This document shows, piece after piece, positions 1 to 64,000 of a stretch of 64,000 nucleotides of DNA; positions within the stretch are counted from its first letter, which is position 1; every line of letters begins with the position of its first letter. The notes under the pieces are model-generated. The model was not told the origin of the DNA, made no database searches, and worked only from the letters and a program-made list of their open reading frames with translations. The stretch is from NCBI GenBank assembly GCA_000991135.1, contig LBST01000006.1:46663-110662 (forward strand), read 5' to 3'. Position numbers and translations under genes: made by a program. This DNA is from Candidatus Roizmanbacteria bacterium GW2011_GWC1_37_12. GTDB taxonomy: Bacteria; Patescibacteriota; Microgenomatia; UBA1406; GWC2-37-13.

Positions 1-741
1 CTTCCTTATTTAACGGAAATTTACCAGGAAAAAAAAGTAGAAGAATTTAAAAAAATCATTACCGATTCCATCCTCAATCTTTTTTTTCTGACCATTCCTA
101 TCGCTTTATTTTTTATTTTTGCCAGGACGCCCATCATCAGACTTTTCTTTGGCGGCCCAAAATTTGACTGGGAGGCGACAGTACAAACGGCCGTCACTCT
201 TTCCTATTTCTCAATCGCCCTGCCCTTTCATGCTGTTTATTACCTATTAACTCGCTGCTTTTACGCCATAATGGACAGCAAAACACCCTTCTATATTGGA
301 TTTGTTTCAATCTTGATCAATACTCTTTTGAGTTTACTTTTTGTCTTTTATTTTCATCTGCCTATTTGGGCATTGGCGATTTCTTTTTCTGCTTCAATGA
401 TTTTTAATTCAACATTACTTTTTGCCATTCTCTGGAAAAAAATTTCCGGCTTTAATTTTACTTTTATTGTCAGCGAGCTTCTCAAAATGGCTTTTTCAGG
501 AGTAATCGCCTCAATAATCTCTTATTCATTGATGAAGCTCTTCGACGGATTGATATTTGATACGTCATTTACCATCAACGTTTTCTTGCTTCTTGCCGTC
601 ACTTTTTTTATCTTTATTTTTCTCTATCTTTTTATATCGTGGGTGATCGAAATCAAGGAAATCTATCTGATCAGCCGCCTTATCCTCAAGGCCAAAGAAT
701 ACCAAAAAAGGATCACCGAACTCTATACCAGCTATGAGTAA
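1..741 (+). CDS. murJ: Lipid II flippase MurJ/MviN, C-terminal part (5' end outside window)
   Basis: Frame 1 is open from base 1 (LPYLTEIYQEKK...FFGGPKFDWEATVQTA...YYLLTRCFYAIMDSKTP...). It is multi-TM and hydrophobic, as in MurJ. The listed ORF 271..741 is only the last ATG-initiated part. Confidence 0.8.
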   Translation, partial: LPYLTEIYQEKKVEEFKKIITDSILNLFFLTIPIALFFIFARTPIIRLFFGGPKFDWEATVQTAVTLSYFSIALPFHAVYYLLTRCFYAIMDSKTPFYIGFVSILINTLLSLLFVFYFHLPIWALAISFSASMIFNSTLLFAILWKKISGFNFTFIVSELLKMAFSGVIASIISYSLMKLFDGLIFDTSFTINVFLLLAVTFFIFIFLYLFISWVIEIKEIYLISRLILKAKEYQKRITELYTSYE

Positions 742-2005
742 AAAACAAAAAGAAGACAAACAAAAAATAGTCGCGATCGCTGCCATCCAAAAAAAACTGT
801 TGGGAAAAAGGCTGTCGTACCGGGAAGTCTATGCCATTATGGATGAAATCGCCAAGGAAAAACTGACTGACATTTTGACGACTTATTTTGTCGCTTCATC
901 TTTTAAAGAAGGTTATAAGCCGATTGAACTCTTTCATTTCACCAAAGCAATGGTCGAAACCGGCAATAAACTTTCATTTAAAGGGATTGTCGCTGACAAA
1001 CATTCTGTCGGCGGTATTGCCGGAACCAGGACAACTATGATTATCGTCCCAATAATTGCCGCTGCTGGTTTTAAAATTCCCAAGATTTCCTCGCGTGCGA
1101 TTACGACACCTGCAGGGACCGCTGACGTCATGGAAGCAATTGCTAGTATAGAATTTAGCCCGACGGAAATTGAAAAAATTGTCAATAAGGTTGGAGGCTG
1201 TATTGCCTGGAACGGCCGCCTCGGTATCGCCCCTGCCGACGACGTCATCATCCGCGTCGAGGAACCTCTGTCTTTCGAATCATTTGACAAAATCATCATT
1301 TCGGTGATGGCAAAAAAAGTCGCCGCCGGGACGACTCATTTAGCTTTAGACTTACCCTATGGAAAAACTGCCAAAATTCATCATTTCAGCGATGCAGAAA
1401 AAGTCGCCAAAAAATTTCAAGATCTGGCAAAACATTTTGGGATAAAAACTGTCGTTGATATCAATGAAATGCTCGAGCCAGCGGGCCGAGGAATTGGACC
1501 GATCTTGGAAGCCCGCGATGTTTTATATGTCCTCGAACAAGAAACAGATAGACCGCTTCGTTTGGAAACGAAAGCCCTTAGATTGTCAGGGATGCTCCTT
1601 GACCTTTGTTTTCAAGAAAAAAAGATCAAAAAGAACGGCGATGAGGAAGCGAGAAAAATCCTCGAATCAGGAGCTGCTTTAAAAAAATTTAGGGAAATCG
1701 TTTCCGGCCAAAAAGGCGATGGAAACATTTCTTGCAAAAGCCTCAAGCTTTCTCCTCATAAAAAAGAGATACTTGCGGATGTTTCTGGTAGAATTAAGGG
1801 TATTAATAATTATAATCTAAACACAGTTGCCAAAGTCTTAGGGTCTCCCAAGGACCGCCAGGCCGGCATCTATCTTTTGAAAAAACTGGACCACAATGTT
1901 GATAGGAGGGAACCGATGATGATCCTTTACTCAAGCGATAAATATCGATTAAAAGAAGGCGAAGTGACGATTAAAAATTTGCCGATATTTACAATCGAAC
2001 ATTAG
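734..2005 (+). CDS. AMP phosphorylase-like enzyme (archaeal-type thymidine phosphorylase family)
   Basis: DKHSVGGIAGTRTT...PKISSRAITTPAGTADVMEA matches the glycosyltransferase family 3 / nucleoside phosphorylase core. It resembles the AMP phosphorylase variant (SSRAIT..AGTADV) more than DeoA (SGRGLGHTGGT). Overlaps murJ by 8 nt. Confidence 0.75.
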   Translation: MSKKQKEDKQKIVAIAAIQKKLLGKRLSYREVYAIMDEIAKEKLTDILTTYFVASSFKEGYKPIELFHFTKAMVETGNKLSFKGIVADKHSVGGIAGTRTTMIIVPIIAAAGFKIPKISSRAITTPAGTADVMEAIASIEFSPTEIEKIVNKVGGCIAWNGRLGIAPADDVIIRVEEPLSFESFDKIIISVMAKKVAAGTTHLALDLPYGKTAKIHHFSDAEKVAKKFQDLAKHFGIKTVVDINEMLEPAGRGIGPILEARDVLYVLEQETDRPLRLETKALRLSGMLLDLCFQEKKIKKNGDEEARKILESGAALKKFREIVSGQKGDGNISCKSLKLSPHKKEILADVSGRIKGINNYNLNTVAKVLGSPKDRQAGIYLLKKLDHNVDRREPMMILYSSDKYRLKEGEVTIKNLPIFTIEH

Positions 2006-2006
2006 T

Positions 2007-2969
2007 ATGAAAAAACGTTATATTATATTTTTTCTTCTTTCTATCTTTGTCTTGGGCTTTTATCTTTTTTATCGGGAAGGAACTCTGCCTTTTAACAAAA
2101 ACGACAAGACCTCTAAGATTTTTGTCATCGCTCGTGGGGAAGCACTGGAAAATATTGTCAACAATCTCGCCAAAGAGGATCTGATTCGCAGTAAATTAAT
2201 ATTTTATCTTGTTGTCAAGCAGTTGGGGATCGAAAGAAGTATCCAGGCAGGAGACTTTCGCCTCAATCCTTCGCTCAATGCCTTTGAAATAGCCAAGGCT
2301 CTTACCCACGGCACTCTTGACGTCTGGGTGACCTTGATTGAAGGAACAAGAAAGGAAGAAATGGCTCAAGTTATAGGCCGCGAACTAGACATTCCCGAGG
2401 TAGAATTTATTAAATTAGCGTCAGAGGGCTATCTTTTTCCAGATACTTATTTGGTTCCAAAAGACGCTACGGCCGGTTCTGTAATTTCTATTTTGCAAAA
2501 CAACTACGAACAAAAATTTTCTCCGGAGTTAAAAGCAAAAGCGGAAAAAAATGGTCTTTCCGAAAAAGACGTCATCATTCTGGCTTCAATCGTCGAAAAA
2601 GAAGCGAAACATAAAGAAGATAAAAGCGTTGTGGCCAGCATTTTGCTCAAACGTCTGGAGGCGGGCTGGCCTCTTCAGGTTGATGCTACCATCCAATATG
2701 CTCTAGGCTATCAACCCGAAGAAAAGAGCTGGTGGAAAAAAGTCTTGTCCTTTGACGATCTCAAAATTAATTCGCCCTATAACTCCTATAAGAATGAAGG
2801 CCTGCCGCCGACACCGATTTCTAACCCTGGATTAGTGTCTATTGAAGCTGTTATTGGTGCTGATGCTTCAACACCGTTCTGGTATTATATCTCTGACAAA
2901 CAAGGCAACATGCATTATGCCCGCTCTGACGAAGAACACAGTGCGAATATACAAAAGTACCTTCAATAA
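2007..2969 (+). CDS. mltG: Endolytic murein transglycosylase MltG (YceG family)
   Basis: N-terminal TM helix, then YceG-like motifs (GTRKEEMA, LASIVEKEA, INSPYNSYKNEGLPPTPISNPG). Confidence 0.85.
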   Translation: MKKRYIIFFLLSIFVLGFYLFYREGTLPFNKNDKTSKIFVIARGEALENIVNNLAKEDLIRSKLIFYLVVKQLGIERSIQAGDFRLNPSLNAFEIAKALTHGTLDVWVTLIEGTRKEEMAQVIGRELDIPEVEFIKLASEGYLFPDTYLVPKDATAGSVISILQNNYEQKFSPELKAKAEKNGLSEKDVIILASIVEKEAKHKEDKSVVASILLKRLEAGWPLQVDATIQYALGYQPEEKSWWKKVLSFDDLKINSPYNSYKNEGLPPTPISNPGLVSIEAVIGADASTPFWYYISDKQGNMHYARSDEEHSANIQKYLQ

Positions 2970-2974
2970 ATTTT

Positions 2975-3517
2975 TTATGGCTTTTTCGGGAAAGTCCCCT
3001 CCGGTGCGTACCAATCCCTGACTTCGACCCCCGACGTAGTCTGTCCAGCAGTGACATTAACTGGTATCAATGAATGATCAGTGCATTCGACTGAAAGCCC
3101 GCAGGGAACCATTTTTGAATAACCGCCGGCTAAACTTGAATTTGAACCAACAGGATAAGCAACCACATAATAAGTCCCTGGATCGACATCTTTTATGGTA
3201 AATGTTCCCTGGTTTTGTCCTGTTTTAATCAGAAAATATTTTGATTGATCAATCGAATTAAATGCATAGACTTCAAGCGCTGGAATACCTTCCGAAGGAT
3301 ATCCTAATTCGCCTTCAATTGTTCCTTTGGTTTCTATAGCCTTTGTCGGTGTCACTGTTGCCGTCGGTATCGCTTCTTCATCAGTTGAAGAAGGAATACT
3401 TTTTTCCAATTTTTTTAGTTCCTGATTTTCTTTTAAAACTGTTTGATATTGATTATATCCCCAATAAGCGCCAAACCCTAGCATGAAAGCAATCAAGGCA
3501 ACTATGACAATTTTCAT
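2975..3517 (-). CDS. Hypothetical membrane-anchored exported protein
   Basis: 180-aa ORF with an N-terminal TM helix and a Thr/Pro linker, then a beta-rich domain with 2 Cys. No family recognised. Confidence 0.5.
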   Translation of the reverse strand: MKIVIVALIAFMLGFGAYWGYNQYQTVLKENQELKKLEKSIPSSTDEEAIPTATVTPTKAIETKGTIEGELGYPSEGIPALEVYAFNSIDQSKYFLIKTGQNQGTFTIKDVDPGTYYVVAYPVGSNSSLAGGYSKMVPCGLSVECTDHSLIPVNVTAGQTTSGVEVRDWYAPEGTFPKKP

Positions 3518-3534
3518 TTTGAAATTTGAAATTT

Positions 3535-5721
3535 TTAATGAATATCGCTTGCTTGCATATCAACTGGTTCAGGATTTACCGGTCGTTTGACAACATCTCT
3601 CGGCTTCGAGCCTTCAGCCTGTCCCACGTACCCGGCTGCTTCCATCTGATCAAGAATCCTGGCTGCACGGGCATAACCAATAGATAATCTTCGTTGAAGA
3701 AGTGATGCTGACGCTTTATCTTGTTGCATGATGATTTCCAAAGCCTGATTAAATAGAGGATCGTTTTCTCCGCCGTTGACAACCATAGTTCCACCTGCCC
3801 CCGACCTGATGGTTACGGCCTGCTCTGTCACTTCCTCGGTATAATGGACTTGCGGAGCCTGGGATTTTAAGAATTTAACCAAGTTGACGACTTCTTTTTC
3901 GGTGACATACGGCCCTTGAATACGGACCGGCTTGGCTTTGTCAGGAGGCAGATAGAGCATATCTCCCCGACCCAATAGTTTCTCCGCTCCGGGCATATCG
4001 ATGATCACCCGCGAATCGATCATCGAGGAAACATTGAAAGCAACACGAGTCGGGATATTGGCTTTCATCAAACCAGTAATAACGTCGACAGATGGCCGCT
4101 GGGTCGCTAATATCAAATGAATTCCTGTTGCCCGAGACATCTGGGCGACTCTCGTAATTAATTCTTCAGCCTCGCCTGGAGCAAAAATCATTAGGTCGGC
4201 CAGCTCGTCGATGACAAAAAGGATGTAGGGTCTTTTTTCTATTCCTTCAATTGCATTATAGCTTTCGATATTTCTGGCGCCGGCTTTGGCAAAAATCTTG
4301 TATCTTGTCTCCATCTCGCCGACAGTCCACTTCAAAGCTGAAATAATCTTGTCAGCCTCGACAATCACTTCGGTTAAAAGGTGAGGAATGCCGTTATAGA
4401 TTGAAAGCTCGACTCGTTTCGGGTCGACCAAAATCATCCGCAAATCTTCCGGCCTGGTCCTAAAAAGAAATGAAGAAATCCAGGCGTTGAGAAGGACGGA
4501 TTTTCCGCTGCCTGTGGCTCCGGCAATCAAAACGTGAGGCATCTTAGAAAGGCTGGCCGCGATTGGCTGGCCGGAGACATCAAGCCCCAAAGGAACAAGA
4601 AGTGGATCGTTATTTGTAGTAAAGACAGAAGAGGACAACATGGCTTTTTCTGTAACGATTTCCGGTCTTTTATTGGGAATTTCTATGCCGACCAAGGACC
4701 GGCCAGGAATCGGAGCTTCAATTCTCACTTGTCCGGTCGAAGCCGCCAAAGAAAGGGCTAGATTATTGGATAAAGCTGTAATTCGCGACAGCTTTGTTCC
4801 CATAGCAATGGCAATCGCATACTGGGTAACTGCCGGTCCAAAATTTACCTCTTCTACCTTAGCTCTAATGCCAAAGCTGTCTAGAGTCTGTTCGATTACA
4901 GAAGCGTTGTGTTTGACATCGCCCCGGTCGGCTTCTTTTTGGGTGACGTCTGCCAAAAGCGACAACGGCGGATAGACCCAGGTTGTTTTTGAAAAGGCAG
5001 GTAGAGGTTTTATAGTGATTAAAGAATCTTTCTGTGACTGCGATACCTGCAGAGCGGGGGCCGGAGCCATTCTTGTCTTTTCCTCTAGTTTTTTATCTAG
5101 AATCAATTGTTTTTCTTCTTTTTTTCCAGTTAATAAAGGTTTTTCTGTTAGCCCTCTAAACAGATAATTTTTCAAAAAAAGCAATCCTGATTTCAAAAGA
5201 TTAAAAATAAAGATGAGAAAGACATCTATCGAAGTGTCTAAAAATAAAACCAACCCAATTATAAAAATCACCGCCATGATAATAATCGCGCCGATTAAGG
5301 AAAAATCAAGAGAGAGATTGTCAAATATTATCTTTCCAAAATCACCAGACTGAAAAATCCCCAACAAAGAAATAAAAACCATTATAATTCCGCCCGAAAC
5401 ATTTGGTTTGATAAATTTAAGCTTTTTGGTATTGAAGAAATGGGCCGAGACGAGAATTAAGATAAATGGAAGCATGATCGATAGCCAGCCAAAACTGCTG
5501 GTTAAGAATTTGTTTAGGCTAAAAAGAAGTCTTCCTGAATTCTCGTTCGACAAATTTTTCGCGAATGAGACTAACGAGACTAACGAAACCCCTATCAAAA
5601 TAAAACCCAAGATATTAAAAATTGTCTGTTTATTAATTTTGAACTTCAAAAACGGTAATCTTATTAAAGATCTTCTTCTTGCCATATTAATAATACTACT
5701 TATAGCCTCTTTGAAAATCAA
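3535..5721 (-). CDS. ftsK: DNA translocase FtsK/SpoIIIE
   Basis: N-terminal TM helices, Walker A GATGSGKS, the motor domain (LILATQRPSVDVITG) and a C-terminal gamma winged-helix (LLQRRLSIGYARAARILDQME). Confidence 0.9.
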   Translation of the reverse strand: MIFKEAISSIINMARRRSLIRLPFLKFKINKQTIFNILGFILIGVSLVSLVSFAKNLSNENSGRLLFSLNKFLTSSFGWLSIMLPFILILVSAHFFNTKKLKFIKPNVSGGIIMVFISLLGIFQSGDFGKIIFDNLSLDFSLIGAIIIMAVIFIIGLVLFLDTSIDVFLIFIFNLLKSGLLFLKNYLFRGLTEKPLLTGKKEEKQLILDKKLEEKTRMAPAPALQVSQSQKDSLITIKPLPAFSKTTWVYPPLSLLADVTQKEADRGDVKHNASVIEQTLDSFGIRAKVEEVNFGPAVTQYAIAIAMGTKLSRITALSNNLALSLAASTGQVRIEAPIPGRSLVGIEIPNKRPEIVTEKAMLSSSVFTTNNDPLLVPLGLDVSGQPIAASLSKMPHVLIAGATGSGKSVLLNAWISSFLFRTRPEDLRMILVDPKRVELSIYNGIPHLLTEVIVEADKIISALKWTVGEMETRYKIFAKAGARNIESYNAIEGIEKRPYILFVIDELADLMIFAPGEAEELITRVAQMSRATGIHLILATQRPSVDVITGLMKANIPTRVAFNVSSMIDSRVIIDMPGAEKLLGRGDMLYLPPDKAKPVRIQGPYVTEKEVVNLVKFLKSQAPQVHYTEEVTEQAVTIRSGAGGTMVVNGGENDPLFNQALEIIMQQDKASASLLQRRLSIGYARAARILDQMEAAGYVGQAEGSKPRDVVKRPVNPEPVDMQASDIH

Positions 5722-5743
5722 CCGATACCAACAGCTTTATCAT

Positions 5744-6570
5744 ACCTCGTCACCCGTAGGGTGACGAAAGCTGAAAAAGTGGCATATCAACTTTTTTAGA
5801 TTGTTAAATTAATCCAAAAACATTATTTTGTAGCGTATAGTCCGTTGACAAAATCTCCTGATACCCATAAGGTGAAATTATGACCCTAAAAAGACTACCT
5901 TTAGCAACCGGTGAGTTTTATCACGTCTATAACAGATCCATTGCTGATGAAAATATTTTTAATAACTTGAAATACTTAAGTAAAATTTTAGAAATCGTTG
6001 ATTATTATCGATTTAATCAAAGAATACGCTTATCAAGATTTTATGATTTATCTGACTCGATACAAGAAGTTTACTTGAAAGAAATTAGACAGAAAAACCC
6101 TTTAATAGATATTTACTCCTTTTCGTTTATGCCAAATCATTTACATTTTCTCTTAAAACAACGAGAAAATGATGGTATTAAAAAATTTCTCAGCAATGTT
6201 GAAAATAGTTATGCTAAATATTTCGATTTGAAATATAATAGAAAAGGATCACTTTTTTTAAATAGCTTTAAATATAAAAGAATAACTAACGAAGAACAAT
6301 TTATCCATGTCTGTAGATATATTCATCTTAATCACGTTACTTCGTATCTTATCGAGTTTGAACAATTAAAAATATATCCTTTTAGTTCATATTCATGGTA
6401 TTTGAACGATAATTTAAATAGATTTGTTAACACTGATTTAATAATGAATCACTTCAAAACTAAAGATAATTTTATTAAGTTTCATCAAAATCAAGTCGAA
6501 TATCAAAGAAAGCTAGAAGAGATTAAAGATTTATTACTCGAGTAGCCTTGTCACCCTATGGGTGACGTGC
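5744..6570 (+). mobile_element. IS200/IS605-like or REPtron-like unit: Y1 transposase-like gene bracketed by short GC hairpins
   Basis: Hairpin TCGTCACCC-GTA-GGGTGACGA (5747-5767), conserved motif TTTGTAGCGTATAGTCCGTTGACAAA (5828-5853), the gene itself, then hairpin GTCACCC-TAT-GGGTGAC (6550-6566). Confidence 0.55.
5880..6545 (+). CDS. Y1 (HUH) transposase-like protein, IS200/RayT family
   Basis: HUH motif MPNHLHFLL and a C-terminal Tyr helix (VCRYIHLNHV), about 220 aa, as in REP-associated tyrosine transposases. Confidence 0.75.
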   Translation: MTLKRLPLATGEFYHVYNRSIADENIFNNLKYLSKILEIVDYYRFNQRIRLSRFYDLSDSIQEVYLKEIRQKNPLIDIYSFSFMPNHLHFLLKQRENDGIKKFLSNVENSYAKYFDLKYNRKGSLFLNSFKYKRITNEEQFIHVCRYIHLNHVTSYLIEFEQLKIYPFSSYSWYLNDNLNRFVNTDLIMNHFKTKDNFIKFHQNQVEYQRKLEEIKDLLLE

Positions 6571-6576
6571 CTAATT

Positions 6577-8667
6577 TTATTGTATCATCTGGAGATTAAT
6601 CCTGCCCATGTTGTCGATTTGGTAGACTTTGACGCGGACTTTCTGGCCAATCTTGACGACGTCATACGGGTTTTTGACAAACCCTTTACCCATCTTGGAA
6701 ACGTGAATCATTCCTTCTTTGCCTGGTAATATCTCGACAAAGGCTCCAAACTGCAAGATCCTTTTTACCTCTCCTTCAAATTCCTCGCCAACCTGAATAA
6801 TCCGAGTGATATTATTGATTTGGGCGACTGCCTCGTCTACCTTCGCTCGATCCAAACCGCTAACAGTTACTCTACCATCATCTTCGACATTGATCTCTGT
6901 TTGAGTTCTGGCAATCAAAGCTCGGATGTTTTTTCCACCAGGTCCGATGATCTCGCCAATTTTATCAGGAGGAGGAGTCAAGACGACTACTTTCGGCGCA
7001 TAACGGGAAATTTCTTTGCGCGGCTTGTCAATTATTTTATTCATCGCCGCTAAAATTTCGAGGCGCGCTTTTTTTCCCTGACTAAAAATGTCTTTTATCA
7101 TCTTTGTTGTCAAACCTTTGTTTTTGACGTCAAGCTGAATTGCCGTCACACCGTCAACGGTACCAGCGATCTTGAAATCCATTTCTCCAGAAAAGTCTTC
7201 AAGACCAACAATATCGGTCAAAACTACGTATTCATCGTCAGACTTTGACATCAAACCCATGGCAACTCCGGCAACCGCAGCCTTTAAAGGAACGCCAGCA
7301 TCCATTAAAGACAAAGAAGATCCGGAAACGCTTCCCATCGAAGAAGAGCCGTTTTCCGCCAGGATTTCGGAAACTACCCTGATCGCATAAGGAAATTCAT
7401 CGCTCGATGGCAATACCGGCTCGATTGCTTTTTCAGCCAGGGCTCCGTGCCCGATCGCTCTTCGGGAAGGGCCAAAAAACCGACCGACCTGCCCATAAGA
7501 ATAAGGCCCGTCAGAATAGTGATGTATATATCTTTTTGCTTCTTTGCCTTCGGGGCCTTCAATGAGCTGCTCTAAAGTGGTCGAGCCCAAGGTGGTAATA
7601 GAGAGAACCTGGGTCTGACCTCTTTGAAAAAGGGCGCTTCCATGAGTGCGGGGAAGGACAGAAACTTCAACAAATAGATCTCTTACTTTATCAAATTTCC
7701 TAGCGTCTGGACGAATCTTTTTTTCTAAAATATTTTTTTTGATATTTTCATAATTATATTTTGTGATTGCTGCCAATATTTGTTTGCTGTCAAATTTCTT
7801 TTCCATGTCCTCATATATTGAAGAAACGATTTCTTGAAGCATCTTGTCCTCACTCCCTGCAGTTTCCGCCGCCTGCTTCACCGCTTCTTCGACTGGTTTT
7901 GCGTATTTTTCTTTGACCAATTTAACGATTTCTGAATAGTCGTTTTCTTCTGGAGTTGATTCTTTTTTCTTTCCGACTTTTTGACCGACTTTTTCAATAA
8001 ATTCAATGATTTTTTTGTTTTCTTTTTTGGCCATCTCGATACCTTCTTGAATAATTTCATCTTTGACAATGTTAGCTTTTGTCTCGATCATCAAAACTTT
8101 ATCTTTAGTTGAAGAAACTACTAAATCAAGGCTAGAAAATTCTTCTTCGTTTTCCGTCGGATTTAAAATAAATTCTGTTTCTTTATTTTCCGCCGATGTC
8201 ACATAACCTATCCTTACTGTTGATATCGGACCGGCCCAGGGGACTGAAGAAACAGTGAGGGCGGAGGAGGCTGCAATTGCCGAAAGAACCGCCGGGTCAT
8301 TGACTCCGTCAACTGAAAGTAAAGTAACGACTACTTGAACCTGTTTTTTATAGGTTTTGGGAAACAAAGGCCGGATGGAACGGTCGATCAACCTGCCGGT
8401 CAAAACTGCATAATCAGACGGCCGTCCCTCTCTTTTAATCCAACGCGATCCTTTGATAAGTCCTCCTGCGTAAAGTTTTTCCGCATATTCAACTGACAAA
8501 GGAAAATAATCAATATTGGGGTTTTCCGGACCAACCGCCACGGTCACTAAAACCGCAGTATCGCCGAGCGTTGCATACACTGAAGTGTCAACAGCTTGAG
8601 CCAATTTTCCAAACTGAAGAGTCAATTTTTGTCCGTCTATTTCGAAAGATTCTTCGATAATATTCAT
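6577..8667 (-). CDS. pnp: Polyribonucleotide nucleotidyltransferase (PNPase)
   Basis: Two RNase PH domains plus KH (GEIIGPGGKNIRAL) and S1 (GEVKRILQFGAFVEILPGKEGMIHVS) domains; 696 aa. Confidence 0.95.
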   Translation of the reverse strand: MNIIEESFEIDGQKLTLQFGKLAQAVDTSVYATLGDTAVLVTVAVGPENPNIDYFPLSVEYAEKLYAGGLIKGSRWIKREGRPSDYAVLTGRLIDRSIRPLFPKTYKKQVQVVVTLLSVDGVNDPAVLSAIAASSALTVSSVPWAGPISTVRIGYVTSAENKETEFILNPTENEEEFSSLDLVVSSTKDKVLMIETKANIVKDEIIQEGIEMAKKENKKIIEFIEKVGQKVGKKKESTPEENDYSEIVKLVKEKYAKPVEEAVKQAAETAGSEDKMLQEIVSSIYEDMEKKFDSKQILAAITKYNYENIKKNILEKKIRPDARKFDKVRDLFVEVSVLPRTHGSALFQRGQTQVLSITTLGSTTLEQLIEGPEGKEAKRYIHHYSDGPYSYGQVGRFFGPSRRAIGHGALAEKAIEPVLPSSDEFPYAIRVVSEILAENGSSSMGSVSGSSLSLMDAGVPLKAAVAGVAMGLMSKSDDEYVVLTDIVGLEDFSGEMDFKIAGTVDGVTAIQLDVKNKGLTTKMIKDIFSQGKKARLEILAAMNKIIDKPRKEISRYAPKVVVLTPPPDKIGEIIGPGGKNIRALIARTQTEINVEDDGRVTVSGLDRAKVDEAVAQINNITRIIQVGEEFEGEVKRILQFGAFVEILPGKEGMIHVSKMGKGFVKNPYDVVKIGQKVRVKVYQIDNMGRINLQMIQ

Positions 8668-8945
8668 TATTTTTTGAGGCCGAGGTCTTTGATTAATTTT
8701 TTATACCTTTTCTCGTCTAATTTCTGCAAATAATTAAGGATTCTTCTTCTTTTGGCAATTACTTTAAGTAAACCTCGGCGGGAATGATTGTCTTTTTTGT
8801 TAATGTCTAGATGTTCTGTTAATTTGTCAATTTTATGGCTAAGTAAGGCAGCTTGGACTTCTGGAGAACCGGTGTCGCCTTTGCCTTGAGCAAACTTTTC
8901 AATGATCTTTTGCTTATCATCTGGTAATTTTGCTAATTTTGTCAT
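8667..8945 (-). CDS. rpsO: 30S ribosomal protein S15
   Basis: 92 aa, GDTGSPEVQAALLSHKI..LTEHL...KDNHSRRGLL. The conserved rpsO-pnp order is present. Confidence 0.95.
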   Translation of the reverse strand: MTKLAKLPDDKQKIIEKFAQGKGDTGSPEVQAALLSHKIDKLTEHLDINKKDNHSRRGLLKVIAKRRRILNYLQKLDEKRYKKLIKDLGLKK

Positions 8946-8960
8946 AGTTTATCATTATAA

Positions 8961-9245
8961 TTGATACTAATGTTACTTGCAATACTTTTTTTTCTTTTAA
9001 TTATCGTCGCCATTATCCTTTTTGTCCCGCCTCTTCATTGGCTCATTGTCTTAGCCCTAATCGCCCTAATCTCCCTAACAGCTTTTTTTGGGCTAAGATT
9101 CTCCACTCACTCTAAAAAATATTCTTTCCTCGGTTCTACTTTGCTTTTTGTCATTCTTTCTCTTCTCGCCTTAGATCTTTTCGACCCAGTCAACGTCGTC
9201 TTAACCACCAGCTTGTTCGTCGGAATTCTCATTCTATTAAAATAA
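8961..9245 (+). CDS. Hypothetical small membrane protein
   Basis: 94-aa ORF with 3 predicted TM helices. The TTG start is uncertain (ATG at 8970). Confidence 0.4.
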   Translation: MILMLLAILFFLLIIVAIILFVPPLHWLIVLALIALISLTAFFGLRFSTHSKKYSFLGSTLLFVILSLLALDLFDPVNVVLTTSLFVGILILLK

Positions 9246-9293
9246 AAAGGTTCTGTCCTTTCACTTCGTTCGCTCGGAATGACAAAGATAAGA

Positions 9294-9302
9294 TGTTATA
9301 AT
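9294..9302 (+). promoter_or_regulatory. Extended -10 box TGTTATAAT, 7 nt upstream of the metG ATG (leaderless-type start)
   Basis: TG-T-TATAAT at 9294-9302; ATG at 9310; no Shine-Dalgarno. Confidence 0.5.
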
Positions 9303-9309
9303 TTAATCT

Positions 9310-10734
9310 ATGGCCAAAAAAACTTTTTATATTACTACCACCGCTCCTTATGTCAATGCTGATCCGCACATCGGTTTTGCTCTAGAAATCATCCAGGCCG
9401 ACGCCATCGCCAGATTTCATAGGCAATTCGGGGACGAGGTAGCTTTTGGTTTTGGAACTGACGAGCACGGCTTGAAAATTTATCGGAAAGCACTTGAGGC
9501 AAAAAAAGACCCGCTTAAATACTGTAGTGAATATGCTAAAAAATTTGACGATTTAAGAAAAGCTCTGAACCTAAGCACAACTCATTTTATTCGAACCACT
9601 GACAAACCACATATCAAAGCTGCTCAAGAATTTTGGAATCGTTGTTTTAAAAATGGAGATATTTACAAAAAAAATTATCGAATCAAGTACTGTGTTGGCT
9701 GCGAACTTGAAAAAACCGACTCTGAACTTTCTGATGGAAAATGCCCGGTTCACCCCAACCTAAAAATAGAAAACTATGAAGAAGAAAACTATTTTTTCCG
9801 ATTTTCCAAATACCAAAAAAAACTTCTAGAACTCTATGAAAAAAATCCTGATTTTGTCTTTCCTAAAAACAGACTTCTAGAGATAAAAACCTTTGTCGAA
9901 AAAGGACTTGAAGATTTTAGCGTTTCTCGATTAAAGAAAAAAATGCCTTGGGGTGTTGACGTCCCTAATGATCCAGAACACGTTATGTATGTCTGGTTCG
10001 ATGCTCTGGTTTTCTATATCTCAAATATTGGCTGGCCAGAAAATGAAAAAGAATTCGATTTATGGTGGCCAGTGATTCAAGTAGCAGGCAAAGACAATTT
10101 GAGACAACAATCAGCTATCTGGCAGGCGATGTTGATGTCAGCTGGATTACCAAATTCAAAACAAATATTTATCCATGGATTTATTACATCTAATGGACAA
10201 AAGATGAGTAAAAGCCTCGGCAATGTCATTAATCCATTCGACTTGGTAAAAAAATATGGGAGTGATACCGTCCGATATTACCTCTTAAAAGAAATTCCCT
10301 CTTTTGACGACGGCGATTTTTCATATCGAAGAATGGATGAGATCTACAACGCCGATCTCGCAAATGAACTAGGAAATTTAGTTTCTCGGTTAACAAATCT
10401 TGGAGAAACAGATAGTTTAACTGTCACCGATAAAACAATTGAACAATATAACAATAAAACGATAAAACAATATAACAATTTCCAATTCAACCTTATTCTC
10501 GAAAACATCTGGAAGCAAATAAAAACTCTTAATAAAACCATTGACGACTTTGCTCCATGGAAAAAAACACCTGAAGACAGAAAAGATTTTTTACTTCAAT
10601 GTTTCAAAACATTAAAATCCATTGCTTGGCAACTAGAACCATTTCTTCCGGAAACCGCCGAAAAAATAATTATAGCGGCAACATCAATAACAAAAATTAA
10701 AAAAATTCCTCCACTTTTTCCCAGATTGAAATGA
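9310..10734 (+). CDS. metG: Methionine--tRNA ligase (short form, no C-terminal tRNA-binding domain)
   Basis: Class I motifs PHIGFA (HIGH) and KMSKSLGN, and a Cys knuckle YCVGCE...CPVH. Contains an in-frame 24-nt tandem duplication. Confidence 0.9.
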   Translation: MAKKTFYITTTAPYVNADPHIGFALEIIQADAIARFHRQFGDEVAFGFGTDEHGLKIYRKALEAKKDPLKYCSEYAKKFDDLRKALNLSTTHFIRTTDKPHIKAAQEFWNRCFKNGDIYKKNYRIKYCVGCELEKTDSELSDGKCPVHPNLKIENYEEENYFFRFSKYQKKLLELYEKNPDFVFPKNRLLEIKTFVEKGLEDFSVSRLKKKMPWGVDVPNDPEHVMYVWFDALVFYISNIGWPENEKEFDLWWPVIQVAGKDNLRQQSAIWQAMLMSAGLPNSKQIFIHGFITSNGQKMSKSLGNVINPFDLVKKYGSDTVRYYLLKEIPSFDDGDFSYRRMDEIYNADLANELGNLVSRLTNLGETDSLTVTDKTIEQYNNKTIKQYNNFQFNLILENIWKQIKTLNKTIDDFAPWKKTPEDRKDFLLQCFKTLKSIAWQLEPFLPETAEKIIIAATSITKIKKIPPLFPRLK

Positions 10735-12941
10735 AAAACATCGATCAAATAAAAGAAATCATTAAAAAAAGAAAACGAAGGATTGCATCTTTAGGATTTT
10801 TGGCAGCTTTTTTCTTTGTCTTTTTTTATATTTTTTTTAATCTCCCTAATCCTTATAAACTAAAAGATTTCCAAGCAACTCCTCTATCGACACAGATATT
10901 TGACAGAAACGGAAAACTTCTCTATGACATTTATAAAGAGCAAAACCGCACTGCGGTAAAACTCAAAGACTTGCCCAAATATATTTCTCAAGCGACGATC
11001 GCCATCGAAGACAAAGATTTTTATAAACACCAAGGCGTTTCTTTGTTGGGCGGAATTTTAAGAGCGGTCAAAGATACCTTTCTAACAACAAAAGTCCAAG
11101 GAGGATCGACAATCACTCAACAACTAATCAAAACGTCTCTTCTTACTCCTGAAAGAACCATTAGGCGAAAAATCAGAGAAATCATTCTCGCTCTCTTTAC
11201 TGAAAAAATATACACCAAGGATGAAATATTGGAAATGTATCTCAATCAAGTTCCTTACGGAGGCGCTGCTTACGGCATCGAACAGGCAAGTATGTTGTAT
11301 TTTGACAAATCAGCCAAAAAGCTTTCGCTCGCAGAAGCAGCCTTTTTGGCCGGACTGCCCCAAGCTCCGTCTTTGTATTCGCCATATTTAAATCCCGAGC
11401 TTTCCCTAAATCGAAAAAATACTGTTTTGAAACAGTTGTATGAAGAAAAATATATTGACAAGAAAACTTATGAAAAGGCGCAAAAGGAAAAATTAGATAT
11501 TAAACCGCCAAAAAATATTATCAAAGCTCCCCACTTTGTTTTTTATGTGAAAAAAATTCTCGAAGAAAAATATGGAAAAGAAACTGTTGAAGAAGGGGGA
11601 CTCAAAGTCACGACCACCCTTGATCTCACTATCCAAGAAGAGGCAGAAAAAATTCTCAAAGAAGAACAAGAGAAAGTAAAGGATTTGGATGTTTCAAATG
11701 GAGCTGTCCTTGTCACCCGGCCGCCTACGGGCGAAATTCTGGCAATGATCGGATCGGTTGATTACTTTGCCGAGGGTAGCGGAGCCTTTAATGTGACAAC
11801 CGCCCTTCGCCAGCCGGGGAGCTCGATCAAGCCGATAAACTATGCTATCGGCCTGGATAGAAAATTGGTGACGCCGGCAACGGTATTCATCGACTCGCCT
11901 ACTTGCTTTACCGGAGGCGGACAACCGCAAGGATACTGTCCAGTCAACTATGACGGCAAGTTTCATGGACCCCAGGCTCTAAGATTTTCCCTCGGAAATT
12001 CCTACAATATTCCCGCGGTTAAGATGCTTGCCGTCAACGGCGTCAAAGAATTTGTTGCTTCTGCCTCAGCCTTTGGAATCACTACTTTTAAAGACTCTAA
12101 AAATTATGGCTTGTCACTGACTCTTGGCGGCGGAGAAGTAAGAATGACCGAGATGGCCCAGGCTTTTTCCGCCTTTGCCAACCGGGGAAAAGTGAAAAAG
12201 CTGATCGAAATTTTGAAAATTGAAGATAAATTGGGAAAAACTTTATATAAATTTGAAAACCCGAATTTTGTCGCTGATGTTAAAAAATCGATGACGGCTC
12301 CAAGTTCGCTTTCCATTACCGGGCAAAAAGCAATCACTCCTGAAACTGCTTTCTTGATTTCCCATATTCTTTTGGACAACAACGCCAGGTCATCTGCTTT
12401 TGGCGAATCGTCCTATCTAAATGTCCGCGGACACGCCGTCTCAGTCAAAACCGGAACCACCGACGACAAACGGGATAACTGGACGATCGGCTACACCCCC
12501 AACTTCCTAACCGCAGTCTGGGTCGGCAACAATGACAATACTCCGATGAATCCATATTTGACATCGGGGGTGACTGGAGCGGCACCGATTTGGAATCGAG
12601 TCATGAGCTATGTTTTAAAAAATCAGTCTGATCTTTGGCCTATCCGACCCGACACTGTTATCGGCCGCCAGGTCTGTTGGGATTCAGGAGATCTGGCAGG
12701 AAAGACAGAAGATGGCAAGGAAAATTGCTCTGCTCGTTTTGAATACTTTATCAAAGACAGCGAGCCTAAAGAATCCCATATTTCTAAACAAACAATCGCC
12801 GTGACGCGCGACGATAAGCTGGCGCCGATTAACTGGCCCGATGTTGAAATGAAAGAAAAAACCATTATCAAGGATATGTTTGGATTTTACTGCGTCGACT
12901 GTTCCCACGAAAACGAACCACCACAAACTATTAGACTATGA
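10731..12941 (+). CDS. Class A penicillin-binding protein (transglycosylase/transpeptidase)
   Basis: GT51 motifs EDKDFYKHQG, GGSTITQQL and RKIREI; transpeptidase motifs SSIK, SYN and KTGTT; N-terminal TM anchor. Confidence 0.9.
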   Translation: MKNIDQIKEIIKKRKRRIASLGFLAAFFFVFFYIFFNLPNPYKLKDFQATPLSTQIFDRNGKLLYDIYKEQNRTAVKLKDLPKYISQATIAIEDKDFYKHQGVSLLGGILRAVKDTFLTTKVQGGSTITQQLIKTSLLTPERTIRRKIREIILALFTEKIYTKDEILEMYLNQVPYGGAAYGIEQASMLYFDKSAKKLSLAEAAFLAGLPQAPSLYSPYLNPELSLNRKNTVLKQLYEEKYIDKKTYEKAQKEKLDIKPPKNIIKAPHFVFYVKKILEEKYGKETVEEGGLKVTTTLDLTIQEEAEKILKEEQEKVKDLDVSNGAVLVTRPPTGEILAMIGSVDYFAEGSGAFNVTTALRQPGSSIKPINYAIGLDRKLVTPATVFIDSPTCFTGGGQPQGYCPVNYDGKFHGPQALRFSLGNSYNIPAVKMLAVNGVKEFVASASAFGITTFKDSKNYGLSLTLGGGEVRMTEMAQAFSAFANRGKVKKLIEILKIEDKLGKTLYKFENPNFVADVKKSMTAPSSLSITGQKAITPETAFLISHILLDNNARSSAFGESSYLNVRGHAVSVKTGTTDDKRDNWTIGYTPNFLTAVWVGNNDNTPMNPYLTSGVTGAAPIWNRVMSYVLKNQSDLWPIRPDTVIGRQVCWDSGDLAGKTEDGKENCSARFEYFIKDSEPKESHISKQTIAVTRDDKLAPINWPDVEMKEKTIIKDMFGFYCVDCSHENEPPQTIRL

Positions 12942-13327
12942 ACTACCCTGATTTTTATAAAAATATTAAAACGATTGCCATCGTAGGTTTATCTGATAAA
13001 TCTGATCGGCCTTCATACAAAGTTTGTAAATATTTAATGGAACACGGCTTTAAGATTATTCCTGTCAATCCTAATATCGAATCAGTCTTTGGTTTAAAAA
13101 GTTTTCAGAATTTAAAAGATATAAAAGAACCTATCGATGTCGTTGATATTTTTCGAAAATCAGAATTTGTCGAACCTATCGTCGATGAAGCAATCAAAAT
13201 CGGTGCTAAGTCAATCTGGATGCAGGAAGGCGTTGTCAATGAAGTCGCCGCCGCCAAAGCCCGTTCTGCCGGATTAACTGTTGTCATGAACATGTGCATG
13301 ATGAAAGAATACAAAAAAATCATTTGA
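12938..13327 (+). CDS. CoA-binding domain protein (YccU/YneT-like)
   Basis: IAIVGLSDKSDRPSYKV...GFKIIPVNP...VDIFR...GAKSIWMQ, a typical CoA_binding_2 pattern. Confidence 0.8.
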   Translation: MNYPDFYKNIKTIAIVGLSDKSDRPSYKVCKYLMEHGFKIIPVNPNIESVFGLKSFQNLKDIKEPIDVVDIFRKSEFVEPIVDEAIKIGAKSIWMQEGVVNEVAAAKARSAGLTVVMNMCMMKEYKKII

Positions 13328-13360
13328 CAATTAAATAATATACTAGTATACTAGTATACA
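13324..13360 (+). promoter_or_regulatory. Promoter (TTGACA-17-TATACT) overlapped by a tandem CTAG palindromic operator
   Basis: TTGACA 13324-29; TATACT 13347-52; TATACTAGTATACTAGTATAC 13339-59 with CTAG centres 8 bp apart. Confidence 0.55.
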
Positions 13361-13363
13361 AAT

Positions 13364-13609
13364 ATGAACAAAGTAGGGGAGCTTATTGAGTCTTTTTTGA
13401 AAAATAAGACAAGCGCTGAAATGCTTGATTTTTTAAAAGGCATTTTAACACCACATGAGTTTGAAAAACTGGTAACAAGATTGCAAATAGTAAAACTATT
13501 AAAAAAAGGCCTCCCCCACCAAGAGATCGCCCGCCGATTAAAAGTTGGTGTGGCCACGGTGACAAGAGGGTCTAGGGAATTAAGAATGGGAAGATTTAAA
13601 AAAATATGA
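13364..13609 (+). CDS. Trp-repressor-fold regulator (YerC/YecD family)
   Basis: 81 aa; LTPHEFEKLVTRLQIVKLLKKGLPHQEIARRLKVGVATVTRGSREL matches the YerC/TrpR helix-turn-helix pattern. Confidence 0.85.
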   Translation: MNKVGELIESFLKNKTSAEMLDFLKGILTPHEFEKLVTRLQIVKLLKKGLPHQEIARRLKVGVATVTRGSRELRMGRFKKI

Positions 13610-13656
13610 AAAACAAAATATTTTCAAATAATTGGTGGATAGATTCCCTCTGGTGA
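13606..13656 (+). CDS. Candidate Trp leader peptide MKNKIFSNNWWIDSLW
   Basis: The ATG overlaps the upstream stop (ATATGA). 3 of 16 codons are TGG, two of them tandem. Alternative hairpins and a terminator follow immediately. Confidence 0.6.
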   Translation: MKNKIFSNNWWIDSLW

Positions 13657-13709
13657 AGCAGATGATTTTTTGGTGGTCAAACCTCTGCTTCAAGCGGAGG
13701 CTTTTTTTA
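13654..13709 (+). terminator. Attenuator: antiterminator (13654-62 with 13684-92) overlapping an intrinsic terminator (13682-88 / 13694-13700 plus T-run)
   Basis: TGAAGCAGA pairs with TCTGCTTCA. CCTCTGC-TTCAA-GCGGAGG is followed by CTTTTTTT. Confidence 0.6.
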
Positions 13710-13724
13710 TTAATAGTTCAAATT

Positions 13725-13800
13725 GTCATTGCGAGCGTCAGCGAAGCAATCTCAAAAATAGATCCCTCGCTTCCCTTCCAGGGTAAACGCTCGGGATGAC
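13725..13800. repeat. Composite palindromic repeat (GTCATTGCG...CGGGATGAC variant of the GTCAT/ATGAC family)
   Basis: Unit 1 is GTCATTGCGAGCGTCAGCGAAGCAATC. Unit 2 is GATCCCTCGCTTCCCTTCCAGGGTAAACGCTCGGGATGAC. It ends 1 nt before the trpB Shine-Dalgarno GGGAGGAG. Confidence 0.8.
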
Positions 13801-13812
13801 GGGAGGAGAAAT

Positions 13813-15120
13813 ATGAAAAACACAAAAATAACATTATCAGATTCGGAAATTCCGGAATATTACCTAAATATTTCTTATTATTTAAGCAAATATCTTAAGA
13901 AACTTCCGGAGCCGCCTTTAAATCCAGGGACCAAAAAGCCTGTCGGCCCAGCGGATTTGTCAGCGATTTTTCCAATGGAACTAATCAAGCAGGAAGTGTC
14001 ACTTGAAGAAAAAATCAGGATTCCCGAAGAAGTCAGGGAGCTATACAAACTTTACCGGCCGACTCCATTGATTCGCGCCTTTAGGCTGGAAAAATTCTTG
14101 GATACACCCGCTCATATCTATTATAAATACGAGGGAGCAGCGCCAACCGGTGCTCATAAACTAAATACCGCGATCGCCCAGGCTTATTACAACAAAAAGG
14201 AAGGCGTAAAAACCCTGGCGACGGAAACCGGAGCCGGCCAGTGGGGTTCGGCTCTTGCCCTGGCTGCCAATTTCTTTGAAATGAAGTTGGTCGTCTTTAT
14301 GGTAAGAGTCAGTTTGGACCAAAAACCTTTCCGAAAAACCGTTATGGAGACGTACGGCGCCGAAGTCTTTGCCAGTCCGTCGGAAAAGACAGAGTTTGGT
14401 AAGAAAATTTTAAAAACCAATCCCGATCATCCGGGCAGTCTAGGTATTGCCATCAGCGAGGCTCTGGAAACTGTCGTAAAAAATAAAGGCTATAAATATT
14501 CTCTCGGCAGCGTCCTGAATCACGTTTTGCTTCATCAAACAGTGGTCGGGCTTGAAGCAAAGAAACAGATGGAAAAAGACGGAGAATATCCGGATGTCAT
14601 CATCGGCTGCGTCGGCGGCGGCAGTAATTTTGCCGGCATTGCTTTTCCTTTTATGACAGATAAATTAAAAGCCAAAAAGAAAGTCCGTTTCATCGGCGTC
14701 GAACCGTCATCTTGTCCGTCTTTAACCAAAGGCAGGTATAAATACGACTTTGGCGATACCGCCCAGATGACGCCGCTTTTAAAAATGCATACTTTGGGAT
14801 CGGACTTTGTCCCTTCACCCATTCATGCCGGAGGATTGCGTTATCACGGCATGGCGCCATTGATTTCGTTTTTATACAACGAAAAACTAATGGAGGCAGT
14901 TGCCTATGAGCAAAATCCTGTTTTTCAAGCCGGAGTCGATTTTGCCCGTACTGAAGGGATCATTCCGGCGCCCGAGTCAAACCATGCTATAAAAGCGACC
15001 ATCGACGAAGCTCTAAAAGCTAAAAAAGAGGGAAAGAAAAAAATAATTCTTTTCAACCTTTCCGGTCACGGCCTTTTAGATCTCAACGGTTATGACAAAT
15101 TTTTACACAAAAAATTATAA
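13813..15120 (+). CDS. trpB: Tryptophan synthase beta chain, TrpB2 type
   Basis: 435 aa with a TrpB2-type N-terminal extension; PLP-lysine motif [10 protein letters not shown]; GGGSNFAG. Strong SD GGGAGGAG. No trpA nearby. Confidence 0.9.
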
Positions 15121-15135
15121 ATCTAAAGTAAAAAA

Positions 15136-16095
15136 ATGGCAGAGAAGAAAAGTGTTACAAAAATGTGGAGCGCTTTAAATCCTTCTATATTTGAAAGGGG
15201 TAGCTTTACTATGTTGTTTAAAAAACTAGAATTACTAAGTGTTGCTCATACAGTTGCTGACTTAGTTATGCCAAATAATGGGGCTATAGAAAATTTATAT
15301 CTAATAGGCTGCGCCACTGCCAATCGAGAAATAAGAGTAATAAAACAAGCTAATCAATCCTTAGTAAATAAAATTTGTATGAAGAATGTTCAAGCAATAG
15401 ACATTGCCCCTCAACTATTAGCTGTTGCTGATAAAAGATTAAGTTTGTTGAAATTATTTGGCTTAGTGAAAAATTACACAACCCAACAACTTTCTGCAGA
15501 ACAAATCAAATTTACAAAAAATAAAATGAATAGCTTAGCTATTTTAGGTATATACGATTTAAATGGTCTTCTAAAAGAAGGATCAGAAAAAAATGACGAG
15601 CCTTTAGGACTTGATGAATATTCAGGTCCAATGAGAGATGTGCTTGGAGAGTTAACTCAAATTTCATCCCTTCAATATTTAAATAGTGAGTTCAAAGAAA
15701 AAGAATTAATAGCAGATTATGATAGTTCTGCTCCTAATCATAATAATAATAAAATAAGAGAAAAACTTAGAAATTATCATAGTAGCAATACTGATATTTG
15801 CGCAATGAGAATAGCAATAAAGCATAAATCTAATCCTGATTCACCTGTTTTTGTCTCAACTTGGTTTAATTTAGTAATGATGAAATCCATCTTTCAAGAA
15901 TTAGGATTAGATTGTCAAATTAATTCATTAGATAGCGATAAAGGGGCTGTTCTTGTTGTCACTAAAAAAGGTTTTCGAAAGGATTATGGAGCATCAAATA
16001 TTGCACTTGCTCTCAATAATGTTTTTGGTAACTTGGCAAACGATCGAATCTTAACTAATTTTGCAAGAAAACTTGTTACATTTTGCAACAACTAA
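15136..16095 (+). CDS. Hypothetical protein, weak class I SAM-methyltransferase-like pattern
   Basis: 319-aa ORF 15 nt after trpB. LYLIGCATANRE and VQAIDIAPQLLAVA loosely resemble MTase motifs I and post-I. Very AT-rich by eye. Confidence 0.45.
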   Translation: MAEKKSVTKMWSALNPSIFERGSFTMLFKKLELLSVAHTVADLVMPNNGAIENLYLIGCATANREIRVIKQANQSLVNKICMKNVQAIDIAPQLLAVADKRLSLLKLFGLVKNYTTQQLSAEQIKFTKNKMNSLAILGIYDLNGLLKEGSEKNDEPLGLDEYSGPMRDVLGELTQISSLQYLNSEFKEKELIADYDSSAPNHNNNKIREKLRNYHSSNTDICAMRIAIKHKSNPDSPVFVSTWFNLVMMKSIFQELGLDCQINSLDSDKGAVLVVTKKGFRKDYGASNIALALNNVFGNLANDRILTNFARKLVTFCNN

Positions 16096-16099
16096 AAAT

Positions 16100-17275
16100 A
16101 TGAAAAAACAAAGAATAATTATTATCGGTGGAGGATCAACTGGATTATCTACAGCTATAAATTTAGCTAAATTTAATGAAAATGAAATAATAGTTTTAGA
16201 AAAATCTTTTGTTGGCTCTGGACAAACAGGTCAATGTTGTGGTTTTGTCAGAACATTTTACAATAAAAAAGAGATGGCTTTTTCCGCTTTTAAAAGTAAT
16301 CAGGAAATTAAAAGAATTTCAAAGCAAAATAATGATATTGAATATATTAAAAAGGGACTTTTAGTTATAAACAGTTTAAAAAATAAAAATCTGTTGATGG
16401 AAAACATCAAAATGTTAAGGTCATTAGGAATTAAGGCAGAATATCTAGAGAATAAACAACTTAATAAAATTAATCCATACATAAAAACTGAAAATAGTTA
16501 CGCCGGATTTGACCCAGAAGCCGGGTATGTGAATTCACGTCTCGTAGTAGATTACTTAAAAAATCAATGCGAAAATTTAGGAGTTAAAATAATTGAAAAT
16601 ACTAAAGTTTTAAATATTAGACTTAAAAAGAAAATTTTTTATATAAGGACTAATAAAGGCGAACTTAAGGCTGCTAAAGTATTTAACGCCACTGCAGCTT
16701 ACTCAAACAAGATCAATTCTTTTTTTGACTTTCAACTTCCTATAAAAATAGTAAAAACCAATAACTGTTTTTATAGACTACCAATGGGCCCACAAAGATT
16801 TACAACTGCGATCGCTGATTTTGTTAACCTTTTCTATATAATTCCCCATAAAGAGTTTATCGATGTAAGTTCACTCACTGTTGATTTAAAAAAACAAGTA
16901 AATCCTGAAGATAAAAACATCTACAGACTTGATGAAAACGCATCTAAGCAATATTTAAATATAATTTCAAAAAGAATAAAAAATGCTGAGAAATCAAGTC
17001 TCTTGGGAGGTTTTGGTTCATGTATAGATATTAGTCCTGATTATTATCCAATATTAGGCAAAATAGATGAAGTTCCAAATTTCTATTGCGCTACCGGCTT
17101 TAGCGGAACTGGCTTTAAACATTTTCCTATGATTGGAATTCTTATGGCAGAAACTATTCTTGAAAAAAAACCAACTTATCCAAACCTAGTATCATATTTT
17201 AATTATAAAAGATTTGAGAAAGAAAAGGAAAAAGAAAGGAAAAAGGTAACCGATAGTTATTTCGTAAAAAAATAA
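16100..17275 (+). CDS. FAD-dependent amine oxidoreductase (DAO family, sarcosine/N-methylamino-acid oxidase-like)
   Basis: Dinucleotide fold RIIIIGGGSTGLSTA...VLEK and a C-terminal ATGFSGTGFKHFPMIG like the GFSGHGFKF motif of MSOX/MTOX-type enzymes. The ATG at 16100 is preferred over the ORF-track start at 16061. Confidence 0.8.
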   Translation: MKKQRIIIIGGGSTGLSTAINLAKFNENEIIVLEKSFVGSGQTGQCCGFVRTFYNKKEMAFSAFKSNQEIKRISKQNNDIEYIKKGLLVINSLKNKNLLMENIKMLRSLGIKAEYLENKQLNKINPYIKTENSYAGFDPEAGYVNSRLVVDYLKNQCENLGVKIIENTKVLNIRLKKKIFYIRTNKGELKAAKVFNATAAYSNKINSFFDFQLPIKIVKTNNCFYRLPMGPQRFTTAIADFVNLFYIIPHKEFIDVSSLTVDLKKQVNPEDKNIYRLDENASKQYLNIISKRIKNAEKSSLLGGFGSCIDISPDYYPILGKIDEVPNFYCATGFSGTGFKHFPMIGILMAETILEKKPTYPNLVSYFNYKRFEKEKEKERKKVTDSYFVKK

Positions 17276-17276
17276 T

Positions 17277-18872
17277 ATGTTAAGCAAATATGAAATAAGT
17301 CGAGGCGGGAGAGTAAAGGCAGCAGGACTTTCTCTGGCAATGTTCACCGATCCTGCTGAGGCATATTTTGGCCATCCAAATGCAATTAATGCTGCAATGA
17401 TGATAGAGACCTTTACAAGGCTTCGCAAATCACCACCAGATGCAATTCGGAATCGTTTTTTTCCTCGCAATCATTCAACTCATGGTATGTTGAAAAATGG
17501 CGCTGCACTATCTCGAACATCAATTACTAATCATCAAGGGATAGGACAATTTTTAGCACATAGCGAAAAAGACGGAACACAAACGGAAACCCAACTGAGA
17601 ATTGATATTGCAGAACAAACTGGTTTTGTAATTCTTGAAGCACATTTAGAACATCAGATAAACAAACTTCAATATCCTTATGGTATGTACTCAAAAATAC
17701 AGGAAGTGAAAGAGTATTTTGCCAGCGGTAATATTCCTGAAGCCCAATTAGCATATGAAAGACTTTTGCTTGCCGGAGAAGAGCTTGGCATCCAAGTTCA
17801 AAGAACGGCAAAAGTGGGACGTGAAGGTTTATTTTTTATTCACCCAAGCATTTCTAGGTTCCCTATTGAGATTGACTCCGCAACTCATGAAAAAATGCAA
17901 CTTAAAGGTAATCAATTAGTTGAAATCATGGTGGAGATAGCTAATCAGAAACAAAAACAATTCGCGTTTGATCATCAATTACCTACACCATTAAATAAAA
18001 TAGATTATCCTCCACTTTATTTTCAAATTGATTTTTTAATCAATAAGGATCGAAGCTTTGCTGTTTCCGATGTTGGCTTGCCAGACGTTGGATTATTTCT
18101 TACCGCTATTGAGAGTGAGGGAAATCAAACGGTTGAGGAAGCAAAACAAACTGTAGCTGGAAGATTGAATAAAGTGTCATTGTCGATATTTAATAAGGCA
18201 ATAGAATACGGTTCAAAAACGATTAGTTTTATCACGAGAAAATCGGTAATAGAAAACCTTGAAGATACTCTAGAAATAAAGGAAATAGAAGTATTACGGG
18301 GTTTGCTTGAAAAAACAGGATTTCAAACAAACATTATCTCTGAAGAACAAGCTCTGGATATGACCCCTGACGATCTTGGCATACTTATGAATGTGGACAC
18401 GTCATCACCTGGTTTTCAAAACCTTCTAAAAAGAAGGCTTGTTGAAGAATCAGTACCCATTCACCCCGACCCTTTTTTATTACTTGCACAAAATGAACTT
18501 ACTGAACTTCCACAAGTTACTGTATCAAAAGAGAGTATTGATTTACTGAGAGGTGTTTTTTCCACAACAGAAAAAACAGATAATATAACAAAATCAGCAG
18601 TTCAACTAGCGGCTGTTGAACGGATTATTAGAAAGTTAGGAATGCCAGATGAATGCGACATTTTTCATATGTACATTCCTGGTCAACCAACTCCCATTCC
18701 ATTTTATCAATTTGACTTAAAAGGATTACAGGTTGCCCTAAACTACGCCGTTGATGCTCCCGAAGTATTACTTAGAGGAATACCTGTCAATCCTGATAAT
18801 GCTGTTCTTTTTGATACTAATGGTAAACCTGTTTATGCAACATTTCGTTATATGTTTAATCAAAAACTATGA
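17277..18872 (+). CDS. Hypothetical 531-aa protein (very tentative ATP-grasp-like ligase features)
   Basis: Long ORF 1 nt after the flavoenzyme gene. LYFQIDFLINKDRSFAVSDVGLPDVG vaguely recalls the ATP-grasp xDFxx..ExNxxPG strand-loop. No firm family. Confidence 0.55.
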   Translation: MLSKYEISRGGRVKAAGLSLAMFTDPAEAYFGHPNAINAAMMIETFTRLRKSPPDAIRNRFFPRNHSTHGMLKNGAALSRTSITNHQGIGQFLAHSEKDGTQTETQLRIDIAEQTGFVILEAHLEHQINKLQYPYGMYSKIQEVKEYFASGNIPEAQLAYERLLLAGEELGIQVQRTAKVGREGLFFIHPSISRFPIEIDSATHEKMQLKGNQLVEIMVEIANQKQKQFAFDHQLPTPLNKIDYPPLYFQIDFLINKDRSFAVSDVGLPDVGLFLTAIESEGNQTVEEAKQTVAGRLNKVSLSIFNKAIEYGSKTISFITRKSVIENLEDTLEIKEIEVLRGLLEKTGFQTNIISEEQALDMTPDDLGILMNVDTSSPGFQNLLKRRLVEESVPIHPDPFLLLAQNELTELPQVTVSKESIDLLRGVFSTTEKTDNITKSAVQLAAVERIIRKLGMPDECDIFHMYIPGQPTPIPFYQFDLKGLQVALNYAVDAPEVLLRGIPVNPDNAVLFDTNGKPVYATFRYMFNQKL

Positions 18873-19258
18873 AATTCTGCACACCAATTAATACGAATAA
18901 TGCGGTGAGGTTTGCCATGAAGTTATTGTTGTCTTCCAAGGAGTCGGTGGACATGACCATGGATATGCAGGGCGAAATAGACCATCCACTGCCGCAAAGG
19001 TATCATCATTTGATAGCACGACTTGTGAAATGTAAGATAACGGTAGCCCGATATATGTACGGAGAAAAAAAATTATTTGAGGAGATTAAGAATCGGTATG
19101 AAGGAGTTCGAGTATATTATGGCGGCAAAATGGACAGGTACCAGCGAATGCTCATTATTGATAAAAAAAAGGGCATGTTTGCGCTGAATGGGAATATATT
19201 TTTCACCACCTTTAAGCCACTTATTAACAGTTTATTTATTTATATTTCAGTTAATTAA
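18869..19258 (+). CDS. Hypothetical 129-aa protein, translationally coupled to the 531-aa ORF
   Basis: ATGA start/stop overlap at 18869-18872. No motif recognised. Confidence 0.45.
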   Translation: MKFCTPINTNNAVRFAMKLLLSSKESVDMTMDMQGEIDHPLPQRYHHLIARLVKCKITVARYMYGEKKLFEEIKNRYEGVRVYYGGKMDRYQRMLIIDKKKGMFALNGNIFFTTFKPLINSLFIYISVN

Positions 19259-19268
19259 TTAACTGAAA
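19245..19268. promoter_or_regulatory. Perfect 24-bp palindrome TTTCAGTTAATTAATTAACTGAAA upstream of trpS
   Basis: Spans the stop codon of the 129-aa ORF and lies 25 nt upstream of the trpS -10 TATAAT (19293-98). AGTTAA/TTAACT half sites resemble TrpR operator half sites. Confidence 0.4.
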
Positions 19269-19305
19269 CAAATAATTTACAAAATATTTAGGTATAATCA
19301 AAACT

Positions 19306-20775
19306 ATGATAGATCAAAAAGTAACAGACTATAGTGAACTGCTTACCAATCTTGGTATAGAAAATAAGGTATTAAGCCATCCTGAATCAAGAAATATTGA
19401 TCAAGTTATCGGTTCTCTTGGCAAAACAAGATCAGATAGTGCTGCAACACTGGTTATGAAAGCTGATGATACATATATCTCCATCATTAGAAGAGACGAC
19501 TGTAAGTTAAATACCAAAAAAGTAAAAAAACTTTTAGGAGTAGATAGTTTAAGGATCGCAACTGATGAAGAATTTATTGAAATCACAGGATTAATTCCTG
19601 GAGCAGCCACGTATTTTAATAAAAATATCACTAAGGTTTTAATTGATAAAAAAGTTTTAGAAAAGGAATTTATAGTTGGCGGCTCGGGAAGTTTTTTATT
19701 TAGTATAAGTCATAAAACATCGGATTTAACAAAAATCCCCGGAAGTCAATTAGTTGATGTTGCTGAAGAAAGTTTAGTAATAACTGATTCAAAATATTTG
19801 GGGAAAAAACGGGTTTTTTCAGGAATCAGGGCAACAGGTAGATTGCATTTAGGTAATTATCTGGGAGCAGTTAAAGGGTTTCTCGAACTTGAAAAAACCT
19901 GCAAATACGAAACTGTTTACTGTGTTGTTGATGTGCACTCAATAACAACCCCATATGATAAAGAAGCGCTTGCCAAAAATAAAAGAGAAATCATCATTGA
20001 TTATTTGGCAGCTGGACTTGATCCAAAAAAAAGTATCATTATCTATCAGTCGGATGTACCGGAACATATTGAGTTGGCATTCTATTTTTCAACAGTTGAA
20101 ACGATTGCGAGGATGATGCATCTGCCAACTTATAAAGAAAAAGTAAAACAGTATCCAAACGCCAATACAATGGCTCTTTTGAACTATCCGATTTTAATGG
20201 CGGCTGATATTTTAATCTATAAAGCTAGCCTTGTCCCAGTTGGCATTGATCAAGAACCACATTTGGAAATCACCCGGGAAATTGCCAGAAAGATGAATCA
20301 ACTTTACGGAACCGATTTTCCTGAGCCTGTCAGGTTTGCTACTAAAGGAGAATATATTCCATCTCTTACTGGCGAGGGAAAAATGAGCAAGACTGTTGCC
20401 GGAAGTTTTATCAATCTAACTGATTCTTTTGATGAAATTAGGAAAAAGATCCGATCAGCTCCGACGGCAACCACATCAGGAGGTGAAATGTCTTCTGGAG
20501 TAAAAACTCTTTTTACTTTTGCCCAATTATTTATCCCAAACGAAGTCGAAGGATTTAAAAAGTCATTTGAGGACAAATCTCTCCAATTTGTCCGACTAAA
20601 AGATGCTATTTCCGAGGCGATTTATAAAGAACTTAAACCATTCCAAGAAAGACGGGCAAAAATCGCCGCTGATCAAAAATATGTTGACGAAGTGATCAAA
20701 GATGGCGCCGAACGCGCCCGCAAAATCGCCAAGGAAACCGTCCGTGAAGTCAAACAAAAGATGGGTTTACTATAG
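19306..20775 (+). CDS. trpS: Tryptophan--tRNA ligase with N-terminal YbaK/ProX-like (aminoacyl-tRNA editing fold) domain
   Basis: Residues about 168-489 are TrpRS (GRLHLGNYLGA, KMSKT). Residues 1 to about 165 match the YbaK/EbsC pattern (LSHPESR...TLVMK...ISIIRRDDCKLNTKKVKKLLG...TGLIPGA...VGGSG). Confidence 0.85.
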   Translation: MIDQKVTDYSELLTNLGIENKVLSHPESRNIDQVIGSLGKTRSDSAATLVMKADDTYISIIRRDDCKLNTKKVKKLLGVDSLRIATDEEFIEITGLIPGAATYFNKNITKVLIDKKVLEKEFIVGGSGSFLFSISHKTSDLTKIPGSQLVDVAEESLVITDSKYLGKKRVFSGIRATGRLHLGNYLGAVKGFLELEKTCKYETVYCVVDVHSITTPYDKEALAKNKREIIIDYLAAGLDPKKSIIIYQSDVPEHIELAFYFSTVETIARMMHLPTYKEKVKQYPNANTMALLNYPILMAADILIYKASLVPVGIDQEPHLEITREIARKMNQLYGTDFPEPVRFATKGEYIPSLTGEGKMSKTVAGSFINLTDSFDEIRKKIRSAPTATTSGGEMSSGVKTLFTFAQLFIPNEVEGFKKSFEDKSLQFVRLKDAISEAIYKELKPFQERRAKIAADQKYVDEVIKDGAERARKIAKETVREVKQKMGLL

Positions 20776-20779
20776 GCGT

Positions 20780-20794
20780 ACACCCTTCGGGTGT
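20780..20794. terminator. GC hairpin ACACCC-TTC-GGGTGT between convergent trpS and HAD genes
   Basis: 6-bp GC-rich stem 5 nt after the trpS stop. Same CACCC-N3-GGGTG type as hairpins at 5747, 6550 and 28856. Confidence 0.4.
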
Positions 20795-20813
20795 CCAGGC
20801 ACGAAATTTTCAT

Positions 20814-21419
20814 TTACAGCAAGAGTTTGGAAAGCTTGAAAACTGATTCTTTTACATTTTTTTCACCAAACCAAAAAGTCTGCCAACCAGATTTCTTTGC
20901 ACCTTCAATAAAATCTTTTCTATCATCAATAAGTAAAATTTCCTCTTCTTTTACACCGACTAAATTTGTTGCTAATTTATATATTTCTCTTTCTGGTTTT
21001 CTGAAACCTACTTCGTAAGAAAGAACAACTACAGAATATTTAATATCTGTAACCATTCCTTTCTCTATAAGTCTTGGCATCATACCTTTATAAAGATTGG
21101 AAATTAACCCTATCTTGTACTTTTTTGAAAGTTGACGGGCAAGTTCATGAACTTCAAGCCGTGGTCGATAATCCCCCATCCAGCTTTCAACAAAGTTATA
21201 ATTATCTGCATTTTTCAAACCAAATTTTTTTATCGCCAATTTCCAAACATCTTGTGGAGAAATTTTTCCTCTTGTAATGTCATCCCATATTTTCCCGCTC
21301 CAAAGCTTATTGAATTCTTCGAAATTGATTTTGAATTTCGAAGTTACCGTCCTAAAAGAATCACTCCAATCATTCATCACTCCACCAATGTCAAAATAAA
21401 TAAATTTAATTTTTTTCAT
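20814..21419 (-). CDS. HAD-superfamily hydrolase
   Basis: Motif I-like YFDIGGV, KIGLISN and LLIDDRKDFIEGAKKSG; 201 aa. Confidence 0.75.
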   Translation of the reverse strand: MKKIKFIYFDIGGVMNDWSDSFRTVTSKFKINFEEFNKLWSGKIWDDITRGKISPQDVWKLAIKKFGLKNADNYNFVESWMGDYRPRLEVHELARQLSKKYKIGLISNLYKGMMPRLIEKGMVTDIKYSVVVLSYEVGFRKPEREIYKLATNLVGVKEEEILLIDDRKDFIEGAKKSGWQTFWFGEKNVKESVFKLSKLLL

Positions 21420-21488
21420 AATTTAAATTATACCTCTTGATTTTCAAAAACAACTATTCTAATATTAAGGTGAACTATTGTTCAATGT

Positions 21489-22088
21489 ATGAAAAAACCT
21501 GTCTTTGCTTTTATAGACGCTTCTAATCTTTTTTATGGCGGAGAGAAAAGCCTGGGATGGAAAATCGATTATCGAAAACTAATTAAATATATCAAAAGAA
21601 AATATCTTGTCAAAAAAGTATTTTATTATGGCGGAGTCGAACTTAACGGATTCCTTTATTCAATTTTAGACAAACAGCCAATTAATCTAAATAAACTAAT
21701 AAGTTACCTAAACGGAAAGAAACCTATTGATAAAAAATCTATTCAACGAATCAAATTCTATTTGAAACTAGCCGAATTCGGTTATTTGCTCAAACTTAAA
21801 CCGGTTAAGATCTTCCGTGAACCAGACGGAAGAATTTCCAAAAAGGCTAACTGTGACGTCGACATGACCTTTGATTTGATGAGATACATAAAAGATTATT
21901 CTGACGTTTTGATTTTATCGGGAGATGGAGATTTTGCCATTGTTTTAAAATATTTGATGCAACTTGGTAAAAAAGTTACAGTGTTAGCTCGAGGTGAAAG
22001 AACAGCAAGAGATATTCGTCAATTAGTCGGTGGAGATTTTCGAGATTTTAGCAGATTGCGAAAAGAAATTGAATTTATAAAAAAATAG
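21489..22088 (+). CDS. NYN/LabA-like domain protein (predicted RNase fold)
   Basis: FIDASNLFYG, CDVDMTFDLM and ILSGDGDF are characteristic acidic motifs of NYN (DUF88) domains. Confidence 0.8.
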   Translation: MKKPVFAFIDASNLFYGGEKSLGWKIDYRKLIKYIKRKYLVKKVFYYGGVELNGFLYSILDKQPINLNKLISYLNGKKPIDKKSIQRIKFYLKLAEFGYLLKLKPVKIFREPDGRISKKANCDVDMTFDLMRYIKDYSDVLILSGDGDFAIVLKYLMQLGKKVTVLARGERTARDIRQLVGGDFRDFSRLRKEIEFIKK

Positions 22089-22112
22089 AGAGGACATACG
22101 AAATATCCTCTC
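22088..22112 (+). terminator. Hairpin GAGAGGA-N11-TCCTCTC after the NYN gene
   Basis: 7-bp stem overlapping the stop codon; weak T tract. Confidence 0.3.
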
Positions 22113-22150
22113 CATGTTTAGTAACCAAATTATAAAAGTTTAAAATAGAT

Positions 22151-23371
22151 TTGTCAACACTTATGGATACACCACTTGCAGACAGAATGAGACCGAAAAT
22201 TCTCGACCAGTTCGTCGGGCAGGAGCATCTAGTTGGAAAAGGAAAGCCAATTAGGCGGATGATTGAAAATAAAAAAGTCATCTCAATGGTTTTTTGGGGT
22301 CCGCCGGGTACGGGAAAGACGACTCTTGCCCGGATTATTGCCAACTATATAGAAGCGAACTTCGTCTCCTTTTCAGCTGTTGCTGGAGGCGGAGTTTCCG
22401 AAGTCAGGAAAATAATTGCCAAAGCAAAAGAAGACTATGGTCTTTTTCAAAAAACAACCGTTTTATTTGTTGATGAAATTCATCGATTCAACAAAGCTCA
22501 ACAAGATGCTTTTTTACCTTATGTCGAAGACGGAACAATAACGTTAATCGGGGCCACGACTGAAAATCCTGGTTTTGAAGTAATTGCTCCTTTAGTCTCT
22601 CGTAGTCAAATCTATGTTCTCTACGCATTGACTGAAAAAGAAGTTGAAATAATTACAAAACGGGCGATTAAATTTTACCCGAAACATTCTTTTGATAAAG
22701 ACGCCGTTAAACATATCATTAAAACCGCCAACGGCGACGCCCGCACCGCCATTAATGCTATAGAACTCTCTTCGTCTATTTCCAGGCACGTCACCCTACG
22801 GGTGGCGGAAGAGGCGGTTCAGAGAAAAGCCATCTATTATGACAAAAAAGGCGACTGGCACTACGACACCATCTCTGCATTTATAAAATCGATGAGGGGT
22901 TCAGACCCGGATGCGACTTTGCACTATTTGGCAAGAATGGTCAAGGCGGGTGAGGATCCGATTTTTATTGCCAGACGAATGGTTATCTTTGCCTCTGAGG
23001 ATATTGGTAACGCCCAGCCAACTGCGCTTGTGTTGGCAACGAGCGCCATGCAAGCTTGCCATATGATTGGCTTGCCAGAAGCTTCGTTGATCCTGGCCCA
23101 AACTGCTACTTATCTTGCCACTGCCAAAAAATCAATTGCTTCAAGTCAAGGAATTTGGAGTGCTTTAGCTGACATTGACGAAGAAAATCTCGACCCGATC
23201 CCACTCCACTTGAGAAACGCGCCGAATAAAGTGATGAAAAACTTAGGTTATGGTCAAAATCATGTCCGCTATCCATGGAAAGTCGAAAAAGAAACCGGAA
23301 GGAAAATCAACCAGGAATATATGCCAAAGAATTTGAGAGGAAAAAAATATTATAAACCTGATTGGAAGTAA
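22151..23371 (+). CDS. rarA: Replication-associated recombination protein A (AAA+ ATPase RarA/MgsA)
   Basis: PLADRMRP, GPPGTGKTT, VLFVDEIHRFNK, GATTENP and the MgsA C-terminal domain. The ATG at 22163 is more likely than the TTG at 22151. Confidence 0.9.
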   Translation: MSTLMDTPLADRMRPKILDQFVGQEHLVGKGKPIRRMIENKKVISMVFWGPPGTGKTTLARIIANYIEANFVSFSAVAGGGVSEVRKIIAKAKEDYGLFQKTTVLFVDEIHRFNKAQQDAFLPYVEDGTITLIGATTENPGFEVIAPLVSRSQIYVLYALTEKEVEIITKRAIKFYPKHSFDKDAVKHIIKTANGDARTAINAIELSSSISRHVTLRVAEEAVQRKAIYYDKKGDWHYDTISAFIKSMRGSDPDATLHYLARMVKAGEDPIFIARRMVIFASEDIGNAQPTALVLATSAMQACHMIGLPEASLILAQTATYLATAKKSIASSQGIWSALADIDEENLDPIPLHLRNAPNKVMKNLGYGQNHVRYPWKVEKETGRKINQEYMPKNLRGKKYYKPDWK

Positions 23372-23375
23372 GCAA

Positions 23376-23493
23376 AAAATTTCTAATTTCTAATTTACCT
23401 AATTGACCTAAAAAATGTCCAAATCCCAATTGGTCATTTATATCATTGGGTATTATTTAGATCAATTAGAATAATTAGGTTAATTAGGTCAAT
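23376..23493. repeat. About 115-bp AT-rich palindromic repeat, TTTCTAATTTCTAATT...TTAGGTTAATTAGGTCAAT family (copy A)
   Basis: Near-identical copy at 55638-55741 and a short copy at 41284-41320. Confidence 0.85.
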
Positions 23494-23781
23494 TTATTTT
23501 AATACCTTCTCATATCCACCACATCCTCTAAATAACCAGTGAGCTGTTCGCGTAACCGTAGTTGTTGAGACTCCAAGTTTCTTAGCGATTGCCTTATAAG
23601 ACATTCCTTTTTTAAGGAGTCTCGCCATCTCTAGTCGATTTGCAAATTCTTCAATCTCTTTTATCGTTAAAAGATCTCTTAAAAAATTGGCTACATCCTG
23701 TTCTGTTTTCAATTTTAAGAAGGCACTAGACAGTGCCTTCTCTTTATCATTTTTTGGTTTATAGTTTTGAAAATTAGACAT
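23494..23781 (-). CDS. Trp-repressor-fold regulator (YerC/YecD family), second paralog
   Basis: 95 aa; LLTIKEIEEFANRLEMARLLKKGMSYKAIAKKLGVSTTTVTRTAHWL. TATAAT lies 6 nt upstream of the ATG. Confidence 0.85.
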   Translation of the reverse strand: MSNFQNYKPKNDKEKALSSAFLKLKTEQDVANFLRDLLTIKEIEEFANRLEMARLLKKGMSYKAIAKKLGVSTTTVTRTAHWLFRGCGGYEKVLK

Positions 23782-23801
23782 AAATAAATTATAAACTAAT
23801 C

Positions 23802-23829
23802 CACTACATTATATTAATATATTGTAGTG
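23802..23829. promoter_or_regulatory. Near-perfect 28-bp palindrome CACTACATTATATTAATATATTGTAGTG in the divergent control region
   Basis: One central mismatch. Lies over the -35 region expected for the minus-strand regulator gene. Confidence 0.4.
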
Positions 23830-23841
23830 AAATAAATACTC

Positions 23842-23870
23842 TTGACTTTTTAAAGTCTATATATTATCAT
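23842..23870 (+). promoter_or_regulatory. Putative promoter TTGACT-17-TATCAT for the leader/HAL operon
   Basis: TTGACT 23842-47, 17-nt spacer, TATCAT 23865-70. Confidence 0.45.
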
Positions 23871-23894
23871 ATTAATACGTTAATATAAACAACG

Positions 23895-23914
23895 CACTTT
23901 AATTAATTAAAGTG
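23895..23914. promoter_or_regulatory. Perfect 20-bp palindrome CACTTTAATTAATTAAAGTG in the 5' UTR
   Basis: Between the putative TSS and the leader ATG at 23926. Shares the TTAATTAATTAA core with the palindrome at 19245. Confidence 0.4.
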
Positions 23915-23925
23915 GATAAATAATC

Positions 23926-24006
23926 ATGGATCAATTTAACGACAAAAAAAATTATTTTAATGAAGTTCATCACGCCCTGCCTCTGGCGGGGTTGCCTAAT
24001 ATGTAG
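23926..24006 (+). CDS. Candidate leader ORF MDQFNDKKNYFNEVHHALPLAGLPNM
   Basis: 26 codons with adjacent His codons CAT CAC (23968-73), located 12 nt upstream of the antiterminator arm GGCGGGG (23985-91). The SD is weak. Confidence 0.35.
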   Translation: MDQFNDKKNYFNEVHHALPLAGLPNM

Positions 24007-24019
24007 TTAACTAGTTAAC
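24006..24019. promoter_or_regulatory. Perfect 14-bp palindrome GTTAACTAGTTAAC (TrpR-operator-like core)
   Basis: Centred on CTAG (24011-14), immediately after the leader stop codon. Confidence 0.4.
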
Positions 24020-24031
24020 TGAATTACTCTA

Positions 24032-24058
24032 CCCCGCCTACAAGGCGGGTTTTTGTTT
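24032..24058 (+). terminator. Intrinsic terminator CCCGCC-TACAA-GGCGGG plus TTTTTGTTT, with alternative pairing to 23985-23991
   Basis: 6-bp GC stem plus T tract, 32 nt upstream of the HAL-like ATG. CCCCGCC (24032-38) is perfectly complementary to GGCGGGG (23985-91). Confidence 0.6.
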
Positions 24059-24089
24059 GGATTAAAAATTATAAATTTTAAAAAATTTT

Positions 24090-25652
24090 ATGAAACAAAT
24101 AAATGAAGTCACTATCACGGGTCGCGATTTAACAATTGAACAAATTAAGGCAGTTGCCAGAGATTATGTCAAACTAGAAATTGGTAAAGAAGCTTTTTCT
24201 AAAAGTAAGCAAGGATACAATATTTTACAGGAAAAAATTAATAAAAAAGAAAAAATTTATGGCGTAACAACCGGGTTTGGTGAATTTTCTCAAGTATTTA
24301 TTGATCCTGAAAAAGCGGCTCAATTACAACTTAATCTTATCCTAAGCCACAGCACCGGAGTTGGCGATCCAGCTTCCGAAGATGTCGTTCGCGCCACCAT
24401 GTTGTGCCGAGCTAACTATCTGGCGTCAGGCATGTCAGGAGGAAGACCTATTCTTTTGCAAATTCTTATTGAAATGTTAAATAAAAGAGTTACTCCTTTA
24501 ATACTGGAACAAGGATCAGTAGGATCAAGCGGAGATCTGGCTCCATTGGCAATGATGGTCTTACCGATGATTGGCGTTGGCGAAGCGTTTTACCAAGGCA
24601 AGAGAATGTCTGGAAAATTAGCAATGGAAAAAGCTGGTATTCCTTTGATAAAACTCCAAGCTAAAGAAGGATTGGCCTTGATCAATGGCGATACTTTTAT
24701 GGCTGGATTAGGATCTCTTGAACTTTATGATGCTTTGCAATTAGCAAAAATTTCTGAGATTTCCTGTGCAATGACAATGGAAGCAATTGAGGTGGTCCTT
24801 CAAGCTATGGATGAAAAAATTGCTAGAGCAAGAAGGTTCAATGGTCAAATTACAGCAGCTAGAAATTTAAGAAAACTCATGAATAAGAGTGAAATTCTTG
24901 CCGGACCTCCACAGCGAGTTCAAGACGCTTATTCGATCCGTTGCGCACCAGTTATTCTCGGTGCTAGTCGAGAAGCTCTCCTTTGGGTAAAGCGCCAGTT
25001 TGAAACAGAGATTAACGCCGCTCAAGATAATCCATTAGTGTTTTTAGAAACAAAGGAAGTTTTATCAGGTGGCAATTTTCACGGTCAACCAATAGCCATG
25101 CCTTTGGAAACTATGGCTCAAGCAATTCAAGAATATGCCAATAGTTCAGAAATTCGTCAGGAACGAATGAATAATCCTTATTACAGTAAAATATTGCCGG
25201 CATTTCTTATCGAATCAGGCGGATTAAATTCAGGATTTATGATGCCCCAGTATGCATCAGCTGCGCTAGTCAATGAAAACAAAATCCTTTGCTACCCGGG
25301 AATCGTTGACTCAATTCCTGTTTCAGCCGGACAAGAAGATGACTGTTCAATGGGAACAAATGCTGCTTTAAAAATTCAAAGAATAATAAGGAACACCATG
25401 TATGTCTTGGCAATTGAACTTATGCTCGGTTGTCAAGCATTGGACTTTAAAAAAGGCAAAAAACCAGGTCTTGGAGTATTTGTTGCATACAAATTAATTA
25501 GAGAAACAGTTCCCTATATTAAAAAAGATTCAATCATGTATCCAATGGTTAAAGAAATTTTTGAACTAATAAAGTCAGAAAAAATAGTCCAAACAGTAGA
25601 AAATTCTATCGGCAAATTAGAAGAACCGAAAGATTTACTAAAACCACTATGA
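24090..25652 (+). CDS. Histidine ammonia-lyase-like MIO enzyme (aromatic amino acid lyase family)
   Basis: GVTTGFGEF, LILSHSTGVG (the Ser-His pair typical of HAL rather than PAL/TAL), MIO-forming GSVGSSGDLAPLA (SSG instead of ASG), NGDT and QDAYSIRC. Confidence 0.85.
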   Translation: MKQINEVTITGRDLTIEQIKAVARDYVKLEIGKEAFSKSKQGYNILQEKINKKEKIYGVTTGFGEFSQVFIDPEKAAQLQLNLILSHSTGVGDPASEDVVRATMLCRANYLASGMSGGRPILLQILIEMLNKRVTPLILEQGSVGSSGDLAPLAMMVLPMIGVGEAFYQGKRMSGKLAMEKAGIPLIKLQAKEGLALINGDTFMAGLGSLELYDALQLAKISEISCAMTMEAIEVVLQAMDEKIARARRFNGQITAARNLRKLMNKSEILAGPPQRVQDAYSIRCAPVILGASREALLWVKRQFETEINAAQDNPLVFLETKEVLSGGNFHGQPIAMPLETMAQAIQEYANSSEIRQERMNNPYYSKILPAFLIESGGLNSGFMMPQYASAALVNENKILCYPGIVDSIPVSAGQEDDCSMGTNAALKIQRIIRNTMYVLAIELMLGCQALDFKKGKKPGLGVFVAYKLIRETVPYIKKDSIMYPMVKEIFELIKSEKIVQTVENSIGKLEEPKDLLKPL

Positions 25653-26563
25653 ATAATTCGTTATCACTAGGCGAAGGCAATACACCACTAATCCGTCTCT
25701 TTAATTTAGAGACATTATTAAATTGGAAAGGTGAAATCTGGGTAAAAGCCGAATACCAGAATCCAACTGGTTCTTTTAAAGACCGAGGCAGTGTTACCGA
25801 AATAACCGATGCTTTGAATCAAAAAAAACAAGGTGTTATTTGCGCATCGACCGGAAATATGGCGGCTAGTTTATCAGCCTATGCTTCAAGAGTGAGTTTA
25901 AAATGTTTTGTTGTTGTACCGAAAAATACTCCCCTAGGAAAACTCAAGCAAGCGGCTGTTTGCGGAGCTAAGTTAATAGAAATTGACGGAAACTATGATC
26001 TATGTGTCAAAAAAGCCAAAGAAATTGCTTCAAGAGAAAATCTTCTCCTCTGTGGTGATTATGAGTTAAGGAGATTAGGACAAAGATCTCTAGGACGGGA
26101 ATTAGCCGAATCAGGAATTGATTTTGATGCGTTTGTCGTACCAGTAGGTAATGGAACTCTAGGCTGTGCCATTATTGAAGGATTTGTTGAAAAAGACAGG
26201 TGGCCTCAATTTATCGGAGTTCAAGGAGAAGGATCTGACCCAATAACATTAGCTTGGCAAAATCAAACTGAATCACTTCGATTAATCGAAGTGCCTCAAA
26301 CTGTTGCCTCGGCCATGAAAGTCGGCAACCCTCTTGACGGAAAATTGACTTTAAACTGGGTTTACGAAACTAACGGAATGATGTTGTCTGTTGATGATAA
26401 AGAAATCCTTCTTGCCCAAAAACTTCTTGCTCAAAAAGAAGGAATCTATGTCGAAACTTCTGCTGCCGCAACTTTAGCCGGCTTAATTATTATAAAAAAT
26501 AAAATAAATTCTTTAAAAATTGTTCTTATCCTTACCGGAAGCGGGTTAAAGGAAATAATTTAA
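25649..26563 (+). CDS. Threonine-synthase-like PLP enzyme (fold type II), short form
   Basis: GNTPLIRL, YQNPTGSFKDRG (PLP lysine) and CASTGNMAASLSAYA. 304 aa. ATGA overlap with the HAL-like gene. Confidence 0.8.
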   Translation: MNNSLSLGEGNTPLIRLFNLETLLNWKGEIWVKAEYQNPTGSFKDRGSVTEITDALNQKKQGVICASTGNMAASLSAYASRVSLKCFVVVPKNTPLGKLKQAAVCGAKLIEIDGNYDLCVKKAKEIASRENLLLCGDYELRRLGQRSLGRELAESGIDFDAFVVPVGNGTLGCAIIEGFVEKDRWPQFIGVQGEGSDPITLAWQNQTESLRLIEVPQTVASAMKVGNPLDGKLTLNWVYETNGMMLSVDDKEILLAQKLLAQKEGIYVETSAAATLAGLIIIKNKINSLKIVLILTGSGLKEII

Positions 26564-26564
26564 A

Positions 26565-26729
26565 ATGAAAATTGAAATTCCTGATTTAAATCCCTTTCAA
26601 ATAATAGGTTCATTTCCACGACTATCTGTCGTAGCGGCGAGAGAACCTAGTTTATTTCTTATCCCAACCCCTATTAAATATGAGGAATTACAACAAAGGT
26701 CTAGTGAATTATTTTCCAGATATATATAA
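26565..26729 (+). CDS. N-terminal fragment (motif 1 region) of the HisRS-like protein, in a different frame from the main ORF
   Basis: The ATG lies 1 nt after the upstream stop. MKIEIPDLNP...SLFLIPTPIKYEELQQRSSELFSRYI resembles the HisRS/HisZ N-terminus and the class II motif 1 proline region. It ends at TAA 26727-29 within GATATATATAATGG. Confidence 0.5.
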   Translation: MKIEIPDLNPFQIIGSFPRLSVVAAREPSLFLIPTPIKYEELQQRSSELFSRYI

Positions 26730-27771
26730 TGGCAGGCTTCCTTATAGATTTGTTTATCCTGCGGAAGCATTTAAAACTTATTTAGAAATTTATATTCTTC
26801 TTTTTGACCCGAAGGCTCAACCTGTTCCTGCAAAAGATGTCTTTACAGTAAAAACAGACGACGGCCAAATCGGTTATTTATCAAGAAGTAGTTTTTGGAG
26901 TGCTGTTTTTGACGGTGTGTCGGCAACGAAAAATAATTATTATTTATTGGAGCGGGGAAATGTCTTAAATGTTGGTGGAGTTCAGCCTTGTTTTAGAAAT
27001 GAAGTTAAAGAAATTGAGCCTGGCTGGAGGGAACTTGGTTTTCTTCAAGCTGACATAGAATTAGTTGGTTTAACAACCGAGACAAGAACTCCACAGTGGT
27101 TTGACAAGACGGCTGTCAAACAGTTAATTACTTCTTTAGAATCCATAAATATTCCTCGGCCTTTTATTCAAATCAGACTCAATAATTTTTTCCAAATTTT
27201 ATATGAAGTATTGGGAGACAAAATTGGTTTTTTGGAAAAAGAGATATTTGGGTTAGATTCTTTGGATAAAATGGCCACTGCAAGAGTAAACAAAAATCGA
27301 GAAGAATTTAGTCAATTACAAAAACTTGCTTTTTCCCAACTAGATCTTTGGCTATCCGAAAATAAACTATCAAAAGAGGCAGAAAGTTTTTTATCAACTC
27401 TTGTAACTTCGGGTGTTTATGATGAACAGATACTTAAAACAAGTTTTCCAAATTCGTATCAATCTCTTCAAAACTTAAAAGAAATTGTCGAAGAAATTCA
27501 AAAAGAATATCCTGAATTAACTGTTTTTATTGATCCTCTGTCTGTTAGAGCAGGTACTCCAGGATATGATGGTATGACTATGCAGGCTGATGTAAAAACA
27601 TTGACCAAAATTTTCACCGAACTCGCTGGTGGCGGTGCTTATCAAAGAGCTGCTCAACAAAGCTGGAAAGTCCAATTTCAAGAAAATCCTCCTGAAAATT
27701 TATATATGATCGGTTTCGCCCTTGGACTGACACGTCTCAACACAGCTTTAAATTATTTAAGCCAACAATGA
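26680..27771 (+). CDS. HisRS-like class II aminoacyl-tRNA-synthetase paralog (HisZ-like, no anticodon-binding domain); probably continuous with 26565-26729 through a +1 shift
   Basis: Motif 2-like GGVQPCFRNE...ELGFLQADIELVG, VRAGTPGYDGMTMQ (compare RGLDYYTG) and motif 3-like ELAGGGAYQRAA (compare GGGRYD). Confidence 0.65.
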   Translation: MRNYNKGLVNYFPDIYNGRLPYRFVYPAEAFKTYLEIYILLFDPKAQPVPAKDVFTVKTDDGQIGYLSRSSFWSAVFDGVSATKNNYYLLERGNVLNVGGVQPCFRNEVKEIEPGWRELGFLQADIELVGLTTETRTPQWFDKTAVKQLITSLESINIPRPFIQIRLNNFFQILYEVLGDKIGFLEKEIFGLDSLDKMATARVNKNREEFSQLQKLAFSQLDLWLSENKLSKEAESFLSTLVTSGVYDEQILKTSFPNSYQSLQNLKEIVEEIQKEYPELTVFIDPLSVRAGTPGYDGMTMQADVKTLTKIFTELAGGGAYQRAAQQSWKVQFQENPPENLYMIGFALGLTRLNTALNYLSQQ

Positions 27772-28841
27772 TAAAAAAAGAATTGATTGAACTTAATAAA
27801 AAACTAGTACGATTTAAAACAATCTCCTCAAATAAATCCGAACTAGAAAGATGTATTAGATTTATAGAGAATTATTTTAATATCAATAATTTATTTAAAA
27901 AAATATTTTATTCTAATGGTATTCCTTCGCTCCTCGTGTCCAACTCATTATCAAAAAACCCGGATTTATTATTGAACGGCCATATAGATGTAGTGGAAGG
28001 CAATAATAATCAATTTAAGCCTTTTGTCAAAAACGATAAACTTTATGGAAGAGGGACGATCGACATGAAATCTTCAATAGCTGTGATTATGCTTATTATG
28101 AAGAAGCTTAAATCCACTAATAAAAAAATCTCGGCGATGTTTGTAAGCGATGAAGAGATTTTTGGTAAAGACGGTACAAAATATATTCTCAATAAAGGTT
28201 ATAAGCCAAAATTCACAATAATCACGGAGGAATCAAACTTTGATATCGTTATTAAACAAAAAGGCCAGTTAACTTTAAAACTTGAGGCAAAAGGAAAATC
28301 CGGTCATGGATCACAACCATGGACTGGACTAAATGCTATTGAAGAATTAATTGAAATTTATCAAAAAATAAGAAATTTATTTCCAAAAGAACAAAAAAAC
28401 ACCTGGAATATAAATTCTATTAATTTAGGAATTATTAATGGTGGAGTAGCTCCTAACGTTATTCCCTCAAAGGCAGAATTGATATTAGATATTCGTTATC
28501 CAACAAATCTAAAACTTGATTCTTTCTTAGTTAGATTTTATGGAATTTTAAGAAAATCTAGCGTTACTTATTCTTTATTGACAAAAACAAATCCCATGGA
28601 TTCTGGCAATGCTATATTCTTTATTAATAAACTCAAACCTATTGTTGAAAAACAGATTAAAAGAAAAGCTAAATTAAAATGGACAAATTACTGTAGTGAT
28701 GGTCGTTATTTTTCCGATTCAAAATTACCAGTAATTGAATTTGGTCCGACTGGAGCTAATTATCATACTGATAATGAATATGTAGATATAAACAGTCTGG
28801 TTAATTATTACGAGATTCTAAAGAGATTTATTATTTCTTAG
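27768..28841 (+). CDS. M20 family metallohydrolase (ArgE/DapE/acylase-like)
   Basis: LNGHIDVV, GRGTIDMK, VSDEE, GKSGHGSQP and NGG..PNVIP. Paralog of 49348-50430. Confidence 0.85.
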   Translation: MIKKELIELNKKLVRFKTISSNKSELERCIRFIENYFNINNLFKKIFYSNGIPSLLVSNSLSKNPDLLLNGHIDVVEGNNNQFKPFVKNDKLYGRGTIDMKSSIAVIMLIMKKLKSTNKKISAMFVSDEEIFGKDGTKYILNKGYKPKFTIITEESNFDIVIKQKGQLTLKLEAKGKSGHGSQPWTGLNAIEELIEIYQKIRNLFPKEQKNTWNINSINLGIINGGVAPNVIPSKAELILDIRYPTNLKLDSFLVRFYGILRKSSVTYSLLTKTNPMDSGNAIFFINKLKPIVEKQIKRKAKLKWTNYCSDGRYFSDSKLPVIEFGPTGANYHTDNEYVDINSLVNYYEILKRFIIS

Positions 28842-28850
28842 TTATATTTT

Positions 28851-28955
28851 AGCCTCGTCACCCTACGGGTGCAACTGGGTTAGACTTCGTGAAAAATTGG
28901 CTGTTGTAATCTGCTAAAAGTACTCCTTTGTAGCGTATAGTCTATAGACAAAGGC
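28851..28955 (+). repeat. Conserved upstream module (hairpin CTCGTCACCC-TAC-GGGTG plus TTTGTAGCGTATAGTC) shared with the Y1 transposase-like gene at 5744-5855
   Basis: CCTCGTCACCC..GGGTG, GAAAAATTGG and TTTGTAGCGTATAGTCTATAGACAAA align with 5744-5853. Confidence 0.7.
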
Positions 28956-29009
28956 AAAATCAAGGAATATCCTATTTTTATTGTTAAATTGTCAAATTGC
29001 TAAATTGTT

Positions 29010-29381
29010 ATGAAATATTTGCAATTAAACGACATATCAAGTTATAAGAAAGCTTTTAATCTTAGTAACTATGTATGGAATATTATTACTAATTGGGATT
29101 ATTTTTCAAAGAAAACAATTGGCGAGCAATTTGTTACTGCAGTCGATTCTATTTCAGCTAATATTGCAGAAGGATTTGGCAGATTTAACAAGAAAGAAAA
29201 AATAAGATTCTACAGAATCAGTCAAGGATCTCTAAAAGAGTCTTTAGATTGGAATGAAAAAGCAAAAATTCGTAAATTATTAAATAAAGACCAATACGAT
29301 CATATTTTTGCAGAACTTCAAAGCCTACCTAAAGAAATTAACGAATTTATTAGATTTACTAACCAAAAACTTAATAACTAA
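29010..29381 (+). CDS. Four-helix-bundle protein (23S rRNA intervening-sequence protein family)
   Basis: YKKAFNLSNYVWNI...QFVTAVDSISANIAEGFGRF...FYRISQGSLKESLDW, the typical family pattern. Confidence 0.8.
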   Translation: MKYLQLNDISSYKKAFNLSNYVWNIITNWDYFSKKTIGEQFVTAVDSISANIAEGFGRFNKKEKIRFYRISQGSLKESLDWNEKAKIRKLLNKDQYDHIFAELQSLPKEINEFIRFTNQKLNN

Positions 29382-29438
29382 CCAACAATTTAACAGTTTA
29401 ATAATTTAGCAATTTATATAGAAAGGAGGTGATATAAC

Positions 29439-29666
29439 ATGGATTCCAAACCACAACCAAAACCTAAACTCGATTCCAAAATTCTAAAATGCAGCACGAT
29501 GACGGTTTTCTTGGATACCTATGAGGCAAAAAACGGCAATAAATATCTCAAGATTACCGAATCAAGATTCGACAAAACCACAAAACAGTCAAAAAGAAGT
29601 TCAATATTCTTTTTCAAAGAAGACCTGGAAAAATTTAAAGAAGCTTTAAGCGAAGTTACTTTATAA
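29439..29666 (+). CDS. PUR-alpha-like nucleic-acid-binding protein (DUF3276-type single PUR repeat)
   Basis: TVFLDTYEAKNGNKYLKITESRF...SSIFFFKEDLEKFKEAL matches the DUF3276 pattern. Strong SD GGAGGTG. Confidence 0.65.
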   Translation: MDSKPQPKPKLDSKILKCSTMTVFLDTYEAKNGNKYLKITESRFDKTTKQSKRSSIFFFKEDLEKFKEALSEVTL

Positions 29667-29674
29667 ATGCCTTG

Positions 29675-29746
29675 TGTCAGCAGCAGGATTCGAACCCGCG
29701 ACCACTCGCTTATGAAACGAGTGCTCTACCGCTGAGCTATGCTGAC
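29675..29746 (-). tRNA. tRNA with anticodon CAT (elongator Met or lysidine-dependent Ile2), no encoded CCA
   Basis: Reverse complement folds as a cloverleaf: GTCAGCA-TA-GCTC-AGCGGTA-GAGC-A-CTCGT-TTCATAA-GCGAG-TGGTC-GCGGG-TTCGAAT-CCTGC-TGCTGAC-A. Confidence 0.85.
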
Positions 29747-29785
29747 TTAATTTTTCTCTCCTATATTATATAATATACTATCTCT

Positions 29786-30676
29786 ATGGCAAAAATCGAT
29801 CTTTCTGTTGTGATAGTTTCTTTTAATACCAAGAAAATCACCAAAAACTCCCTCGAATCAATTGATAGATCATTGTGGGGAACAAAAATTAAATATGAGA
29901 TAATCGTCGTCGACAACGACTCCCATGACGGGTCAAAAGAGATGCTTGAAAAATATTCTCAAGAAAATAAGAATAAAACTGTTTATTTTCAAACAAATAC
30001 CAATCTCGGATTCGGCCGCGGCAATAACTTTGGCGTCAAAAAGGCTAAAGGAAAGTATATCTTGCTTCTAAACTCCGATACAATCATTTTAAACCGGTCG
30101 ATTGAAAAACTTTTTAACTTTTACGTAAAAAACGAAAAAACTGTTCATTTTCTGGGCACTAAACTCTTAAATAAAGACTTGACTCCCCAACCTTCAGCCT
30201 GTCGATTCTTTACCTTGCCTGTCGTTTTTGCTACCCTGCTTCTTAAGGGAGACTATTGGGGATTAACACGTTCTTCGCCAAACGAATTCAGACAAGTTGA
30301 CTGGATCTCTGGAGCATGTATCCTGACAAAAAAATCCCTCTATCAACGCCTCGGTGGTTTTGATAAAAATATCTTCATGTATATGGAAGAAGTTGATTTG
30401 CTTTACCGGGCCAAAAGATTAGGACTAAACACCTACTTTTATCCCGCTTCCCAAATCATTCATCTTGGAAGCGCTTCGTCAGGTGGAAAAACTTTTCCCA
30501 TTCTCCAAGTCTACAAAGGTTTTCTTTTCTTTTACAAAAAGCATTATTCTTTTCTTCATTTGTTTGTTCTTCATTTAATTTTGAAATTAAAAGCCGCAAT
30601 TGCTTATTTTATTGGTAAAATTAAAAATGACCGGTATCTCATTGAAACCTATGAAAAAGCTTTCAGGATTTTTTAA
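29786..30676 (+). CDS. Family 2 glycosyltransferase
   Basis: SVVIVSFN, VVDNDSHDGS, LLLNSDT and MEEVDL are GT2 motifs. Confidence 0.9.
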   Translation: MAKIDLSVVIVSFNTKKITKNSLESIDRSLWGTKIKYEIIVVDNDSHDGSKEMLEKYSQENKNKTVYFQTNTNLGFGRGNNFGVKKAKGKYILLLNSDTIILNRSIEKLFNFYVKNEKTVHFLGTKLLNKDLTPQPSACRFFTLPVVFATLLLKGDYWGLTRSSPNEFRQVDWISGACILTKKSLYQRLGGFDKNIFMYMEEVDLLYRAKRLGLNTYFYPASQIIHLGSASSGGKTFPILQVYKGFLFFYKKHYSFLHLFVLHLILKLKAAIAYFIGKIKNDRYLIETYEKAFRIF

Positions 30677-32204
30677 GTGGATCGATAATAATTTAGTGAA
30701 AATACTTCTTACCGGATTTATTTTTTTGGTGCCTTTGTGGCCAAAACTTCCCATCCGGATGATTAACTATACATATATCGCTATTCGCTTTGAAGACATC
30801 TACTTGGTATTCATGATCTTGGCTTTTTTTGTCCAGCTTATTCGAAAGAAAATCATTCTGAATAAGAGCTATCTTTGGCTCTTTATTCTTTTTTGGCTGT
30901 CACTTTTCGCCTCGGTAATCTGGGGTATCTATTTTGAAAAAACAATTATTTTTTATCATCTCGGATATCTCCACGCCTTGCGCCGAGTTGAATATATGAG
31001 CGCCTTCTTTATTGCCGCGTCAGTAATTAAGACCAAAGAAGACTTCTTTCAGTTAATAAAAGTCTTTTTTTTCTCGGTCTTTCTAGTCTCTCTGTACGGA
31101 CTGGGCCAAAAATATCTCGGTTTTCCGGCGGTGCAGACTATGAATCCGGAATATGCCAAAGGCTACATTCTCAATCTCACTCCTGAAGCAAGAATTTCCT
31201 CGACCTTTGCCGGCCATTATGACCTGGCTTCTTATTTAGCTTTTGCCATACCTCTTATAATCTCTTTTTCATTCTTCTTCAAAAAAAAACTGTATCTAAT
31301 TTATTACTTTTTTGCCCTGGTCGTACTTACTTATACTTCTTCTCGAATTTCTTTTGTTGCCTATGCTTTTACAATTTTTGGACTGCTTATTTTTATTAGA
31401 AAATATCTCTTTTTAATTTTTGCCATTATTTTGACTGCTTTAGTTATGGCCTCATCCGGCGATCTCATTAATAGGTTTTTAAAAACAATTCAGTTCAAAA
31501 GAATTCTCGTCAATCAAAAAACAGGTTCTGTCTATATTAACCAAAATATTACTACCAAAGAACTTCCCGCCGGATCCTTCTATGTACCGGTAAAAAAACC
31601 TCCTAAACAAGTTCTTCCTACCGAAGCCGTGGCAACCGAAGTGGCAAAAATAGAAACATTTAAGGAACAACTCATTGAACAAAAAGTAAAGGAAGCGACA
31701 AAAAATAAAAACTTATCCCAAAATGAAATAAACAAATTGATTGCTTCTCTATCGGCTGAATTAAAAGCCATCAATACGTATGTTTCCGATATTTCTTTTG
31801 CCACCCGGCTTCAGATAGAGTGGCCAAGGGCGATCGACGCTTTCAACAAAAGCAAAATTCTTGGAACCGGCCCTTCTTCAATTACTGAGGCGACCGACAA
31901 CGACTTCCTCCGCTGGCTTGGAGAAACAGGACTTTTGGGGACGACTCTTTTTCTGATGATTTTATTTCTGATAGTTAAGCGCGTCTGGGGCAGGGTCATA
32001 AAATTTTCACCAGAAAATAAATTGATCGCCCACGGATTCACTTTTGCATTAATAGCTCTTTTGATAAACGCCACCTATATCGACGTCTTTGAAGCTTCAA
32101 AAGTGGCTTATACTTTTTGGACAATCGCAGGATTATTCGTAGGATATTCTTCTCTAAATTCAAAAGTCAAGAGTCAAGAGTCAAAAATGAAAGTTAAAAG
32201 TTAA
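30651..32204 (+). CDS. O-antigen ligase/polymerase-like (Wzy_C) membrane protein
   Basis: More than 10 TM helices with a periplasmic-type loop. The ATG at 30651 (MKKLSGFF) is preferred to 30600. The C-terminal tail NSKVKSQESKMKVKS is encoded by a GTCAA repeat. Confidence 0.7.
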   Translation: MKKLSGFFKWIDNNLVKILLTGFIFLVPLWPKLPIRMINYTYIAIRFEDIYLVFMILAFFVQLIRKKIILNKSYLWLFILFWLSLFASVIWGIYFEKTIIFYHLGYLHALRRVEYMSAFFIAASVIKTKEDFFQLIKVFFFSVFLVSLYGLGQKYLGFPAVQTMNPEYAKGYILNLTPEARISSTFAGHYDLASYLAFAIPLIISFSFFFKKKLYLIYYFFALVVLTYTSSRISFVAYAFTIFGLLIFIRKYLFLIFAIILTALVMASSGDLINRFLKTIQFKRILVNQKTGSVYINQNITTKELPAGSFYVPVKKPPKQVLPTEAVATEVAKIETFKEQLIEQKVKEATKNKNLSQNEINKLIASLSAELKAINTYVSDISFATRLQIEWPRAIDAFNKSKILGTGPSSITEATDNDFLRWLGETGLLGTTLFLMILFLIVKRVWGRVIKFSPENKLIAHGFTFALIALLINATYIDVFEASKVAYTFWTIAGLFVGYSSLNSKVKSQESKMKVKS

Positions 32205-32270
32205 AAAATGACAAAATCACTTTTTAATTTTGACTTTAACTTTTAAATTCTAACTTTTGACTTTTAACTT
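32158..32270. repeat. About 110-bp palindromic GTCAAAAG/CTTTTGAC-family repeat
   Basis: Left arm AAAGTCAAGAGTCAAGAGTCAAAAATGAAAGTTAAAAGTTAAAA; right arm TTTTGACTTTAACTTTTAAATTCTAACTTTTGACTTTTAACTT. Related to 56774-56890. Confidence 0.85.
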
Positions 32271-33707
32271 ATGAAAAGAGTCGATTTTCTCATATTGGCT
32301 TTCATCCTAATTATTGCTTTTTTTTTCCGTCTCTATAAAATCAATACTCCGCTCGCCGATCTCCATTCCTGGCGTCAGGCTGATACGGCAGCTGTTGCGA
32401 GAAATTTTGTTACCCAAGGATTTGATCTTTTGCACCCCCGATACGACGATATGAGCAATGTTCAATCGGGTCTTGACAACCCTCAAGGCTACCGGATGGT
32501 TGAATTCCCCTTGTATAACGCCATTTTTGCCTGGCTTTTTAAACTCTTTCCCGCGATTCCACTTACCCAATGGGGTCGCCTAACCTCAATATTTTTTTCT
32601 CTAATAACGATTTCCGTTATCTATTACCTTTTAGCCAAAGAACAAAATAGATCGACTGCCTTTTGGGCTTCGGCTATTTATGCTATTTTTCCTTTTTTCG
32701 TTTTTTTTTCACGAGTAATCCTCCCAGAATCGACAGCTTTGGGTTTTACAATGTTATCGATATTCTTTCTTTATCTATTCTCAAAAAAACAATATAGCAA
32801 TATAACAATTTATCTATTTTATTTACTATCTCTTATTTCTTTTGCTGCAGCTCTTCTCATCAAACCAACCGTGATATTTTGCATGATTCCAATCGCTTAT
32901 CTCTTCTTCCAATCTTACAAATGGAAATTCCTTAAAAAACCTTCTTTCTATCTTTATTTCTTAATCGCTCTAACCCCCCTAATCTTGTGGAGAAACTATA
33001 TCGGCAGATTCCCTGAAGGCATCCCCGTCAACGAATGGCTGCTGACAAGCGTTAATACAGGAGGTAGTTTACAAAAGATTTTCTTTAGGCCGGCTTTTTT
33101 TCGCTGGATATTCTTTGAAAGAATAAACAATCTAATTCTTGGCGGTTACCTGACTGTATTTTTCATTTTAGGTATCATTGCCAAAAGGAAAAATTTTTTT
33201 CTCTACTCTTATCTCCTATCTTCTATCTCCTATCTTCTAGTTTTCCAGGGTGGTAATGTCCAACACGAATATTATCAAACATTAATACTACCATTTTTGG
33301 CAATTTTCTCCGCTCTTGGAATAAATTTTCTTTTTGAAAAAAAATCTAACATCTATCATCTAGCATCTATCATCTTAGTTTTTGTTCTGCTCTTATTCTC
33401 TTGGTATTTTTCTTATTATAAAGTCAAAGACTACTATCAATATAGTCAAGAATTAATTCAGGAGGCAAAGATATTGAATGATTTAACCAGTAAAGAAGAT
33501 AAAATCGTCACCGATAGAATGGGAGACACGACCCTTTTGTATCTTGCCGAAAGGCGTGGCGCGCCGTCAATTTACAAAGAACCAGAAGACCTGAAGAAAC
33601 TTGGGTATAGCTTTTTAGTTACTTCGAGCCAATATCAAATCGAAAAGATGGAAAAAAACTTTGAAATAATTTTTGAAAATGACAAATTCACGCTATTTTC
33701 TTTATGA
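32271..33707 (+). CDS. ArnT/PMT-type (GT39/GT83-like) membrane glycosyltransferase
   Basis: Polytopic membrane protein with N-terminal SWRQADTAAVARNF and RMVEFPLYN loop motifs. Confidence 0.75.
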   Translation: MKRVDFLILAFILIIAFFFRLYKINTPLADLHSWRQADTAAVARNFVTQGFDLLHPRYDDMSNVQSGLDNPQGYRMVEFPLYNAIFAWLFKLFPAIPLTQWGRLTSIFFSLITISVIYYLLAKEQNRSTAFWASAIYAIFPFFVFFSRVILPESTALGFTMLSIFFLYLFSKKQYSNITIYLFYLLSLISFAAALLIKPTVIFCMIPIAYLFFQSYKWKFLKKPSFYLYFLIALTPLILWRNYIGRFPEGIPVNEWLLTSVNTGGSLQKIFFRPAFFRWIFFERINNLILGGYLTVFFILGIIAKRKNFFLYSYLLSSISYLLVFQGGNVQHEYYQTLILPFLAIFSALGINFLFEKKSNIYHLASIILVFVLLLFSWYFSYYKVKDYYQYSQELIQEAKILNDLTSKEDKIVTDRMGDTTLLYLAERRGAPSIYKEPEDLKKLGYSFLVTSSQYQIEKMEKNFEIIFENDKFTLFSL

Positions 33708-34900
33708 AGATTCTCATGTTGACTCCTTATGTTCCTTATCCGCCTTCATCAGGTGGCCAGGTCAGAACCTACAACTTACTAAAATATCTTTCCAAAAATA
33801 ACAAAATCACTCTCGTCTGTCTTTACAAAAGCCCCGAAGAAAAACAATATCTCGATAAGCTAAAACCCTACTGCCGTTCTGTATATTTCTGCCAGCGTTC
33901 TCCTAATCCTTGGAGTTTAGAAAATATTTTCAAGTCAATTTTTACCTTAAAGCCTTTTTTAATTGTCAGAAACTATTCTCAAGAAGCCGAGTCAATTCTA
34001 AAAAATCTTCTTGAAAAAGAAAAATTCGACATCATTCATGCCGAGACTTTTTATATTATGCCTCATCTTCCAAAAACCGATATCCCCATATTTCTTCTTG
34101 AACAAACCATTGAATATCAAGTCTATCAGCATTTCGTCAACTCACTTCCTTTTTTTGTTAAACCTTTTTTTTCCCTTGACATTTTAAAACTCAAAATTTG
34201 GGAAAAAGATTACTGGAAAAAAGCCTATTTGGTCGGAGCCGTCTCCAATACTGACAAACAGATTATTAATAACCTGGAGAAAGGAATAAAACCGGTCATC
34301 ATCCCAAACGGCGCAGGCGAAGATATGATCGTCGATTCCCTTAAACCAAAAAACCTAGACGAGCCAATCGTCCTCTTTCAAGGAAATTTCTACTGGCTGC
34401 AAAATACCGAGGCTGTTAATTATCTAATAAAAAGAATAATTCCTCTGGCCAAAAAAATTCTTCCCAATGTCAAATTTGTCATTGCCGGTCAAAACGCCGC
34501 CAAAAAGATCGGCCAGATCAAAGAAACAAATCTGGAAATCATCGATATCGCTCCCGACCAAAACCAGGAAGTAAGGAAAATCTACCAACAAGCCACGCTT
34601 TTTATTGCGCCGATCTTCGGCCCTGGAGGAACAAGGTTAAAAATCCTCGCCGCCATGGCCGCCGGTATTCCTGTTATATCAACTAAAACTGGAGTCACCG
34701 GCTTAACAGTCAAAAATAACCATAATGTAATCATCGCCAACAATCCTAAAAAATTTATTAAATCCATAGAAATGGTGATTAAAAACAAGAGACTTTACGA
34801 AAAAATAAGAACCAATGCTCATGAATTAATCAAAAAGCAGTACAACTGGGAGATTATTGCCAAAAAACTGGAGGCAATTTATAAGACTCTCGCTCCCTAG
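33704..34900 (+). CDS. Family 4 (GT-B) glycosyltransferase
   Basis: N-terminal PPSSGGQVR and C-terminal GPGGTRLKILAAMAAGIPVI (EX7E region). Confidence 0.85.
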   Translation: MKILMLTPYVPYPPSSGGQVRTYNLLKYLSKNNKITLVCLYKSPEEKQYLDKLKPYCRSVYFCQRSPNPWSLENIFKSIFTLKPFLIVRNYSQEAESILKNLLEKEKFDIIHAETFYIMPHLPKTDIPIFLLEQTIEYQVYQHFVNSLPFFVKPFFSLDILKLKIWEKDYWKKAYLVGAVSNTDKQIINNLEKGIKPVIIPNGAGEDMIVDSLKPKNLDEPIVLFQGNFYWLQNTEAVNYLIKRIIPLAKKILPNVKFVIAGQNAAKKIGQIKETNLEIIDIAPDQNQEVRKIYQQATLFIAPIFGPGGTRLKILAAMAAGIPVISTKTGVTGLTVKNNHNVIIANNPKKFIKSIEMVIKNKRLYEKIRTNAHELIKKQYNWEIIAKKLEAIYKTLAP

Positions 34901-34924
34901 CATCCGTGTTATAATATAAAAAGT

Positions 34925-36016
34925 ATGATCATCGGAATCGACGGCAACGAAGCCAATGTAAGAGAGAGGGTCGGCGTCTCGGTCTACGCATATAATCTCC
35001 TGAAGTTCTTTAGACGGAAAGCCGACCGGCAAACCCAATTCAGAGTATATTTGAGAAACGCTCCTTACGATCTACCGGAGGAGACAGATTATTTCAAATA
35101 CAGAGTCGTCCCAGGAAACCTACTTTGGTCGCAAATTTTTCTCCCCCTTAGGCTCTATCAAGATAGGGATATTGACGTTTTCTTTTCTCCGGCCCACTAT
35201 CTTCCCCGTTTCTGCCCAGCACCGGGAGTCGTAACAATTCATGATCTCTCCTATCTCTATTTTCCCGAAGATTTTTTGAAAAAAGACCTATTTCAGCTCA
35301 AGAATTGGACCGCCTATTCTTTAAAAAAAGCCGTCAAGGTAATCGCAGTTTCAAAAACAACTAAAAAAGATATTGTTAAATCATACGGTCTCCCCCAGGA
35401 AAAAATTAGCGTCGTCTATAACGGTTATGAAAAAAAGCTCGACGAAAAAAGTAAAAAATTTAAGTTCGATCTTGAAGAAAAACCATACATACTTTATGTC
35501 GGCACTATCCAACCAAGAAAAAATATCACCACTCTGATCCAGGCTTTTTTCAAATTTAAACAGCTCTATCCTGAATTTCAATTAATAATCGCGGGAAAAA
35601 AGGGCTGGCTCTACGATGATATCTTTCAAAAAGTCACTGACCTGGGGTTAGAGAGAGACGTATTTTTTACCGATTATATTACTGATAATCAACTTATATT
35701 CCTTTACAAAAACGCTTTTTGCTTGGTACTGCCCTCTTTTTATGAAGGTTTTGGCATTCCCGTACTTGAAGCGATGAATCTTGATTGTCCTGTCATTGCT
35801 TCTTATGCCTCGTCTCTTCCTGAAATCGGCGGCGACGCTTGCCTTTATTTTGACCCGAAAAACAGTTATGACTTAGTGGAAAAACTTAAACTCATGAAAG
35901 AAGACAAACAATTGGTCAAAGATTTAGTTAATAAAGGCAAGAAAAGGATTAAAGAATTCTCTTGGGAAAAATGCGGCGAGGAAACCCTACAAGTTATTAA
36001 AGGTTCTGTCCTTTAA
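34925..36016 (+). CDS. Family 4 (GT-B) glycosyltransferase
   Basis: YVGTIQPRKN and PSFYEGFGIPVLEAMNLDCPVI. The C-terminal KGSVL is encoded by a 28-bp palindrome. Confidence 0.85.
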   Translation: MIIGIDGNEANVRERVGVSVYAYNLLKFFRRKADRQTQFRVYLRNAPYDLPEETDYFKYRVVPGNLLWSQIFLPLRLYQDRDIDVFFSPAHYLPRFCPAPGVVTIHDLSYLYFPEDFLKKDLFQLKNWTAYSLKKAVKVIAVSKTTKKDIVKSYGLPQEKISVVYNGYEKKLDEKSKKFKFDLEEKPYILYVGTIQPRKNITTLIQAFFKFKQLYPEFQLIIAGKKGWLYDDIFQKVTDLGLERDVFFTDYITDNQLIFLYKNAFCLVLPSFYEGFGIPVLEAMNLDCPVIASYASSLPEIGGDACLYFDPKNSYDLVEKLKLMKEDKQLVKDLVNKGKKRIKEFSWEKCGEETLQVIKGSVL

Positions 36017-36028
36017 AGGACAGAACCT
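36001..36028. repeat. Perfect 28-bp palindrome AGGTTCTGTCCTTTAAAGGACAGAACCT spanning the GT4 stop codon
   Basis: Seen directly. The half-site AGGTTCTGTCCTTT recurs at 9248-9261. A second palindrome AAGGACCGTCCTT lies at 36031-43. Confidence 0.85.
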
Positions 36029-36048
36029 AAAAGGACCGTCCTTCGAAT

Positions 36049-36978
36049 ATGCATCCCTTACAATCAAACGAATGGGAAAACGCCAGAAAAGAAGTGGGGA
36101 TAAAAACTCTTCGTTTAGATGATTTTTTATTAACTATTCATAAAATTCCATTCACAAACTTTAAAATAGGTTATCTACCAAGATCAACTATGCCGTCTAA
36201 TAGAGTTTTAAATAAACTTTATGAGTACGGAAAAAAGAACAAAGTTGTTTTTATAAAAATAGAGCCATACGAAGAAAAGTCAAAAGTCAAAAGTCAAAAG
36301 TCAAAATTACAACTTAAAAGTAAAAATTTGATAGAATCAAAACATCCTTTATTTCCTACTTGGACACAGATTTTAGATTTAAACAAAACTGAAGACGAAC
36401 TTCTTAAAAGTTTTCACTCCAAAACCCGTTATAACATTCGTCTGGCAGAAAAAAAAGGCGTAGTTGTAAAAGAAGAATCAAATGAAAAAGGATTCAAAGT
36501 CTTTGCCAAACTCTATTTCGAAACCACCAAAAGACAAAAATACTTCGGCCACGACGAAAAATATCACAAAATCGTTTGGGACAATCTAAAAAACAGCCTT
36601 TCCCATATCTTAATTGCTTATTACAACAATATTACTCTTGCTGCTTATGAACTTTGGTATCTGGACGGAATAATCTATTATGTTTATGGAGGAACATCAG
36701 AGCTCCATCGAAATTTAATGGCTTCAAACTTGCTGATGTGGGAAGCCATTAAACTAGGTAAACGTCTTGGCGCTAAAAAATTCGATATGTGGGGTTCTTT
36801 GCCTCCTGATTACGACCCAAAGCACTCATGGTCCGGCTTCACCCGCTTCAAACAGGGCTACGGAACGAAATTTGTGGAAATGGTGGGAAGTTATGACTTG
36901 GTAATCAATCCTGTTTTATATAGAATCTATAATATTATTTATGCCCTTCGTGAAATTTATTTGATGTTTAAAAGATAG
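36049..36978 (+). CDS. FemAB-family (tRNA-dependent) peptidoglycan aminoacyltransferase-like protein
   Basis: HSKTRYNIRLAEKKG, YGGTSELHRNLMASNLLMWEAIK, FDMWG and GFTRFKQGYG. Confidence 0.8.
   Translation: MHPLQSNEWENARKEVGIKTLRLDDFLLTIHKIPFTNFKIGYLPRSTMPSNRVLNKLYEYGKKNKVVFIKIEPYEEKSKVKSQKSKLQLKSKNLIESKHPLFPTWTQILDLNKTEDELLKSFHSKTRYNIRLAEKKGVVVKEESNEKGFKVFAKLYFETTKRQKYFGHDEKYHKIVWDNLKNSLSHILIAYYNNITLAAYELWYLDGIIYYVYGGTSELHRNLMASNLLMWEAIKLGKRLGAKKFDMWGSLPPDYDPKHSWSGFTRFKQGYGTKFVEMVGSYDLVINPVLYRIYNIIYALREIYLMFKR
36276..36330. repeat. In-frame GTCAAAAG-repeat insertion (KSKVKSQKSKLQLKSKN) in the femAB-like gene
   Basis: AAAGTCAAAAGTCAAAAGTCAAAAGTCAAAATT. Same repeat as 55949-55979. Confidence 0.8.
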
Positions 36979-37506
36979 ATTATTTATATCCTTATCCCAA
37001 TTTTTCGGATTGTCTTGAATATATTTACGGATTTCTGCCAATGATTCTTCATTGCGGATGACGTGGTCGTAGAATGACCGTTGCCATTTAAAGATATTTT
37101 GTCCTAATTGATGGATTAATTTTGATGAATTCATTTTGAAAAACCCAATAATTTTTGACAACAACATATTGCGTCGTTGCAACCAATCATTAAAATACGA
37201 TTTATCCTGTAGGGACAATTCATGAATTGTCCCTACAATTGGTTCATCCTGTTTAATTACAATAATTCCATGAACGTGATTAGGCATAATAATATATTCA
37301 TCAATAAATACATTTTGATAATATTTTGGTATTTCTATCCAATATTTTTCAACAATCTTTCCGTATTCACTCAATATCATTTCTCCATTAATAATCTCTC
37401 CAAACAAACATTCTCTATTTTTCGTACAGATTGTGACAAAATAATAACCAGATGAAGAATAATCGAAATGCTTTAATCTATTTGTTTTTCGGTAACGGTA
37501 AATCAT
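36916..37506 (-). CDS. Y1 (HUH) transposase-like protein, IS200/RayT family, second copy
   Basis: MPNHVHGIIV (HUH) and IRKYIQDNPKNW (Tyr helix). The 3' end overlaps the femAB-like gene by 63 nt. Confidence 0.75.
   Translation of the reverse strand: MIYRYRKTNRLKHFDYSSSGYYFVTICTKNRECLFGEIINGEMILSEYGKIVEKYWIEIPKYYQNVFIDEYIIMPNHVHGIIVIKQDEPIVGTIHELSLQDKSYFNDWLQRRNMLLSKIIGFFKMNSSKLIHQLGQNIFKWQRSFYDHVIRNEESLAEIRKYIQDNPKNWDKDINNLSFKHQINFTKGINNIIDSI
37209..37236. repeat. Perfect 28-bp palindrome GTAGGGACAATTCATGAATTGTCCCTAC (copy 1, inside the Y1 transposase-like gene)
   Basis: Identical copy at 56563-56590. Both are translated as VGTIHELSL. Confidence 0.9.
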
Positions 37507-37511
37507 TGTGT

Positions 37512-37564
37512 AGTGACAGAATATTATTCTGTCACTCGATTGTCTACGGACTATAACCTACAAA
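37512..37564 (-). promoter_or_regulatory. Upstream module of the second Y1 gene: 25-nt hairpin abutting the start codon plus the TTTGTAGGTTATAGTCCGTAGACA motif
   Basis: AGTGACAGAATA-T-TATTCTGTCACT (37512-36), 5 nt from the ATG. The motif at 37541-64 (reverse complement) matches 5828-5851 and 28927-28950. Confidence 0.5.
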
Positions 37565-37642
37565 AACATATTTTTAGGTTGTTATATCAACTCATTTTAT
37601 GTCTTATCTATATTAATTAGAATTCTTGCTTTTTGTTTTCGC

Positions 37643-37671
37643 TTGCAAAGAAGAAGAAGAAGAAGTAAAAT
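37643..37671 (+). promoter_or_regulatory. Putative promoter TTGCAA-17-TAAAAT whose spacer is an (AGA/GAA)n trinucleotide repeat
   Basis: TTGCAA 37643-48; AGAAGAAGAAGAAGAAG 37649-65; TAAAAT 37666-71. An SD GAGGTG and the ATG at 37693 follow. Confidence 0.4.
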
Positions 37672-37692
37672 AATTTTCAGAGGTGATAATGT

Positions 37693-37962
37693 ATGAGCGA
37701 AACTAAAGTATTTAAAGAAGGATGGCGCGCTGATATTTTTGACTTTGCTTTAACTGGGGTCGCTGCAGTATCATTACTCGCTAGCCCAGCTGTTGCACTC
37801 ACTATTTCATCCGCCGAATTATTAATGCTTGCGGTCAGAGCTCATGCTGCAAGAAAGAACCGAGAAACAAATTCTATGCTTGAAATAATAAAAGCATCTT
37901 ATGAACTGGGTCAATCATCAACTAATGCATCAAACGCGACACCAAGACGGAGAAAAAAATAA
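37693..37962 (+). CDS. Hypothetical 89-aa protein with one or two TM helices
   Basis: ORF with a good SD. No family recognised. Confidence 0.4.
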   Translation: MSETKVFKEGWRADIFDFALTGVAAVSLLASPAVALTISSAELLMLAVRAHAARKNRETNSMLEIIKASYELGQSSTNASNATPRRRKK

Positions 37963-37965
37963 ATT

Positions 37966-40311
37966 TTATTTTTCCTTTAGAGCCACCCTCAACACCTGAT
38001 CCATGTGTTCGACGTAGACAAAATCGAGAGCTTTTAAGACATAGCCAGGAATGTCTTCCAGGTCTTTTTTGTTATCTTTTGGCATGATAACGGTCTTGAT
38101 GCCGGCCCGGTGGGCAGCAATCACTTTTTCCTTGACGCCGCCTATTTCCAGAGCCCGACCCCTTAGAGTAATCTCCCCAGTCATGGCGACCGATCTATCC
38201 GTTGGAGTCTTAGTCAGCGCAGAAATCATCGCCGTCGAAATCGCCAGACCAGCTGACGGACCATCCTTTGGTACTGCTCCTTCAGGGACGTGAACGTGAA
38301 TATCTATTTTATTAAAAAAGTCATCTTTGAGTCCAAACTTTTTATAACGGGCACGGATATAGGACAAAGCCGCCTGACACGATTCTTTCATTACCTCGCC
38401 CAAATGCCCGGTTAATGTCAATCCGCCCTTACCCGGCATAATAGCGACTTCAATAAACAAGATGTCTCCTCCAGCCTGGGTCCAGGCCAGCCCGGTCGAA
38501 ATCCCGATCGTATCTTTTTCCTCAATCATTTGCGAAGAATATTTAAAAGGTCCAAGCAACTTCGACAGATCAGAGAGTCCGACTGTTTTTGAGGCGTATT
38601 TTTTCTCAACGATGTTTCTCGTCACCTTTCTCATAATTGTTCCAATCTGTCTTTCCAGTTCACGAACTCCAGCCTCACGAGTATAACGCCTGATTATGGT
38701 TTTCAAAGATGATTCTGTGATATTGATTTCCTTGTCTGTCAAGCTGTGAACTTCCAACTGCTTTTTTATCAAATGACTCTTGGCAATGTTATATTTTTCA
38801 TCCTCGGTATATCCGGGAAAATGAATTATCTCTAATCGGTCAAGAAGGGCATCAGGGATAGTGTCGAGAATGTTTGCAGTAGTAATAAAAAAGACATCTG
38901 ACAGATTAAAATCGACTTCAAGATAGTGGTCGGAAAAAGCGTGGTTTTGTTCGGGGTCGAGCGCTTCCAAAAGAGCCGAGGATGGATCGCCGCGGTAGTC
39001 TCGCCCGATCTTGTCAATTTCGTCGAGCATAAAAACCGGATTTTTCGTCGCTGCCTGCTTAACTCCCTGAATAATCCTTCCGGGCAGGGCGCCGACATAA
39101 GTCCGTCGATGACCTCTAATTTCTGCTTCGTCCCTAATGCCGCCCAAAGACATTTTGACAAATTTTCTGCCTAAAGCGTGGGCGATCGATCGGCCAAGCG
39201 ACGTTTTACCCACACCAGGCGGACCAACAAAACAAAGAATCGTCGGCTGTTTGCTTTTTTCGTTTTTCTTGATTTTCCTTAATTCAAGTACTGCTAAATA
39301 TTCAAGAATTCTTTCTTTAATTTTTTTCAGGCCAAAATGTTCATCGTTAAGAATTTTTTCCGCCTCTTTGATATTGATATTATTAGGAGAGCTGACCGAC
39401 CAGGGTAATTCAATCAACCAATCAAGATAAGTCCTAACATAGGAAGATTCGGGGTTAAATTGAGACATCTGGCGCAATCTCTTTAACTCCTTATTTGCCT
39501 TTTCCTCGACTTCTTTTGGCATTTTTGCCTTTTTGATTTTTTCCTGATAGCCGGTTAAGTCTTTATCTTCTCCTTTTTCTCCCAACTCTTCTTCGATGGT
39601 TTTCATTTTCTCCCTCAAGATGTTTTCCCTCATTCCCTGTTCAAATTTCTTTTGGGTTTTGGAAGTCAGGCTATGTTCTATCTCCAGGATTTTTATCTCG
39701 CGATTGACAAATTCTACTTCTTTTCTTAGCCTTTCTTTAAGTTTAATCTCTTGAAGAAGCGCCTGTCTTTCTTCTGGCTTCAAATCAAGGACAACGGCGA
39801 TTTGATTGGAAAAGCTTTGAAAATCAGTTGTATTGAGAATGTTCATTAGAAAAACAAAGTCGACTGTCTTTCCCAGATTGATCGCCCGCTTTATTTGGGT
39901 TGAGATGTGCTTTACCATCGCTTCGGTCTCTTCGTCAATAGTTTTATCGTCTTTTGCCGCCTGTACTTTTGCTTGAAACCAATTTTTTTCATCGGTAAAA
40001 GCGATTACTTTCACTTTTTCAAGACCTCGGACCAAGGCGTTGATCTCGCCGCGCTCGCCAGCAGCAGTTTTTTCGATGCTGGCTAGAACTCCCACCTGAT
40101 ACAAATCTTCGACTGCCGGATCGTCGATTATTGGATTTTTTTGCATGAGAAGAACTATTTTTTTATCTTTTTTTAAAGCTTCTTGGATGGCGCCAACGCT
40201 CTTTGGTCTTCCAAAAACAAGAACATTCTCTGTCCCTGGAAAAACGATTCCGTCGCGTACTGGCGCGATAGGATAAATAGATTGTTCTGACGCTCCGATT
40301 AAAAATGCCAT
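37966..40311 (-). CDS. lon: ATP-dependent Lon protease (LonA)
   Basis: LON N-domain, Walker A GPPGVGKTS and protease Ser motif PKDGPSAG; 781 aa. Confidence 0.95.
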   Translation of the reverse strand: MAFLIGASEQSIYPIAPVRDGIVFPGTENVLVFGRPKSVGAIQEALKKDKKIVLLMQKNPIIDDPAVEDLYQVGVLASIEKTAAGERGEINALVRGLEKVKVIAFTDEKNWFQAKVQAAKDDKTIDEETEAMVKHISTQIKRAINLGKTVDFVFLMNILNTTDFQSFSNQIAVVLDLKPEERQALLQEIKLKERLRKEVEFVNREIKILEIEHSLTSKTQKKFEQGMRENILREKMKTIEEELGEKGEDKDLTGYQEKIKKAKMPKEVEEKANKELKRLRQMSQFNPESSYVRTYLDWLIELPWSVSSPNNINIKEAEKILNDEHFGLKKIKERILEYLAVLELRKIKKNEKSKQPTILCFVGPPGVGKTSLGRSIAHALGRKFVKMSLGGIRDEAEIRGHRRTYVGALPGRIIQGVKQAATKNPVFMLDEIDKIGRDYRGDPSSALLEALDPEQNHAFSDHYLEVDFNLSDVFFITTANILDTIPDALLDRLEIIHFPGYTEDEKYNIAKSHLIKKQLEVHSLTDKEINITESSLKTIIRRYTREAGVRELERQIGTIMRKVTRNIVEKKYASKTVGLSDLSKLLGPFKYSSQMIEEKDTIGISTGLAWTQAGGDILFIEVAIMPGKGGLTLTGHLGEVMKESCQAALSYIRARYKKFGLKDDFFNKIDIHVHVPEGAVPKDGPSAGLAISTAMISALTKTPTDRSVAMTGEITLRGRALEIGGVKEKVIAAHRAGIKTVIMPKDNKKDLEDIPGYVLKALDFVYVEHMDQVLRVALKEK

Positions 40312-40316
40312 AGTAA

Positions 40317-40350
40317 TTAGCAGTCTAACAGATTAATTGCTAACTGTCAA
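40317..40350 (-). promoter_or_regulatory. lon promoter (TTGACA-17-TAGACT) overlapped by a CIRCE-like inverted repeat
   Basis: Minus-strand TTGACA = 40345-50 and TAGACT = 40322-27. TTAGCAGTC-N9-AATTGCTAA (40317-43) matches 15 of 18 positions of TTAGCACTC-N9-GAGTGCTAA. Confidence 0.45.
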
Positions 40351-40428
40351 GACCCATTTTTATAGGCTAAACCTATAGTATTGCTAGATTGCTAGCACTT
40401 CCTAAATACTCTTATTCGTTCAAATAGT

Positions 40429-41280
40429 TTATATAAAATCTTTTATCAGACTATCAAAGTCTACGAATCTTTCTTTGTTAACCAAAGTTTCTTTCTCCAG
40501 TTGAGGCAGTTGATCTGTAAAGGTAGGTCTTTTGATTTGGTAGATCACTCCTAACGGAAATTTTTCTTCGTTAATCTCAAGACTTTTTTCAACCGCTAGC
40601 TTGAAATTGTCTTTTTCAAAGTCAGCTGGGAGTTTATAGGTTTTTTGTAAATAATATTGGTATGTATTGATTTTATTAAATGTAACGCATGGCTGAAGGA
40701 TATTAATCAAAGAAAATCCTTTATGATTGACGCCCTCCTTTATCAAAGCGATTGTGCCATTAGCGTCGCCGGCAAATGCTTGAGCAACAAAAGTCGCGCC
40801 GCTCGTTATTGCCAAAGATAAAGGATTAATCGGTATTTCTATTATGCCTGAAGGCGTCGATTTTGATTTAAAACCCTTGGAAGCAGTCGGCGCGACTTGG
40901 CCTGTCGTCAAACCGTAAACGCCGTTATCATGGACAATAACAGTGATGTCATGATTGCCTCGGCAAGCGTGGATCAAATGATTTCCTCCTTCTCCATAAC
41001 AGTCGCCGTCTCCAACAATCGCAACTACCGGTAAATTATGATTGGCCAGTTTGATACCGATCGCGTTTGGAATGGCTCTGCCGTGGAGCGAATGAATGGC
41101 ATAGGCGTTTAAAAAATCATTCATGTTTCCGGAGCAGCCGATGCCAAAAACCACCGCCACGCCGGACGGGTCAAAACCAAGTTGAACAAATGCCTGCTTG
41201 ATGGCAATTCCTATCCCCCAGTCGCCGCAACCCGGACACCAAGTCGGGTTATAACCGGAGAAATCCTGAATAGTTGACAT
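40429..41280 (-). CDS. korB: 2-oxoacid:ferredoxin oxidoreductase, beta (TPP-binding) subunit
   Basis: WCPGCGD and the TPP motif GDGDCYGEGGNH. Confidence 0.9.
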   Translation of the reverse strand: MSTIQDFSGYNPTWCPGCGDWGIGIAIKQAFVQLGFDPSGVAVVFGIGCSGNMNDFLNAYAIHSLHGRAIPNAIGIKLANHNLPVVAIVGDGDCYGEGGNHLIHACRGNHDITVIVHDNGVYGLTTGQVAPTASKGFKSKSTPSGIIEIPINPLSLAITSGATFVAQAFAGDANGTIALIKEGVNHKGFSLINILQPCVTFNKINTYQYYLQKTYKLPADFEKDNFKLAVEKSLEINEEKFPLGVIYQIKRPTFTDQLPQLEKETLVNKERFVDFDSLIKDFI

Positions 41281-41308
41281 AAAAATTTCTAATTTCTAAT
41301 TGATTTAA

Positions 41309-43063
41309 TTAGGTTAATTTTCTAATAATCTCTTCAGTCCATATCGGCCTTCCGTCATATTTTAATATTTTCTCTTCAATTTCCACCCCTGTCTCCATTG
41401 CCAAAAGCTTGCCCATTTGCCCCCACGAATTATTTTCTAAAAGAATGTATCGTTTTTTTGCACTAAATAACTTTCTGATTTTGTCTTTATCTAGAGGATA
41501 GACATGGTTAAAATGAATAAAGGCAGTGTTTTCCAATGTTTTTTGGGCCTCAATAATCGACCCCTTGACAGATCCCCAGCTGACAAGGACAGTTTCTGCC
41601 TTTTCCAGATCGCCGTAGACTTTCGGCAGGGAAAAATCTTTTTCTAAATATGTTTGCCACTTTTTGTTTCTTTTATCTACCTGATCTATCCTCGGCTTCG
41701 CTTCTTCAGTCGTATGACCATCCTCGAGGTGTTCGTAGGAATTTGCCTGAAAATAGTATCCGGGAATACCGGGAATAAGTCTTTCCGATATTCCGTCTTC
41801 TGTGATTTTGTATCTTAAAAAATTTTTACTTTTAACATTTGAATTTTGAACTTGATTTGTCATTTGTAATTTGTCATTTGTAATTTCTTTAAGAAGCTTT
41901 CCTCTATTAACTTTATAGTTGGCTATAAAATCATCTACAAATTTCTTACTTACGCTCTTATGTCCTTCCGATAAAAACATGTCGCTCATAACAACCACTG
42001 GCAGCTGATAAACATCCGCCAGATTAAACGCTTTAGCGGTCAGTTCGATCATCTCTTCAACATCCCCAGGCGCTAAAACGATTTTCGGAAATTCGCCGTG
42101 GCCTGCATGAACCGTAAATAAAAGATCACTCTGTTCGGTCCAGGTCGGCATTCCGGTTGCCGGACCTGGCCTTTGTGACAAAAAAATGACAATCGGCGTT
42201 TCCGTAACTCCCGCTAAAGAAACCGCTTCAACCATCAAGGCAAAACCGCCTCCTGATGTCCCAACTGCTGACCGAACTCCGGCAAAAGACGAACCCAAGG
42301 CCGTATTAATTACCGAGATTTCATCTTCGCCATGACGGACAATCATGTTGTTTTTCTTCTGCCATGATGCCAAAGTCGTCAACACTGAACTTGACGGAGT
42401 CATCGGATAAGCGCAGTAAAACCGGCAATCGGCAACAACTGATCCTAATGAAAAAGCATCATTACCTGTCAAAACTAATTTTGTTTCTGATGTTTTTTTT
42501 GTCAACAACGGTTTAATTAATTGGAAATAGTTTTTTTTGACATAATCATATCCCTTTCTGACAAACTGCTTATTAAAATTAATTACTTCTTCTCCTTTTC
42601 TTCCGAACTGCTCTTCGATAATATGCTCTAATTCGTCAATCTCTCCTCCCAAAATCGCGAGCGTTGCTCCCAAAGCAATTGTGTTTTTCATCACCACCTG
42701 CCCTTTTTGCTCTTCCAGGATTTTCTTAAAAGGGATGTCTAATGTTTTATAGCTGCCTTTTTCCGGCACAAAATCACTTGAGTCGTAAACAACAATACTG
42801 TCGACGAGGAGGAATTTTTTATTTTGATCAAATGTTTCTTTATTTAAGCATATTAATAAGTCGACGTTATACTTCAACTGCCTTACAACTTGATCAGATA
42901 CACGGGTTTCAAAACTATTGTGTCCGCCACGAATGAGCGAAGGATATTTAATATAATCAAAGATATGATATCCTAATCTGCTGGCAATTTTGGAAAAAAC
43001 AAGGCCGGTCGTCATAATCCCAAAGCCTGCTTCTCCGCCGATTTTCCAAGTAAAATCAATCAT
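41309..43063 (-). CDS. korA: 2-oxoacid:ferredoxin oxidoreductase, fused gamma-alpha subunit
   Basis: N-terminal gamma-type GGEAGFGI, then the alpha domain (CAYPMTPSS, GGGFALM). An ATGA overlap with the sufU stop makes 43063 the likely start. Confidence 0.9.
   Translation of the reverse strand: MIDFTWKIGGEAGFGIMTTGLVFSKIASRLGYHIFDYIKYPSLIRGGHNSFETRVSDQVVRQLKYNVDLLICLNKETFDQNKKFLLVDSIVVYDSSDFVPEKGSYKTLDIPFKKILEEQKGQVVMKNTIALGATLAILGGEIDELEHIIEEQFGRKGEEVINFNKQFVRKGYDYVKKNYFQLIKPLLTKKTSETKLVLTGNDAFSLGSVVADCRFYCAYPMTPSSSVLTTLASWQKKNNMIVRHGEDEISVINTALGSSFAGVRSAVGTSGGGFALMVEAVSLAGVTETPIVIFLSQRPGPATGMPTWTEQSDLLFTVHAGHGEFPKIVLAPGDVEEMIELTAKAFNLADVYQLPVVVMSDMFLSEGHKSVSKKFVDDFIANYKVNRGKLLKEITNDKLQMTNQVQNSNVKSKNFLRYKITEDGISERLIPGIPGYYFQANSYEHLEDGHTTEEAKPRIDQVDKRNKKWQTYLEKDFSLPKVYGDLEKAETVLVSWGSVKGSIIEAQKTLENTAFIHFNHVYPLDKDKIRKLFSAKKRYILLENNSWGQMGKLLAMETGVEIEEKILKYDGRPIWTEEIIRKLT
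41818..41888. repeat. In-frame AT-rich repeat (TTGTCATTTGTAATTTGTCATTTGTAATTT) in the korA gamma-alpha linker
   Basis: Encodes ITNDKLQMTNQVQNSNVKSKN. Related intergenic copies at 46765-46795 and 3517-3540. Confidence 0.7.
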
Positions 43064-43410
43064 AATTTTTTTAGAGCTTCTAGAGGCAATAAAGCGCACT
43101 TAATTCTATTAACGCCAAGCTCAATTCCCAACATCTTAATCATAAATTCTTTGTCGAGGTTTTTCAATTCAAGTTCTGACTTATTCTTAATATATTGTGT
43201 CAGCATCGACGAGGACGCTATTGAGATGGCGCAACCTTTACCCTTGAATTTTGCCTCAACCACTTTGCCCTTGGCAATTTTTACGCAAAGCTCGACTTCG
43301 TCTCCACACAAGGGATTGGAGACTTTGGCTGTTTTAGTAGGTCGGTCAATTTTTCCAAAGTTTCGCGGGTGCTGGTAATGGTCGAGGATTAATTCGCTAT
43401 AGATACTCAT
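43060..43410 (-). CDS. sufU: SufU/IscU-type Fe-S cluster scaffold
   Basis: NPLCGDEVEL, GKGCAIS and a C-terminal conserved Cys. Confidence 0.85.
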   Translation of the reverse strand: MSIYSELILDHYQHPRNFGKIDRPTKTAKVSNPLCGDEVELCVKIAKGKVVEAKFKGKGCAISIASSSMLTQYIKNKSELELKNLDKEFMIKMLGIELGVNRIKCALLPLEALKKL

Positions 43411-43513
43411 AAGAAAACAGTTAAACCTTAAACATTAAACATTAAACAGTTAAAAAAACTATTAAACTATTAAGTATTAAAAATGTTTAAAAGTTTAATA
43501 TTTAATAGTTTGT

Positions 43514-44779
43514 TTAAGCTAATATCTTCTCCACCTTCTTTAACCCCTTAATTAACCTTTCAATATCATTTTCATCATTGTAAATATAAAAACTCGCCCT
43601 TACCGTAGCATTGACTCCCAATCTATTATGCAAAGGCATGGCGCAGTGGTGCCCAGCACGAACCGCTATTTTTTCTTCATCCAAGATAGAAGCAATATCG
43701 TGAGGATGATATTTTCCAAAACTAAAAGCGATTGCCCCTCCTCTGTCGTTCTCGTCAATGGGCCCAAATATTTTTAACCGATTGCCAAACTCGCGTCTTA
43801 ATATTTTAAGACAAAAAAGCGCTAACTTTTTTTCGTGTTCGCGAACTTTATCCATCCCAATAGTTTTTAAATACTTTATTGCTTCTTTAAACGCAATTAC
43901 CTCTCCGATTGCCGGCGTTCCCGCTTCAAACTTATGGGGCGGGTCTTTAAAAATAGTCCTGTCAATATACACCTCGTTGATCATTTCTCCGCCGTACATA
44001 AAAGGAAACATTTCTTTTAATAAATTTTCTTTTCCCCATAAGACCCCGACTCCGGTTGGCCCGAGCATCTTGTGAGAAGAAAAAACCAGGAAATCACAAC
44101 CGAGGTCTTGAACATCAACCTTAAGGTGCGGGACAGCCTGCGCTGCGTCAATAATGGTAATTATCTTAGGATTAATCTTTTTTGCCGCTGCAATAATTTC
44201 TTTGACCGGATTTATCGTCCCCAAAACATTCGAAATATAAGTCAGAGTTAAGATTTTAGTTTTTTCTGTTACTATTTTTTTTAATATTTGATATGTATTT
44301 TTAATATTTGATTTTTTATATTTGATATCGTCCAATTCTAAATCTAAATATCCTTTATCATTGATGTCAATTACCTTGAAACTAGCGCCTACTTCCAAAC
44401 ACAATACCTGCCAAGGAACAAAATTCGAATGATGTTCCATAATCGTTGTTACTATCTCATCATCCTTATCAACTATCTCCCGACCCAAAGAATAAGCAAT
44501 CAAATTTAATGATTCAGTCGTATTTCTCGTAAAAACTATTTCTGCGTCTTTGCGCGCGTTTATAAAATCCGCGACTATCTTTCGGGTTTCTTCATACTCT
44601 TCTGTTGCTTTCTCGGAAATCTTATAGACGCCGCGAAAGATATTGGCCGAATATTGTGAATAATATTCAACCAATTTGTCAATGACTGACTTTGGTTTCA
44701 AAGAAGTGGCGGTCGAATCAAGATATGTCAGTTTTGGGTTGTTATTGAAAATCGGAAAATCCTTCTTTAATTTGTTCAT
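43514..44779 (-). CDS. sufS: Cysteine desulfurase SufS (class V aminotransferase)
   Basis: SSHKMLGPTG (PLP lysine) and RAGHHCAMP (active Cys loop). The start at 44779 (MNKLKKDFPIF) is preferred; the upstream extension is repeat-derived. Confidence 0.9.
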   Translation of the reverse strand: MNKLKKDFPIFNNNPKLTYLDSTATSLKPKSVIDKLVEYYSQYSANIFRGVYKISEKATEEYEETRKIVADFINARKDAEIVFTRNTTESLNLIAYSLGREIVDKDDEIVTTIMEHHSNFVPWQVLCLEVGASFKVIDINDKGYLDLELDDIKYKKSNIKNTYQILKKIVTEKTKILTLTYISNVLGTINPVKEIIAAAKKINPKIITIIDAAQAVPHLKVDVQDLGCDFLVFSSHKMLGPTGVGVLWGKENLLKEMFPFMYGGEMINEVYIDRTIFKDPPHKFEAGTPAIGEVIAFKEAIKYLKTIGMDKVREHEKKLALFCLKILRREFGNRLKIFGPIDENDRGGAIAFSFGKYHPHDIASILDEEKIAVRAGHHCAMPLHNRLGVNATVRASFYIYNDENDIERLIKGLKKVEKILA

Positions 44780-44792
44780 TTTGTAACACGAC

Positions 44793-44834
44793 GTCATTCT
44801 GGCAAGGCCGCCTTAGGCGGCCGCGTCCAGAATC
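44793..44834. repeat. GTCATTCTGG...CCAGAATC palindromic unit (type 1)
   Basis: GTCATTCTGGCAAGGCCGCCTTAGGCGGCCGCGTCCAGAATC with an inner GGCCGCC/GGCGGCC hairpin. Confidence 0.9.
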
Positions 44835-44841
44835 TTTATGA

Positions 44842-45723
44842 TTATTTAAAAACTTTTAATGTGCTATTTTTTATTTGAATGTTTGAAAGAAAAACAGAAA
44901 TACCTATAAAAAATGCACCTAAAACTTCTAACAATGTTGGAATTTCTTTAAAAACGAATATTGCAATTAATAAGACAAAGATTAACTGTGAAGCTAAAAC
45001 GATAGATCCAAGATTCAGTCTAAAATTGGAGAGTCCAACAAACAGAAGAATTTGAATTAATACCAAACCTAAACCAAAAATTGTTATTAATAATATTGAA
45101 GGAAATATCCAATTATTTGTTCCAAATTCATTTAAAAAATATGCAATCGGTAGTATCAATAAAGCTCCTATAATCATTTGATAGAAAATTATTACCCACT
45201 TATTGATTTTATCTACATAATATTTCCTAGTAGTGTTACTTATACCGTAAAGAAATCCTCCGATAATGCCGGTAACAGGCCCAATCAAACCACTATCAAT
45301 AGAGGGGATCATAAATAATAAAAGTCCAGTGATTGATAAAATAGCGACTAATATCTTTTGAAAATCCATCTTTTCCTTAAAGTAAAAATAACCTAAAACG
45401 TAAGAAGTTAGCATAGTAGACGTAAATAAATAAAAAAATGAATTAGCAATCTTTGTAGCGTTAATACTGACTGTAAAGAAAAGAATATATAAAGGAAACG
45501 AGATGACCAAAATAGAAAAAAGTCGAGGTTTTTGTTTATCAATTTTTAAAGGAATTTTTTTGATAAATAAGTAAGGTAAAACTATCAAGCCGGCAAGAAG
45601 CATTCTCATCCCTACTTGGGTAAAATTGCCAATAAAATTATGCAAAAGTCTTACGAGTAAACCGAATAAAGCTAAAATTAAACCACATGACAAAAGAGAG
45701 AGAAATCCCTTATTTGTATTCAT
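44842..45723 (-). CDS. EamA/DMT-family transporter
   Basis: 10-TM profile as two EamA halves. Confidence 0.75.
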   Translation of the reverse strand: MNTNKGFLSLLSCGLILALFGLLVRLLHNFIGNFTQVGMRMLLAGLIVLPYLFIKKIPLKIDKQKPRLFSILVISFPLYILFFTVSINATKIANSFFYLFTSTMLTSYVLGYFYFKEKMDFQKILVAILSITGLLLFMIPSIDSGLIGPVTGIIGGFLYGISNTTRKYYVDKINKWVIIFYQMIIGALLILPIAYFLNEFGTNNWIFPSILLITIFGLGLVLIQILLFVGLSNFRLNLGSIVLASQLIFVLLIAIFVFKEIPTLLEVLGAFFIGISVFLSNIQIKNSTLKVFK

Positions 45724-45746
45724 AAGTTTTAAACCTTATCTAAAAT

Positions 45747-46034
45747 CTATTTAATAACTTTTATATAAAGATCCTTAAAATCTGGATTAAACTTTTCAAT
45801 CATATCAATTTTATCTTTTCTATTCATGTTTTTTATCTGTTTTTCTCTTATGATTGCTTGTTTTATCGAGTCGAAAACTTCAAAATAAACCAACTTATGA
45901 AGATTATATTTCGAAGTAAATCCTTCGACTAAATTATTTTTATGTTCGTAGACTCTTTTTATAAGATTGTTTGTTACTCCCGCATATAAAGTTGGTCTGT
46001 TATTTGCCATAATGTAAATGTAACCGTTTTTCAT
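45747..46034 (-). CDS. GIY-YIG nuclease-domain protein
   Basis: [29 protein letters not shown]...REKQIK. Confidence 0.85.
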
Positions 46035-46045
46035 ATTCCTGATAA

Positions 46046-46233
46046 GATTCTGGAGTCGTCCCGATTAATCGGGACTCCCCAGAATGACATAAACATCTGA
46101 TTCTGGAGTCAGCGCCTATCGGCGCTTCCCCAGAATGACAAAAAAACTTAGGTCATTCTGGCAAGTGAACGAAGTGAACGCGTCCAGAATCGTTGTTGGC
46201 AGATTCTGGAGTCGTTTTACTCCCCAAAATGAC
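46046..46233. repeat. Array of four palindromic units of the GTCATTCTGG/CCAGAATGAC family
   Basis: U1 46046-88, U2 46099-139, U3 46152-91, U4 46202-33. The outer arms are conserved and the inner segments differ. In U1 and U2 the inner segment is itself a hairpin. Confidence 0.9.
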
Positions 46234-46770
46234 GAGATTTCTAACTTCATTAATGAATCCTTCAACTAATAACTCTTCAGCTTGTTTTTCATTTAATCCC
46301 CTAGTCTTAGTATAAAACATCTGCTCTTGATCAAGTCTCCCAGTTGTTGAACCATGAGTACAGAAAACATCGTTGGCCAGAATTTCCAAATATGGTTTTG
46401 AATCGATAAAACAGTCCTTTGACATCATCAAGTTTTGATTTTTTTGATAAGCGTGTGATTTTTGAGCGTTTTTCTCAATTCTGATTAAACCCCGATAGTA
46501 TAACTTTGACTCATCATAAAAAACACCTTTAATCAGCAGGTTTGACATCGACAAAGGAGCCTTATGATTTTGAAAAGTATTGATTTTGAATTCGCAATTC
46601 TTCTTTCCTATATAAAGACCGTAAATATTCAACTGCACTCCCGGAGTGATGATGTCGAAAATTAAATCTCCAGATAAATTCTCAAAATAAACCGAATAGT
46701 TTCCAGGTTTATCGTATATTAATCTTTTTTCTTTTGTTTCTAATTTTATAATTTGGAATTTATTTGACAT
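46153..46770 (-). CDS. sufD: SufD-like Fe-S assembly protein (short), with a repeat-encoded C-terminal tail
   Basis: AYQKNQNLMMS..PYLEILANDVFCTHGSTTGRLDQEQMFYTKTRG. The last roughly 25 aa (ILGSKTTPESANNDSGRVHFVHLPE) are read from units U4-U3. Confidence 0.7.
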   Translation of the reverse strand: MSNKFQIIKLETKEKRLIYDKPGNYSVYFENLSGDLIFDIITPGVQLNIYGLYIGKKNCEFKINTFQNHKAPLSMSNLLIKGVFYDESKLYYRGLIRIEKNAQKSHAYQKNQNLMMSKDCFIDSKPYLEILANDVFCTHGSTTGRLDQEQMFYTKTRGLNEKQAEELLVEGFINEVRNLVILGSKTTPESANNDSGRVHFVHLPE

Positions 46771-46793
46771 TTGTTATTTGTAATTTGAAATTT

Positions 46794-48203
46794 TTAGCCC
46801 ACGCTTCCTTCCATCTCCAAATTAATTAATCTATTTAACTCTATTGAGTATTCCAATGGTATCTCCTTTGTCACTGGATCGATGAAACCATTGACCAGGA
46901 GTCCCTCTGCTTCTGTTTTATTAATTCCGCGGGACGCCAAATAAAAAAGCTTTTCTTCGCCCAATTTTTCTACAGTGGCTTCGTGTTGGATATCAACTTC
47001 TTTTTCCTTTATCCTCATGTCAGGATAAGTATCGCTTCGTGATTTTTCATCGATGATGAGAGCGTCACAAGTTACATAAACTTTGGCATTTTTAGCTCCG
47101 GGCGAGACCTGAACCAGACCGCGGTATGACGTCCTCCCGCCCTTAGACGATATTGATTTGGAAATAATCCTGGAAGTCGTGTTTGGGGCCAGATGAATCA
47201 TCTTGGCGCCGGCGTCCTGGTGCTGGGAGTCTCCAGCATAGGCAATCGATAGGACTTCGCCTCGAGCTCCATCCCCCACTAAATAACAAGAAGGATATTT
47301 CATGGTTACACCAGATCCAATATTACAATCCACCCATTCCATCACTCCGTTTTCATAAACTTTTGATCTTTTCGTGACTAGATTATAAACATTCTTGCTC
47401 CAGTTTTGAACTGTCGTGTACCTGACTCGGGCATTTTTTTTTACGATAATCTCGACAACTGCCGCGTGAAGCGAAGAAGTCGTATAGATCGGCGCCGTGC
47501 AACCTTCAACATAATGGACAAAACTATCTTCTTCAGCTATGATTAAGGTTCTTTCAAACTGGCCGAAATTCTGGGCATTAATCCGGAAATAAGCTTGTAG
47601 GGGTAAAGTTACTTTTACTCCATTTGGCACATAAACAAAAGAGCCACCGGACCAAACAGATGAATTTAAAGAAGCAAATTTATTGTCATAAAGAGAAATT
47701 ACTGTTCCAAAATATTTTTTGACAATTTCCGGATACTTTCTTAAACCCGTATCCATATCACAAAAAATCACTCCTTGGCGCGTCAGTTCTTTCTGGATAC
47801 TCTCATATACTACCTCTGATTCATACTGGGCAGAAACTCCTGCCAAGAATTTCTTTTCTGCTTCTGGCACGCCAATTTTATCATAAGTATCTTTTATCTC
47901 TTTTGGCAAATCCTCCCAAGAATTAACCTGTTTTTCTGTTGGTTTAATATAATAGTAAATATCATTAAAGTCTATTTTGGAAAGATCAGCTCCCCAAACA
48001 GGCATTTGTTTGTTCCTAAAAACTTTGTAAGCTTTTAGTCTAAACGCTGTCATCCAAGAAGGTTCTTTTTTAAGAGAAGAAATCTGTCTGACTACATCCT
48101 CATCTATGCCCTTACGAGATTTAAAAACGTGCTTTTCCGGCATGGAAAAGCCGTATTTATATTCAAAATTAAGATCGGTATTTTTCATAACCATTTTTTT
48201 CAA
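46794..48203 (-). CDS. sufB: Fe-S cluster assembly protein SufB
   Basis: Highly conserved SufB sequence ([24 protein letters not shown]..., LFYLASRGI). The start may be at 48188. Confidence 0.95.
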
Positions 48204-48885
48204 TAAATTCTGCCAATCTATAATCTCCTTCTTTCACAATCCTCCCTCCCAACATTACCAATACTCTATCCGGCTTGATATATTTGAGAATTCTATTGTA
48301 ATGAGTAATCAAAACTATCGTTCTTTCCTTTTTGAATCCATCTAAAAATTTGGCGATCGCTTTTAAGGCATCGATGTCAACTCCGGTATCGATCTCATCA
48401 AAGATTAAAAATTTGGGATCCAGCAAAACTGCTTGAATTAACTCTAATTTTTTCTTTTCGCCTCCCGAGGCATTGTCGTTTAAAGACCTTGACAATAGTT
48501 CTTCTTTTATGTGCAATTTTTTTGCCAACCTATCTATTTCTTGCTTGACTATTAGAGGGTCTTTAATTCCTGACAAAGCCAGACGCAACAGTTGAAAAAC
48601 AGTCACTCCTGATAGTGATAGTGGCGTTTGAAAAGATAGGAAGACTCCTTGTTTGGCTCGTTTGTCTGGCGGCAGCGCGCTTATGTCATTCTTGTTAAAA
48701 ATGATTTTGGCGTCTTTGTCCAATCGATAGGCTGGATGCCCCGAAATGGCATAGGCCAAAGTAGATTTTCCGCTTCCATTGGGACCCATTATCGCATAGA
48801 CTTTGTTTTTTTTAAATTCAAAGTTAAGATTTTTGAGGATTACTTTATTAGAGGCGGAAACGGTTAGATTTTTTAAAACTAACAT
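48169..48885 (-). CDS. sufC: Fe-S cluster assembly ATPase SufC
   Basis: Walker [13 protein letters not shown] signature, FDEIDTGVD. Confidence 0.95.
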
Positions 48886-48888
48886 ATT

Positions 48889-49284
48889 TTAAACAATCTC
48901 AAGAAGTTTGTATTTTTTTAGATCGCGGCTAAGAATGGTGCTTAGACTATGTTTTAAGAAAGTTTTGTGTATGCAGTATTCGTCTCGCGGACATTTATAC
49001 CCTTCCCGCATACATTTGGTGATTTCCAGGTCACCCTCAAAAACCTTAAGATAATCATAAAGATTTAAATTTTTGGCTTTTTTACTCAAACGGTAGCCGC
49101 CGATTTTACCCTCGCGGCTCTCCAAAATTTTTGCCTGAACCAATCCGGCAGCAATCCTAGCTAAAAATCTTTTCGGTAGGTCTACTCGTTTTAAAATATT
49201 AGACAAAGGAATATAGTCTTTTTTGTCTTTAAGTTGAGAAATCAAAAGCATGCCATAATCTGACTGTTTAGTTATATTTAACAT
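48889..49284 (-). CDS. Rrf2-family transcriptional regulator heading the suf genes
   Basis: MLNITKQSDYGMLLIS...wHTH, plus C-terminal Cys residues (CMREGYKCPRDEYC). The internal ATG at 49284 is preferred. Confidence 0.8.
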   Translation of the reverse strand: MLNITKQSDYGMLLISQLKDKKDYIPLSNILKRVDLPKRFLARIAAGLVQAKILESREGKIGGYRLSKKAKNLNLYDYLKVFEGDLEITKCMREGYKCPRDEYCIHKTFLKHSLSTILSRDLKKYKLLEIV

Positions 49285-49347
49285 ACACTTAGATAGTAAT
49301 AGTTTAATACTAGTTAACTCAAAAATCAAGTCAGCAGATTTCGATTT

Positions 49348-50430
49348 CTATGTTATTATGAATTCTTCAAGTATTTTATAGTAAAGAGAGAGACTTTTGA
49401 TATCTATCCACTCATTTTTCTGATGCATGCCGCCGCCTTCTAAACCAAAGTGAACTGCGGGGATTTTTTTTATGCTGTAAAAACGGCCATCCGTTGCGTA
49501 ATGATCTTTTGTGAATAAGTCTTTTTCTTTATTATATCTTTTCAGTATCTGTGCTAACTTTTTTACTTCCGGAACAGTTCTGTCAGTTTCAAGCCCGGGC
49601 TCGTTCATTTTTACTTTGATCTCTGCTTGGGGAAAATATTTTTTTATTTTACTGATAATTTTTTCTGGCTGATCTTGGTATATTCTCCGTATGTCAAAAG
49701 TAGCTTCGGCATGATCGGAAATGACATTAAAGGCTGTGCCGCCATTGATAAGATTAAGACTATATGTTGTTGCCCAAATTTCCCTTTTAGGGAGCGGGTT
49801 CTCTGTATAAAATCGACTGATATCGCTTGCCATTTTGACATTTGCATTTTTACCATCCCAGGGACGAGAACCGTGAGCAGACTTTCCTCTATGCGTAACC
49901 GTTATTTTAAGAATACCCTTATGAGCCATTAATATCTTTAAGTTGGTTGGTTCTCCACCCAGAAAAAGACGTGTTTTGGCCTCTTTTTTTTCAGAAAAAA
50001 TTTTCGTTCCGGAAAAACCACCGATTTCTTCATCAGTGACTAACGTGAGCCCCACATCATCAGGTAGTTTGTTTTTTTCGCTAAGATTTCTGAATAACTC
50101 TATTATTGCAGCAGCTGCTCCTTTCATATCATAGACTCCTCGACCAAACGCTTTATCTCCCTTTATTTTTAGTTTAAACGCTTCTCGCAAAGCGGGGACG
50201 ACATCAAGATGCGCATTCAAGAGAATCCGAAAGGGCTTGTTAACTAAATGATTTTTTCCGTAAATCAGTAGACTCGAGAAACCATTATTAATATATCTTT
50301 TAATGAGCAAGTTTTTATTATTCAGATAGCCGGCAACGTAATTGATGATCTTACCGCCTTCTTTTTTATCGCTGGATACAGACTTAAATTCAACCAATTT
50401 TTCTAAAAGTGCTAAAATATTTTTTTCCAT
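49348..50430 (-). CDS. M20 family metallohydrolase (ArgE/DapE/N-acyl-amino-acid deacylase-like)
   Basis: LNAHLDVV, GRGVYDMK, VTDEE, GKSAHGSRP and NGG..FNVI. The ATG at 50430 is preferred to the TTG at 50442. Confidence 0.85.
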   Translation of the reverse strand: MEKNILALLEKLVEFKSVSSDKKEGGKIINYVAGYLNNKNLLIKRYINNGFSSLLIYGKNHLVNKPFRILLNAHLDVVPALREAFKLKIKGDKAFGRGVYDMKGAAAAIIELFRNLSEKNKLPDDVGLTLVTDEEIGGFSGTKIFSEKKEAKTRLFLGGEPTNLKILMAHKGILKITVTHRGKSAHGSRPWDGKNANVKMASDISRFYTENPLPKREIWATTYSLNLINGGTAFNVISDHAEATFDIRRIYQDQPEKIISKIKKYFPQAEIKVKMNEPGLETDRTVPEVKKLAQILKRYNKEKDLFTKDHYATDGRFYSIKKIPAVHFGLEGGGMHQKNEWIDIKSLSLYYKILEEFIIT

Positions 50431-50458
50431 AGTTATTAACAAAAGTTACGCAGTAAAC

Positions 50459-50541
50459 GTCATTCTGGCAAGGCCGGAGGCCGCGTCCAGAATCTGCACA
50501 ACGATTCTGGAGTCGCTCGTTACCTCGCTCCCCAGAATGAC
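50459..50541. repeat. Composite GTCATTCTGG...CCAGAATGAC repeat (type 1 plus type 2 units)
   Basis: GTCATTCTGGCAAGGCCGGAGGCCGCGTCCAGAATC-TGCACAAC-GATTCTGGAGTCGCTCGTTACCTCGCTCCCCAGAATGAC. Confidence 0.9.
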
Positions 50542-50561
50542 AAAGTGCGTAAGTCCTGTTA

Positions 50562-51668
50562 TTAAGCAACCGTAATTTTAAAAACGGTATATTTATTTAG
50601 TTTTGCCTCGTCTATTTTGAATAGACTATCAGTTTTAGCTACATCAATTGTGCCATTTTTTTCCGGAATTTCTTTTTGTAAAATGTCATCGGCAAAGTAC
50701 CATTTAGTTAGACAGATGTCATTTGCATACTTAAAATTAGAGAGAGTAGAAATATGACAATTTAAAAGTTGACCCCAACCGGATTCAATCATGCCGCCGC
50801 ACCACACAGGAATATTGTTTTGAGCGGCCAACTCTGATATAAGTTTTGCTTGCCAATAGCCGCCGACTCGCTGGGGCTTGATATTTATTATTTTGCACGC
50901 GCCAATTTTGATCGCCTGCTCGGCGATATGATAATTACCGATGCTTTCGTCCAGGCAGATCGGTGTTTTTATCTGTTTTTGTAAAATTGAATGGTCAACA
51001 ATGTCATTATAGGTTAACGGTTGTTCAATCATTAAAAGATTCATTTTATCTAATTCTTTGAAAACTTTTATATCTTTTAATCTATAGGCAGAATTAGCAT
51101 CGACAAAAAGCGGTAGATCTGGGTAATCCTTTCTTATTGCGGCGATGAGTTTTAGGTCTATTCCCGGCTTTATCTTAACCTTAGCTCTTTCAGGCGAATA
51201 CGTTTTAAGATAGCGCAAAACTCTGCTTATTGAATCTTTAAGATCAACCCCAAGTCCTATACTGATAGCCGCCGCTATCTTCGTTTTAGTTCCGCCCCAA
51301 AGTTTTCTTAATGGCTTACCTGTTTGTTGTGATTTTAAATGCCAAAAAGCCGATTCAATCACGGTTTTGCTAAAATTATTTCCCCGCATCAATTTATAAA
51401 TGGCTTCTAACTCTTCAATCGTGTTTATTTTTTTATTCAAAATTGCCGGAACAAGATAGGTCTTTAAGAGATGAATGGTGCCATCGTTAAAATCTGGTTC
51501 GTAAAATGGAAAATCAAAATTTGCAGACTCTCCTATCCCGATTAAGCCGTTTTTATCAAAAAGCTTGATTAAAATGATTTCGCGGTTGGTCATTGAAGTG
51601 AAACTGACACGAAAGGGTTCTTTAAGAGGAAGGTATATCTTGTAAATCTCGGCTTTTGTAATGTGCAT
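50562..51668 (-). CDS. Enolase-superfamily enzyme of the o-succinylbenzoate synthase / N-acylamino-acid racemase group
   Basis: KxK AKVKIKPG; metal ligands VDANSAY, MIEQPL and LDES; second base NIKPQRVGG. Confidence 0.85.
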   Translation of the reverse strand: MHITKAEIYKIYLPLKEPFRVSFTSMTNREIILIKLFDKNGLIGIGESANFDFPFYEPDFNDGTIHLLKTYLVPAILNKKINTIEELEAIYKLMRGNNFSKTVIESAFWHLKSQQTGKPLRKLWGGTKTKIAAAISIGLGVDLKDSISRVLRYLKTYSPERAKVKIKPGIDLKLIAAIRKDYPDLPLFVDANSAYRLKDIKVFKELDKMNLLMIEQPLTYNDIVDHSILQKQIKTPICLDESIGNYHIAEQAIKIGACKIINIKPQRVGGYWQAKLISELAAQNNIPVWCGGMIESGWGQLLNCHISTLSNFKYANDICLTKWYFADDILQKEIPEKNGTIDVAKTDSLFKIDEAKLNKYTVFKITVA

Positions 51669-51676
51669 ACAATTAA

Positions 51677-52609
51677 TTATAGCGCTTCCTTTAAACAATC
51701 AGTGTTATTTTCACTAAAATTTTTTACAGTAACTATATAATGACGCATTTCACCTTTTTCATCAGGCAAGGCAACATAATCAACTGCGGTATGACTCTGA
51801 TTCTCAAATAACTCCGTAAAAACTATTCTGTGCTGTTCTGACCAAAGTAGAGCTTCGTCACCCCATAGATCCTTAACAACCGACGGGTTTACCGAGGTTT
51901 CGACAAAAGCGAGTTGGGACGGTGGATTTACATGAGTTAGACATCTGCCTTCTCTGACTTCTTCTGGGTCAAAAAGGAAAACGTCATCAGGATGATTCTC
52001 CATATATTTAGTATAATCTTGTTGTCCAGGATAAACTGCTCCTTTAACCCAGGCACTACCAGGTTTAGCCTTGTAATAAAATCGGTCTGACGGCATATCT
52101 CTATGTTCATTTCCCCCTTCCTTTTCTATTCCTTCAAAAAAATCCCGTTTATATTCATTTGAGTGCATCCTGCTTTTGTGGAGATATAAATTGACATTTC
52201 TTGCAACAAAAGGGTCTGAAGTAAGTGCGAGAGTCTCAATAAACGGAGAGAGCTTATTTTCTATTAGACCGTAGTTTACCTTCATTAATTCGTATCCAAG
52301 ACCAAGTCTCTGATACTCTTCGTCCACGCCAAGTTGGTGAAGGAACAAATAAAGAGCACCTTCTGGAGGTATTTTGATAATACCGATCGAGGCGCCCATC
52401 ATTCTGTCTCCGTCAAAAATACCGTGACATGTCCCTATATTATCCTCTGTTAATGCGGCATAGTCCCAAAGTTTGTTTATTTCTGGTAAACCCCAAGCGC
52501 TTTGAGCGACTCTTGTCCAGCTGTCACGATCCCCAGAAGTTAGGGGACGCTTGATAGCTCTTGCTAAAATTTCAGCTCTCTGTGTTTCTATTCTTGCTGC
52601 GATTGCCAT
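51677..52609 (-). CDS. GNAT-family N-acyltransferase with an unassigned C-terminal domain
   Basis: LHQLGVDEEYQRLGLGYELM is a classic GNAT motif A (Q/R-x-x-G-x-G/A). The C-terminal half (about 150 aa) has no recognised family. Confidence 0.65.
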   Translation of the reverse strand: MAIAARIETQRAEILARAIKRPLTSGDRDSWTRVAQSAWGLPEINKLWDYAALTEDNIGTCHGIFDGDRMMGASIGIIKIPPEGALYLFLHQLGVDEEYQRLGLGYELMKVNYGLIENKLSPFIETLALTSDPFVARNVNLYLHKSRMHSNEYKRDFFEGIEKEGGNEHRDMPSDRFYYKAKPGSAWVKGAVYPGQQDYTKYMENHPDDVFLFDPEEVREGRCLTHVNPPSQLAFVETSVNPSVVKDLWGDEALLWSEQHRIVFTELFENQSHTAVDYVALPDEKGEMRHYIVTVKNFSENNTDCLKEAL

Positions 52610-52630
52610 AATATAATTTTAATTAATAAT

Positions 52631-54385
52631 TTATAACCCGCCTTCTCCTGCCAACCTCATCTTTTGCAATACTTCTTCCGTCTCTTGATCAAGATTACCT
52701 TCTTCAAGCCTTTTGAGTCCTTGACAGATTATCCTCGTTAAAAATTCATGCGTCTCGCTGAATTCTGTTAGAGAACGCTGATCTCTCAATATCCCCGAGG
52801 CTTTTCCAAGCAATATTCCATATTGCAGGTACAGAAAGTTTTGAGCCCTAACCGTATCTTCAACAATCCAAGCGCGATTCATACCTTTTCCCCGTAATCT
52901 ATCTGCCATACCATATTCTTCTGCAATTTCTCTTATTCTTTGACCATCGCGCTCTACTTTGGCTTGAAATTCTTCATTCTGTACCATATGGGCAATAACC
53001 AAAGCTTGTAAATGCGGCCCGTAATTAGTCGGCGTTGACAGATGACTCATACCAGTTGTTGAATCGTCTATATGAGCAGGAATCAATGCAAAGGCATAAG
53101 GATCTATTGCTGCGGCTTTCGCATTCGTAATGATAAGATGCTGATAGTCGGCAAGTGTTCTCGTGGGTCCTTCACCAAAATAACTTCCGCCAACGCTTCC
53201 GGTTGTTTGCATACAATCGGCAATGATCGGCAATTCATGAGGTTCAAAAAGATTTCGGACTTCTGTAAGTAATGCTTGATCTACTGGGTACATACCCCCA
53301 TCCACGTCGACATCAGGCTCTATGATAAGACCCGCACATTCGCCTCTTTTAATCGCCTCTGAAAGAGTTGTAAGGATTTTTTCCCTATTTTCAGCCGTAA
53401 ATATCGGAAGGACGCGTTTTACCCAAGCTTCACCGCCCGTATGTAAATTGCTGTGTCCATCAACACCCCAAGCGGATCCTTCTGTTGCCGCTCCACCATA
53501 ACCTCCGGCCCATGTACCGTCAACCGCAAAAACCTTAGGAACGGTAATAAGACCTCGTAATTCCAACTGTTTAATTCCATTTGCCCCTTTTAAATTATAT
53601 TTTTTTAGCAGTCTGGAAACTTCCGGACTTTCATATGTATGTTGTCTCTCGGCTGCATGAGCACAGACGATCTCAATTGCTGTCGAGTTGATTTCTGACC
53701 CAGAGTGACGCGTATGTATCCTTATTTCTTGGTTTTCAACCTGTTTGGTATTTGGATGGAGTTTTGCCAACTCATCCATAGCATATCCTTGGACTTCGGC
53801 TGGGTGGTAGTGATGCATTGGATGACCGCTTGTCTGCATCAAACTGTCTGCTGTTTTCATGATGAGCGGATAAGGATTGCCGAATCCGAGTCTGCCTGTT
53901 GCGGCCGACGTAGCTAAATCATGGATGATATCATCACCAAAATTACCATTACCAGCCATTGCTACTTTTTTCAACCCTCCGCTTTGCGTGCTGTTTAAAA
54001 TATTACCCGCCATCCAAAGGACAGAAGTTTTGTGAGATAGTTTTTTTATTTCATCAAGTCGTCTTTTCATTGGTCCATTGACTGCAGATACACGCATTAA
54101 ATTTGGGCGACCATTATTCCGAAGTGTTCTTTTTGCTAAAACATTGGATAGCAAAAGGTCGGTAAGAAATGCACTTTCCATCTGTTCAAGTTCTGCCGAA
54201 ATGATTTGCTGTTGACCTTCGCCAAAAGTTAGACGGCCTCCTGTATAGCATCTAAGACCATCCATTACCGATATTATGGCGTCAAGACCGACTCTTTGAA
54301 GCATATCCCATTCAGGTTTCCTGGGATCTCCTTCAGGAAGACTTCTGACATCAATGTTTATTTTATGAATTTTTTTTTCATGCAT
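52631..54385 (-). CDS. Divergent class-III aminotransferase-like PLP enzyme
   Basis: RHSGSEINSTAIEI (compare SGSEANE.AIK), GLIIEPDVDVDGGM (compare IIEPVQGEGG), IIADCMQTTGSVGG (compare DEVQTGFGRTG) and a candidate Schiff-base Lys in ITNAKAAA. Confidence 0.6.
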   Translation of the reverse strand: MHEKKIHKINIDVRSLPEGDPRKPEWDMLQRVGLDAIISVMDGLRCYTGGRLTFGEGQQQIISAELEQMESAFLTDLLLSNVLAKRTLRNNGRPNLMRVSAVNGPMKRRLDEIKKLSHKTSVLWMAGNILNSTQSGGLKKVAMAGNGNFGDDIIHDLATSAATGRLGFGNPYPLIMKTADSLMQTSGHPMHHYHPAEVQGYAMDELAKLHPNTKQVENQEIRIHTRHSGSEINSTAIEIVCAHAAERQHTYESPEVSRLLKKYNLKGANGIKQLELRGLITVPKVFAVDGTWAGGYGGAATEGSAWGVDGHSNLHTGGEAWVKRVLPIFTAENREKILTTLSEAIKRGECAGLIIEPDVDVDGGMYPVDQALLTEVRNLFEPHELPIIADCMQTTGSVGGSYFGEGPTRTLADYQHLIITNAKAAAIDPYAFALIPAHIDDSTTGMSHLSTPTNYGPHLQALVIAHMVQNEEFQAKVERDGQRIREIAEEYGMADRLRGKGMNRAWIVEDTVRAQNFLYLQYGILLGKASGILRDQRSLTEFSETHEFLTRIICQGLKRLEEGNLDQETEEVLQKMRLAGEGGL

Positions 54386-54418
54386 AGTAATACCATCATT
54401 TTTTTAATATCAAGTGAG

Positions 54419-54447
54419 ATTGTAACAAATTTTTTTTGGCCTGTCAA
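54419..54447 (-). promoter_or_regulatory. Near-consensus promoter TTGACA-17-TACAAT for the aminotransferase-GNAT-racemase-M20 operon
   Basis: On the minus strand, TTGACA = 54442-47 and TACAAT = 54419-24, with a 17-nt spacer. It lies about 33 nt upstream of the ATG at 54385. Confidence 0.6.
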
Positions 54448-54478
54448 ATCAATGTATATCAAATCTCAAAGTTCATTT

Positions 54479-55633
54479 TCACAAATTTAGCCTTGGAATT
54501 CGGTCTAATTCATCAATGTCTTTGACAAATAATTCTTTTTCAGCCTTATATGAGGCAGCGGCACCGATCATGGCAGCGTTATCGCCTGTCAGATATTTGT
54601 AAGTTGGAAATAAAACTTCTCCACGATGTCTATCAACTAATTTTCTGAATAATTGGCGAAGCCGAAGATTGGCGATCACTCCACCGCCGATGACCAATCG
54701 ATTAATTCCAGTCTGCCTCATCGCTTTCTCTGTCTTTTTTATAATCGTGTCAAAGACCGCTTCCTGAAACGATGAACACAGTCTTCGTAAATCATCGGTC
54801 ATTCTGGGGAGCGTAGCCGAGTCAGACTCGGCGAATGCGACTCCAGAATCGTTGTGCAGATTCTGGACGCGGCCTTCGGCCTTGCCAGAATGACGTCGGG
54901 TCACAAAATAATAAAATGACGTTTTCAAGCCGGAAAAAGAAAAATTCAGGTCGTTGCTTTTTAACATCGGTCTAGGAAAAATATAAAAATCCTTGTTATG
55001 AACATCTCTTGCCAATCTTTCAATCACCGGACCACCCGGATAACCTAGTCCGAGAAGTTTGGCGACTTTATCCAAGGCTTCGCCGGCAGCATCATCAAGA
55101 GTTGAACCAATAACATTGTATTTCAAATGGTCGTTGAATTTGACAAACTCTGTATGTCCTCCAGAAATAATAAGAGCCAAATAAGGAAATTTGAAATTTA
55201 TTTTCGGATTACCTTGGCTGTTTTGCACAAACGCCGAATAGATGTGGCCTTCAAGGTGATTAACAGCAATCAATCTTTTGTTATATTTTTTTGCCAATTC
55301 TTTGGCTTTTTTAATGCCGACCTCAAGAGCTACTGCTAAACCCGGACCCTGGGTGATAGCGATTGCTTGAATCGTTGTCATTCTGGCTTGTCCAGAATCT
55401 AACAACGATTCTGGGTGCGCGAACTTCGTTCGCTTACCAGAATGACGCAGCGCTTCATCAACAACAAAATCTATTCTCTCCTCATGCGCCCGCTTGGCCA
55501 GCGATGGTACCACCCCTCCCCATTTTTTATGAATCAAAACCTGCGAATAGATGACATTGGATAAAACCCGGCGACCGTCAACAACTGCCGCAGCGGTTTC
55601 ATCGCAGGAAGTATCTATGGCAAGAATTTTCAT
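54479..55633 (-). CDS. tsaD: tRNA N6-adenosine threonylcarbamoyltransferase TsaD, carrying two in-frame repeat insertions
   Basis: ILAIDTSCDETAAAV, NHLEGH, SGGHTE, DDAAGEALDKVAKLLGLGYPGGP, GGGVIAN. The start at 55633 (MKIL) is preferred. Confidence 0.9.
   Translation of the reverse strand: MKILAIDTSCDETAAAVVDGRRVLSNVIYSQVLIHKKWGGVVPSLAKRAHEERIDFVVDEALRHSGKRTKFAHPESLLDSGQARMTTIQAIAITQGPGLAVALEVGIKKAKELAKKYNKRLIAVNHLEGHIYSAFVQNSQGNPKINFKFPYLALIISGGHTEFVKFNDHLKYNVIGSTLDDAAGEALDKVAKLLGLGYPGGPVIERLARDVHNKDFYIFPRPMLKSNDLNFSFSGLKTSFYYFVTRRHSGKAEGRVQNLHNDSGVAFAESDSATLPRMTDDLRRLCSSFQEAVFDTIIKKTEKAMRQTGINRLVIGGGVIANLRLRQLFRKLVDRHRGEVLFPTYKYLTGDNAAMIGAAASYKAEKELFVKDIDELDRIPRLNL
54798..54894. repeat. 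Composite GTCATTCTGG...CCAGAATGAC repeat inserted in frame in tsaD
   Basis: 97 bp with the same architecture as 50459-50541 in the opposite orientation. Translated as RHSGKAEGRVQNLHNDSGVAFAESDSATLPRMT. Confidence 0.9.
55377..55446. repeat. Second, shorter composite repeat of the same family in frame in tsaD
   Basis: GTCATTCTGGCTTGTCCAGAATC-TAACAAC-GATTCTGGGTGCGCGAACTTCGTTCGCTTACCAGAATGAC. Translated as RHSGKRTKFAHPESLLDSGQARMT. Confidence 0.9.
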
Positions 55634-55637
55634 GAAA

Positions 55638-55741
55638 CAATTTCTAATTTCTAATTGACCTAAAGAATATCCAAATCCCAATTGGGAAACAATTGGTCAT
55701 TATTTAGATTAATTAGAATAATTAGGTTAATTAGGTCAATT
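55638..55741. repeat. AT-rich palindromic repeat, TTTCTAATTTCTAATT family (copy B)
   Basis: Aligns with 23376-23493. Its right end contains the stop codon of tsaC-tsaE. Confidence 0.85.
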
Positions 55742-56773
55742 TTTGATAATTACCTCTCTTTTCTTTTCGCTTAAGTATCTCATCTTCACGTATACTATTT
55801 TCCCTTTACTTTTAAGCAGTTCTATTATCTCTCTTGCCTTTTCTCCCCACTCAAAACACAAAATATTTCCCGGCTTTAATAATCTCTCTATTCCTAAATC
55901 TTTAAACTCCTCTCTCTCTTCAATGTTATAAAGATCAAGATGAATAAATTTTGACTTTTGACTTTTGACTTTTGACTTTCCTATTCCGTATTCATAATAG
56001 ATTACAAAAGTCGGGGAAATGATGTTTTTTATTCCGAGGGTTTCTCCAAGTCCTTTAACAAAAATTGTTTTGCCAACTCCTAATTCACCTTCGATTATGA
56101 AAATCAATGGCTTTATTACGGACAGGTCGCGACCTGTCCCTACATTTTTTAAAATATCTTTTGCAATCTTTTTCGTTTCTTCGGGTGATTTGGAAATAAA
56201 TTTTTCTTTTCTTAAAAAATTAAAACTTCCTTTCCTCAAAATTTTTACTTCAGATTGTGTCAGATCAATAACTGTTGACGGTTTATTTCTCGGAAGTTTT
56301 CCGGCATCAACAATCAGATCAATTAATTTCTTTTTGCTCCCCGAAAGTTTTGATAATAGAGTTTTTACAGAATAATGCGGCGGATTGTTTGAAAGATTCG
56401 CAGAAGTAGCCGTCACTGGCTTCCCAAATCTTTTTACCAATACTTTGATGTGTCGATACATCGGAATTCTTACTCCCAATGTTCCTTTTTCTGATTCTAA
56501 TAAACGATCTGTCCTATGTTTAGAATTCAAAACAACGGTAAAAGGTCCTGGTAAAAGACTGCGTAGGGACAATTCATGAATTGTCCCTACAAGTACAATG
56601 TCTTTCATCATTTCAAAATCGGAAACAAAGACAGAGATTGCCTCATTGGTCGCATCAACCAACAATCCGTAAACAGTATCAGACGGAAAAACCACCAACC
56701 CTCCTAGTTTAAGAGTTTTTAAAGTAGAATTTATTACTTTATTGTGATTATGTGATATTTTTAGTATCTTCAT
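55736..56773 (-). CDS. Fusion of TsaC/YrdC (threonylcarbamoyl-AMP synthase) and TsaE (P-loop ATPase), with two in-frame repeat insertions
   Basis: The N-terminal part has GGLVVFPSDTVYGL, LLPGPFTVVL, SANLS and STVIDLT. The C-terminal part has EGELGVGKTIFVKGL, SPTFVI, HLDLY and FEWGE. Confidence 0.8.
   Translation of the reverse strand: MKILKISHNHNKVINSTLKTLKLGGLVVFPSDTVYGLLVDATNEAISVFVSDFEMMKDIVLVGTIHELSLRSLLPGPFTVVLNSKHRTDRLLESEKGTLGVRIPMYRHIKVLVKRFGKPVTATSANLSNNPPHYSVKTLLSKLSGSKKKLIDLIVDAGKLPRNKPSTVIDLTQSEVKILRKGSFNFLRKEKFISKSPEETKKIAKDILKNVGTGRDLSVIKPLIFIIEGELGVGKTIFVKGLGETLGIKNIISPTFVIYYEYGIGKSKVKSQKSKFIHLDLYNIEEREEFKDLGIERLLKPGNILCFEWGEKAREIIELLKSKGKIVYVKMRYLSEKKREVIIKN
55949..55979. repeat. 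In-frame GTCAAAAG-repeat insertion (KSKVKSQKSK) in the TsaE part
   Basis: TTTTGACTTTTGACTTTTGACTTTTGACTTT on the plus strand. Confidence 0.85.
56563..56590. repeat. Perfect 28-bp palindrome GTAGGGACAATTCATGAATTGTCCCTAC (copy 2, inside the TsaC part)
   Basis: Identical to 37209-37236. Translated as VGTIHELSL. Confidence 0.9.
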
Positions 56774-56890
56774 AAGTCAAAATTCAAAAGGTAAAAATCA
56801 AAAATACAAGTTAAAATTAAAAAGTTTTATCAAATACTTTTGACTTTTGACTTTAACTTTTGAATCTTGACTCTTGATTTTTAACTTAAT
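56774..56890. repeat. About 115-bp palindromic GTCAAAA/TTTTGAC-family repeat filling the tsaCE-ftsH divergent spacer
   Basis: AAGTCAAAATTCAAAAGGTAAAAATCAAAAA...CTTTTGACTTTTGACTTTAACTTTTGAATCTTGACTCTTGATTTTTAACTT. Confidence 0.85.
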
Positions 56891-56909
56891 GCAAATTGTA
56901 TCAAATTTC

Positions 56910-56918
56910 TGCTAAAAT
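56910..56918 (+). promoter_or_regulatory. Extended -10 box TGCTAAAAT, 7 nt upstream of the ftsH ATG at 56926
   Basis: TG-C-TAAAAT at 56910-18; no SD. Confidence 0.5.
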
Positions 56919-56925
56919 AAGCTCT

Positions 56926-58776
56926 ATGGCCAATAATAAAAACCAAAAAATAAAAATAAAAGAGTTCAAATTTAACTTCAATCTAAGAAATGTTTTTTTT
57001 GTCATCTTTGTTTTCCTTTTTCTTGCTTATATCTATCGATCAGTCGGCTCTCAAATAAAACAAGTCCTTCCGGAAAAACCATTGACAACTATCGTTCAAG
57101 AAGTCAAACAAGGCAGGATTAAAAAAGTCGACGTCATCGACAACAGAATAATTGCCTATTATAAAGATGACAAATTGGCCGTCACTTTTAAAGAAAACAG
57201 CGAAAGCTTTACCAAAATCCTTCAAGACAATAAAATAAATCTTAATTCGATCGAGGTGAACGTCAAAGACACCCAGTCCTCAACGGGTTTAGCCAATATA
57301 TTGAGTAATCTACTGCCAACGATATTGATGGTTGCTTTTTTCATCTTTCTCTTTCGCCAAGCCAAAGGAGCTCAAGACTCTGTCTTTTCTTTTGGGCAAT
57401 CGAGGGCGAAAAGATTTGTTAAGTCGCTGACAAAGACAAAATTTACCGATGTTGCCGGTGTTGATGAAGCCAAAAAAGAACTCGAAGAAATCGTTGATTT
57501 TTTAAAGAACCCGGAAAAATATAAAAAATTGGGGGCCCGTACTCCAAAGGGCGTGCTTTTGGTTGGCCCTTCTGGTTGTGGAAAAACTCTTTTGGCCAAA
57601 GCCGTCGCCGGCGAAGCCAATGTACCTTTTTTCTCGATTGCCGGAAGTGAATTTATGGAGATGTTGGTCGGAATTGGCGCAGCGAGAGTCCGCGATCTTT
57701 TTGACAATGCCAAAAAAAACTCTCCGGCAATTATTTTTATTGACGAAATCGACGCCATCGGTCGAGCCCGATCAGCCGGCGTCATGCCCGCCCACGACGA
57801 AAGAGAACAAACCCTAAATCAGATTCTTGTTGAGATGGATGGTTTTACTCCGACTGAACAAGTAGTCGTCATTGCCGCCACCAACCGCGGTGACCTTCTT
57901 GACTCTGCTTTGCTTCGACCCGGTCGTTTTGACCGAAGAATTATTGTTGATTTCCCCGACCTTGAAGGCAGGAAAGCAATTGCTAAAATTCACTCCCGTG
58001 GAAAACCGTTTGATGAATCGGTTAATTGGGATAAAGTCGCCAAACGAACCGTCGGATATTCTGGAGCTGATTTGGAAAATATGTTAAATGAAGCAGCTAT
58101 TTCGGCCGCTAGAGCAACTCGACTAAAAATCAATATGGAAGATATTGAAGATGCCGCTACTAAAGTAAAATTGGGTCCGGAGAAAAAACGGCTTCAGTCT
58201 GATTTGGATAAAAAACTGACTGCCTATCATGAGGCCGGCCACGCCGTTGTTTCTCATTTTCTTCCTCACACCGACCCGGTCCACCGGATTTCCATAGTTT
58301 CCCGAGGAATGGCTTTGGGTTATACCTTGATTCCTCCTGCGAAAGACAAGCTTCACGAAACAAAAACCCATCTATTGGAAAGAATTTCTGTCATGATGGG
58401 AGGAAGAGCTGCCGAACAAGTTATCTTTGACGAGGTGACAACTGGAGCTGCCAATGATTTTGATCAAGCAACTATGATCGCCAAGGCTATGGTTGTTGAA
58501 TATGGAATGAGTGATTTGGGACCGATAAACTATGGTCCGACCATGGATATCACCGAGTGGGGAAAGAGTTATTTTGAACAATCTTCTATTTCCCAGGAAA
58601 TGATGGCAAAAATCGACGCCGAAGTAAAAAAAATTATTACCCTTTGTTTTGAAAAGGCCGCCAACATTATAAAAACAAATAAAGAAATTTTAGATAAAGT
58701 TGCCGAACAGTTGCTCAAGAAAGAAAGTTTGGATCAAGATGAGTTTGAGAAAATCGTTGGCAAAAAGGAAAAATGA
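56926..58776 (+). CDS. ftsH: ATP-dependent zinc metalloprotease FtsH
   Basis: Two TM helices, Walker [12 protein letters not shown] and the zinc motif HEAGHA. The ATG at 56926 is preferred to the TTG at 56896. Confidence 0.95.
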
Positions 58777-59687
58777 ACACTCTCTTACTTATAGATGGTA
58801 ACGCCATAATGCATCGCGCCTATCATGCTCTGCCTCCATTTAAAGCTGCGGATGGAACGCCAACCAATGTTGTTTATGGTTATCTTTCAATGCTCAATAA
58901 AGTCGTCGACGATTTTAAACCTGATTACTTAATTTCTTGTTTTGACACACCCAAACCTACCTTTCGAAATAAAGTTTTTAAAGACTATCAAATCCAAAGA
59001 CCAAAAATCGATGACGAATTTATTGTCCAGATCCCCTTGGTTAAACAAGCGCTTGATGAGGCCGGAATTATCAGGCTGGAAAAGGACGGATTTGAGGCCG
59101 ATGATTTAATCGGAACCATTAGCCAAATATTCGACGGAAATAAGTTTAGAGTTATTATCGTCTCCGGGGACAAAGATATTTTTCAACTGATTAACGATAA
59201 CATTTACGTCGCTGCCCCCCAGCTCGGACTTGCCAATATAAAAATTTTTGATAAGACCGAAGTCGAACAGAAACTTGACGTTTCCCCTGCTCAAATCGTC
59301 GATTACAAAGCTTTAGCCGGTGATCCTTCTGATAATTACCCTGGAGCCAAAGGAATCGGTCCAAAAACTGCTGCCAAGTTGATTCATCAATATGGGACAA
59401 TAGACAATATATATAAAAAACTTGATAAAATCGATTCGGAAAAAATTAAAACCATTCTTGAAAACGAAAAAGACAATGTTTTTGTTTCCAAAAAACTGGC
59501 GACGATACTAACGGATGTAGAAATAAGCCTCGATATAGAAAAATCGAAATTTAAAGGGTTTAACGAAAATCTCAAGCAGTTTTTGGAAAAATATCAAATG
59601 AATTCTTTGGTTAAGAGAATTTTTAATGAAAACGAAATAAAAGAAAAGGCAGAAAAACCAAAAAACAATCAAATTGGATTATTTTAA
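58773..59687 (+). CDS. Stand-alone 5'-3' exonuclease (Pol I N-terminal/FEN-like domain)
   Basis: LLLIDGNAIMHRAYHA, FEADDLIGT, SGDKDIFQL and the H3TH motif GIGPKTAAKL. Confidence 0.85.
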   Translation: MNTLLLIDGNAIMHRAYHALPPFKAADGTPTNVVYGYLSMLNKVVDDFKPDYLISCFDTPKPTFRNKVFKDYQIQRPKIDDEFIVQIPLVKQALDEAGIIRLEKDGFEADDLIGTISQIFDGNKFRVIIVSGDKDIFQLINDNIYVAAPQLGLANIKIFDKTEVEQKLDVSPAQIVDYKALAGDPSDNYPGAKGIGPKTAAKLIHQYGTIDNIYKKLDKIDSEKIKTILENEKDNVFVSKKLATILTDVEISLDIEKSKFKGFNENLKQFLEKYQMNSLVKRIFNENEIKEKAEKPKNNQIGLF

Positions 59688-59698
59688 CGGCCCCGCCT

Positions 59699-59739
59699 GT
59701 CATCCTGAGGAGTCCCGCTTAGCGGGACGACGAAGGATC
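59699..59739. repeat. Palindromic unit GTCATCCTGAGGAGTCCCGCTTAGCGGGACGACGAAGGATC
   Basis: A variant of the GTCAT...GATC unit type with an inner TCCCGC/GCGGGA hairpin. It abuts the glmS extended -10. Confidence 0.8.
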
Positions 59740-59748
59740 TGCTATAAT
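59740..59748 (+). promoter_or_regulatory. Extended -10 box TGCTATAAT, 6 nt upstream of the glmS ATG
   Basis: TG-C-TATAAT 59740-48; ATG at 59755. Confidence 0.5.
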
Positions 59749-59754
59749 TTTTGA

Positions 59755-61551
59755 ATGTGTGGAATTTTTGCTGTTGTTAATGATAAAACTAATAACGCTG
59801 CCCAAACCGTTCTGACCGGATTAAAAAAATTAGAATACCGCGGCTATGATTCCTGGGGAATCGCCATCAAATCTGCCCCTTCCACCTCCGAGGTGGATGG
59901 AGGCCAAAAATTAGTAATTGAGAAACATATTGGCAAAATCGGTGATGCTAAAACTAATCTACCAGCTGGTAACACCGCCATCGGCCACACTCGTTGGGCG
60001 ACACACGGCGGAGTCAGCGACGCCAATGCCCATCCTCACCTCGACTGCACTGGTAAGCTCGCCGTCATCCACAACGGGATTGTCGAAAATTATCTTGAAT
60101 TTAAGGAAGAATTAATTAAAAAGGGCCACCAGTTTTCTTCGGAAACCGATACCGAAATCATCGCCCATTTGGTTGAAGAAAAAATAAAAAGTCAACCGAT
60201 TACCCAAGCCGTATTTACAACTTTCAACTCGCTTATTGGTTCAAACGCTATAGGCGTTATCGACTTTGATTCGGAGACAATCATTGCCTGTCGAAACGGC
60301 TCTCCCCTAGTCGTCGGCGTCGACGAAAAAAACCAACAATACTTTTTGGGGAGCGATGTCCCCGCTTTTCTTAAATACACCAACAAGGTTCACTTCCTTG
60401 ATGATAGCGAAGCTGTTGTTATCACCAAAAAAGGAATAAGACTTTTTGATCTAAAAACAGGAAAAGAGAAAAAGCTTAGCATACAAAACCTTGATTGGAA
60501 GCTTGAAGACGCCGAAAAAGGCGGCTATCCCCATTTTTTGCTGAAAGAAATCATGGAGCAAAAAGAAACCATTGGTAAAACTGCCTCGATCAACGAAAAA
60601 GAAATCAAAGAACTAGCAAAACTTATCAAAGAAGGATATAAAACAATTCTGATCGGTTGCGGCACTGCTTCTTACTGTGCTTTGGCAGGAAAATATTTTT
60701 TAGCTAATGAGGGAATTATTTCACAAAATTATGGAGCTTATGAATATTTACCTTTTTCTAAATTTGCTGATAAAAAAACTTTGGTTATTGCCATTTCCCA
60801 GTCTGGGGAAACCGCCGATACTTTGATTGCAGTACGGGCCGCTAAAAAAAACAGGGCGAAAATCGTCGCTGTTGTCAATGCCCGCGGATCAACCCTCGAG
60901 CGAATGGCAGATATTGTTTTAGCAGTTTCCGCCGGTCCTGAAATAGCCGTTGTTTCCACTAAAGCATTTACTGCTCAATTGGCAACTTTATATTTACTAT
61001 CTAAAGCAGTTGAAAATAAATATGATGAAGGGAAAAAATTAATCAAAAATTTAAGCGAATCCCTAGATCAAATATTTACTGTTCAATCGATTAATCGATT
61101 GATAGATCTTGCAAAAAGCCTAATTGATAAGGAGCACATTTTTGTCATCGGAAAACATCTGAATTTTCCAGCTGCCATGGAATTTGCTCTGAAGATAAAA
61201 GAAACCTCATATCTTCACGCCGAAGCATTTGCCGCCGGCGAACTCAAACACGGAGTCATTACTCTTATCCAGAAAGAGACGCCTTGTTTTGTCTTGGCAT
61301 CGAAAGATGATGTTAAGGGAGAAATTCTTTCGTCAGCTGCTGAACTCAAGGCCCGCGGAGGAAGGATCATCGGCGTTGCTCCTTTTGAAAGCGCCGAATT
61401 TGACGAAGTCATAAAGACGCCTGACCTTGGCAACCTGACAATTTTTGCCAACGTCATCGTTGGTCAATTACTTGGTTATTACCTTGGTATCGGCCGCGGC
61501 GCCGACCCAGATAAACCTCGAAACCTCGCCAAAAGCGTCACAGTAAAATAG
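59755..61551 (+). CDS. glmS: Glutamine--fructose-6-phosphate aminotransferase
   Basis: N-terminal MCGIF nucleophile, two SIS domains and C-terminal NLAKSVTVK. Confidence 0.95.
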   Translation: MCGIFAVVNDKTNNAAQTVLTGLKKLEYRGYDSWGIAIKSAPSTSEVDGGQKLVIEKHIGKIGDAKTNLPAGNTAIGHTRWATHGGVSDANAHPHLDCTGKLAVIHNGIVENYLEFKEELIKKGHQFSSETDTEIIAHLVEEKIKSQPITQAVFTTFNSLIGSNAIGVIDFDSETIIACRNGSPLVVGVDEKNQQYFLGSDVPAFLKYTNKVHFLDDSEAVVITKKGIRLFDLKTGKEKKLSIQNLDWKLEDAEKGGYPHFLLKEIMEQKETIGKTASINEKEIKELAKLIKEGYKTILIGCGTASYCALAGKYFLANEGIISQNYGAYEYLPFSKFADKKTLVIAISQSGETADTLIAVRAAKKNRAKIVAVVNARGSTLERMADIVLAVSAGPEIAVVSTKAFTAQLATLYLLSKAVENKYDEGKKLIKNLSESLDQIFTVQSINRLIDLAKSLIDKEHIFVIGKHLNFPAAMEFALKIKETSYLHAEAFAAGELKHGVITLIQKETPCFVLASKDDVKGEILSSAAELKARGGRIIGVAPFESAEFDEVIKTPDLGNLTIFANVIVGQLLGYYLGIGRGADPDKPRNLAKSVTVK

Positions 61552-61565
61552 TAAAATAAAAGAAA

Positions 61566-62153
61566 GTGAAACTCTACGCAAATCTTTCCCGGAAAAAAAT
61601 AATCAGCATTTTGGCGATTCTTTTTATTTTGTTTCAATTGATATTAAACCGTAAATCTATCGATTTTAAATCTTTCTTTGTATCGCCAACTCCTTCACCA
61701 ACATGTACGGGTCAGGCATGCCTGACCCCTACAATTACGCTTTCCACAAAACAACTTATTAGGGTCGTTCGCGTCATTGACGGAGATACAATTGAGATTG
61801 AAGACGGGCAAAAAGTCCGTTACATCGGCATCAACTCTCCAGAACTTCATGACCCCAGGCGGCCGGTCGGGTGCTTTGCTAAACAATCTTATGAAGAAAA
61901 CAAAAAATTAGTGGAAGGCAAGACTATCACAATGGAAAGGGATATTTCCGAGACAGATAAATACAAAAGGCTCCTTCGCTACGTTTGGATAGGCGATGTA
62001 TTAGTCAACGATTATCTCGTTCGTCAAGGCTTTGCTTTAACTTCAACTTTTCCTCCGGATGTCAAATACGAAACGCAATTCCTTGAAGCCGAAACCGAAG
62101 CAAGAGAAAACAATCGCGGTCTTTGGTTTAGTTGCCCATCAAAGCAAAAATAG
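61566..62153 (+). CDS. Secreted thermonuclease (SNase) family protein
   Basis: N-terminal TM/signal segment, VIDGDTIE, RYIGINSPE and RYVW...VN..LV..G. GTG start. Confidence 0.8.
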   Translation: MKLYANLSRKKIISILAILFILFQLILNRKSIDFKSFFVSPTPSPTCTGQACLTPTITLSTKQLIRVVRVIDGDTIEIEDGQKVRYIGINSPELHDPRRPVGCFAKQSYEENKKLVEGKTITMERDISETDKYKRLLRYVWIGDVLVNDYLVRQGFALTSTFPPDVKYETQFLEAETEARENNRGLWFSCPSKQK

Positions 62154-62226
62154 GCGCGAAGATAAGAAGGAAGATAGAATCAAAGATCCATTCTGTTTCC
62201 AATCCGTCAACTAGAGCTTCTGCCAT

Positions 62227-62247
62227 GTTAGTATTAAAACTACTAAC
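62227..62247. terminator. Hairpin GTTAGTA-TTAAAAC-TACTAAC between convergent genes
   Basis: 7-bp stem. A second palindrome TTACTATATAGTAA lies at 62260-73. Confidence 0.3.
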
Positions 62248-62279
62248 ACCTGTATTATATTACTATATAGTAAGAAGAG

Positions 62280-63170
62280 TCAACTTTCCTTCGTCACCAA
62301 CCAAGCGCCTGACAAAATCAGGACCAGGCCAATAGCAAGATATATATTCAAGCGCTCTCCAAGAATAAAATAAGACCAAACCAAAGTCGAGGCTGGAAAA
62401 AGATACTGCATCAAAGAGGCGATAAGCGGTGTCCCTCTGTCGATAGCATATTGTTGTAAAAGATAGGCCATTACTGTTCCAATAGTGATTACATAAATCA
62501 CTGGCCACAGAACTGACGTATTCAAATAAAACATTAAGGGTCTAAGCGAAGAAAATTCATAAGGAATAAATATCAAACTTACTAAAGCTGTAGTCAAAAT
62601 AAAATAAATCGTCAACCAAATAGGAGAATAAGTTTTTAAAAATTTTTTAGACAAAACCGTATAGTAAGAATAGCCGATACAACCAACAAAAATTAATATG
62701 TTTCCAAATAGTGCGCCAGGTTCATCGCTAATCTTAATCGCTTTGGAAAAAAGCGGCATCATGATTATTAGATTGACTCCGAGAAAACCGATCATTATCC
62801 CCAATATTTTCTTAAAACTTATTTTTTCTTTTAAACTATAAAAAGACATTAATGCCACTAATATCGGGGTAAAAGAATAGATAATCTGACCAACTGAAGC
62901 CATTGTCAACCTTACACCAAATGCAAAAAGGATAATGTTTCCTGTTTGTAACAAAGATAAGGTGATTAACTTGAAATCATTTTTCTTAAATCTTGGTTTA
63001 ACTCGATATAAAAACAGTGGCAGAATTATTAAAAAAGAAAGAAAGAATCTGACAAAAGTAAAAGTAAAAGAGGGAATTTTCGTCAATGCCAGTTTGACAT
63101 AAGGCGACGTCCCACCGGAAAAAATAACAATAGCCAAAACCGCCAATAAAGCCTTAGTCTTATTATTCAT
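62280..63170 (-). CDS. EamA/DMT-family transporter
   Basis: 10-TM profile with the EamA repeat pattern. Confidence 0.75.
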   Translation of the reverse strand: MNNKTKALLAVLAIVIFSGGTSPYVKLALTKIPSFTFTFVRFFLSFLIILPLFLYRVKPRFKKNDFKLITLSLLQTGNIILFAFGVRLTMASVGQIIYSFTPILVALMSFYSLKEKISFKKILGIMIGFLGVNLIIMMPLFSKAIKISDEPGALFGNILIFVGCIGYSYYTVLSKKFLKTYSPIWLTIYFILTTALVSLIFIPYEFSSLRPLMFYLNTSVLWPVIYVITIGTVMAYLLQQYAIDRGTPLIASLMQYLFPASTLVWSYFILGERLNIYLAIGLVLILSGAWLVTKES

Positions 63171-63171
63171 A

Positions 63172-64000
63172 TCAGTTAGGATAGTGACAGCGTTTGTATT
63201 TCCTTCCGCTTCCGCACCAGCAGGGATCGTTACGTCCGATTTTATGGTGACTGGTTACTAGTGACTGGCTACTGGTTATTGGTTTGCCCGACGACTTGTC
63301 CTCCGTAGGCTTGCCGAAGGAGGAAGCCTTGGCGGAGTCGGGTGATTGGTTATTCTGGCTTTTAAACGGATCAACCTTAGATGCAGAATGCAAAACCATT
63401 TTTGGCTGCTCTTGTTTTTCGGGCGCAATAAATTGCGCCCCTACATCAACCTCAACCTTCAACAACCTTCGCGACACTTCAAAATTAATATCACCAATCA
63501 ATTTTTCAAACATCGAATAAGCCTCGTTTTTGTAAGCCACTAGCGGGTCTATCTGTGCATAACCGCGAAGATTTATCCCCTCCCTTAAATCCTCAATTGC
63601 CGTCAGATGATCCATCCAATACTTGTCAATCGTCGACAAAAAAACAGCCTTGATTATCTCTATCCATAGCTGTTTTCCTAGTTTTTTTTCTCTTGCTTTA
63701 AATTCTTCTCGGACTTTATCTTGAATCAACGTAATTGATTTAGGAGATCGAATCTCCTTTTCCGAAATCGGTAATATTAAATTCACTTCCTGGGCCAGCT
63801 TTTTAATATCTTCCTCTGTTAATCCTGCTTCGGATAATGAATAAGCATTAATTAGACTGCTTATTTCCTCATCAAATACTTCATAAACTGTATCATAAAA
63901 ATTTTTGTCTTCAGATCCGAAAAGGATTTTTTTCCTTAGAGAATAAACGATTTCTCTCTGCTTGTTTAGAACGTCATCGTAGTCAACTAAATGTTTTCTT
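63172..64000 (-). CDS. secA: Preprotein translocase SecA, C-terminal part (5' end outside window)
   Basis: The frame stays open to base 64000. Motifs: WMDHLTAIEDLREGINLRGYAQIDPL and the C-terminal zinc motif CWCGSGRKYKRCH. Confidence 0.85.
   Translation of the reverse strand, partial: RKHLVDYDDVLNKQREIVYSLRKKILFGSEDKNFYDTVYEVFDEEISSLINAYSLSEAGLTEEDIKKLAQEVNLILPISEKEIRSPKSITLIQDKVREEFKAREKKLGKQLWIEIIKAVFLSTIDKYWMDHLTAIEDLREGINLRGYAQIDPLVAYKNEAYSMFEKLIGDINFEVSRRLLKVEVDVGAQFIAPEKQEQPKMVLHSASKVDPFKSQNNQSPDSAKASSFGKPTEDKSSGKPITSSQSLVTSHHKIGRNDPCWCGSGRKYKRCHYPN

Follow-up and report, generated by a model that had tools for sequence, protein, structure and literature searches.

A putative histidine-codon attenuator layered on a HisR-type repressor upstream of a histidine ammonia-lyase operon in Patescibacteria

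Described systems of histidine-responsive control

The hisL leader of Escherichia coli and Salmonella (RF00514) combines a short ORF harboring adjacent His codons, hairpins formed by the pairings 1:2, 2:3 and 3:4, and an intrinsic terminator 5' of the first structural gene, and is induced when charged tRNA-His is low. The same elements, with a predicted induction of the same kind, are found within a 64,000-nucleotide stretch of DNA (hereafter the window) from Candidatus Roizmanbacteria bacterium GW2011_GWC1_37_12, an uncultured groundwater Patescibacterium. The window leader nevertheless differs from hisL in several respects: it has no sequence or covariance-model similarity to it, contains two His codons as opposed to seven, belongs to a system found in Patescibacteria, and acts alongside a repressor. 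Moreover, hisL controls histidine biosynthesis, whereas the genes here encode a histidine ammonia-lyase (HAL), a threonine-synthase-like (ThrC-like) enzyme, a HisRS-like protein and an M20 deacylase, with hisS in relatives. The leader is hence hisL-like in its predicted working and lies outside the His_leader sequence family.

The HisR regulon of Firmicutes involves the same repressor family, and the palindrome at 23895-23914 of the window is identical to the 20-bp consensus box published for Firmicutes HisR (PMC9413887). Histidine-dependent DNA binding has been shown for the HisR protein of Ruminococcus gnavus, and the Firmicutes targets are histidine biosynthesis and transport genes; Patescibacteria lay outside that survey (PMC9413887). 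Attenuators with three to five His codons were also predicted in Firmicutes, but the search that yielded them concerned genomes lacking HisR control, whereas here both elements are found at one operon (PMC9413887).

The trp operon of E. coli, under TrpR and trpL, likewise pairs a TrpR-family repressor at the promoter with a leader-peptide attenuator, and the window harbors both a Trp version (13364-13712) and a His version of this arrangement. In contrast to the E. coli system, the window repressor belongs to the HisR (YerC) branch and the controlled genes are not biosynthetic. The His T-boxes, found in the his operons of Lactococcus and Corynebacterium, resemble the window leader in their uncharged tRNA-His signal and their terminator/antiterminator pair, and one relative (L012; L numbers denote the homologous loci) carries a reduced T-box at the equivalent position. 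T-boxes are induced upon uncharged tRNA, which they bind directly, whereas the window leader has neither T-box sequence nor stem I and would have its tRNA charging read by a ribosome. Finally, in the hutPHUIGM operon of Bacillus subtilis, a terminator 5' of the hutH gene is overcome upon a histidine signal. HutP is a histidine-activated protein and induction hence occurs upon histidine excess; the window leader, in contrast, is predicted to induce on shortage and no HutP gene is adjacent to it.

The mechanism is thus a textbook one, and what is unexpected is the bacterial phylum and the genes that are controlled. It is unusual in its use of only two His codons, in the dual control by HisR and attenuator, and in a target that is not histidine biosynthesis. 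To our knowledge, Patescibacteria are generally unable to make amino acids, gene regulation in the Candidate Phyla Radiation is almost unstudied, and this lineage has no cultured member. A literature search returned nothing relevant on attenuators, T-boxes or HAL in Patescibacteria within the collection searched.

Taking the sequence evidence together, the leader is very probably a ribosome-mediated transcription attenuator sensing His-tRNA(His), combined with control by a HisR-type histidine repressor. This supports the initial annotation of the region, which had proposed a His leader-peptide attenuator beside a TrpR/YerC-like repressor gene. Low levels of charged tRNA-His most likely switch the histidine-related operon on.

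The operon, its leader and the divergent repressor

Four genes make up the operon.

24090-25652, plus strand: histidine ammonia-lyase, first operon gene, scoring over the cut-offs of hutH models
25649-26563, plus strand: short ThrC-like PLP enzyme
26565-27771, plus strand: HisRS/HisZ-like paralogue without the anticodon-binding domain, its 5' end disrupted
27768-28841, plus strand: M20 ArgE/DapE-type deacylase, last operon gene

The HAL assignment is based on NF006871 (573.6 bits, cut-off 524) and TIGR01225 (547.9 bits, cut-off 539.15). The best solved-structure matches are HALs, and the alignment shows an SSG triad, replacing ASG, together with the SH and QED motifs. Among relatives that retain the ThrC-like gene, it is always found directly after HAL. 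The HAL-like first gene and the HisRS-like gene had both been recognized beforehand, although the latter has proved to have a frameshifted or deleted 5' end: its N-terminus lies in another frame and around 20 residues are missing in comparison with L007.

The leader is composed of the following elements, all upstream of HAL.

23842-23870, plus strand: sigma-70-type promoter TTGACT-17-TATCAT, matching the consensus at 10 of 12 positions
23926-24006, plus strand: leader ORF of 26 codons, encoding MDQFNDKKNYFNEVHHALPLAGLPNM
23968-23973, plus strand: putative regulatory His codons CAT CAC, the HH being shared with other leader peptides
23975-23981, plus strand: segment 1, CCCUGCC, pairing with segment 2 and predicted to lie inside the footprint of a His-stalled ribosome
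23985-23992, plus strand: segment 2, GGCGGGGU, at offset +14, with segment 1 or segment 3 (antiterminator) as its partner
24005-24020, plus strand: palindrome AGTTAACTAGTTAACT, predicted inner helix stabilizing the antiterminator hairpin
24031-24038, plus strand: segment 3, ACCCCGCC, common to the antiterminator (2:3) and the terminator (3:4)
24044-24058, plus strand: segment 4, GGCGGG, and the U-tract TTTTTGTTT, providing the intrinsic terminator with its 3' arm and tail

The promoter, the ORF with its His codons and the terminator are all found where the initial annotation had placed them. The TTGAC and the -10 block of the promoter are retained in L010, L007 and L018. Only 15 of 2000 dinucleotide shuffles of the intergenic region produced an ORF with an ATG start, 10 or more codons and HH. 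Two caveats had been attached to the ORF, and both are accurate but lose force. Its Shine-Dalgarno sequence is weak, as is normal for this genome, since an SD-like 4-mer accompanies just 7 of 42 long ORFs and the HAL gene has none. It has only two His codons, and the leaders of relatives hold only two to four. The sequence of the locus is present in DNA metagenomes only, and is absent from the tiny SOLiD metatranscriptomes of the same study.

The terminator, CCCGCC-TACAA-GGCGGG followed by TTTTTGTTT, spans 24033-24058. The window has just one other such 5'-leader terminator, that of the Trp leader. The complementarity reported between GGCGGGG (23985-23991) and CCCCGCC (24032-24038) is correct, and reaches 8 bp with flanking bases. 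The earlier description thus contained the 2:3 and 3:4 pairings; what it missed was segment 1 (23975-23981) and the 7-bp hairpin that this forms with segment 2, starting 4 nt past the last His codon. The 1:2 hairpin has a predicted energy of -12.0 kcal/mol for the segments alone and -13.4 with one flanking pair, the 2:3 structure -20.8 to -22.0 kcal/mol, and the 3:4 hairpin -12.2 to -12.9 kcal/mol. Antiterminator and terminator are mutually exclusive, as segment 3 is part of both, and the 1:2 hairpin lies upstream. The region 23974-24050 folds at -34.1 kcal/mol in comparison with a shuffle mean of -20.7 (z = -5.2), a value matched by none of 200 shuffles.

When the ribosome is represented in the fold as a mask, a His stall gives 2:3 without the terminator, and placing the mask at the stop codon yields the terminator, in both the window and L010. 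The proposal that a stall at HH frees the antiterminator, and that a finished ORF permits the terminator, is consequently upheld in the window. The masked folds are ambiguous in L007 and L011. Because segment 2 can self-fold in L007, the terminator remains favored there even with the ribosome stalled, and in L011 the outcome hinges on the 3' edge assumed for the footprint. The unconstrained minimum-energy fold of the window nests 2:3 within a 1:4 pairing. This was rejected as the functional structure because L010 loses the 1:4 pairs yet retains 3:4 in a shifted register (CCCCGC/GCGGGG).

In the mechanism that we infer, transcription would begin at the 23842-23870 promoter and the 26-codon leader would be read by a ribosome, with the tight coupling of transcription and translation in Patescibacteria taken as an assumption. 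When charged tRNA-His is scarce, the ribosome would pause with CAU or CAC (23968-23973) in its A site, its footprint covering segment 1 (23975-23981) and leaving segment 2 (23985-23992) exposed. The exposed segment would pair with segment 3 (24031-24038), steadied by the inner helix at 24005-24020; segment 4 would then be partnerless, and the terminator would therefore fail to form. RNA polymerase would read through into all four genes of the operon. With charged tRNA-His available, the ribosome would proceed to the UAG at 24004, where it would occupy or adjoin segment 2 and stand between this and segment 3; hairpin 3:4 would form before the U-tract, and transcription would stop near 24054-24058. 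With no translation, hairpins 1:2 and 3:4 would form and likewise lead to termination.

The second layer of control is predicted to reside in the divergent gene and in the palindromes that surround it.

23494-23781, minus strand: hisR-like repressor gene, 95 aa, TrpR/YerC family (Pfam Trp_repressor, E = 1.8e-19)
23797-23834, no strand: inverted repeat with 19-nt arms that are 84% complementary
23869-23886, no strand: palindrome ATATTAATACGTTAATAT, a candidate operator of the type TTAAY-N2-RTTAA that overlaps both the -10 element and the likely start site
23895-23914, no strand: HisR box CACTTTAATTAATTAAAGTG, with 0 mismatches to the published cacTTTAnnnnnnTAAAgtg; doubles as a 5' RNA hairpin

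The product of this gene passes the TIGR02531 YerC/YecD model (60.8 bits, cut-off 42.2) and fails the TrpR equivalog TIGR01321 (35.6, cut-off 67.25), so that its original description as YerC/TrpR-like can be refined to the HisR (YerC) family by the former model. Among solved structures the closest are 3g1c and 3frw, both TrpR-like proteins of Firmicutes, and orthologues with 46-83% identity adjoin the HAL operon at seven other loci. A HisR-type repressor is accordingly predicted to act on the same operon as the attenuator. With histidine presumed to be the co-repressor, it would bind one or both of the palindromes that lie past the -10 element and ahead of the leader ORF.

The palindrome at 23895-23914 had been listed among the candidate targets of the regulator, and it matches the 20-bp HisR consensus perfectly. 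Allowing up to 2 mismatches, no other HisR-box site is present in the 64 kb, and this one stays palindromic in L007 and, via symmetric changes, in L010. Two HisR-type boxes are found at the hisR promoter of L011, and relatives that share the recognition helix of the regulator have TTAAC-N2-GTTAA palindromes instead of the HisR box. Matches to TTAAY-N2-RTTAA number 4 in the window, where 1.4 would be expected, and all but one of them fall within this region. The copy at 23869-23886 is retained in L007, L010 and L018, has a variant in L001 and is a perfect 30-bp palindrome in L014. A promoter-like site of the regulator on the minus strand (23817-23788) lies under the inverted repeat at 23797-23834, making this a possible candidate for an autoregulation site.

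A further palindrome, 24006-24019, also fits TTAAC-N2-GTTAA and had been listed as a candidate repressor target. The 24005-24020 sequence is identical in L010, but L007 bears an unrelated sequence there that likewise forms a helix; because one helix is substituted by another, a role as inner helix within the antiterminator RNA is likelier, and the element was rejected as an operator.

Conservation of the leader and competing explanations

The check that had been set beforehand, conservation of the small ORF and its His codons in homologous loci, is strongly positive: an ORF with two to four adjacent His codons lies directly 5' of HAL in 11 of 11 distinct Patescibacteria (Microgenomates) lineages, namely the window and 10 further. 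Most of these leaders were located via HAL homologues, as scans of genomes and metagenomes for the HisRS-like family gave only three more loci. The His codons appear as HH, HHH, HHHH or HHxH, and HH is the sole residue doublet common to all 11 peptides. Outside HH the peptides cannot be aligned; their N-termini are unrelated and they range from 16 to 46 aa in length. Across the leaders 9.2% of residues are His, and the chance of an HH ORF is 0.8-5.6% per locus.

Six loci (the window, L010, L007, L018, L011 and L016) form class I, in which the 1:2, 2:3 and 3:4 pairings and the U-run are all retained in every case. Counted from the last His codon, segment 1 begins at +4 or +5 and segment 2 at +13 to +18. 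The sequence of segment 2 varies (GGCGGGGU, ACGGGGUA, GCGGGUA, GUGGGGUG) and segment 3 is complementary each time. Within the trio of window, L010 and L007 the 2:3 helix is invariant, so that this is conservation without covariation, and covariation is seen only among the more distant, unalignable leaders. The class II relatives (L001, L005 and L013-L015) did not give a clean switch in masked folds. Their alignment contains a conserved covarying hairpin just 5' of the HAL Shine-Dalgarno sequence, which hints at sequestration of the ribosome-binding site.

A twelfth lineage, L012 (Levybacteria), is missing the HH leader and has a reduced T-box at the same position (51 bits, E = 1.7e-10, which falls short of the gathering score, 93). 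CAC, a His codon, is found in the loop of its short stem I (GUCACGA), and its bulge UGGG fits the tRNA-His discriminator C73. A tRNA-His gene carrying C73 is itself located between leader and HAL in L014, and a true hisS is found within or just past the operon in L001, L005 and L012-L016. The parts of the attenuator, their geometry, the conservation of the His codons and the replacement by a T-box in one lineage are thus established at the level of sequence.

It is very unlikely that the leader RNA is switched by something other than a ribosome, be it a HutP- or TRAP-like protein, a tRNA acting on a degenerate T-box, or a small ligand. Bacillus HAL operons are under protein-mediated antitermination, one relative uses a T-box, and UAG-containing repeats are present in the antiterminator loop (24004-24018). 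These repeats, however, amount to only two UAGs with 5-nt spacing (24004-24016), the loop sequence is not kept in L007, and no hutP gene or HutP-like protein was found among the ten ORFs scanned around the locus. No Rfam family matches the leader at the gathering threshold or at E up to 10 (23700-24200), and neither RF00514 His_leader nor the RF00230 T-box matches it at either setting. Such a switch would also leave the upkeep of the HH reading frame in every lineage unexplained.

The locus might instead be regulated by the HisR-like repressor alone, with the ORF, His codons and hairpins incidental and the terminator a leaky or constitutive barrier. The perfect HisR box and second palindrome between promoter and ORF are in keeping with this, and in Firmicutes HisR and RNA elements are usually found on different genes (PMC9413887). 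What makes it highly improbable is the persistence of HH in 11 of 11 otherwise unalignable ORFs and of a four-segment geometry built from different sequences. Furthermore, L005, L013 and L015 keep the HH leader where no repressor gene is adjacent, and L012 has swapped the leader for a T-box.

A reversed attenuator, in which finished translation of the leader under plentiful histidine gives readthrough and HAL is catabolic and histidine-induced, would suit the physiology expected of a histidine ammonia-lyase. In the class II loci L001, L005 and L013, the stop codon lies beside the 5' arm of the downstream hairpin or within it, and a terminating ribosome would therefore also melt that hairpin. 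In the window, however, a ribosome at the stop leaves 3:4 free and a His stall favors 2:3, hisS is co-transcribed in relatives, and the T-box that replaces the leader in L012 is of a type that induces on uncharged tRNA. A HisR-type repressor likewise silences genes at high histidine (PMC9413887), and we hold the reversed arrangement to be highly unlikely. That the product is a trans-acting small RNA or micropeptide (the ~180-nt terminated transcript or the 26-aa peptide), as reported for attenuator-derived RNAs and leader peptides of Sinorhizobium (PMC6614838, PMC7298713), is extremely unlikely in place of cis attenuation, although possible as an added role, as the peptide is unconserved except for HH and the part encoding RNA segments, and the element is invariably found directly 5' of HAL.

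Further points count against the preferred reading, that of a ribosome-mediated attenuator induced by shortage of charged tRNA-His. Induction of the histidine-degrading HAL by histidine starvation is physiologically counter-intuitive, and two His codons offer the sensor a much smaller target than the seven of E. coli hisL.

Implications for amino acid supply in Patescibacteria

The Trp locus of the window has the same design, with WW..W codons in the leader of an operon that runs from a TrpB2-like gene to TrpRS. The similarity in layout between the two loci had been recognized, and it holds; the genes, however, do not represent tryptophan biosynthesis. TrpB2 can make tryptophan from indole. 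The oxidase of this locus has only NCBIfam matches below cut-offs, N-methyl-tryptophan oxidase among them. At this locus, as in L011, the leader ORF starts right after the stop codon of the repressor or overlaps it. The paired Trp and His loci suggest a common layout of repressor, leader, salvage enzymes and aminoacyl-tRNA synthetase.

These findings would mean that classical ribosome-coupled attenuation operates, or at least is strongly conserved, in the Candidate Phyla Radiation. The leader also serves as a readout for annotation, in that HAL and the ThrC-like enzyme, along with the rare HisRS-like paralogue, would be wanted when His-tRNA is short; the default annotation of the operon as histidine degradation is therefore contradicted and a salvage role indicated. 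With low confidence, we raise the possibility that attenuators and TrpR-family repressors of Patescibacteria govern operons for salvage plus charging, and not for biosynthesis, in which HAL is anabolic or salvage-related and supplies histidine. Were this so, the HAL and ThrC-like pair, induced by starvation together with HisRS, would supply histidine, and HAL might catalyze the reverse reaction, starting from urocanate and ammonia. Accessory genes would assist, such as the M20 deacylase in the window and aminotransferases in L010, and the Trp operon of the window (TrpB2, oxidase, TrpRS) would be a parallel case. A conserved histidine ammonia-lyase of the MIO family would thereby gain an anabolic or salvage role.

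Segments of the leader and their pairing

The leader preceding the histidine ammonia-lyase (HAL) gene of the window holds the promoter, small ORF, terminator and complementary arms that the initial annotation had described. Its pairings were also noted correctly, but the leader has four segments and not three, segment 1 having been overlooked.

Elements of the leader in the window
23842-70: promoter, TTGACT-17-TATCAT
23926-24006: leader ORF encoding MDQFNDKKNYFNEVHHALPLAGLPNM, with adjacent His codons, CAT CAC, at 23968-73
23975-81: segment 1, CCCUGCC, pairing with segment 2
23985-91: segment 2, GGCGGGG; as GGCGGGG(U), 23985-92, complementary to (A)CCCCGCC, 24031-38
24031-38: segment 3, partner of segment 2
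24033-58: terminator, CCCGCCTACAAGGCGGG plus TTTTTGTTT
24044-49: segment 4, pairing with segment 3 and followed by the U-tract

Both the leader fold and the His-containing ORF exceed chance expectation. The stretch 23974-24050 folds with an energy of -34.1 kcal/mol, its shuffles averaging -20.7 (z = -5.2), and only 15 of 2000 dinucleotide-shuffled versions of the intergenic region hold an ATG ORF that has 10 or more codons and includes adjacent His codons. Two earlier reservations lose their force: two His codons are the family norm (range 2-4), and a weak Shine-Dalgarno sequence is no objection here, where an SD-like 4-mer is found in only 7 of 42 long ORFs. TATAAT lies 6-9 nt upstream of ATG in many genes of the window (for example upstream of 9310, 19306, 34925 and 59755, and of 21419 and 51668 on the reverse strand), a spacing that suggests frequent leaderless mRNAs. 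The leaders of several relatives begin 7-9 nt past the -10 element, a distance expected of leaderless mRNAs.

Segments 1 and 2 form a hairpin with a 3-nt loop (-12.0 to -13.4 kcal/mol), segments 2 and 3 form the antiterminator (-20.8 to -22.0 kcal/mol, aided by an inner helix at 24005-20), and segments 3 and 4 form the terminator (-12.2 to -12.9 kcal/mol). When a 29-nt ribosome footprint is hidden from the fold, the window leader switches between the two conformations anticipated by the initial annotation: with the ribosome stalled at either His codon the 2:3 pairing is present and the terminator absent, and with the ribosome on the stop codon the terminator is present. Six loci (class I: the window and the related loci L010, L007, L018, L011 and L016) have a common geometry with differing segment sequences, segment 1 starting at +4 or +5 and segment 2 at +13 to +18 from the last His codon. 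The masked fold of L007 still favours the terminator in the stalled state, the outcome in L011 depends on the 3' limit of the footprint, and within the closest three leaders the 2:3 pairing displays conservation alone, with no covariation. The unconstrained fold contains a nested 1:4 helix, which was rejected as the functional form in favour of 3:4 because L010 retains the terminator, in the shifted register CCCCGC/GCGGGG, but breaks 1:4. The window leader matches neither the His_leader nor the T-box family of Rfam; it would operate like hisL and trpL and, together with the divergent repressor, like the E. coli trp operon.

Leader peptides and links to tRNA-His among relatives

Homologous loci were retrieved via two proteins, the HisRS-like protein and HAL, the latter having about 75 close clusters in Microgenomates. 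Conservation of the small ORF, to which the initial annotation had attached weight, extends to all 11 distinct lineages, in each of which an ORF with adjacent His codons lies directly 5' of HAL.

Leader peptides encoded directly 5' of HAL
Window (class I): ...NEVHHALPLAGLPNM
L007 (class I): MKKIKSQVSLHHTLPQAGSPFM
L010 (class I): MIQSSDIKFSFSFHHSLPQAGFPKM
L018 (class I): MNFKSLDIIFNTFHHTRAFTG
L011 (class I): MKNNTVNKTTEAHHTR
L016 (class I): MLNICVQNKANHHNLTNLVG
L001 (class II): ...LRGLNHHHNN
L005 (class II): ...CSLLHHSLY
L013 (class II): ...ACLHHHHTAG
L014 (class II): ...FSLHHTLN
L015 (class II): ...CLHHVHVRV

The peptides are unalignable except for the His run and, in close relatives, the part encoding the RNA segments. 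HH is the sole doublet common to all 11 (the runner-up occurs in 4), and His accounts for 9.2% of leader residues. The chance frequency of such an ORF is 0.8-5.6% per locus, the 11 loci being not fully independent and comprising at least six unrelated leader designs.

The class II leaders have poor U-tracts, and their His codons and stop codon fall within the 5' arm of the hairpin that follows or border on it. Immediately before the Shine-Dalgarno sequence of HAL is a hairpin that is conserved and covarying. The motif GCGCGUGGUUGAG follows the stop codon in L005, L013, L014 and L015 (for example L005 255-305), in all four of which the 3' side of the hairpin adjoins that Shine-Dalgarno sequence. 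This position of the covarying hairpin suggests translational attenuation, and class II leaders may act through ribosome occlusion or sequestration of the ribosome-binding site.

A reduced T-box takes the place of the His-His leader in L012 (Levybacteria), at 4762-4949, upstream of an operon of HAL, a PLP enzyme, a small ORF and hisS. The very short stem I keeps its score (51 bits, E = 1.7e-10) under the Rfam gathering score; the loop of that stem, GUCACGA, includes CAC, and the T-box bulge is UGGG. The fourth base of the T-box bulge covaries with the tRNA discriminator, so UGGG fits C73, which is the discriminator of the tRNA-His gene in L014. That gene, which has a GUG anticodon and encodes both G-1 and CCA, is placed between the His-His leader and HAL (3881-3956). 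True hisS follows with the same orientation in L001, L005 and L012-L016. Taken together, the L012 T-box, the L014 tRNA-His gene and the hisS linkage point to induction upon uncharged tRNA-His. A second T-box of L012, this one full-length (2703-2992, 102 bits), precedes an unknown gene of 324 aa and a gene for an Asp/Glu racemase.

The repressor, the operon and their surroundings

The product of the divergent gene, 95 aa long, scores above the cut-off of TIGR02531 (YerC/YecD). YerC is HisR, a TrpR-family repressor, whose R. gnavus orthologue binds DNA only with histidine present and whose Firmicutes consensus operator is cacTTTAnnnnnnTAAAgtg (PMC9413887). The candidate HisR box CACTTTAATTAATTAAAGTG at 23895-23914 matches this consensus perfectly, is the only site at two or fewer mismatches in the 64-kb window, and doubles as a 5' RNA hairpin with symmetric changes in L010; two such boxes lie over the hisR promoter of L011. 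Another candidate operator is a palindrome of the type TTAAY-N2-RTTAA at 23869-86, overlapping the -10 element. This type is common to relatives whose repressors share the same recognition helix, and in L014 it is a perfect 30-bp palindrome.

Four genes make up the operon downstream of the leader:
First: HAL, beating both hutH cut-offs, with the SH and QED motifs and SSG triad visible in alignment
Second: short threonine-synthase-like PLP enzyme
Third: 26680-27771, HisRS/HisZ-like paralogue without anticodon-binding domain
Fourth: M20 ArgE/DapE-type deacylase

The HisRS-like family is very rare (five clusters, P0001-P0005, among 5.8 billion proteins) and is invariably accompanied by HAL and the M20 deacylase. 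In the window this gene looks disrupted: its N-terminus (MKIEIPDLNPF..., 26565-26730) does not share the frame of the remainder, and about 20 residues found in L007 are absent; the gene is either a pseudogene or the product of an assembly error.

The window derives from a Patescibacterium from groundwater that belongs to the Microgenomates group. The HAL protein shares 86-87% identity with proteins that bear the name Candidatus Roizmanbacteria, the nearest genome locus is L007, from a Patescibacteria MAG, and the sequencing runs containing the window sequence are groundwater metagenomes. Past the end of the operon is a tRNA-Met (CAU) gene (29675-29746, reverse strand), as in L007 (6333-6405) and L018 (8000-8072). 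Gene order around the locus is conserved across Microgenomates (L001, L008, L011, L013-L016), with some members missing from individual loci; at its fullest it runs DnaB (reverse), a metallo-beta-lactamase-fold gene (reverse), two unknown genes, M24 peptidase, hisR, leader, HAL, PLP enzyme, hisS, EamA transporter, L31 and RF-1. In the lineage of the window, hisS and EamA have been lost from here.

The Trp locus and a possible role of the operon

A scan of the 64-kb window for 5'-leader terminators found only those of the His and Trp leaders. The second attenuator spans 13364-13712 and its operon 13813-20775.

Elements of the Trp locus
13364-13609: TrpR-like gene, 81 aa, its stop codon overlapping (ATGA) the start of leader MKNKIFSNNWWIDSLW
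~13682-13708: terminator after leader MKNKIFSNNWWIDSLW

The downstream operon is not one of tryptophan biosynthesis. Its first gene is for a TrpB2-like enzyme, the third for an FAD amine oxidase and the sixth for TrpRS; the second, fourth and fifth are unknown genes. The best NCBIfam matches of the oxidase (sarcosine oxidase beta, amino oxidase and N-methyl-tryptophan oxidase) are all far below cut-offs. At its N-terminus TrpRS (19306-20775) bears a domain of the YbaK/tRNA_edit type (Pfam PF04073, E = 1.5e-16), apparently an uncommon fusion in a tryptophanyl-tRNA synthetase.

Both loci couple an aminoacyl-tRNA synthetase or paralogue with enzymes possibly yielding the amino acid from a precursor. 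For tryptophan these would be TrpB2 and indole, and salvage by TrpB2 has been described (PMC11085991). In the literature searched, neither attenuators nor T-boxes were found to have been reported from Patescibacteria. The most interesting feature of the window leader is its unusual target operon. Speculatively, and by analogy with the Trp locus, HAL, the ThrC-like enzyme and variable accessory genes (M20 in the window, two aminotransferases in L010) may supply histidine, the only reading found that fits induction upon histidine shortage.

Follow-up and report, generated by a model that had tools for sequence, protein, structure and literature searches.

The control region of a four-gene operon in Candidatus Roizmanbacteria, a tiny, nutrient-dependent bacterium, predicts that the operon is switched on only when histidine is scarce, a prediction drawn from the sequence and a published family assignment. 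This regulation is the main new result. The first gene encodes a histidine ammonia-lyase (HAL), an enzyme that normally destroys histidine, yet its operon is predicted to be on at histidine scarcity, which suggests an undescribed route by which these Patescibacteria, presumed to depend on histidine, obtain it. The explanation favoured here, to which we give an even chance, is a salvage module induced by histidine limitation, with HAL possibly working in the histidine-forming direction. Gene content, conservation, folds and control elements are direct observations; which way HAL runs and what each enzyme acts on are inferred. The window, meaning the whole stretch of 64,000 nucleotides analysed, carries the following genes.

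24090..25652, + strand: gene 1, HAL (MIO enzyme, Ser-Ser-Gly triad), 520 aa
25649..26563, + strand: gene 2, ThrC-derived PLP enzyme of the LCGDY subfamily, 304 aa
26565..26729, + strand: HisRS-like gene, 5' fragment, 54 codons plus stop
26680..27771, + strand: HisRS-like gene, 3' part, 363-aa ORF with the class II catalytic core
27768..28841, + strand: gene 4, M20 metallohydrolase of the ArgE/DapE type, 357 aa

As the preliminary description had it, the four genes are real in the ORF translations of the window, lie where it placed them and are tightly coupled: neighbours overlap by 4 nt at 25649 and at 27768, and the ATG at 26565 stands one base past the stop of gene 2; the motifs LILSHSTG, GSSGD, NPTGSFKDRG, STGN, FRNE...FLQADIE and GGGAYQ are all present in the translations. 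The family check bore out PF00221 for gene 1, PF00291 for gene 2 and PF01546 for gene 4. For gene 3 the proposed family stands as a HisRS/HisZ fold, with a PF13393 match that is weak and under the cutoff (23.5 bits, cutoff 25), and its reading as a single ORF fails in this window, where the gene is interrupted and divided between two frames. The view of the cluster as histidine-centred is upheld. The control elements are as follows.

23494..23781, - strand: divergent hisR-like repressor gene, YerC/YecD family, TrpR fold (PF01371 E = 1.8e-19; TIGR02531 60.8 bits against 42.2)
23842..23870, + strand: promoter-like site TTGACT, 17 nt, TATCAT (10/12 consensus matches, by consensus match only)
23869..23886, no strand: putative element, inverted repeat ATATTAA-N4-TTAATAT over the -10 hexamer, from an inverted-repeat search
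23895..23914, no strand: perfect 20-bp palindrome CACTTTAATTAATTAAAGTG, a fit to the HisR operator consensus of PMC9413887, cacTTTAnnnnnnTAAAgtg
23926..24006, + strand: leader peptide ORF MDQFNDKKNYFNEVHHALPLAGLPNM*, ATG at 23926, tandem His codons at 23968-23973, stop at 24004
23974..24059, + strand: attenuator, four segments then a T run, terminator hairpin at 24033-24049
23975-82: attenuator segment 1, GCCCUGCC
23985-92: attenuator segment 2, GGCGGGGU
24031-38: attenuator segment 3, ACCCCGCC
24044-50: attenuator segment 4, GGCGGGU

The YerC family has been identified as the histidine-corepressed HisR, which needs histidine to bind DNA and regulates genes for his biosynthesis and uptake, and its operator consensus has been published (PMC9413887). 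As in the HisR regulon of Gram-positive bacteria, the 20-bp palindrome fits cacTTTA-N6-TAAAgtg and a YerC-family gene is adjacent, whereas the phylum here lies outside the coverage of that study (PMC9413887) and, unlike in the HisR regulon or hisL, the genes controlled belong neither to his biosynthesis nor to known uptake systems. The core CTTTA-N6-TAAAG matches once in the 64-kb window, between promoter and leader, and is short, with at least one match in 24 of 100 shuffles. Among the loci fetched from other genomes (L numbers), the operator palindrome recurs in L001 and L008, and a HisR homologue adjoins the HAL operon in L002, L008, L009, L015 and L023. TTGACA or TTGACT promoter-like sequences stand 5' of the leaders in L002/L003, L007, L009, L014 and L023; the ATATTAA-N4-TTAATAT element is shared with L008 and L023, and GTTAAC-centred palindromes occupy the inverted-repeat position in L002 and L009.

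The His-His leader reported earlier exists, its His codons lying within the ORF from 23926. The terminator was found by a search of the window (0.1 expected from shuffles) and the complementarity of segments 2 and 3 by an inverted-repeat search, and constrained folds were computed. Leaders with 2-4 tandem His codons, each followed by a hairpin and a U run, precede HAL in eight lineages. In the window, L008 and L023, segments 1-4 are identical while loops and peptide differ, and the four complementary segments are ordered as in classical his/trp attenuators, with segment 1 beginning one nucleotide past the His codons and the leader stop falling between segments 2 and 3. A ribosome stalled on the His codons has a footprint that abolishes the U-run stem in L007 and L009, and takes away only part of it in L002. 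In the window, L008 and L002 the terminator persists in minimum-free-energy folds with a stalled ribosome, and the window-type antiterminator argument rests on a kinetic model, as for E. coli trp. Tandem His codons, alternative hairpins and a terminator are shared with the hisL attenuator of the his operon, from which the present leaders differ in having only 2-4 His codons; no Rfam family, the Rfam His leader included, matches the leader/attenuator region.

Transcription would start at the promoter with its HisR operator and then cross the His-codon leader and terminator. At low free histidine, HisR would lose its corepressor and the operon would be derepressed; at low charged tRNA-His, the ribosome would stall on the His codons and the antiterminator would form. 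Because the HisR operator is combined with the His-codon leader and terminator, the operon is predicted to be on only when both histidine and charged tRNA-His are low, the attenuator probably reporting tRNA-His charging and not histidine itself. The leader had been taken as a pointer to histidine, which it is; its geometry and the HisR operator go further in suggesting a direction, on when histidine is low. This control logic is that of histidine-supplying genes and not of Hut catabolism, and in several lineages the same transcription unit extends into a true hisS and an EamA transporter. Since such double control is normal for histidine-supplying genes, we infer that the enzymes serve to gain histidine and not to break it down. 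Among the functions suggested earlier, salvage is thus favoured by the regulatory evidence, and conversion of histidine or synthesis of an N-acyl compound is disfavoured because both would consume histidine under a control that is on when histidine is low.

HAL itself (PF00221 E = 9e-169) passes the hutH equivalog TIGR01225 (547.9 bits, cutoff 539.15), its best solved relatives are the HALs 7tqr, 6v6h and 1gkm, and VQDAYSIRC, GNFHGQP and QED are kept in the alignments, so that it appears catalytically competent. With the HutH of Hut operons it shares the enzyme family, equivalog pass, MIO triad, catalytic motifs and closest structures; it differs in its partners (a ThrC-derived PLP enzyme, a HisRS paralogue and an M20 hydrolase), in the starvation-type control by HisR operator and His-codon attenuator instead of histidine induction, and in the absence of hutU, hutI or hutG nearby in any lineage. 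The earlier statement that this is not a Hut operon agrees with the Pfam search, which finds no hutU/I/G-like gene among the genes called in the fetched loci.

The canonical character of HAL, by score and residues, is also what speaks for a catabolic or energy/pH module, in which HAL would deaminate histidine to urocanate and ammonia, the EamA protein would exchange substrate and product, and hisS with the HisRS-like gene would protect tRNA-His charging while the pool drains, a role that has been suggested for hisS and tyrS in histamine and tyramine clusters. As a precedent, hdc and tdc clusters bear an extra aaRS gene, and EamA genes recur. An Oscillibacter HisR paralogue is clustered with hutH and a histidine permease, and hisR2 is found with a tdc cluster and tyrS (PMC9413887); given the Oscillibacter case, HisR-family proteins may control catabolism too. 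We nevertheless regard this module as unlikely: the leader and terminator geometry predicts readthrough when His-tRNA is scarce, with the whole operon behind it, the HisR operator type represses when histidine is present, breaking down histidine under starvation would be senseless for a host probably unable to make it, and the downstream Hut enzymes are absent from every fetched locus.

The neighbourhood is conserved and not fortuitous. HAL with the PLP enzyme, the HisRS-like gene with M20, or both pairs occur in about a dozen Patescibacteria lineages, with genes overlapping or abutting. The claim of a four-gene unit stands as to conservation and fails as to indivisibility, for the two pairs also occur separately: the cluster is composite, with HAL and the PLP enzyme as the widespread core pair and the HisRS-like gene and M20 as a rarer add-on. 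The PLP enzyme gene follows HAL in the window, L004/L008, L013, L014, L016, L022 and L023-25. L022 and L023-25 have this pair without the add-on, and L002, L006, L007 and L009 have HAL, the HisRS-like gene and M20 without the PLP enzyme. Because unrelated genes replace the add-on in the syntenic L023-25, it can be dispensed with for the core function. Each HisRS-like homologue of at least 34% alignment identity to the orthologue P0002 lies between HAL and M20, contig permitting, and M20 is always 3' of the HisRS-like gene where the contig reaches past that gene's 3' end. A true hisS is directly 3' in L007, L009, L014 and L022 and close by in L002, and EamA transporter and M24 peptidase genes are often adjacent.

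The PLP enzyme (PF00291) narrowly passes TIGR00260 thrC (172.1 against 167.1), shares 40% identity with the sequence of the Aquifex threonine synthase 2zsj and retains both SFKDRG, the motif of the PLP lysine, and STGN, and so looks active. Its N terminus is shorter than that of ThrC, and the alignment places LCGDYELRRLGQ where 2zsj has VNSVNPYRIEGQK. The Aquifex loop NSVNPYRIEGQK, which we take to bind the O-phosphohomoserine phosphate, is swapped throughout the subfamily for LCGDY..RR.GQ, present in nearly all of the best 120 homologues. By this loop it is not an ordinary threonine synthase, and its gene lies inside a histidine-regulated operon.

The frame of the HisRS-like gene from 26565 ends after 54 codons at the stop 26727-26729, and the 363-aa ORF follows in another frame, its homology to the intact protein beginning at about 26713. 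Both ORFs match GenBank entries of Candidatus Roizmanbacteria US38_C0006 exactly (KKQ24233.1 and KKQ24234.1). In the sibling genome US40_C0002 the protein is whole, with 422 aa (KKQ26530.1), and by comparison 62 nt are missing from the window at 26710/26711; L001, a third assembly of the same population, has a 10-N run and an inverted duplicated fragment at the equivalent point, and orthologues of other lineages are intact at 406-423 aa. With the sibling gene intact and L001 garbled at the same point, the break is in all likelihood an error of the assembly; at the most it is a lesion peculiar to this strain.

The HisRS-like family is small, with just 43 representatives among 1.84 billion protein clusters. 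The AlphaFold model of P0002 (pLDDT 90.3) has as its best Foldseek PDB matches HisRS, HisZ and the GCN2 HisRS-like domain (E about 1e-13 to 1e-11), and hhalign aligns the family to true HisRS from motif 2 to motif 3 (probability 76%), so the protein is modelled with a HisRS/HisZ fold lacking the anticodon-binding domain. R164, E166, F179, Q181, D362, E372 and R410 are invariant in 33 members, and with these class II motif residues the enzyme looks active.

A histidine-derived product or modification could be built on such an enzyme: the MIO enzyme would act on histidine as a 2,3-aminomutase or lyase, the HisRS paralogue would join beta-histidine or urocanate to a small molecule, a tRNA or a protein, and M20 would trim or reverse this. 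EpmA/PoxA, a LysRS paralogue, and EpmB, a radical SAM lysine aminomutase, act on EF-P in beta-lysylation. The analogy lies in an aaRS paralogue without anticodon-binding domain that is co-encoded with a lyase- or aminomutase-type enzyme for the same amino acid; it differs in that HisRS replaces LysRS, MIO replaces radical SAM and the candidate system has no known target protein. MIO aminomutases are closely related to HAL, the class II residues are invariant, and by motif and secondary-structure mapping, as opposed to structural superposition, the alpha-amino-binding E83 and T85 of E. coli HisRS would correspond to Ser129 and Trp131. The reading is quite improbable, as a histidine-consuming pathway is unexpected behind starvation-type control, HAL models score 548-574 bits against 351-355 for aminomutase models, and many operons carry the HAL pair without the add-on.

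Very unlikely is a non-catalytic, HisZ-like sensor of histidine or uncharged tRNA-His acting allosterically on HAL, the PLP enzyme or M20, even with HisZ structures giving the highest target-normalised TM scores (up to 0.69), the same domain composition and hisZ as the best NCBIfam match. The residues by which class II synthetases bind ATP, Arg/Glu/Phe of motif 2 and Arg of motif 3, are invariant in 33 divergent members, which would not be expected of a purely regulatory paralogue. The hisZ score (TIGR00443, 27 bits) is a tenth of the cutoff of 271.65 and no hisG lies near the gene; the earlier judgement that it is not a classical HisZ is therefore sound. The protein also differs from HisZ in an additional segment at the N terminus and in a helical insertion of greater size.

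The M20 hydrolase (PF01546 plus PF07687, ArgE/DapE-like; TIGR01910 212.3 bits against 217.6; best solved relative 2rb7) has the metal-ligand motifs HxD, D, EE and H in its translation and looks active.

For the favoured salvage module, HAL would run in the aminating direction, from urocanate and NH3 to L-histidine. The PLP enzyme, translationally coupled to HAL, would probably feed or pull this reaction, for example by freeing ammonia from serine or threonine beside it. M20 would free histidine from N-acyl or dipeptide conjugates, and the HisRS-like enzyme, with its ATP- and imidazole-binding residues kept, would capture histidine or a histidine-like acid as adenylate, the ATP-driven step. These roles for the three partners are guesses, and HAL, a hutH equivalog with all canonical residues, carries no biosynthetic mark in its sequence. 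The HAL equilibrium favours urocanate, with a constant of molar order, so that amination calls for urocanate and ammonium at millimolar levels, or for a tightly coupled reaction; against the salvage reading, no urocanate source or proven importer is identified and the coupling is hypothetical.

Immunity pairs against aminoacyl-adenylate mimics combine a ligase-like binder with an amidohydrolase-type enzyme, and the HisRS-like protein with M20 resembles them by analogy. A response to HisRS inhibition, in which the operon would detoxify or sequester a histidine antimetabolite or histidyl-adenylate mimic as charging falls, suits an attenuator that reports tRNA-His charging and not histidine itself, but is highly improbable, since HisR control points to histidine itself, a typical toxin, transporter or acetyltransferase is absent, and the conserved HAL core pair has no role in it.

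The same window also carries a tryptophan set, with a TrpR gene, a short ORF with tandem Trp codons, a terminator, a stand-alone TrpB2 and trpS. Its amino acid is tryptophan, the TrpB2 chemistry is known as indole salvage, and its Trp-codon ORF runs through the terminator, leaving the control direction less clear than in the HAL operon. Both loci share a repressor gene, an upstream ORF with tandem cognate codons, a terminator, and a PLP enzyme gene with a cognate aaRS gene downstream on the same strand.

Four coupled genes read in the same direction make up the histidine operon.

24090-25652, HAL, an aromatic-amino-acid lyase (histidine ammonia-lyase) of 520 aa, same direction as the other three genes
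25649-26563, PALP, a PLP enzyme of 304 aa, with an ATGA overlap with the lyase gene
from the ATG at 26565, HisRSL, the HisRS-like gene, starting 1 base past the stop of the PALP gene
27768-28841, M20 hydrolase of 357 aa, with a 4-base overlap with the HisRS-like gene

The preliminary description had reported this arrangement, and the coordinates and coupling are as it gave them; its third gene is not a single open reading frame in this assembly. Its family calls agree with Pfam and NCBIfam scans for HAL, the thrC-like enzyme and the M20 hydrolase, and weakly for HisRS/hisZ. HAL scores 547.9 bits against the TIGR01225 (hutH) equivalog cutoff of 539.15 and 573.6 against 524 for NF006871, and translation and alignments contain its catalytic set (MIO triad GSSGD, selectivity motif LILSHSTG, VQDAYSIRC, GNFHGQP and GQEDD), so that the assignment to the HAL type stands; the first residue of the triad differs (S, T or A) between orthologues. 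The M20 hydrolase, at 212.3 bits, falls slightly under the TIGR01910 cutoff of 217.6, clearly contains PF01546 and PF07687, and is predicted to be ArgE/DapE-like. A second M20 paralogue of ArgE/DapE type, 33.5% identical to it, lies at 49351-50430 (-). HisRSL in the window gives weak matches only, 23.5 bits for PF13393 and 27 bits for hisZ (TIGR00443, cutoff 271.65), and no hisG-like gene was called in any fetched locus, in keeping with the earlier view that it is not a classical HisZ. Likewise, no hutU, hutI or hutG/F-type Pfam match occurs among the flanking genes called in the fetched loci, which bears out the claim that this is not a Hut operon.

PALP is 40% identical to solved threonine synthases, passes TIGR00260 (thrC) marginally with 172.1 bits against 167.1, and retains the PLP lysine motif SFKDRG. 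Its aligned loop reads LCGDYELRRLGQ, against VNSVNPYRIEGQK in the Aquifex ThrC (2zsj), which we take to be the binder of the phosphate of O-phosphohomoserine. The threonine-synthase loop N-S-x-N-P-x-R-x-E-G-Q-K, as read from 2zsj, is not present in PALP, and the cluster proteins read LCGDY..RR.GQ instead. Of the 120 closest homologues in the databases, nearly all have the LCGDY loop, the named ones being Patescibacteria and mostly labelled threonine synthase. Two of these on long contigs were checked, and both lie directly after HAL with overlapping genes and are without HisRSL-M20. An ordinary threonine synthase placed there by chance was therefore rejected, given the invariant loop of its own subfamily and the position directly after HAL in the examined loci.

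Two layers of control are predicted upstream of HAL. With 60.8 bits for TIGR02531 (cutoff 42.2), the divergent neighbouring gene at 23494-23781 is a member of the YerC/YecD family. This family is the one identified as HisR, a TrpR-fold repressor whose DNA binding needs L-histidine, which targets histidine biosynthesis and uptake genes through the consensus operator cacTTTAnnnnnnTAAAgtg (PMC9413887). The perfect palindrome CACTTTAATTAATTAAAGTG at 23895-23914, the sole CTTTA-N6-TAAAG site in the 64-kb window, matches this consensus and lies between a promoter-like TTGACT-17-TATCAT (23842-23870) and the leader ORF; it is a predicted HisR operator, with the effector likewise predicted. The core pattern is short, and 24 of 100 shuffles carried at least one match, so the single-site count is weak evidence when taken alone. 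The second layer would be an attenuator composed as follows.

23926-24006, leader ORF encoding MDQFNDKKNYFNEVHHALPLAGLPNM
segment 1, GCCCUGCC, starting 1 nt past the two His codons
segment 2, GGCGGGGU
segments 3 and 4, ACCCCGCC and GGCGGGU, forming the terminator hairpin at 24033-24049, followed by a T run

With the leader stop codon between segments 2 and 3, the layout is that of classical trp and his attenuators. Stalling of a ribosome on the His codons would mask segment 1 and leave segment 2 to pair with segment 3, while a ribosome at the leader stop would mask part of segment 2 and allow the terminator to form. The elements of such a device, namely tandem codons in a short ORF, an intrinsic terminator and a mutually exclusive upstream pairing, were all found computationally. 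In the window, L008 and L002 (L numbers denote fetched loci), minimum-free-energy folds with a stalled ribosome retain the terminator, and the argument for attenuation of the window type is thus kinetic; the stems are identical in the three related leaders, with no covariation among them.

In eight lineages, HAL has ahead of it a leader with two to four tandem His codons, then a hairpin and a U run. Apart from the window, the leader peptides contain SLHHTLPQAGSPFM (L008), NSHHTLPPAGLSFM (L023), SQHHAHILPERRG (L014), GLNHHHNN (L002), SLLHHSLY (L007), LTRHHN (L009) and CLHHHHTAG (L022). With His at ~2% of codons, a tandem pair is expected by chance in ~1% of ORFs of ~25 codons, so this recurrence is not attributable to chance. 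The footprint of a stalled ribosome removes the stem beside the U run in L007 and L009, and only part of it in L002. A T-box or a known His leader was rejected for 23750-24120, where Rfam returned nothing credible at E <= 10; the Rfam His leader RF00514 was unmatched in the window at the gathering threshold, at which a tRNA was the only match in the whole window. Between the leader stop and the terminator lies a perfect 16-bp palindrome, AGTTAACTAGTTAACT (24005-24020), whose CTAG/GTTAAC core is reminiscent of TrpR-type operators and which is not found in the leaders of L008 and L023.

The neighbourhood was mapped by fetching the contigs of homologues and placing the cluster proteins on them by tblastn, and a wider metagenome scan with a six-sequence alignment yielded 7 loci. 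Every HisRSL whose alignment identity to P0002, the orthologue used for modelling and residue numbering, is at least 34% sits between HAL and M20 where the contig is long enough. The order HAL-PALP-HisRSL-M20 occurs in the window, L004/L008 (a Patescibacteria MAG), L013, L016 and L014, and the order HAL-(half-size EamA)-HisRSL-M20 in L002/L003/L015, L006, L007 and L009. Directly after the cluster in L007, L009 and L014, and nearby in L002, there is a genuine hisS, complete with an anticodon-binding domain; after hisS there are usually an EamA transporter gene, rpmE and a release-factor gene, and M24 peptidase genes recur in the loci. The genes are thus conserved together across the fetched loci wherever contigs suffice, the check that the preliminary description had proposed, and a fortuitous adjacency was rejected. 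In L022 (Candidatus Gottesmanbacteria) the order is M24, leader, HAL, PALP, a 90-aa ORF, hisS, EamA, rpmE and the release-factor gene. In L023-L025, from a relative that shares synteny with the window, HisRSL-M20 is replaced at 8909-10588 by a LOG-like protein (PF18306, LDcluster4) and a protein of 379 aa without annotation, while the flanks are largely those of the window, with HisR, leader, HAL and PALP upstream and glycosyltransferases downstream. Since these loci and L022 have HAL-PALP and lack HisRSL-M20, HAL-PALP is the widespread core and HisRSL-M20 an accessory pair.

Several smaller features were recorded in these loci. The PLP gene of L008 (2347-3258, MAG JAMCTE01) is seemingly split by a frameshift into ORFs of 20 and 234 aa and is intact, at 303 aa, in the near-identical L004. 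In L002, ~170 nt at 8270-8440, between the leader terminator and the start of HAL, are strongly self-complementary, with long nested hairpins that are not present in other lineages. Just downstream of the operon, the window carries a gene of the 23S rRNA intervening-sequence protein family (PF05635, 29010-29381) and its only tRNA gene, a tRNA-Met (29674-29746, -); an EamA transporter gene lies elsewhere, at 62307-63167 (-).

In the window, the HisRSL frame from 26565 ends after 54 codons at a stop at 26727-26729, and a 363-aa ORF occupies 26680-27771 in a different frame. The pair corresponds exactly to KKQ24233.1 and KKQ24234.1 from Candidatus Roizmanbacteria US38_C0006, and the sibling genome US40_C0002 encodes an intact protein of 422 aa (KKQ26530.1). 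Comparison of length and sequence with this sibling indicates that 62 nt are missing from the window at 26710/26711. At the same point, L001 (~9938-9975), an ENA scaffold and third assembly of this population, carries ten Ns and then a 28-nt inverted duplicated fragment; the fragment is the reverse complement of bases lying ~40 nt downstream and points to local misassembly. The gene is most likely interrupted by a fault of the assembly, and at most by a lesion of this strain. A pseudogene was rejected as a general explanation, the break being specific to the assembly and the orthologues of other lineages being intact at 406-423 aa.

HisRSL forms a very small family, with 43 proteins at E <= 0.001 and 11 at E <= 1e-30 when 1.84 billion cluster representatives were searched with its profile. 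An AlphaFold model became usable only with a 33-sequence alignment (pLDDT 90.3, pTM 0.92), against a pLDDT of 57 with six sequences. Among solved structures, the model most resembles HisRS, HisZ and the HisRS-like domain of GCN2 (E ~1e-13 to 1e-11), with a TM score of up to 0.69 when normalised to HisZ; the sequence profile, searched against the sequences of solved structures, found nothing useful, its sole match being TraC at E = 0.03. The protein stops just past motif 3 and has no match to the C-terminal anticodon-binding domain PF03129, which the true HisRS genes of the same loci carry. Alignment with these by hhalign pairs motif 2, the histidine-pocket motifs and motif 3 (FRNE/WRAE, GWRELGFLQAD/GRFREFLQCD, SVRAG..GYDG/LARSF.YSTG and GFALGLxR/GFAIGFDR). 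The ATP- and imidazole-binding positions (R164, E166, F179, Q181, E/D185, R348, Y354, GGG375-377 and R410 in P0002 numbering) are invariant or nearly so in 33 divergent members. A HisZ-like sensor role, a rival explanation to which the structural matches lend some resemblance, would be purely regulatory, and the near-invariance of these residues argues for a working adenylate-forming enzyme instead. Judging by motif and secondary-structure register, E83 and T85 of E. coli HisRS, which hold the alpha-amino group, are probably Ser and Trp in HisRSL.

Distant HisRS-like homologues (L010, L011/L012 and L018-L021; at most ~32% identity to P0002 in local tblastn) were rejected as a source of functional clues, as they gave none: their loci have no HAL or M20, and the scanned neighbours have no Pfam match. 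One relative from the set of L011/L012, P0030, P0035 and P0042 has FRG, phage-sheath-like and TIR/ThsB genes in its vicinity; others are fusions, either as GNAT, ATP-grasp and HisRS-like domains (~1,100 aa) or as a HisRS-like domain with a methyltransferase.

The two predicted controls, repression by histidine-bound HisR and an attenuation that scarce His-tRNA would relieve, are together the signature of histidine-supplying genes, and the co-transcription of hisS fits such a role. In general terms, we favour, at roughly even odds, an acquisition module induced by histidine limitation. The observation in the preliminary description is partly confirmed, and its interpretation partly supported. 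A rival explanation is a catabolic module in which the aaRS genes shield charging, as in histamine and tyramine clusters; HAL is indeed of the hutH type, but a role as the first Hut enzyme is at odds with the regulation and with the absence of hutU/I/G from the fetched loci. Further rivals are an EpmA/EpmB-like modification pathway and a response to HisRS inhibitors.

Under the acquisition reading, the most economical chemistry would have HAL combine urocanate and ammonia into histidine. PALP, which is translationally coupled to HAL, may aid this step, for example by supplying local ammonia through deamination of serine or threonine, which, if the coupling were tight, would make the overall reaction favourable. 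The M20 hydrolase might free histidine from N-acyl or dipeptide conjugates, and HisRSL might use ATP to capture histidine or a histidine-like acid. The equilibrium constant of HAL is of molar order, so amination at millimolar substrate levels would bring histidine no higher than the micromolar range; slow-growing, very small cells might manage with that, but it is a real weakness of the model. The full proposal, in which ultra-small histidine auxotrophs make histidine or His-tRNA from environmental urocanate with a reversed MIO lyase, a ThrC-derived PLP subunit delivering ammonia and, in some lineages, an ATP pull from the HisRS paralogue, is in our estimate rather unlikely.

The families of the parts and the regulatory devices are already known. 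New are the combination, the placement of HAL under biosynthetic-type control beside hisS, and a catalytic-looking HisRS paralogue without an assigned function. The searchable literature (HisRS-like/HisZ with HAL, and HAL in Patescibacteria) holds no description of the cluster, the HisRSL family or the LCGDY PLP subfamily, and databases, where they name the proteins, give hypothetical protein or threonine synthase. The genomes of Patescibacteria are very small, and the group is generally considered to be without most amino-acid biosynthesis. In many of its lineages, a textbook catabolic enzyme stands here under textbook biosynthetic control, with a histidyl-tRNA synthetase gene beside it. If its role is to supply histidine, the operon would represent a new route of salvage and a case of an MIO lyase running physiologically in reverse, and would provide a function for a large group of PLP enzymes mostly named threonine synthase and a first function for a very rare HisRS paralogue family with its catalytic residues kept. 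The urocanate route, if true, would add a path not known before by which a proteinogenic amino acid is obtained, and would give an aaRS paralogue a new function. The regulation would also extend HisR and leader-peptide attenuation to this phylum, for which we know of no earlier description.

A gene set on one strand at 13324-20775 of the window looks like a tryptophan counterpart of the same design, with a repressor, control codons, an amino-acid-forming enzyme and the cognate aaRS gene.

13364-13609, TrpR gene, its promoter carrying ACTAGTATACTAGTATAC, with ACTAGT-type repeats
from the ATG at 13662, short ORF with tandem TGG TGG at 13671-13676, just ahead of a terminator at 13682-13700
13813-15120, stand-alone TrpB2
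between TrpB2 and the flavoenzyme, a 319-aa protein
16061-17275, N-methyltryptophan-oxidase-like flavoenzyme
between the flavoenzyme and trpS, proteins of 531 and 129 aa
19306-20775, trpS with an N-terminal YbaK/tRNA_edit-type domain (residues ~12-151)

The three intervening proteins gave no informative family match. By analogy, this set lends circumstantial support to the histidine-salvage reading; its direction of control is less clear, because the Trp-codon ORF runs on through the terminator. The fusion of trpS with a YbaK/tRNA_edit domain is unusual, and the same architecture is found in L001 and L023.

Follow-up and report, generated by a model that had tools for sequence, protein, structure and literature searches.

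We analysed a 64,000-nt stretch of a Roizmanbacteria (CPR) genome, hereafter the window, in which four ORFs of one orientation lie on the minus strand at the coordinates originally predicted. They form a real four-gene operon encoding, from the first gene on, an aminotransferase-like PLP protein (AT-like, 52631..54385), a GNAT-like protein (51677..52609), an enolase of the NSAR/OSBS subfamily (50562..51668) and an M20 hydrolase (49348..50430). The Pfam families expected of the four products were all matched (PF00202; PF00583, marginally; PF13378 and PF02746; PF01546), and every motif quoted in the original prediction is present in the proteins. The gene spacings at the operon are 21, 8, 119 and 18 nt, with tight gaps of 21 and 8 nt between the AT-like, GNAT-like and enolase genes, and terminator prediction over the operon region found no terminator inside it. 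The Rrf2-suf genes downstream look like incidental neighbours, judging from gene order, because the relatives lack the same arrangement.

A predicted sigma-70-type promoter-like site (54419..54447, minus strand; TTGACA-17-TACAAT with a TGn extended −10, a consensus match only) is placed 33 nt 5' of the AT-like ATG, within the 93-nt TsaD/AT spacer. It had been called the best promoter in the window. A near-consensus extended −10 site is indeed there, but it scores 11/12, as one of seven window sites with at least 11/12, and the top-scoring site is at 22157-22129 (12/12). It is, however, the sole site of at least 11/12 that is intergenic, precedes a gene and has both a 17-nt spacing and a TG extension. 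Likewise, the AT-like and GNAT-like genes, noted earlier as GC-rich, are numerically higher in GC (0.429 and 0.407; gene mean 0.365, sd 0.051) but unremarkable, since their GC3 values are average (z about −0.05 and −0.2) and TsaD (0.426) and FtsH (0.410) are comparable. The excess is due to amino-acid composition, and a foreign origin of the two genes is not indicated by these GC3 values.

The third gene encodes a 368-aa enolase-superfamily enzyme (PF13378 and PF02746), whose likely start is the ATG at 51668, which matches the PDB homologues from residue 1; the listed ORF (50562-51698) begins at an alternative TTG at 51698. It matches TIGR01928 at 283.9 bits (cutoff 200.65) and the PDB entries 1wuf, 2zc8, 1wue, 1r0m and 1sja with E-values of 1e-73 to 1e-63, the closest being NSAR/OSBS enzymes of Listeria and Enterococcus and N-acylamino acid racemases of Thermus, Deinococcus and Amycolatopsis. 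The full catalytic set anticipated for such an enzyme is in place (K163/K165, D190, E215, D240 and K264, in the motifs KVKIKPG 163, VDAN 189, IEQP 214, LDES 239 and NIKPQR 262), and R267 (KPQR) is the equivalent of AmyNSAR R266. On these matches the protein is assigned to the NSAR/OSBS subfamily and to no other MenC subfamily; its orthologues, with 50-89% identity, are widespread in CPR.

Could the enolase instead be a true o-succinylbenzoate synthase for menaquinone, with neighbours that are unrelated to it? The TIGR01928 model whose cutoff it exceeds is named o-succinylbenzoate synthase by NCBI, its relatives are publicly annotated as OSBS, and a quinol-oxidase operon is close by in two related loci, L001 and L004. 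Against this, TIGR01928 spans the whole promiscuous NSAR/OSBS subfamily, in which biological function is assigned by genome context (PMC12006748). That context consists of GNAT-like, M20 and AT genes, which the enolase gene always adjoins, and a search of the window ORFs of at least 130 aa, of the region annotated in L011 and of the 12 related CPR loci fetched turned up no men gene (MenA-F/H). We consider a menaquinone role very improbable.

The last gene encodes a 360-aa M20 metallohydrolase of ArgE/DapE type, likely from the ATG at 50430, as is also called in L011 (listed ORF 49348-50442, with an alternative TTG at 50442). It scores 98.5 bits on PF01546 and 69 bits on PF07687, contains the motifs AHLD, YDMKG, DEEIGG, GGEPT, SAHGS and GMHQ as well as a dimerisation domain, and has 2rb7 as its top PDB match. 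Its match to TIGR01910 (175.8) is under the cutoff of 217.6. The protein is 55% identical to its L001 orthologue and 33.5% identical to a paralogue in the window.

The 119-nt spacer between the enolase and M20 genes is occupied by a palindromic repeat of modular build, one copy of a dispersed element (50445..50560), in agreement with the palindrome first noticed there. The repeat is built of GTCATTCTGG, a GC hairpin, TCCAGAATC...GATTCTGGA, a second GC hairpin and CCAGAATGAC, and its palindrome arms, at 50459-50468 and 50532-50541, show 100% complementarity. For the spacer as a whole the folding energy is −51 kcal/mol (z = −5.4), and CCAGAATGAC with at most one mismatch has 16 matches where 2.65 are expected. 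Because the corresponding gap in L001 is 1 nt, the repeat looks like an insertion at this operon junction.

The second gene encodes a 310-aa two-domain putative acyltransferase. As had been proposed, it is GNAT-like with an extra C-terminal domain: the PF00583 match is marginal (21.4 bits vs 20.7) and covers residues 53-110 only, its profile finds GNATs in the PDB over residues ~13-130 only, and Foldseek matches to GNATs are confined to the N-terminal half (model pLDDT 62.5). The N-terminal core carries the CoA motif Q-R-L-G-L-G at 100-105 (YQRLGLG at 99), followed by the family-specific motifs LTSDPF (129) and PSDRFYY (173), while the C-terminal half (~180-310) has no detectable relatives and no NCBIfam model matches the protein. 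Members of the family are ~290-360 aa long and share invariant H, D-P and D-R motifs peculiar to them. One distant member lacks linkage to NSAR or M20, and hydrophobic N-succinyl amino acids are the preferred substrates of those NSAR/OSBS enzymes that have been characterised (PMC12006748); both observations count against the main reading given below.

The operon-first gene encodes a 584-aa orphan class-III (fold-type I) PLP enzyme, confirming the divergent aminotransferase-like protein that had been described. It matches PF00202 at 47.8 bits (cutoff 30.5), and no NCBIfam subfamily is near its cutoff (best 29.7 bits vs 372). The cofactor-binding positions are all present (GFGNP 167, SGSE 228, W292, E356, D390, Q393, K423, T451 and R534), with the motifs IIEPDVDVDGG at 354, IIADCMQTTG at 387 and TNAKAAA at 420. 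K423 aligns with the Schiff-base lysine of acetylornithine aminotransferases, and D390 and Q393 with the Asp and Gln of their DExQ; hence the PLP-binding lysine on which the assignment hinged is there and, together with D390, Q393, S228 and G229 of the SGSE phosphate motif, E356/P357 and T451, is invariant in an alignment of eight family sequences. The protein thus shares with ArgD/AstC/DapC the class-III fold with the PLP Lys, Asp, Gln and C-terminal Arg. It differs in scoring at most 30 bits against subfamily cutoffs above 370, in an N-terminal helical extension (~residues 20-116) and an insertion (~245-283), and in substitutions (GFGNP for GHxHP, GTWAGG for FHGRT, DVDGG for QGEGG), the second of which eliminates the substrate-carboxylate Arg. 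The family is very rare, with nine clusters in 5.8e9 proteins and ~12 further representatives at 50% identity.

The same fold also includes non-transaminases, such as alpha-amino-epsilon-caprolactam racemase and isoleucine 2-epimerase, so that the AT-like protein might be a racemase/epimerase, a decarboxylating transaminase or a lyase. Its orphan status, unusual substitutions and extra N-terminal domain would suit such a role, and Foldseek ranks class-III racemases equal to aminotransferases. The structure model is, however, too poor to weigh (pLDDT 61.7, TM 0.3-0.4), the PDB matches of the family profile are exclusively aminotransferases (11/11 acetylornithine, succinylornithine or succinyl-DAP aminotransferases of ArgD/AstC type), and a second racemase beside NSAR would be redundant. 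We regard a non-transaminase as improbable, a shared transaminase role being simplest given the aminotransferases that fill this slot in other CPR loci. That class-III enzymes include racemases which so weak a model cannot separate is a point against the main reading.

The conserved neighbourhood expected of a functional unit was found in relatives. In L001, a single 998-aa protein (P0006) combines the AT-like and GNAT-like parts by fusion and is followed by NSAR and M20. The order AT, GNAT-like, NSAR recurs in L006. L002 combines an AT and a GNAT-like homologue with an M20 and a second NSAR/OSBS paralogue, and also has the NSAR orthologue and a decarboxylase. L014 and L015 (Saccharimonadales) and L018 carry a GNAT-like homologue, an NSAR orthologue (59-63% identity) and an M20, so that GNAT-like homologues adjoin NSAR in L006, L014, L015, L018 and L002. 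In L014, L015 and L018, an unrelated class I/II aminotransferase replaces the class-III-like one, a non-orthologous replacement of the transaminase. Since the same gene set keeps an aminotransferase of the other class, comparison of the loci indicates that transamination is a real step of the pathway. The gene set recurs in several CPR lineages. Two observations weigh against the main reading: M20 is absent beside the L006 operon, and the L014 and L015 M20s are just ~30% identical to the Roizmanbacteria one. A PLP decarboxylase recurs as a neighbour in related loci, reaching in L001, L002 and L006 the equivalog level for histidine decarboxylase (468-489 bits vs 305), and a VanX-like D-Ala-D-Ala dipeptidase is also present in related loci.

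In Geobacillus kaustophilus, a GNAT succinyltransferase, NSAR/OSBS and an M20 L-desuccinylase act together, and operon context implies the same elsewhere (bioRxiv 10.1101/2022.03.03.481873, which summarises the route; PMC8762209 cites for it Sakai et al. 2006, Biochemistry 45:4455). The CPR operon has in common with it three enzyme superfamilies in one operon, an NSAR/OSBS-subfamily enolase with matching catalytic residues and R266, and the logic of acylation, racemisation and deacylation. In contrast, it adds an integral PLP aminotransferase gene, which one lineage has as a fusion with the acyltransferase and others replace by a gene of another class; its acyltransferase belongs to a distinct, uncharacterised two-domain GNAT-like family; its M20 falls short of the subfamily cutoff for ArgE/DapE; a PLP decarboxylase often adjoins the set; the acyl donor is probably other than succinyl-CoA; and the host is a CPR bacterium. 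D-glutamate catabolism by DgcN-DgcA, as outlined in PMC10845958, similarly N-acetylates D-Glu and then acts through an N-acetyl-D-Glu racemase, which is also of the enolase superfamily. The operon enolase, however, scores 93 bits on the DgcA model (cutoff 400), and the GNAT-like protein is without any NCBIfam match.

The idea that the four activities make up one uncharacterised pathway gains further support from the class I/II swap in three CPR loci. We favour, with about even confidence, a variant of the Geobacillus D-to-L route in which a single transcription unit would handle an amino acid through N-acyl intermediates with four enzymes, extended by a transaminase. In the step order, direction, donor and substrate that we infer, the GNAT-like enzyme would first N-acylate the amino acid with an acyl-CoA, more probably acetyl-CoA than succinyl-CoA, the supply of which is doubtful in a CPR cell; the organism has a 2-oxoacid:ferredoxin oxidoreductase pair in the window (40429-43099). 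The enolase would then invert the alpha-carbon by two-lysine, Mg-stabilised enolate chemistry, the M20 would take the acyl group off one enantiomer, and the PLP enzyme would transaminate either the amino acid itself or an N-acyl intermediate. The likeliest direction would be that of G. kaustophilus, from a D-amino acid to the usable L-form, after which the transaminase would hand the amino group on to a 2-oxo acid, leaving the carbon skeleton for the 2-oxoacid oxidoreductase. A histidine-type decarboxylase may be the alternative outlet in relatives.

The characterised enzymes nearest to the AT-like family, those of ArgD/AstC type, transaminate the distal group of N-acylated substrates, which counts against this reading and fits another step order. 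The acyl group would then be a protecting group, as in arginine and DAP synthesis: the AT-like protein, like ArgD, AstC and DapC, would transaminate a distal oxo/amino group of an N-acylated diamino/dicarboxylic amino acid (e.g., diaminopimelate, ornithine, lysine or diaminobutyrate), NSAR would epimerise its acylated alpha-carbon and M20 deprotect. With the recurrent decarboxylase, the five activities mirror DapD/DapC/DapE/DapF/LysA. The ArgD/AstC/DapC families are the only ones that the AT-like profile found in the PDB, ArgE/DapE are the top family matches of the M20, a GNAT acyltransferase recalls ArgA, and the fusion physically joins AT and acyltransferase. The substituting class I/II ATs have LL-DAP and succinyl-DAP aminotransferases among their weak top matches. 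For N-succinyl-DAP, E. coli uses the class III enzyme ArgD as transaminase and actinobacteria the class I enzyme DapC, a difference that the class swap in CPR loci parallels. However, the AT-like protein resembles ArgD only remotely (48 bits) and has another residue in place of the FHGRT Arg, the L001, L002 and L006 decarboxylases do not score as DAP, Orn or Lys decarboxylases, ArgB/C kinase/reductase and DapA/B genes are absent from every locus, and the racemase is used by neither pathway. A DAP route would moreover require an M20 that deacylates a D-centre, an activity for which the family has no known precedent. We think this scheme possible but rather unlikely.

The operon might also run in reverse, from a 2-oxo acid to an L-amino acid (AT), N-acyl-L (GNAT-like), N-acyl-D (NSAR) and finally a D-amino acid (M20) for peptidoglycan or another product. 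The organism makes peptidoglycan (class A PBP, a MurJ fragment, FemAB-like and YceG are in the window), the NSAR reaction is reversible, and an operon-first aminotransferase suits a biosynthetic entry step. Characterised M20 enzymes of the ArgE/DapE/aminoacylase types are nevertheless L-specific, D-aminoacylases coming from another superfamily, and the decarboxylases and VanX-like dipeptidase of related loci point to breakdown rather than synthesis, which makes D-amino-acid production quite unlikely.

In the favoured D-to-L reading, the CPR operon differs from the known set by a PLP aminotransferase that is both rare and divergent and by an acyltransferase with an unusual two-domain build. If true, this route would let a CPR cell that is anaerobic and auxotrophic use D-amino acids in a redox-neutral manner, with no need for a D-amino-acid oxidase or dehydrogenase.

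The window belongs to a genome of Candidatus Roizmanbacteria (CPR/Patescibacteria), and its 584-aa AT-like protein shows 100% identity to a protein of 'Candidatus Roizmanbacteria bacterium GW2011_GWC1_37'. The window encodes four co-oriented ORFs on the minus strand between 49348 and 54447, which bears out the original prediction of an operon of an aminotransferase-like, a GNAT, an OSBS/NSAR and an M20 gene. These are a divergent class-III PLP protein of 584 aa (AT-like, class-III aminotransferase domain PF00202), a 310-aa acyltransferase-like protein (GNAT-like, PF00583 matching marginally and over residues 53-110 only), an enolase-superfamily protein of the N-acylamino acid racemase (NSAR)/o-succinylbenzoate synthase (OSBS) type (PF02746, PF13378 and TIGR01928), and an M20 hydrolase with a dimerisation domain (PF01546 and PF07687). 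All Pfam families named for the operon beforehand (PF00202, PF00583, PF13378/PF02746 and PF01546) were thus found, PF00583 marginally. For the enolase, the ATG at 51668 seems better than the mechanical ORF start because the PDB homologues align from its first residue, and for M20 the ATG at 50430 is better since the gene is called so in L011, an annotated region overlapping the window. The intergenic spacings for the operon genes are 21, 8, 119 and 18 nt; terminator prediction yielded no site within the operon, and Rfam gave no RNA family in the operon region.

A promoter-like site, TTGACA-17-TACAAT with a TG extension, lies at 54447-54419 (minus strand), 33 nt 5' of the ATG, and is one of seven sites in the whole window that match the promoter consensus at 11 or more of 12 positions. 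The earlier description of this site as the best promoter in the window is right in that it is near-consensus, but approximate in its ranking, as a perfect 12/12 σ70 consensus (TTGACA-17-TATAAT) is found at 22157-22129 (-), where it straddles the start of the plus-strand gene 22151-23371. Similarly, GC content is higher in the AT-like and GNAT-like genes than in others, as had been judged by eye (0.429 and 0.407, against a mean of 0.365 with sd 0.051 for 33 other genes), but their third-position GC is average and the tsaD and FtsH genes are equally GC-rich. The raised GC stems from the amino-acid composition of the proteins and does not point to a foreign source; horizontal transfer was rejected because of the average third-position GC. 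A tie between the operon and the Rrf2-suf genes was likewise rejected as incidental, since it is absent in relatives.

The palindrome predicted to separate the racemase from the M20 gene is real and belongs to a dispersed modular repeat, GTCATTCTGG ... CCAGAATGAC, which has 16 matches against 2.65 expected. The copy in the enolase-M20 spacer spans 50445-50560. As the gap between these two genes is only 1 nt in the related locus L001, the 119-nt spacer of the window looks like a repeat inserted at the operon junction. Further copies lie at 46065-46175 (~46.1 kb) and 44760-44830 (~44.8 kb), and the 3' end of sufD is overlapped by another copy. Two more (54785-54910 and 55360-55460) lie in frame inside the essential gene tsaD (54479-55681, minus) and encode segments such as 'HPESLLDSGQARMTT' and 'SGVAFAESDSATLPRMTDD', recalling the Rickettsia palindromic elements. 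Directly upstream of tsaD is an unusual Sua5/YrdC-TsaE fusion (55736-56773, -). Elsewhere in the window we also observed an unusual class-Ib aminoacyl-tRNA synthetase (Trp/Tyr type) fused to an N-terminal YbaK-like tRNA_edit domain (19306-20775, +) and two IS200-like Y1 transposase homologues (PF01797) at 5880-6545 (+) and 36916-37506 (-).

AT-like matches PF00202 over residues 156-515 with 47.8 bits (gathering score 30.5). Its cofactor positions, SGSE 228, E356/P357, D390 and Q393 ('IADCMQ'), K423 ('TNAKAAA'), T451 and the C-terminal R534, are invariant in eight family members with identity down to 31%. K423, the PLP lysine on which the prediction hinged, aligns with the lysine of the acetylornithine aminotransferases, and D390, Q393 and R534 also align with their counterparts in these enzymes; S228/G229 aligns with them only within a low-scoring stretch, and T451 was assigned by motif comparison. 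We take K423 to be the Schiff-base lysine, D390 the aspartate at the pyridine nitrogen, and SGSE and T451 the phosphate-binding positions. From the alignments, every cofactor-binding position of class-III enzymes appears to be kept. AT-like falls into none of the characterised subfamilies (ArgD, AstC, GabT, BioA, EctB, OAT and others): of its 19 NCBIfam matches, all lie far under their cutoffs, and the highest reaches 29.7 bits where 372 would be needed. It differs from the characterised class-III enzymes by a helical region added at the N-terminus, by an insertion and by unusual forms of three motifs (GFGNP, GTWAGG and DVDGG). Against the PDB, the family profile found only ArgD/AstC-type enzymes (acetylornithine, succinylornithine and succinyl-diaminopimelate aminotransferases), while the structure model, a weak one (pLDDT 61.7), gave PDB fold matches at TM 0.3-0.4 in which aminotransferases are mixed with class-III racemases, and so does not tell the two apart. 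Among 5.8 billion proteins, the AT-like family forms nine clusters and the GNAT-like family six, with a few more from exhaustive search, and both occur in Roizmanbacteria and other Patescibacteria assemblies. By sequence, AT-like seems to be a new orphan family of class-III PLP proteins.

The second protein had been described as a GNAT with an extra C-terminal domain, and this agrees with what we found: the GNAT core is N-terminal, and for the C-terminal half no relative could be detected in Pfam, NCBIfam or PDB. The PF00583 match is marginal (21.4 against 20.7 bits), the acyl-CoA pyrophosphate motif (Q/R-x-x-G-x-G/A) is intact as Q100-R-L-G-L-G105, and the profile matched 1mk4 in the PDB at E 1.7e-8; a broader profile found nothing in the PDB past residue ~130. 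Foldseek related the weak model (pLDDT 62.5) to GNATs with probability 1.0 over about 100-145 residues; the most conserved stretch, 121-181, has a pLDDT below 50, and the fold search confirms the N-terminal GNAT core only. H91, D132-P133 and D175-R176 are invariant in an alignment of 24 sequences. Exhaustive profile search placed GNAT-like within a wider unnamed family bearing the JGI label 'predicted GNAT superfamily acetyltransferase'; the profile contained the fused AT domain of P0006, a 998-aa AT::GNAT-like fusion protein encoded in L001, hence its matches come from both families. Since a distant member of the wider family is adjoined by neither NSAR nor M20, no function can be transferred from it. 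At a Lysinibacillus NSAR/OSBS locus (L016) no comparable GNAT is adjacent and the 347-aa neighbour is unrelated, and a literature search on COG3375 found nothing. The two-domain GNAT-like family is new and uncharacterised.

The enolase has the two-domain fold (PF02746 and PF13378) and scores 283.9 bits against the 200.65-bit cutoff of TIGR01928. All of its catalytic residues are present as predicted (K163/K165, D190, E215, D240 and K264) and align to 1wuf and 2zc8. Its best PDB matches are 1wuf, 2zc8, 1wue, 1r0m and 1sja (E 1e-73 to 1e-63), and the closest solved relatives are the NSAR/OSBS enzymes of Listeria and Enterococcus and the N-acylamino acid racemases of Thermus, Deinococcus and Amycolatopsis. 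In addition, the motif NIKPQR (262-267) places an arginine three residues past the catalytic lysine, equivalent to R266 of AmyNSAR. This arginine is kept across the NSAR/OSBS subfamily whatever the biological function and is absent from other OSBS subfamilies, and it is genome context that decides which biological function a member of the subfamily is given (PMC12006748). By these residues and scores the enolase is a typical NSAR/OSBS subfamily member (enolase superfamily, MLE subgroup). No men-family Pfam match was found in the 53 window ORFs/genes examined or in any related locus, and a MenC function was rejected on this genomic context. Together with the constant placement of the enolase beside GNAT-like, M20 and AT genes, this favours NSAR over OSBS as the biological function; that the enzyme is a true OSBS, an activity its subfamily includes, we consider barely credible when the men genes are missing from all of these regions. 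The NSAR orthologue is far more widespread in CPR than AT-like and GNAT-like, at 50-89% identity.

The M20 protein matches PF01546 with 98.5 bits and PF07687 with 69 bits, and carries the motifs AHLD, YDMKG, DEEIGG, GGEPT, SAHGS and GMHQ, most of which align with 2rb7 and which presumably supply the metal ligands and the catalytic Glu. ArgE/DapE is its best subfamily, with a score of 175.8 bits under the TIGR01910 cutoff of 217.6, and the cutoffs of the DapE and ArgE equivalog models all lie well above its scores. Its identity is 55% to the L001 homologue and 30-37% to those of the related loci L002, L014, L015 and L018, so the M20 lineages across loci are divergent.

The expected conservation of the neighbourhood is observed in relatives, as the gene set recurs in L001, L002 and L006. 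GNAT, NSAR/OSBS and M20 are encoded together in the window, L001, L002, L014, L015 and L018. L001 contains a divergent decarboxylase, a GAF protein, the AT::GNAT-like fusion, NSAR and M20, and L006 a histidine-decarboxylase-like gene, also divergent, followed by AT, GNAT-like and NSAR, with no M20 adjacent to the operon. L002 contains AT, a 359-aa GNAT-like homologue, a second NSAR/OSBS paralogue, M20, the NSAR orthologue and a decarboxylase. In L014, L015 (Saccharimonadales) and L018, the NSAR orthologue, a GNAT-like homologue (hhalign probability 96%; BLASTP E 6e-43 for L018) and M20 are accompanied by a class I/II aminotransferase, and L014 and L015 also have a PLP decarboxylase. It appears from these sequences that the four activities stay together while the aminotransferase is drawn from unrelated families, and nothing argues more strongly than this non-orthologous replacement for transamination as a step of the pathway, in keeping with the proposal of a single four-gene pathway. 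A class-III protein with a non-transaminase role, for all the racemases among its fold matches, is improbable.

The PLP-dependent decarboxylase of relatives (~370-400 aa; L001 5762-6964 (-), L004 4875-6077 (-), L002 14308-15441 (+) and L006 2331-3434 (-)) reaches equivalog level for histidine decarboxylase NF002748 near the operon in L001/L004, L002 and L006 (468-489 against 305 bits), and has no homologue in the window. We also noticed that two metagenomic contigs, L001 (888-7976) and L004 (1-7089), share 99.2% DNA identity up to a point shortly ahead of the start codon of AT-like, past which they are unrelated. Identity between their AT-like alleles is 56%, that of L001 being fused to GNAT-like (998 aa) and that of L004 having 653 aa and ending near the contig end; the break is either a cassette-like module replacement or an assembly chimera. 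A more distant AT-like clade (about 32% identity) is found in L003 (4114-10425), L005, L008 and one JGI contig. In L003, L005 and L008 the genes run from an unknown protein of 522 aa through the second NSAR/OSBS paralogue, a VanX-like M15 dipeptidase and AT to an unknown protein of 248 aa. Here the paralogue scores 233 bits with TIGR01928, and the cluster adjoins type-IV-secretion-like genes (PrgI, TraC-like and VirB4-like).

In Geobacillus kaustophilus, an irreversible D-to-L route is outlined that consists of a GNAT succinyltransferase, NSAR and an M20 L-desuccinylase (bioRxiv 10.1101/2022.03.03.481873; original paper cited in PMC8762209). The best-supported reading of our operon, for which confidence and doubt are about balanced, is a variant of this route with an added transaminase. 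The sequences themselves establish the gene content, the residues, the synteny, the fusion and the replacement. In the step order and direction that we infer, together with the acyl donor and the substrate, an amino acid would be N-acylated in an acyl-CoA-dependent step, inverted at the α-carbon by NSAR and hydrolysed by M20, after which the PLP enzyme would transfer the amino group. The resulting 2-oxo acid could enter the 2-oxoacid:ferredoxin oxidoreductase that the window encodes at 40.4-43.1 kb, which would also regenerate acyl-CoA. The same enzymes running in reverse and forming a D-amino acid is an improbable alternative.

Three hints on the substrate point in different ways. Histidine is suggested by the histidine-decarboxylase-level enzyme beside the operon in relatives and by a histidine ammonia-lyase HutH in the window (547.9 against 539.15 bits). 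The latter belongs to a second amino-acid-type operon of overlapping or abutting genes (24090-28841, +), together with a ThrC-like PALP enzyme (172 against 167), a protein of 363 aa whose HisRS-like match is weak, and an M20 paralogue with 33.5% identity to the operon M20; neither urocanase nor HutI was seen. A further amino-acid-related cluster could be the co-oriented run at 13813-18872 (+), in which a PALP enzyme of 435 aa and a DAO-family FAD oxidoreductase of 404 aa (PF01266, 156 bits) are each followed by an unknown protein, of 319 and 531 aa respectively. Cell-wall peptides with D-amino acids are hinted at by the VanX-like M15 dipeptidase and the second NSAR/OSBS paralogue in related loci. 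An N-acylated diamino acid, or its oxo form, is suggested by the ArgD/AstC-type nearest relatives of AT-like, the ArgE/DapE-like M20 and the weak DapL/DapC/HisC-like matches of the class I/II replacement aminotransferases. A protected-intermediate logic of the Arg or diaminopimelate type, to which this third hint belongs, is unlikely, though less so than the reverse direction. The four activities and the decarboxylase also mirror DapD, DapC, DapE, DapF and LysA. The CPR set (GNAT-like, an ArgD/DapC-like aminotransferase of class III or I/II, NSAR epimerase, DapE-like M20 and PLP decarboxylase) might then stand in non-orthologously for the lower diaminopimelate/lysine pathway or be a salvage form of it, which we think very unlikely; the role of DapF would fall to an enolase-superfamily racemase working on an N-acyl-diaminopimelate-type intermediate, and an epibiotic CPR cell could produce or recycle cell-wall diamino acids derived from its host.

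The GNAT, NSAR and M20 core is of a kind already known, and the overall logic is not surprising. What is new is that an aminotransferase forms an integral part, which one lineage has fused to the acyltransferase and others have replaced non-orthologously, as well as the decarboxylase association and the conservation of the set across CPR. In a literature search pairing CPR with OSBS/N-acylamino-acid racemase, neither enzyme term appeared in the top-ranked results. For enzymology, the operon offers a natural case, favoured by context, of NSAR as the biological activity in a promiscuous NSAR/OSBS subfamily, an orphan class-III family that a Rosetta-stone fusion links to an acyltransferase, and a two-domain GNAT family whose clear invariant residues are open to mutational testing. 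All four proteins are of soluble-enzyme types that can be directly expressed and assayed, which would be informative for both CPR metabolism and the NSAR/OSBS field. Recognisable amino-acid pathways are very few in CPR/Patescibacteria; among the few metabolic investments that they do conserve is therefore this amino-acid module of four to five genes, kept in several CPR orders, which probably has a bearing on the way these epibionts exploit compounds taken from the host or the environment, such as D-amino acids, cell-wall fragments and histidine.
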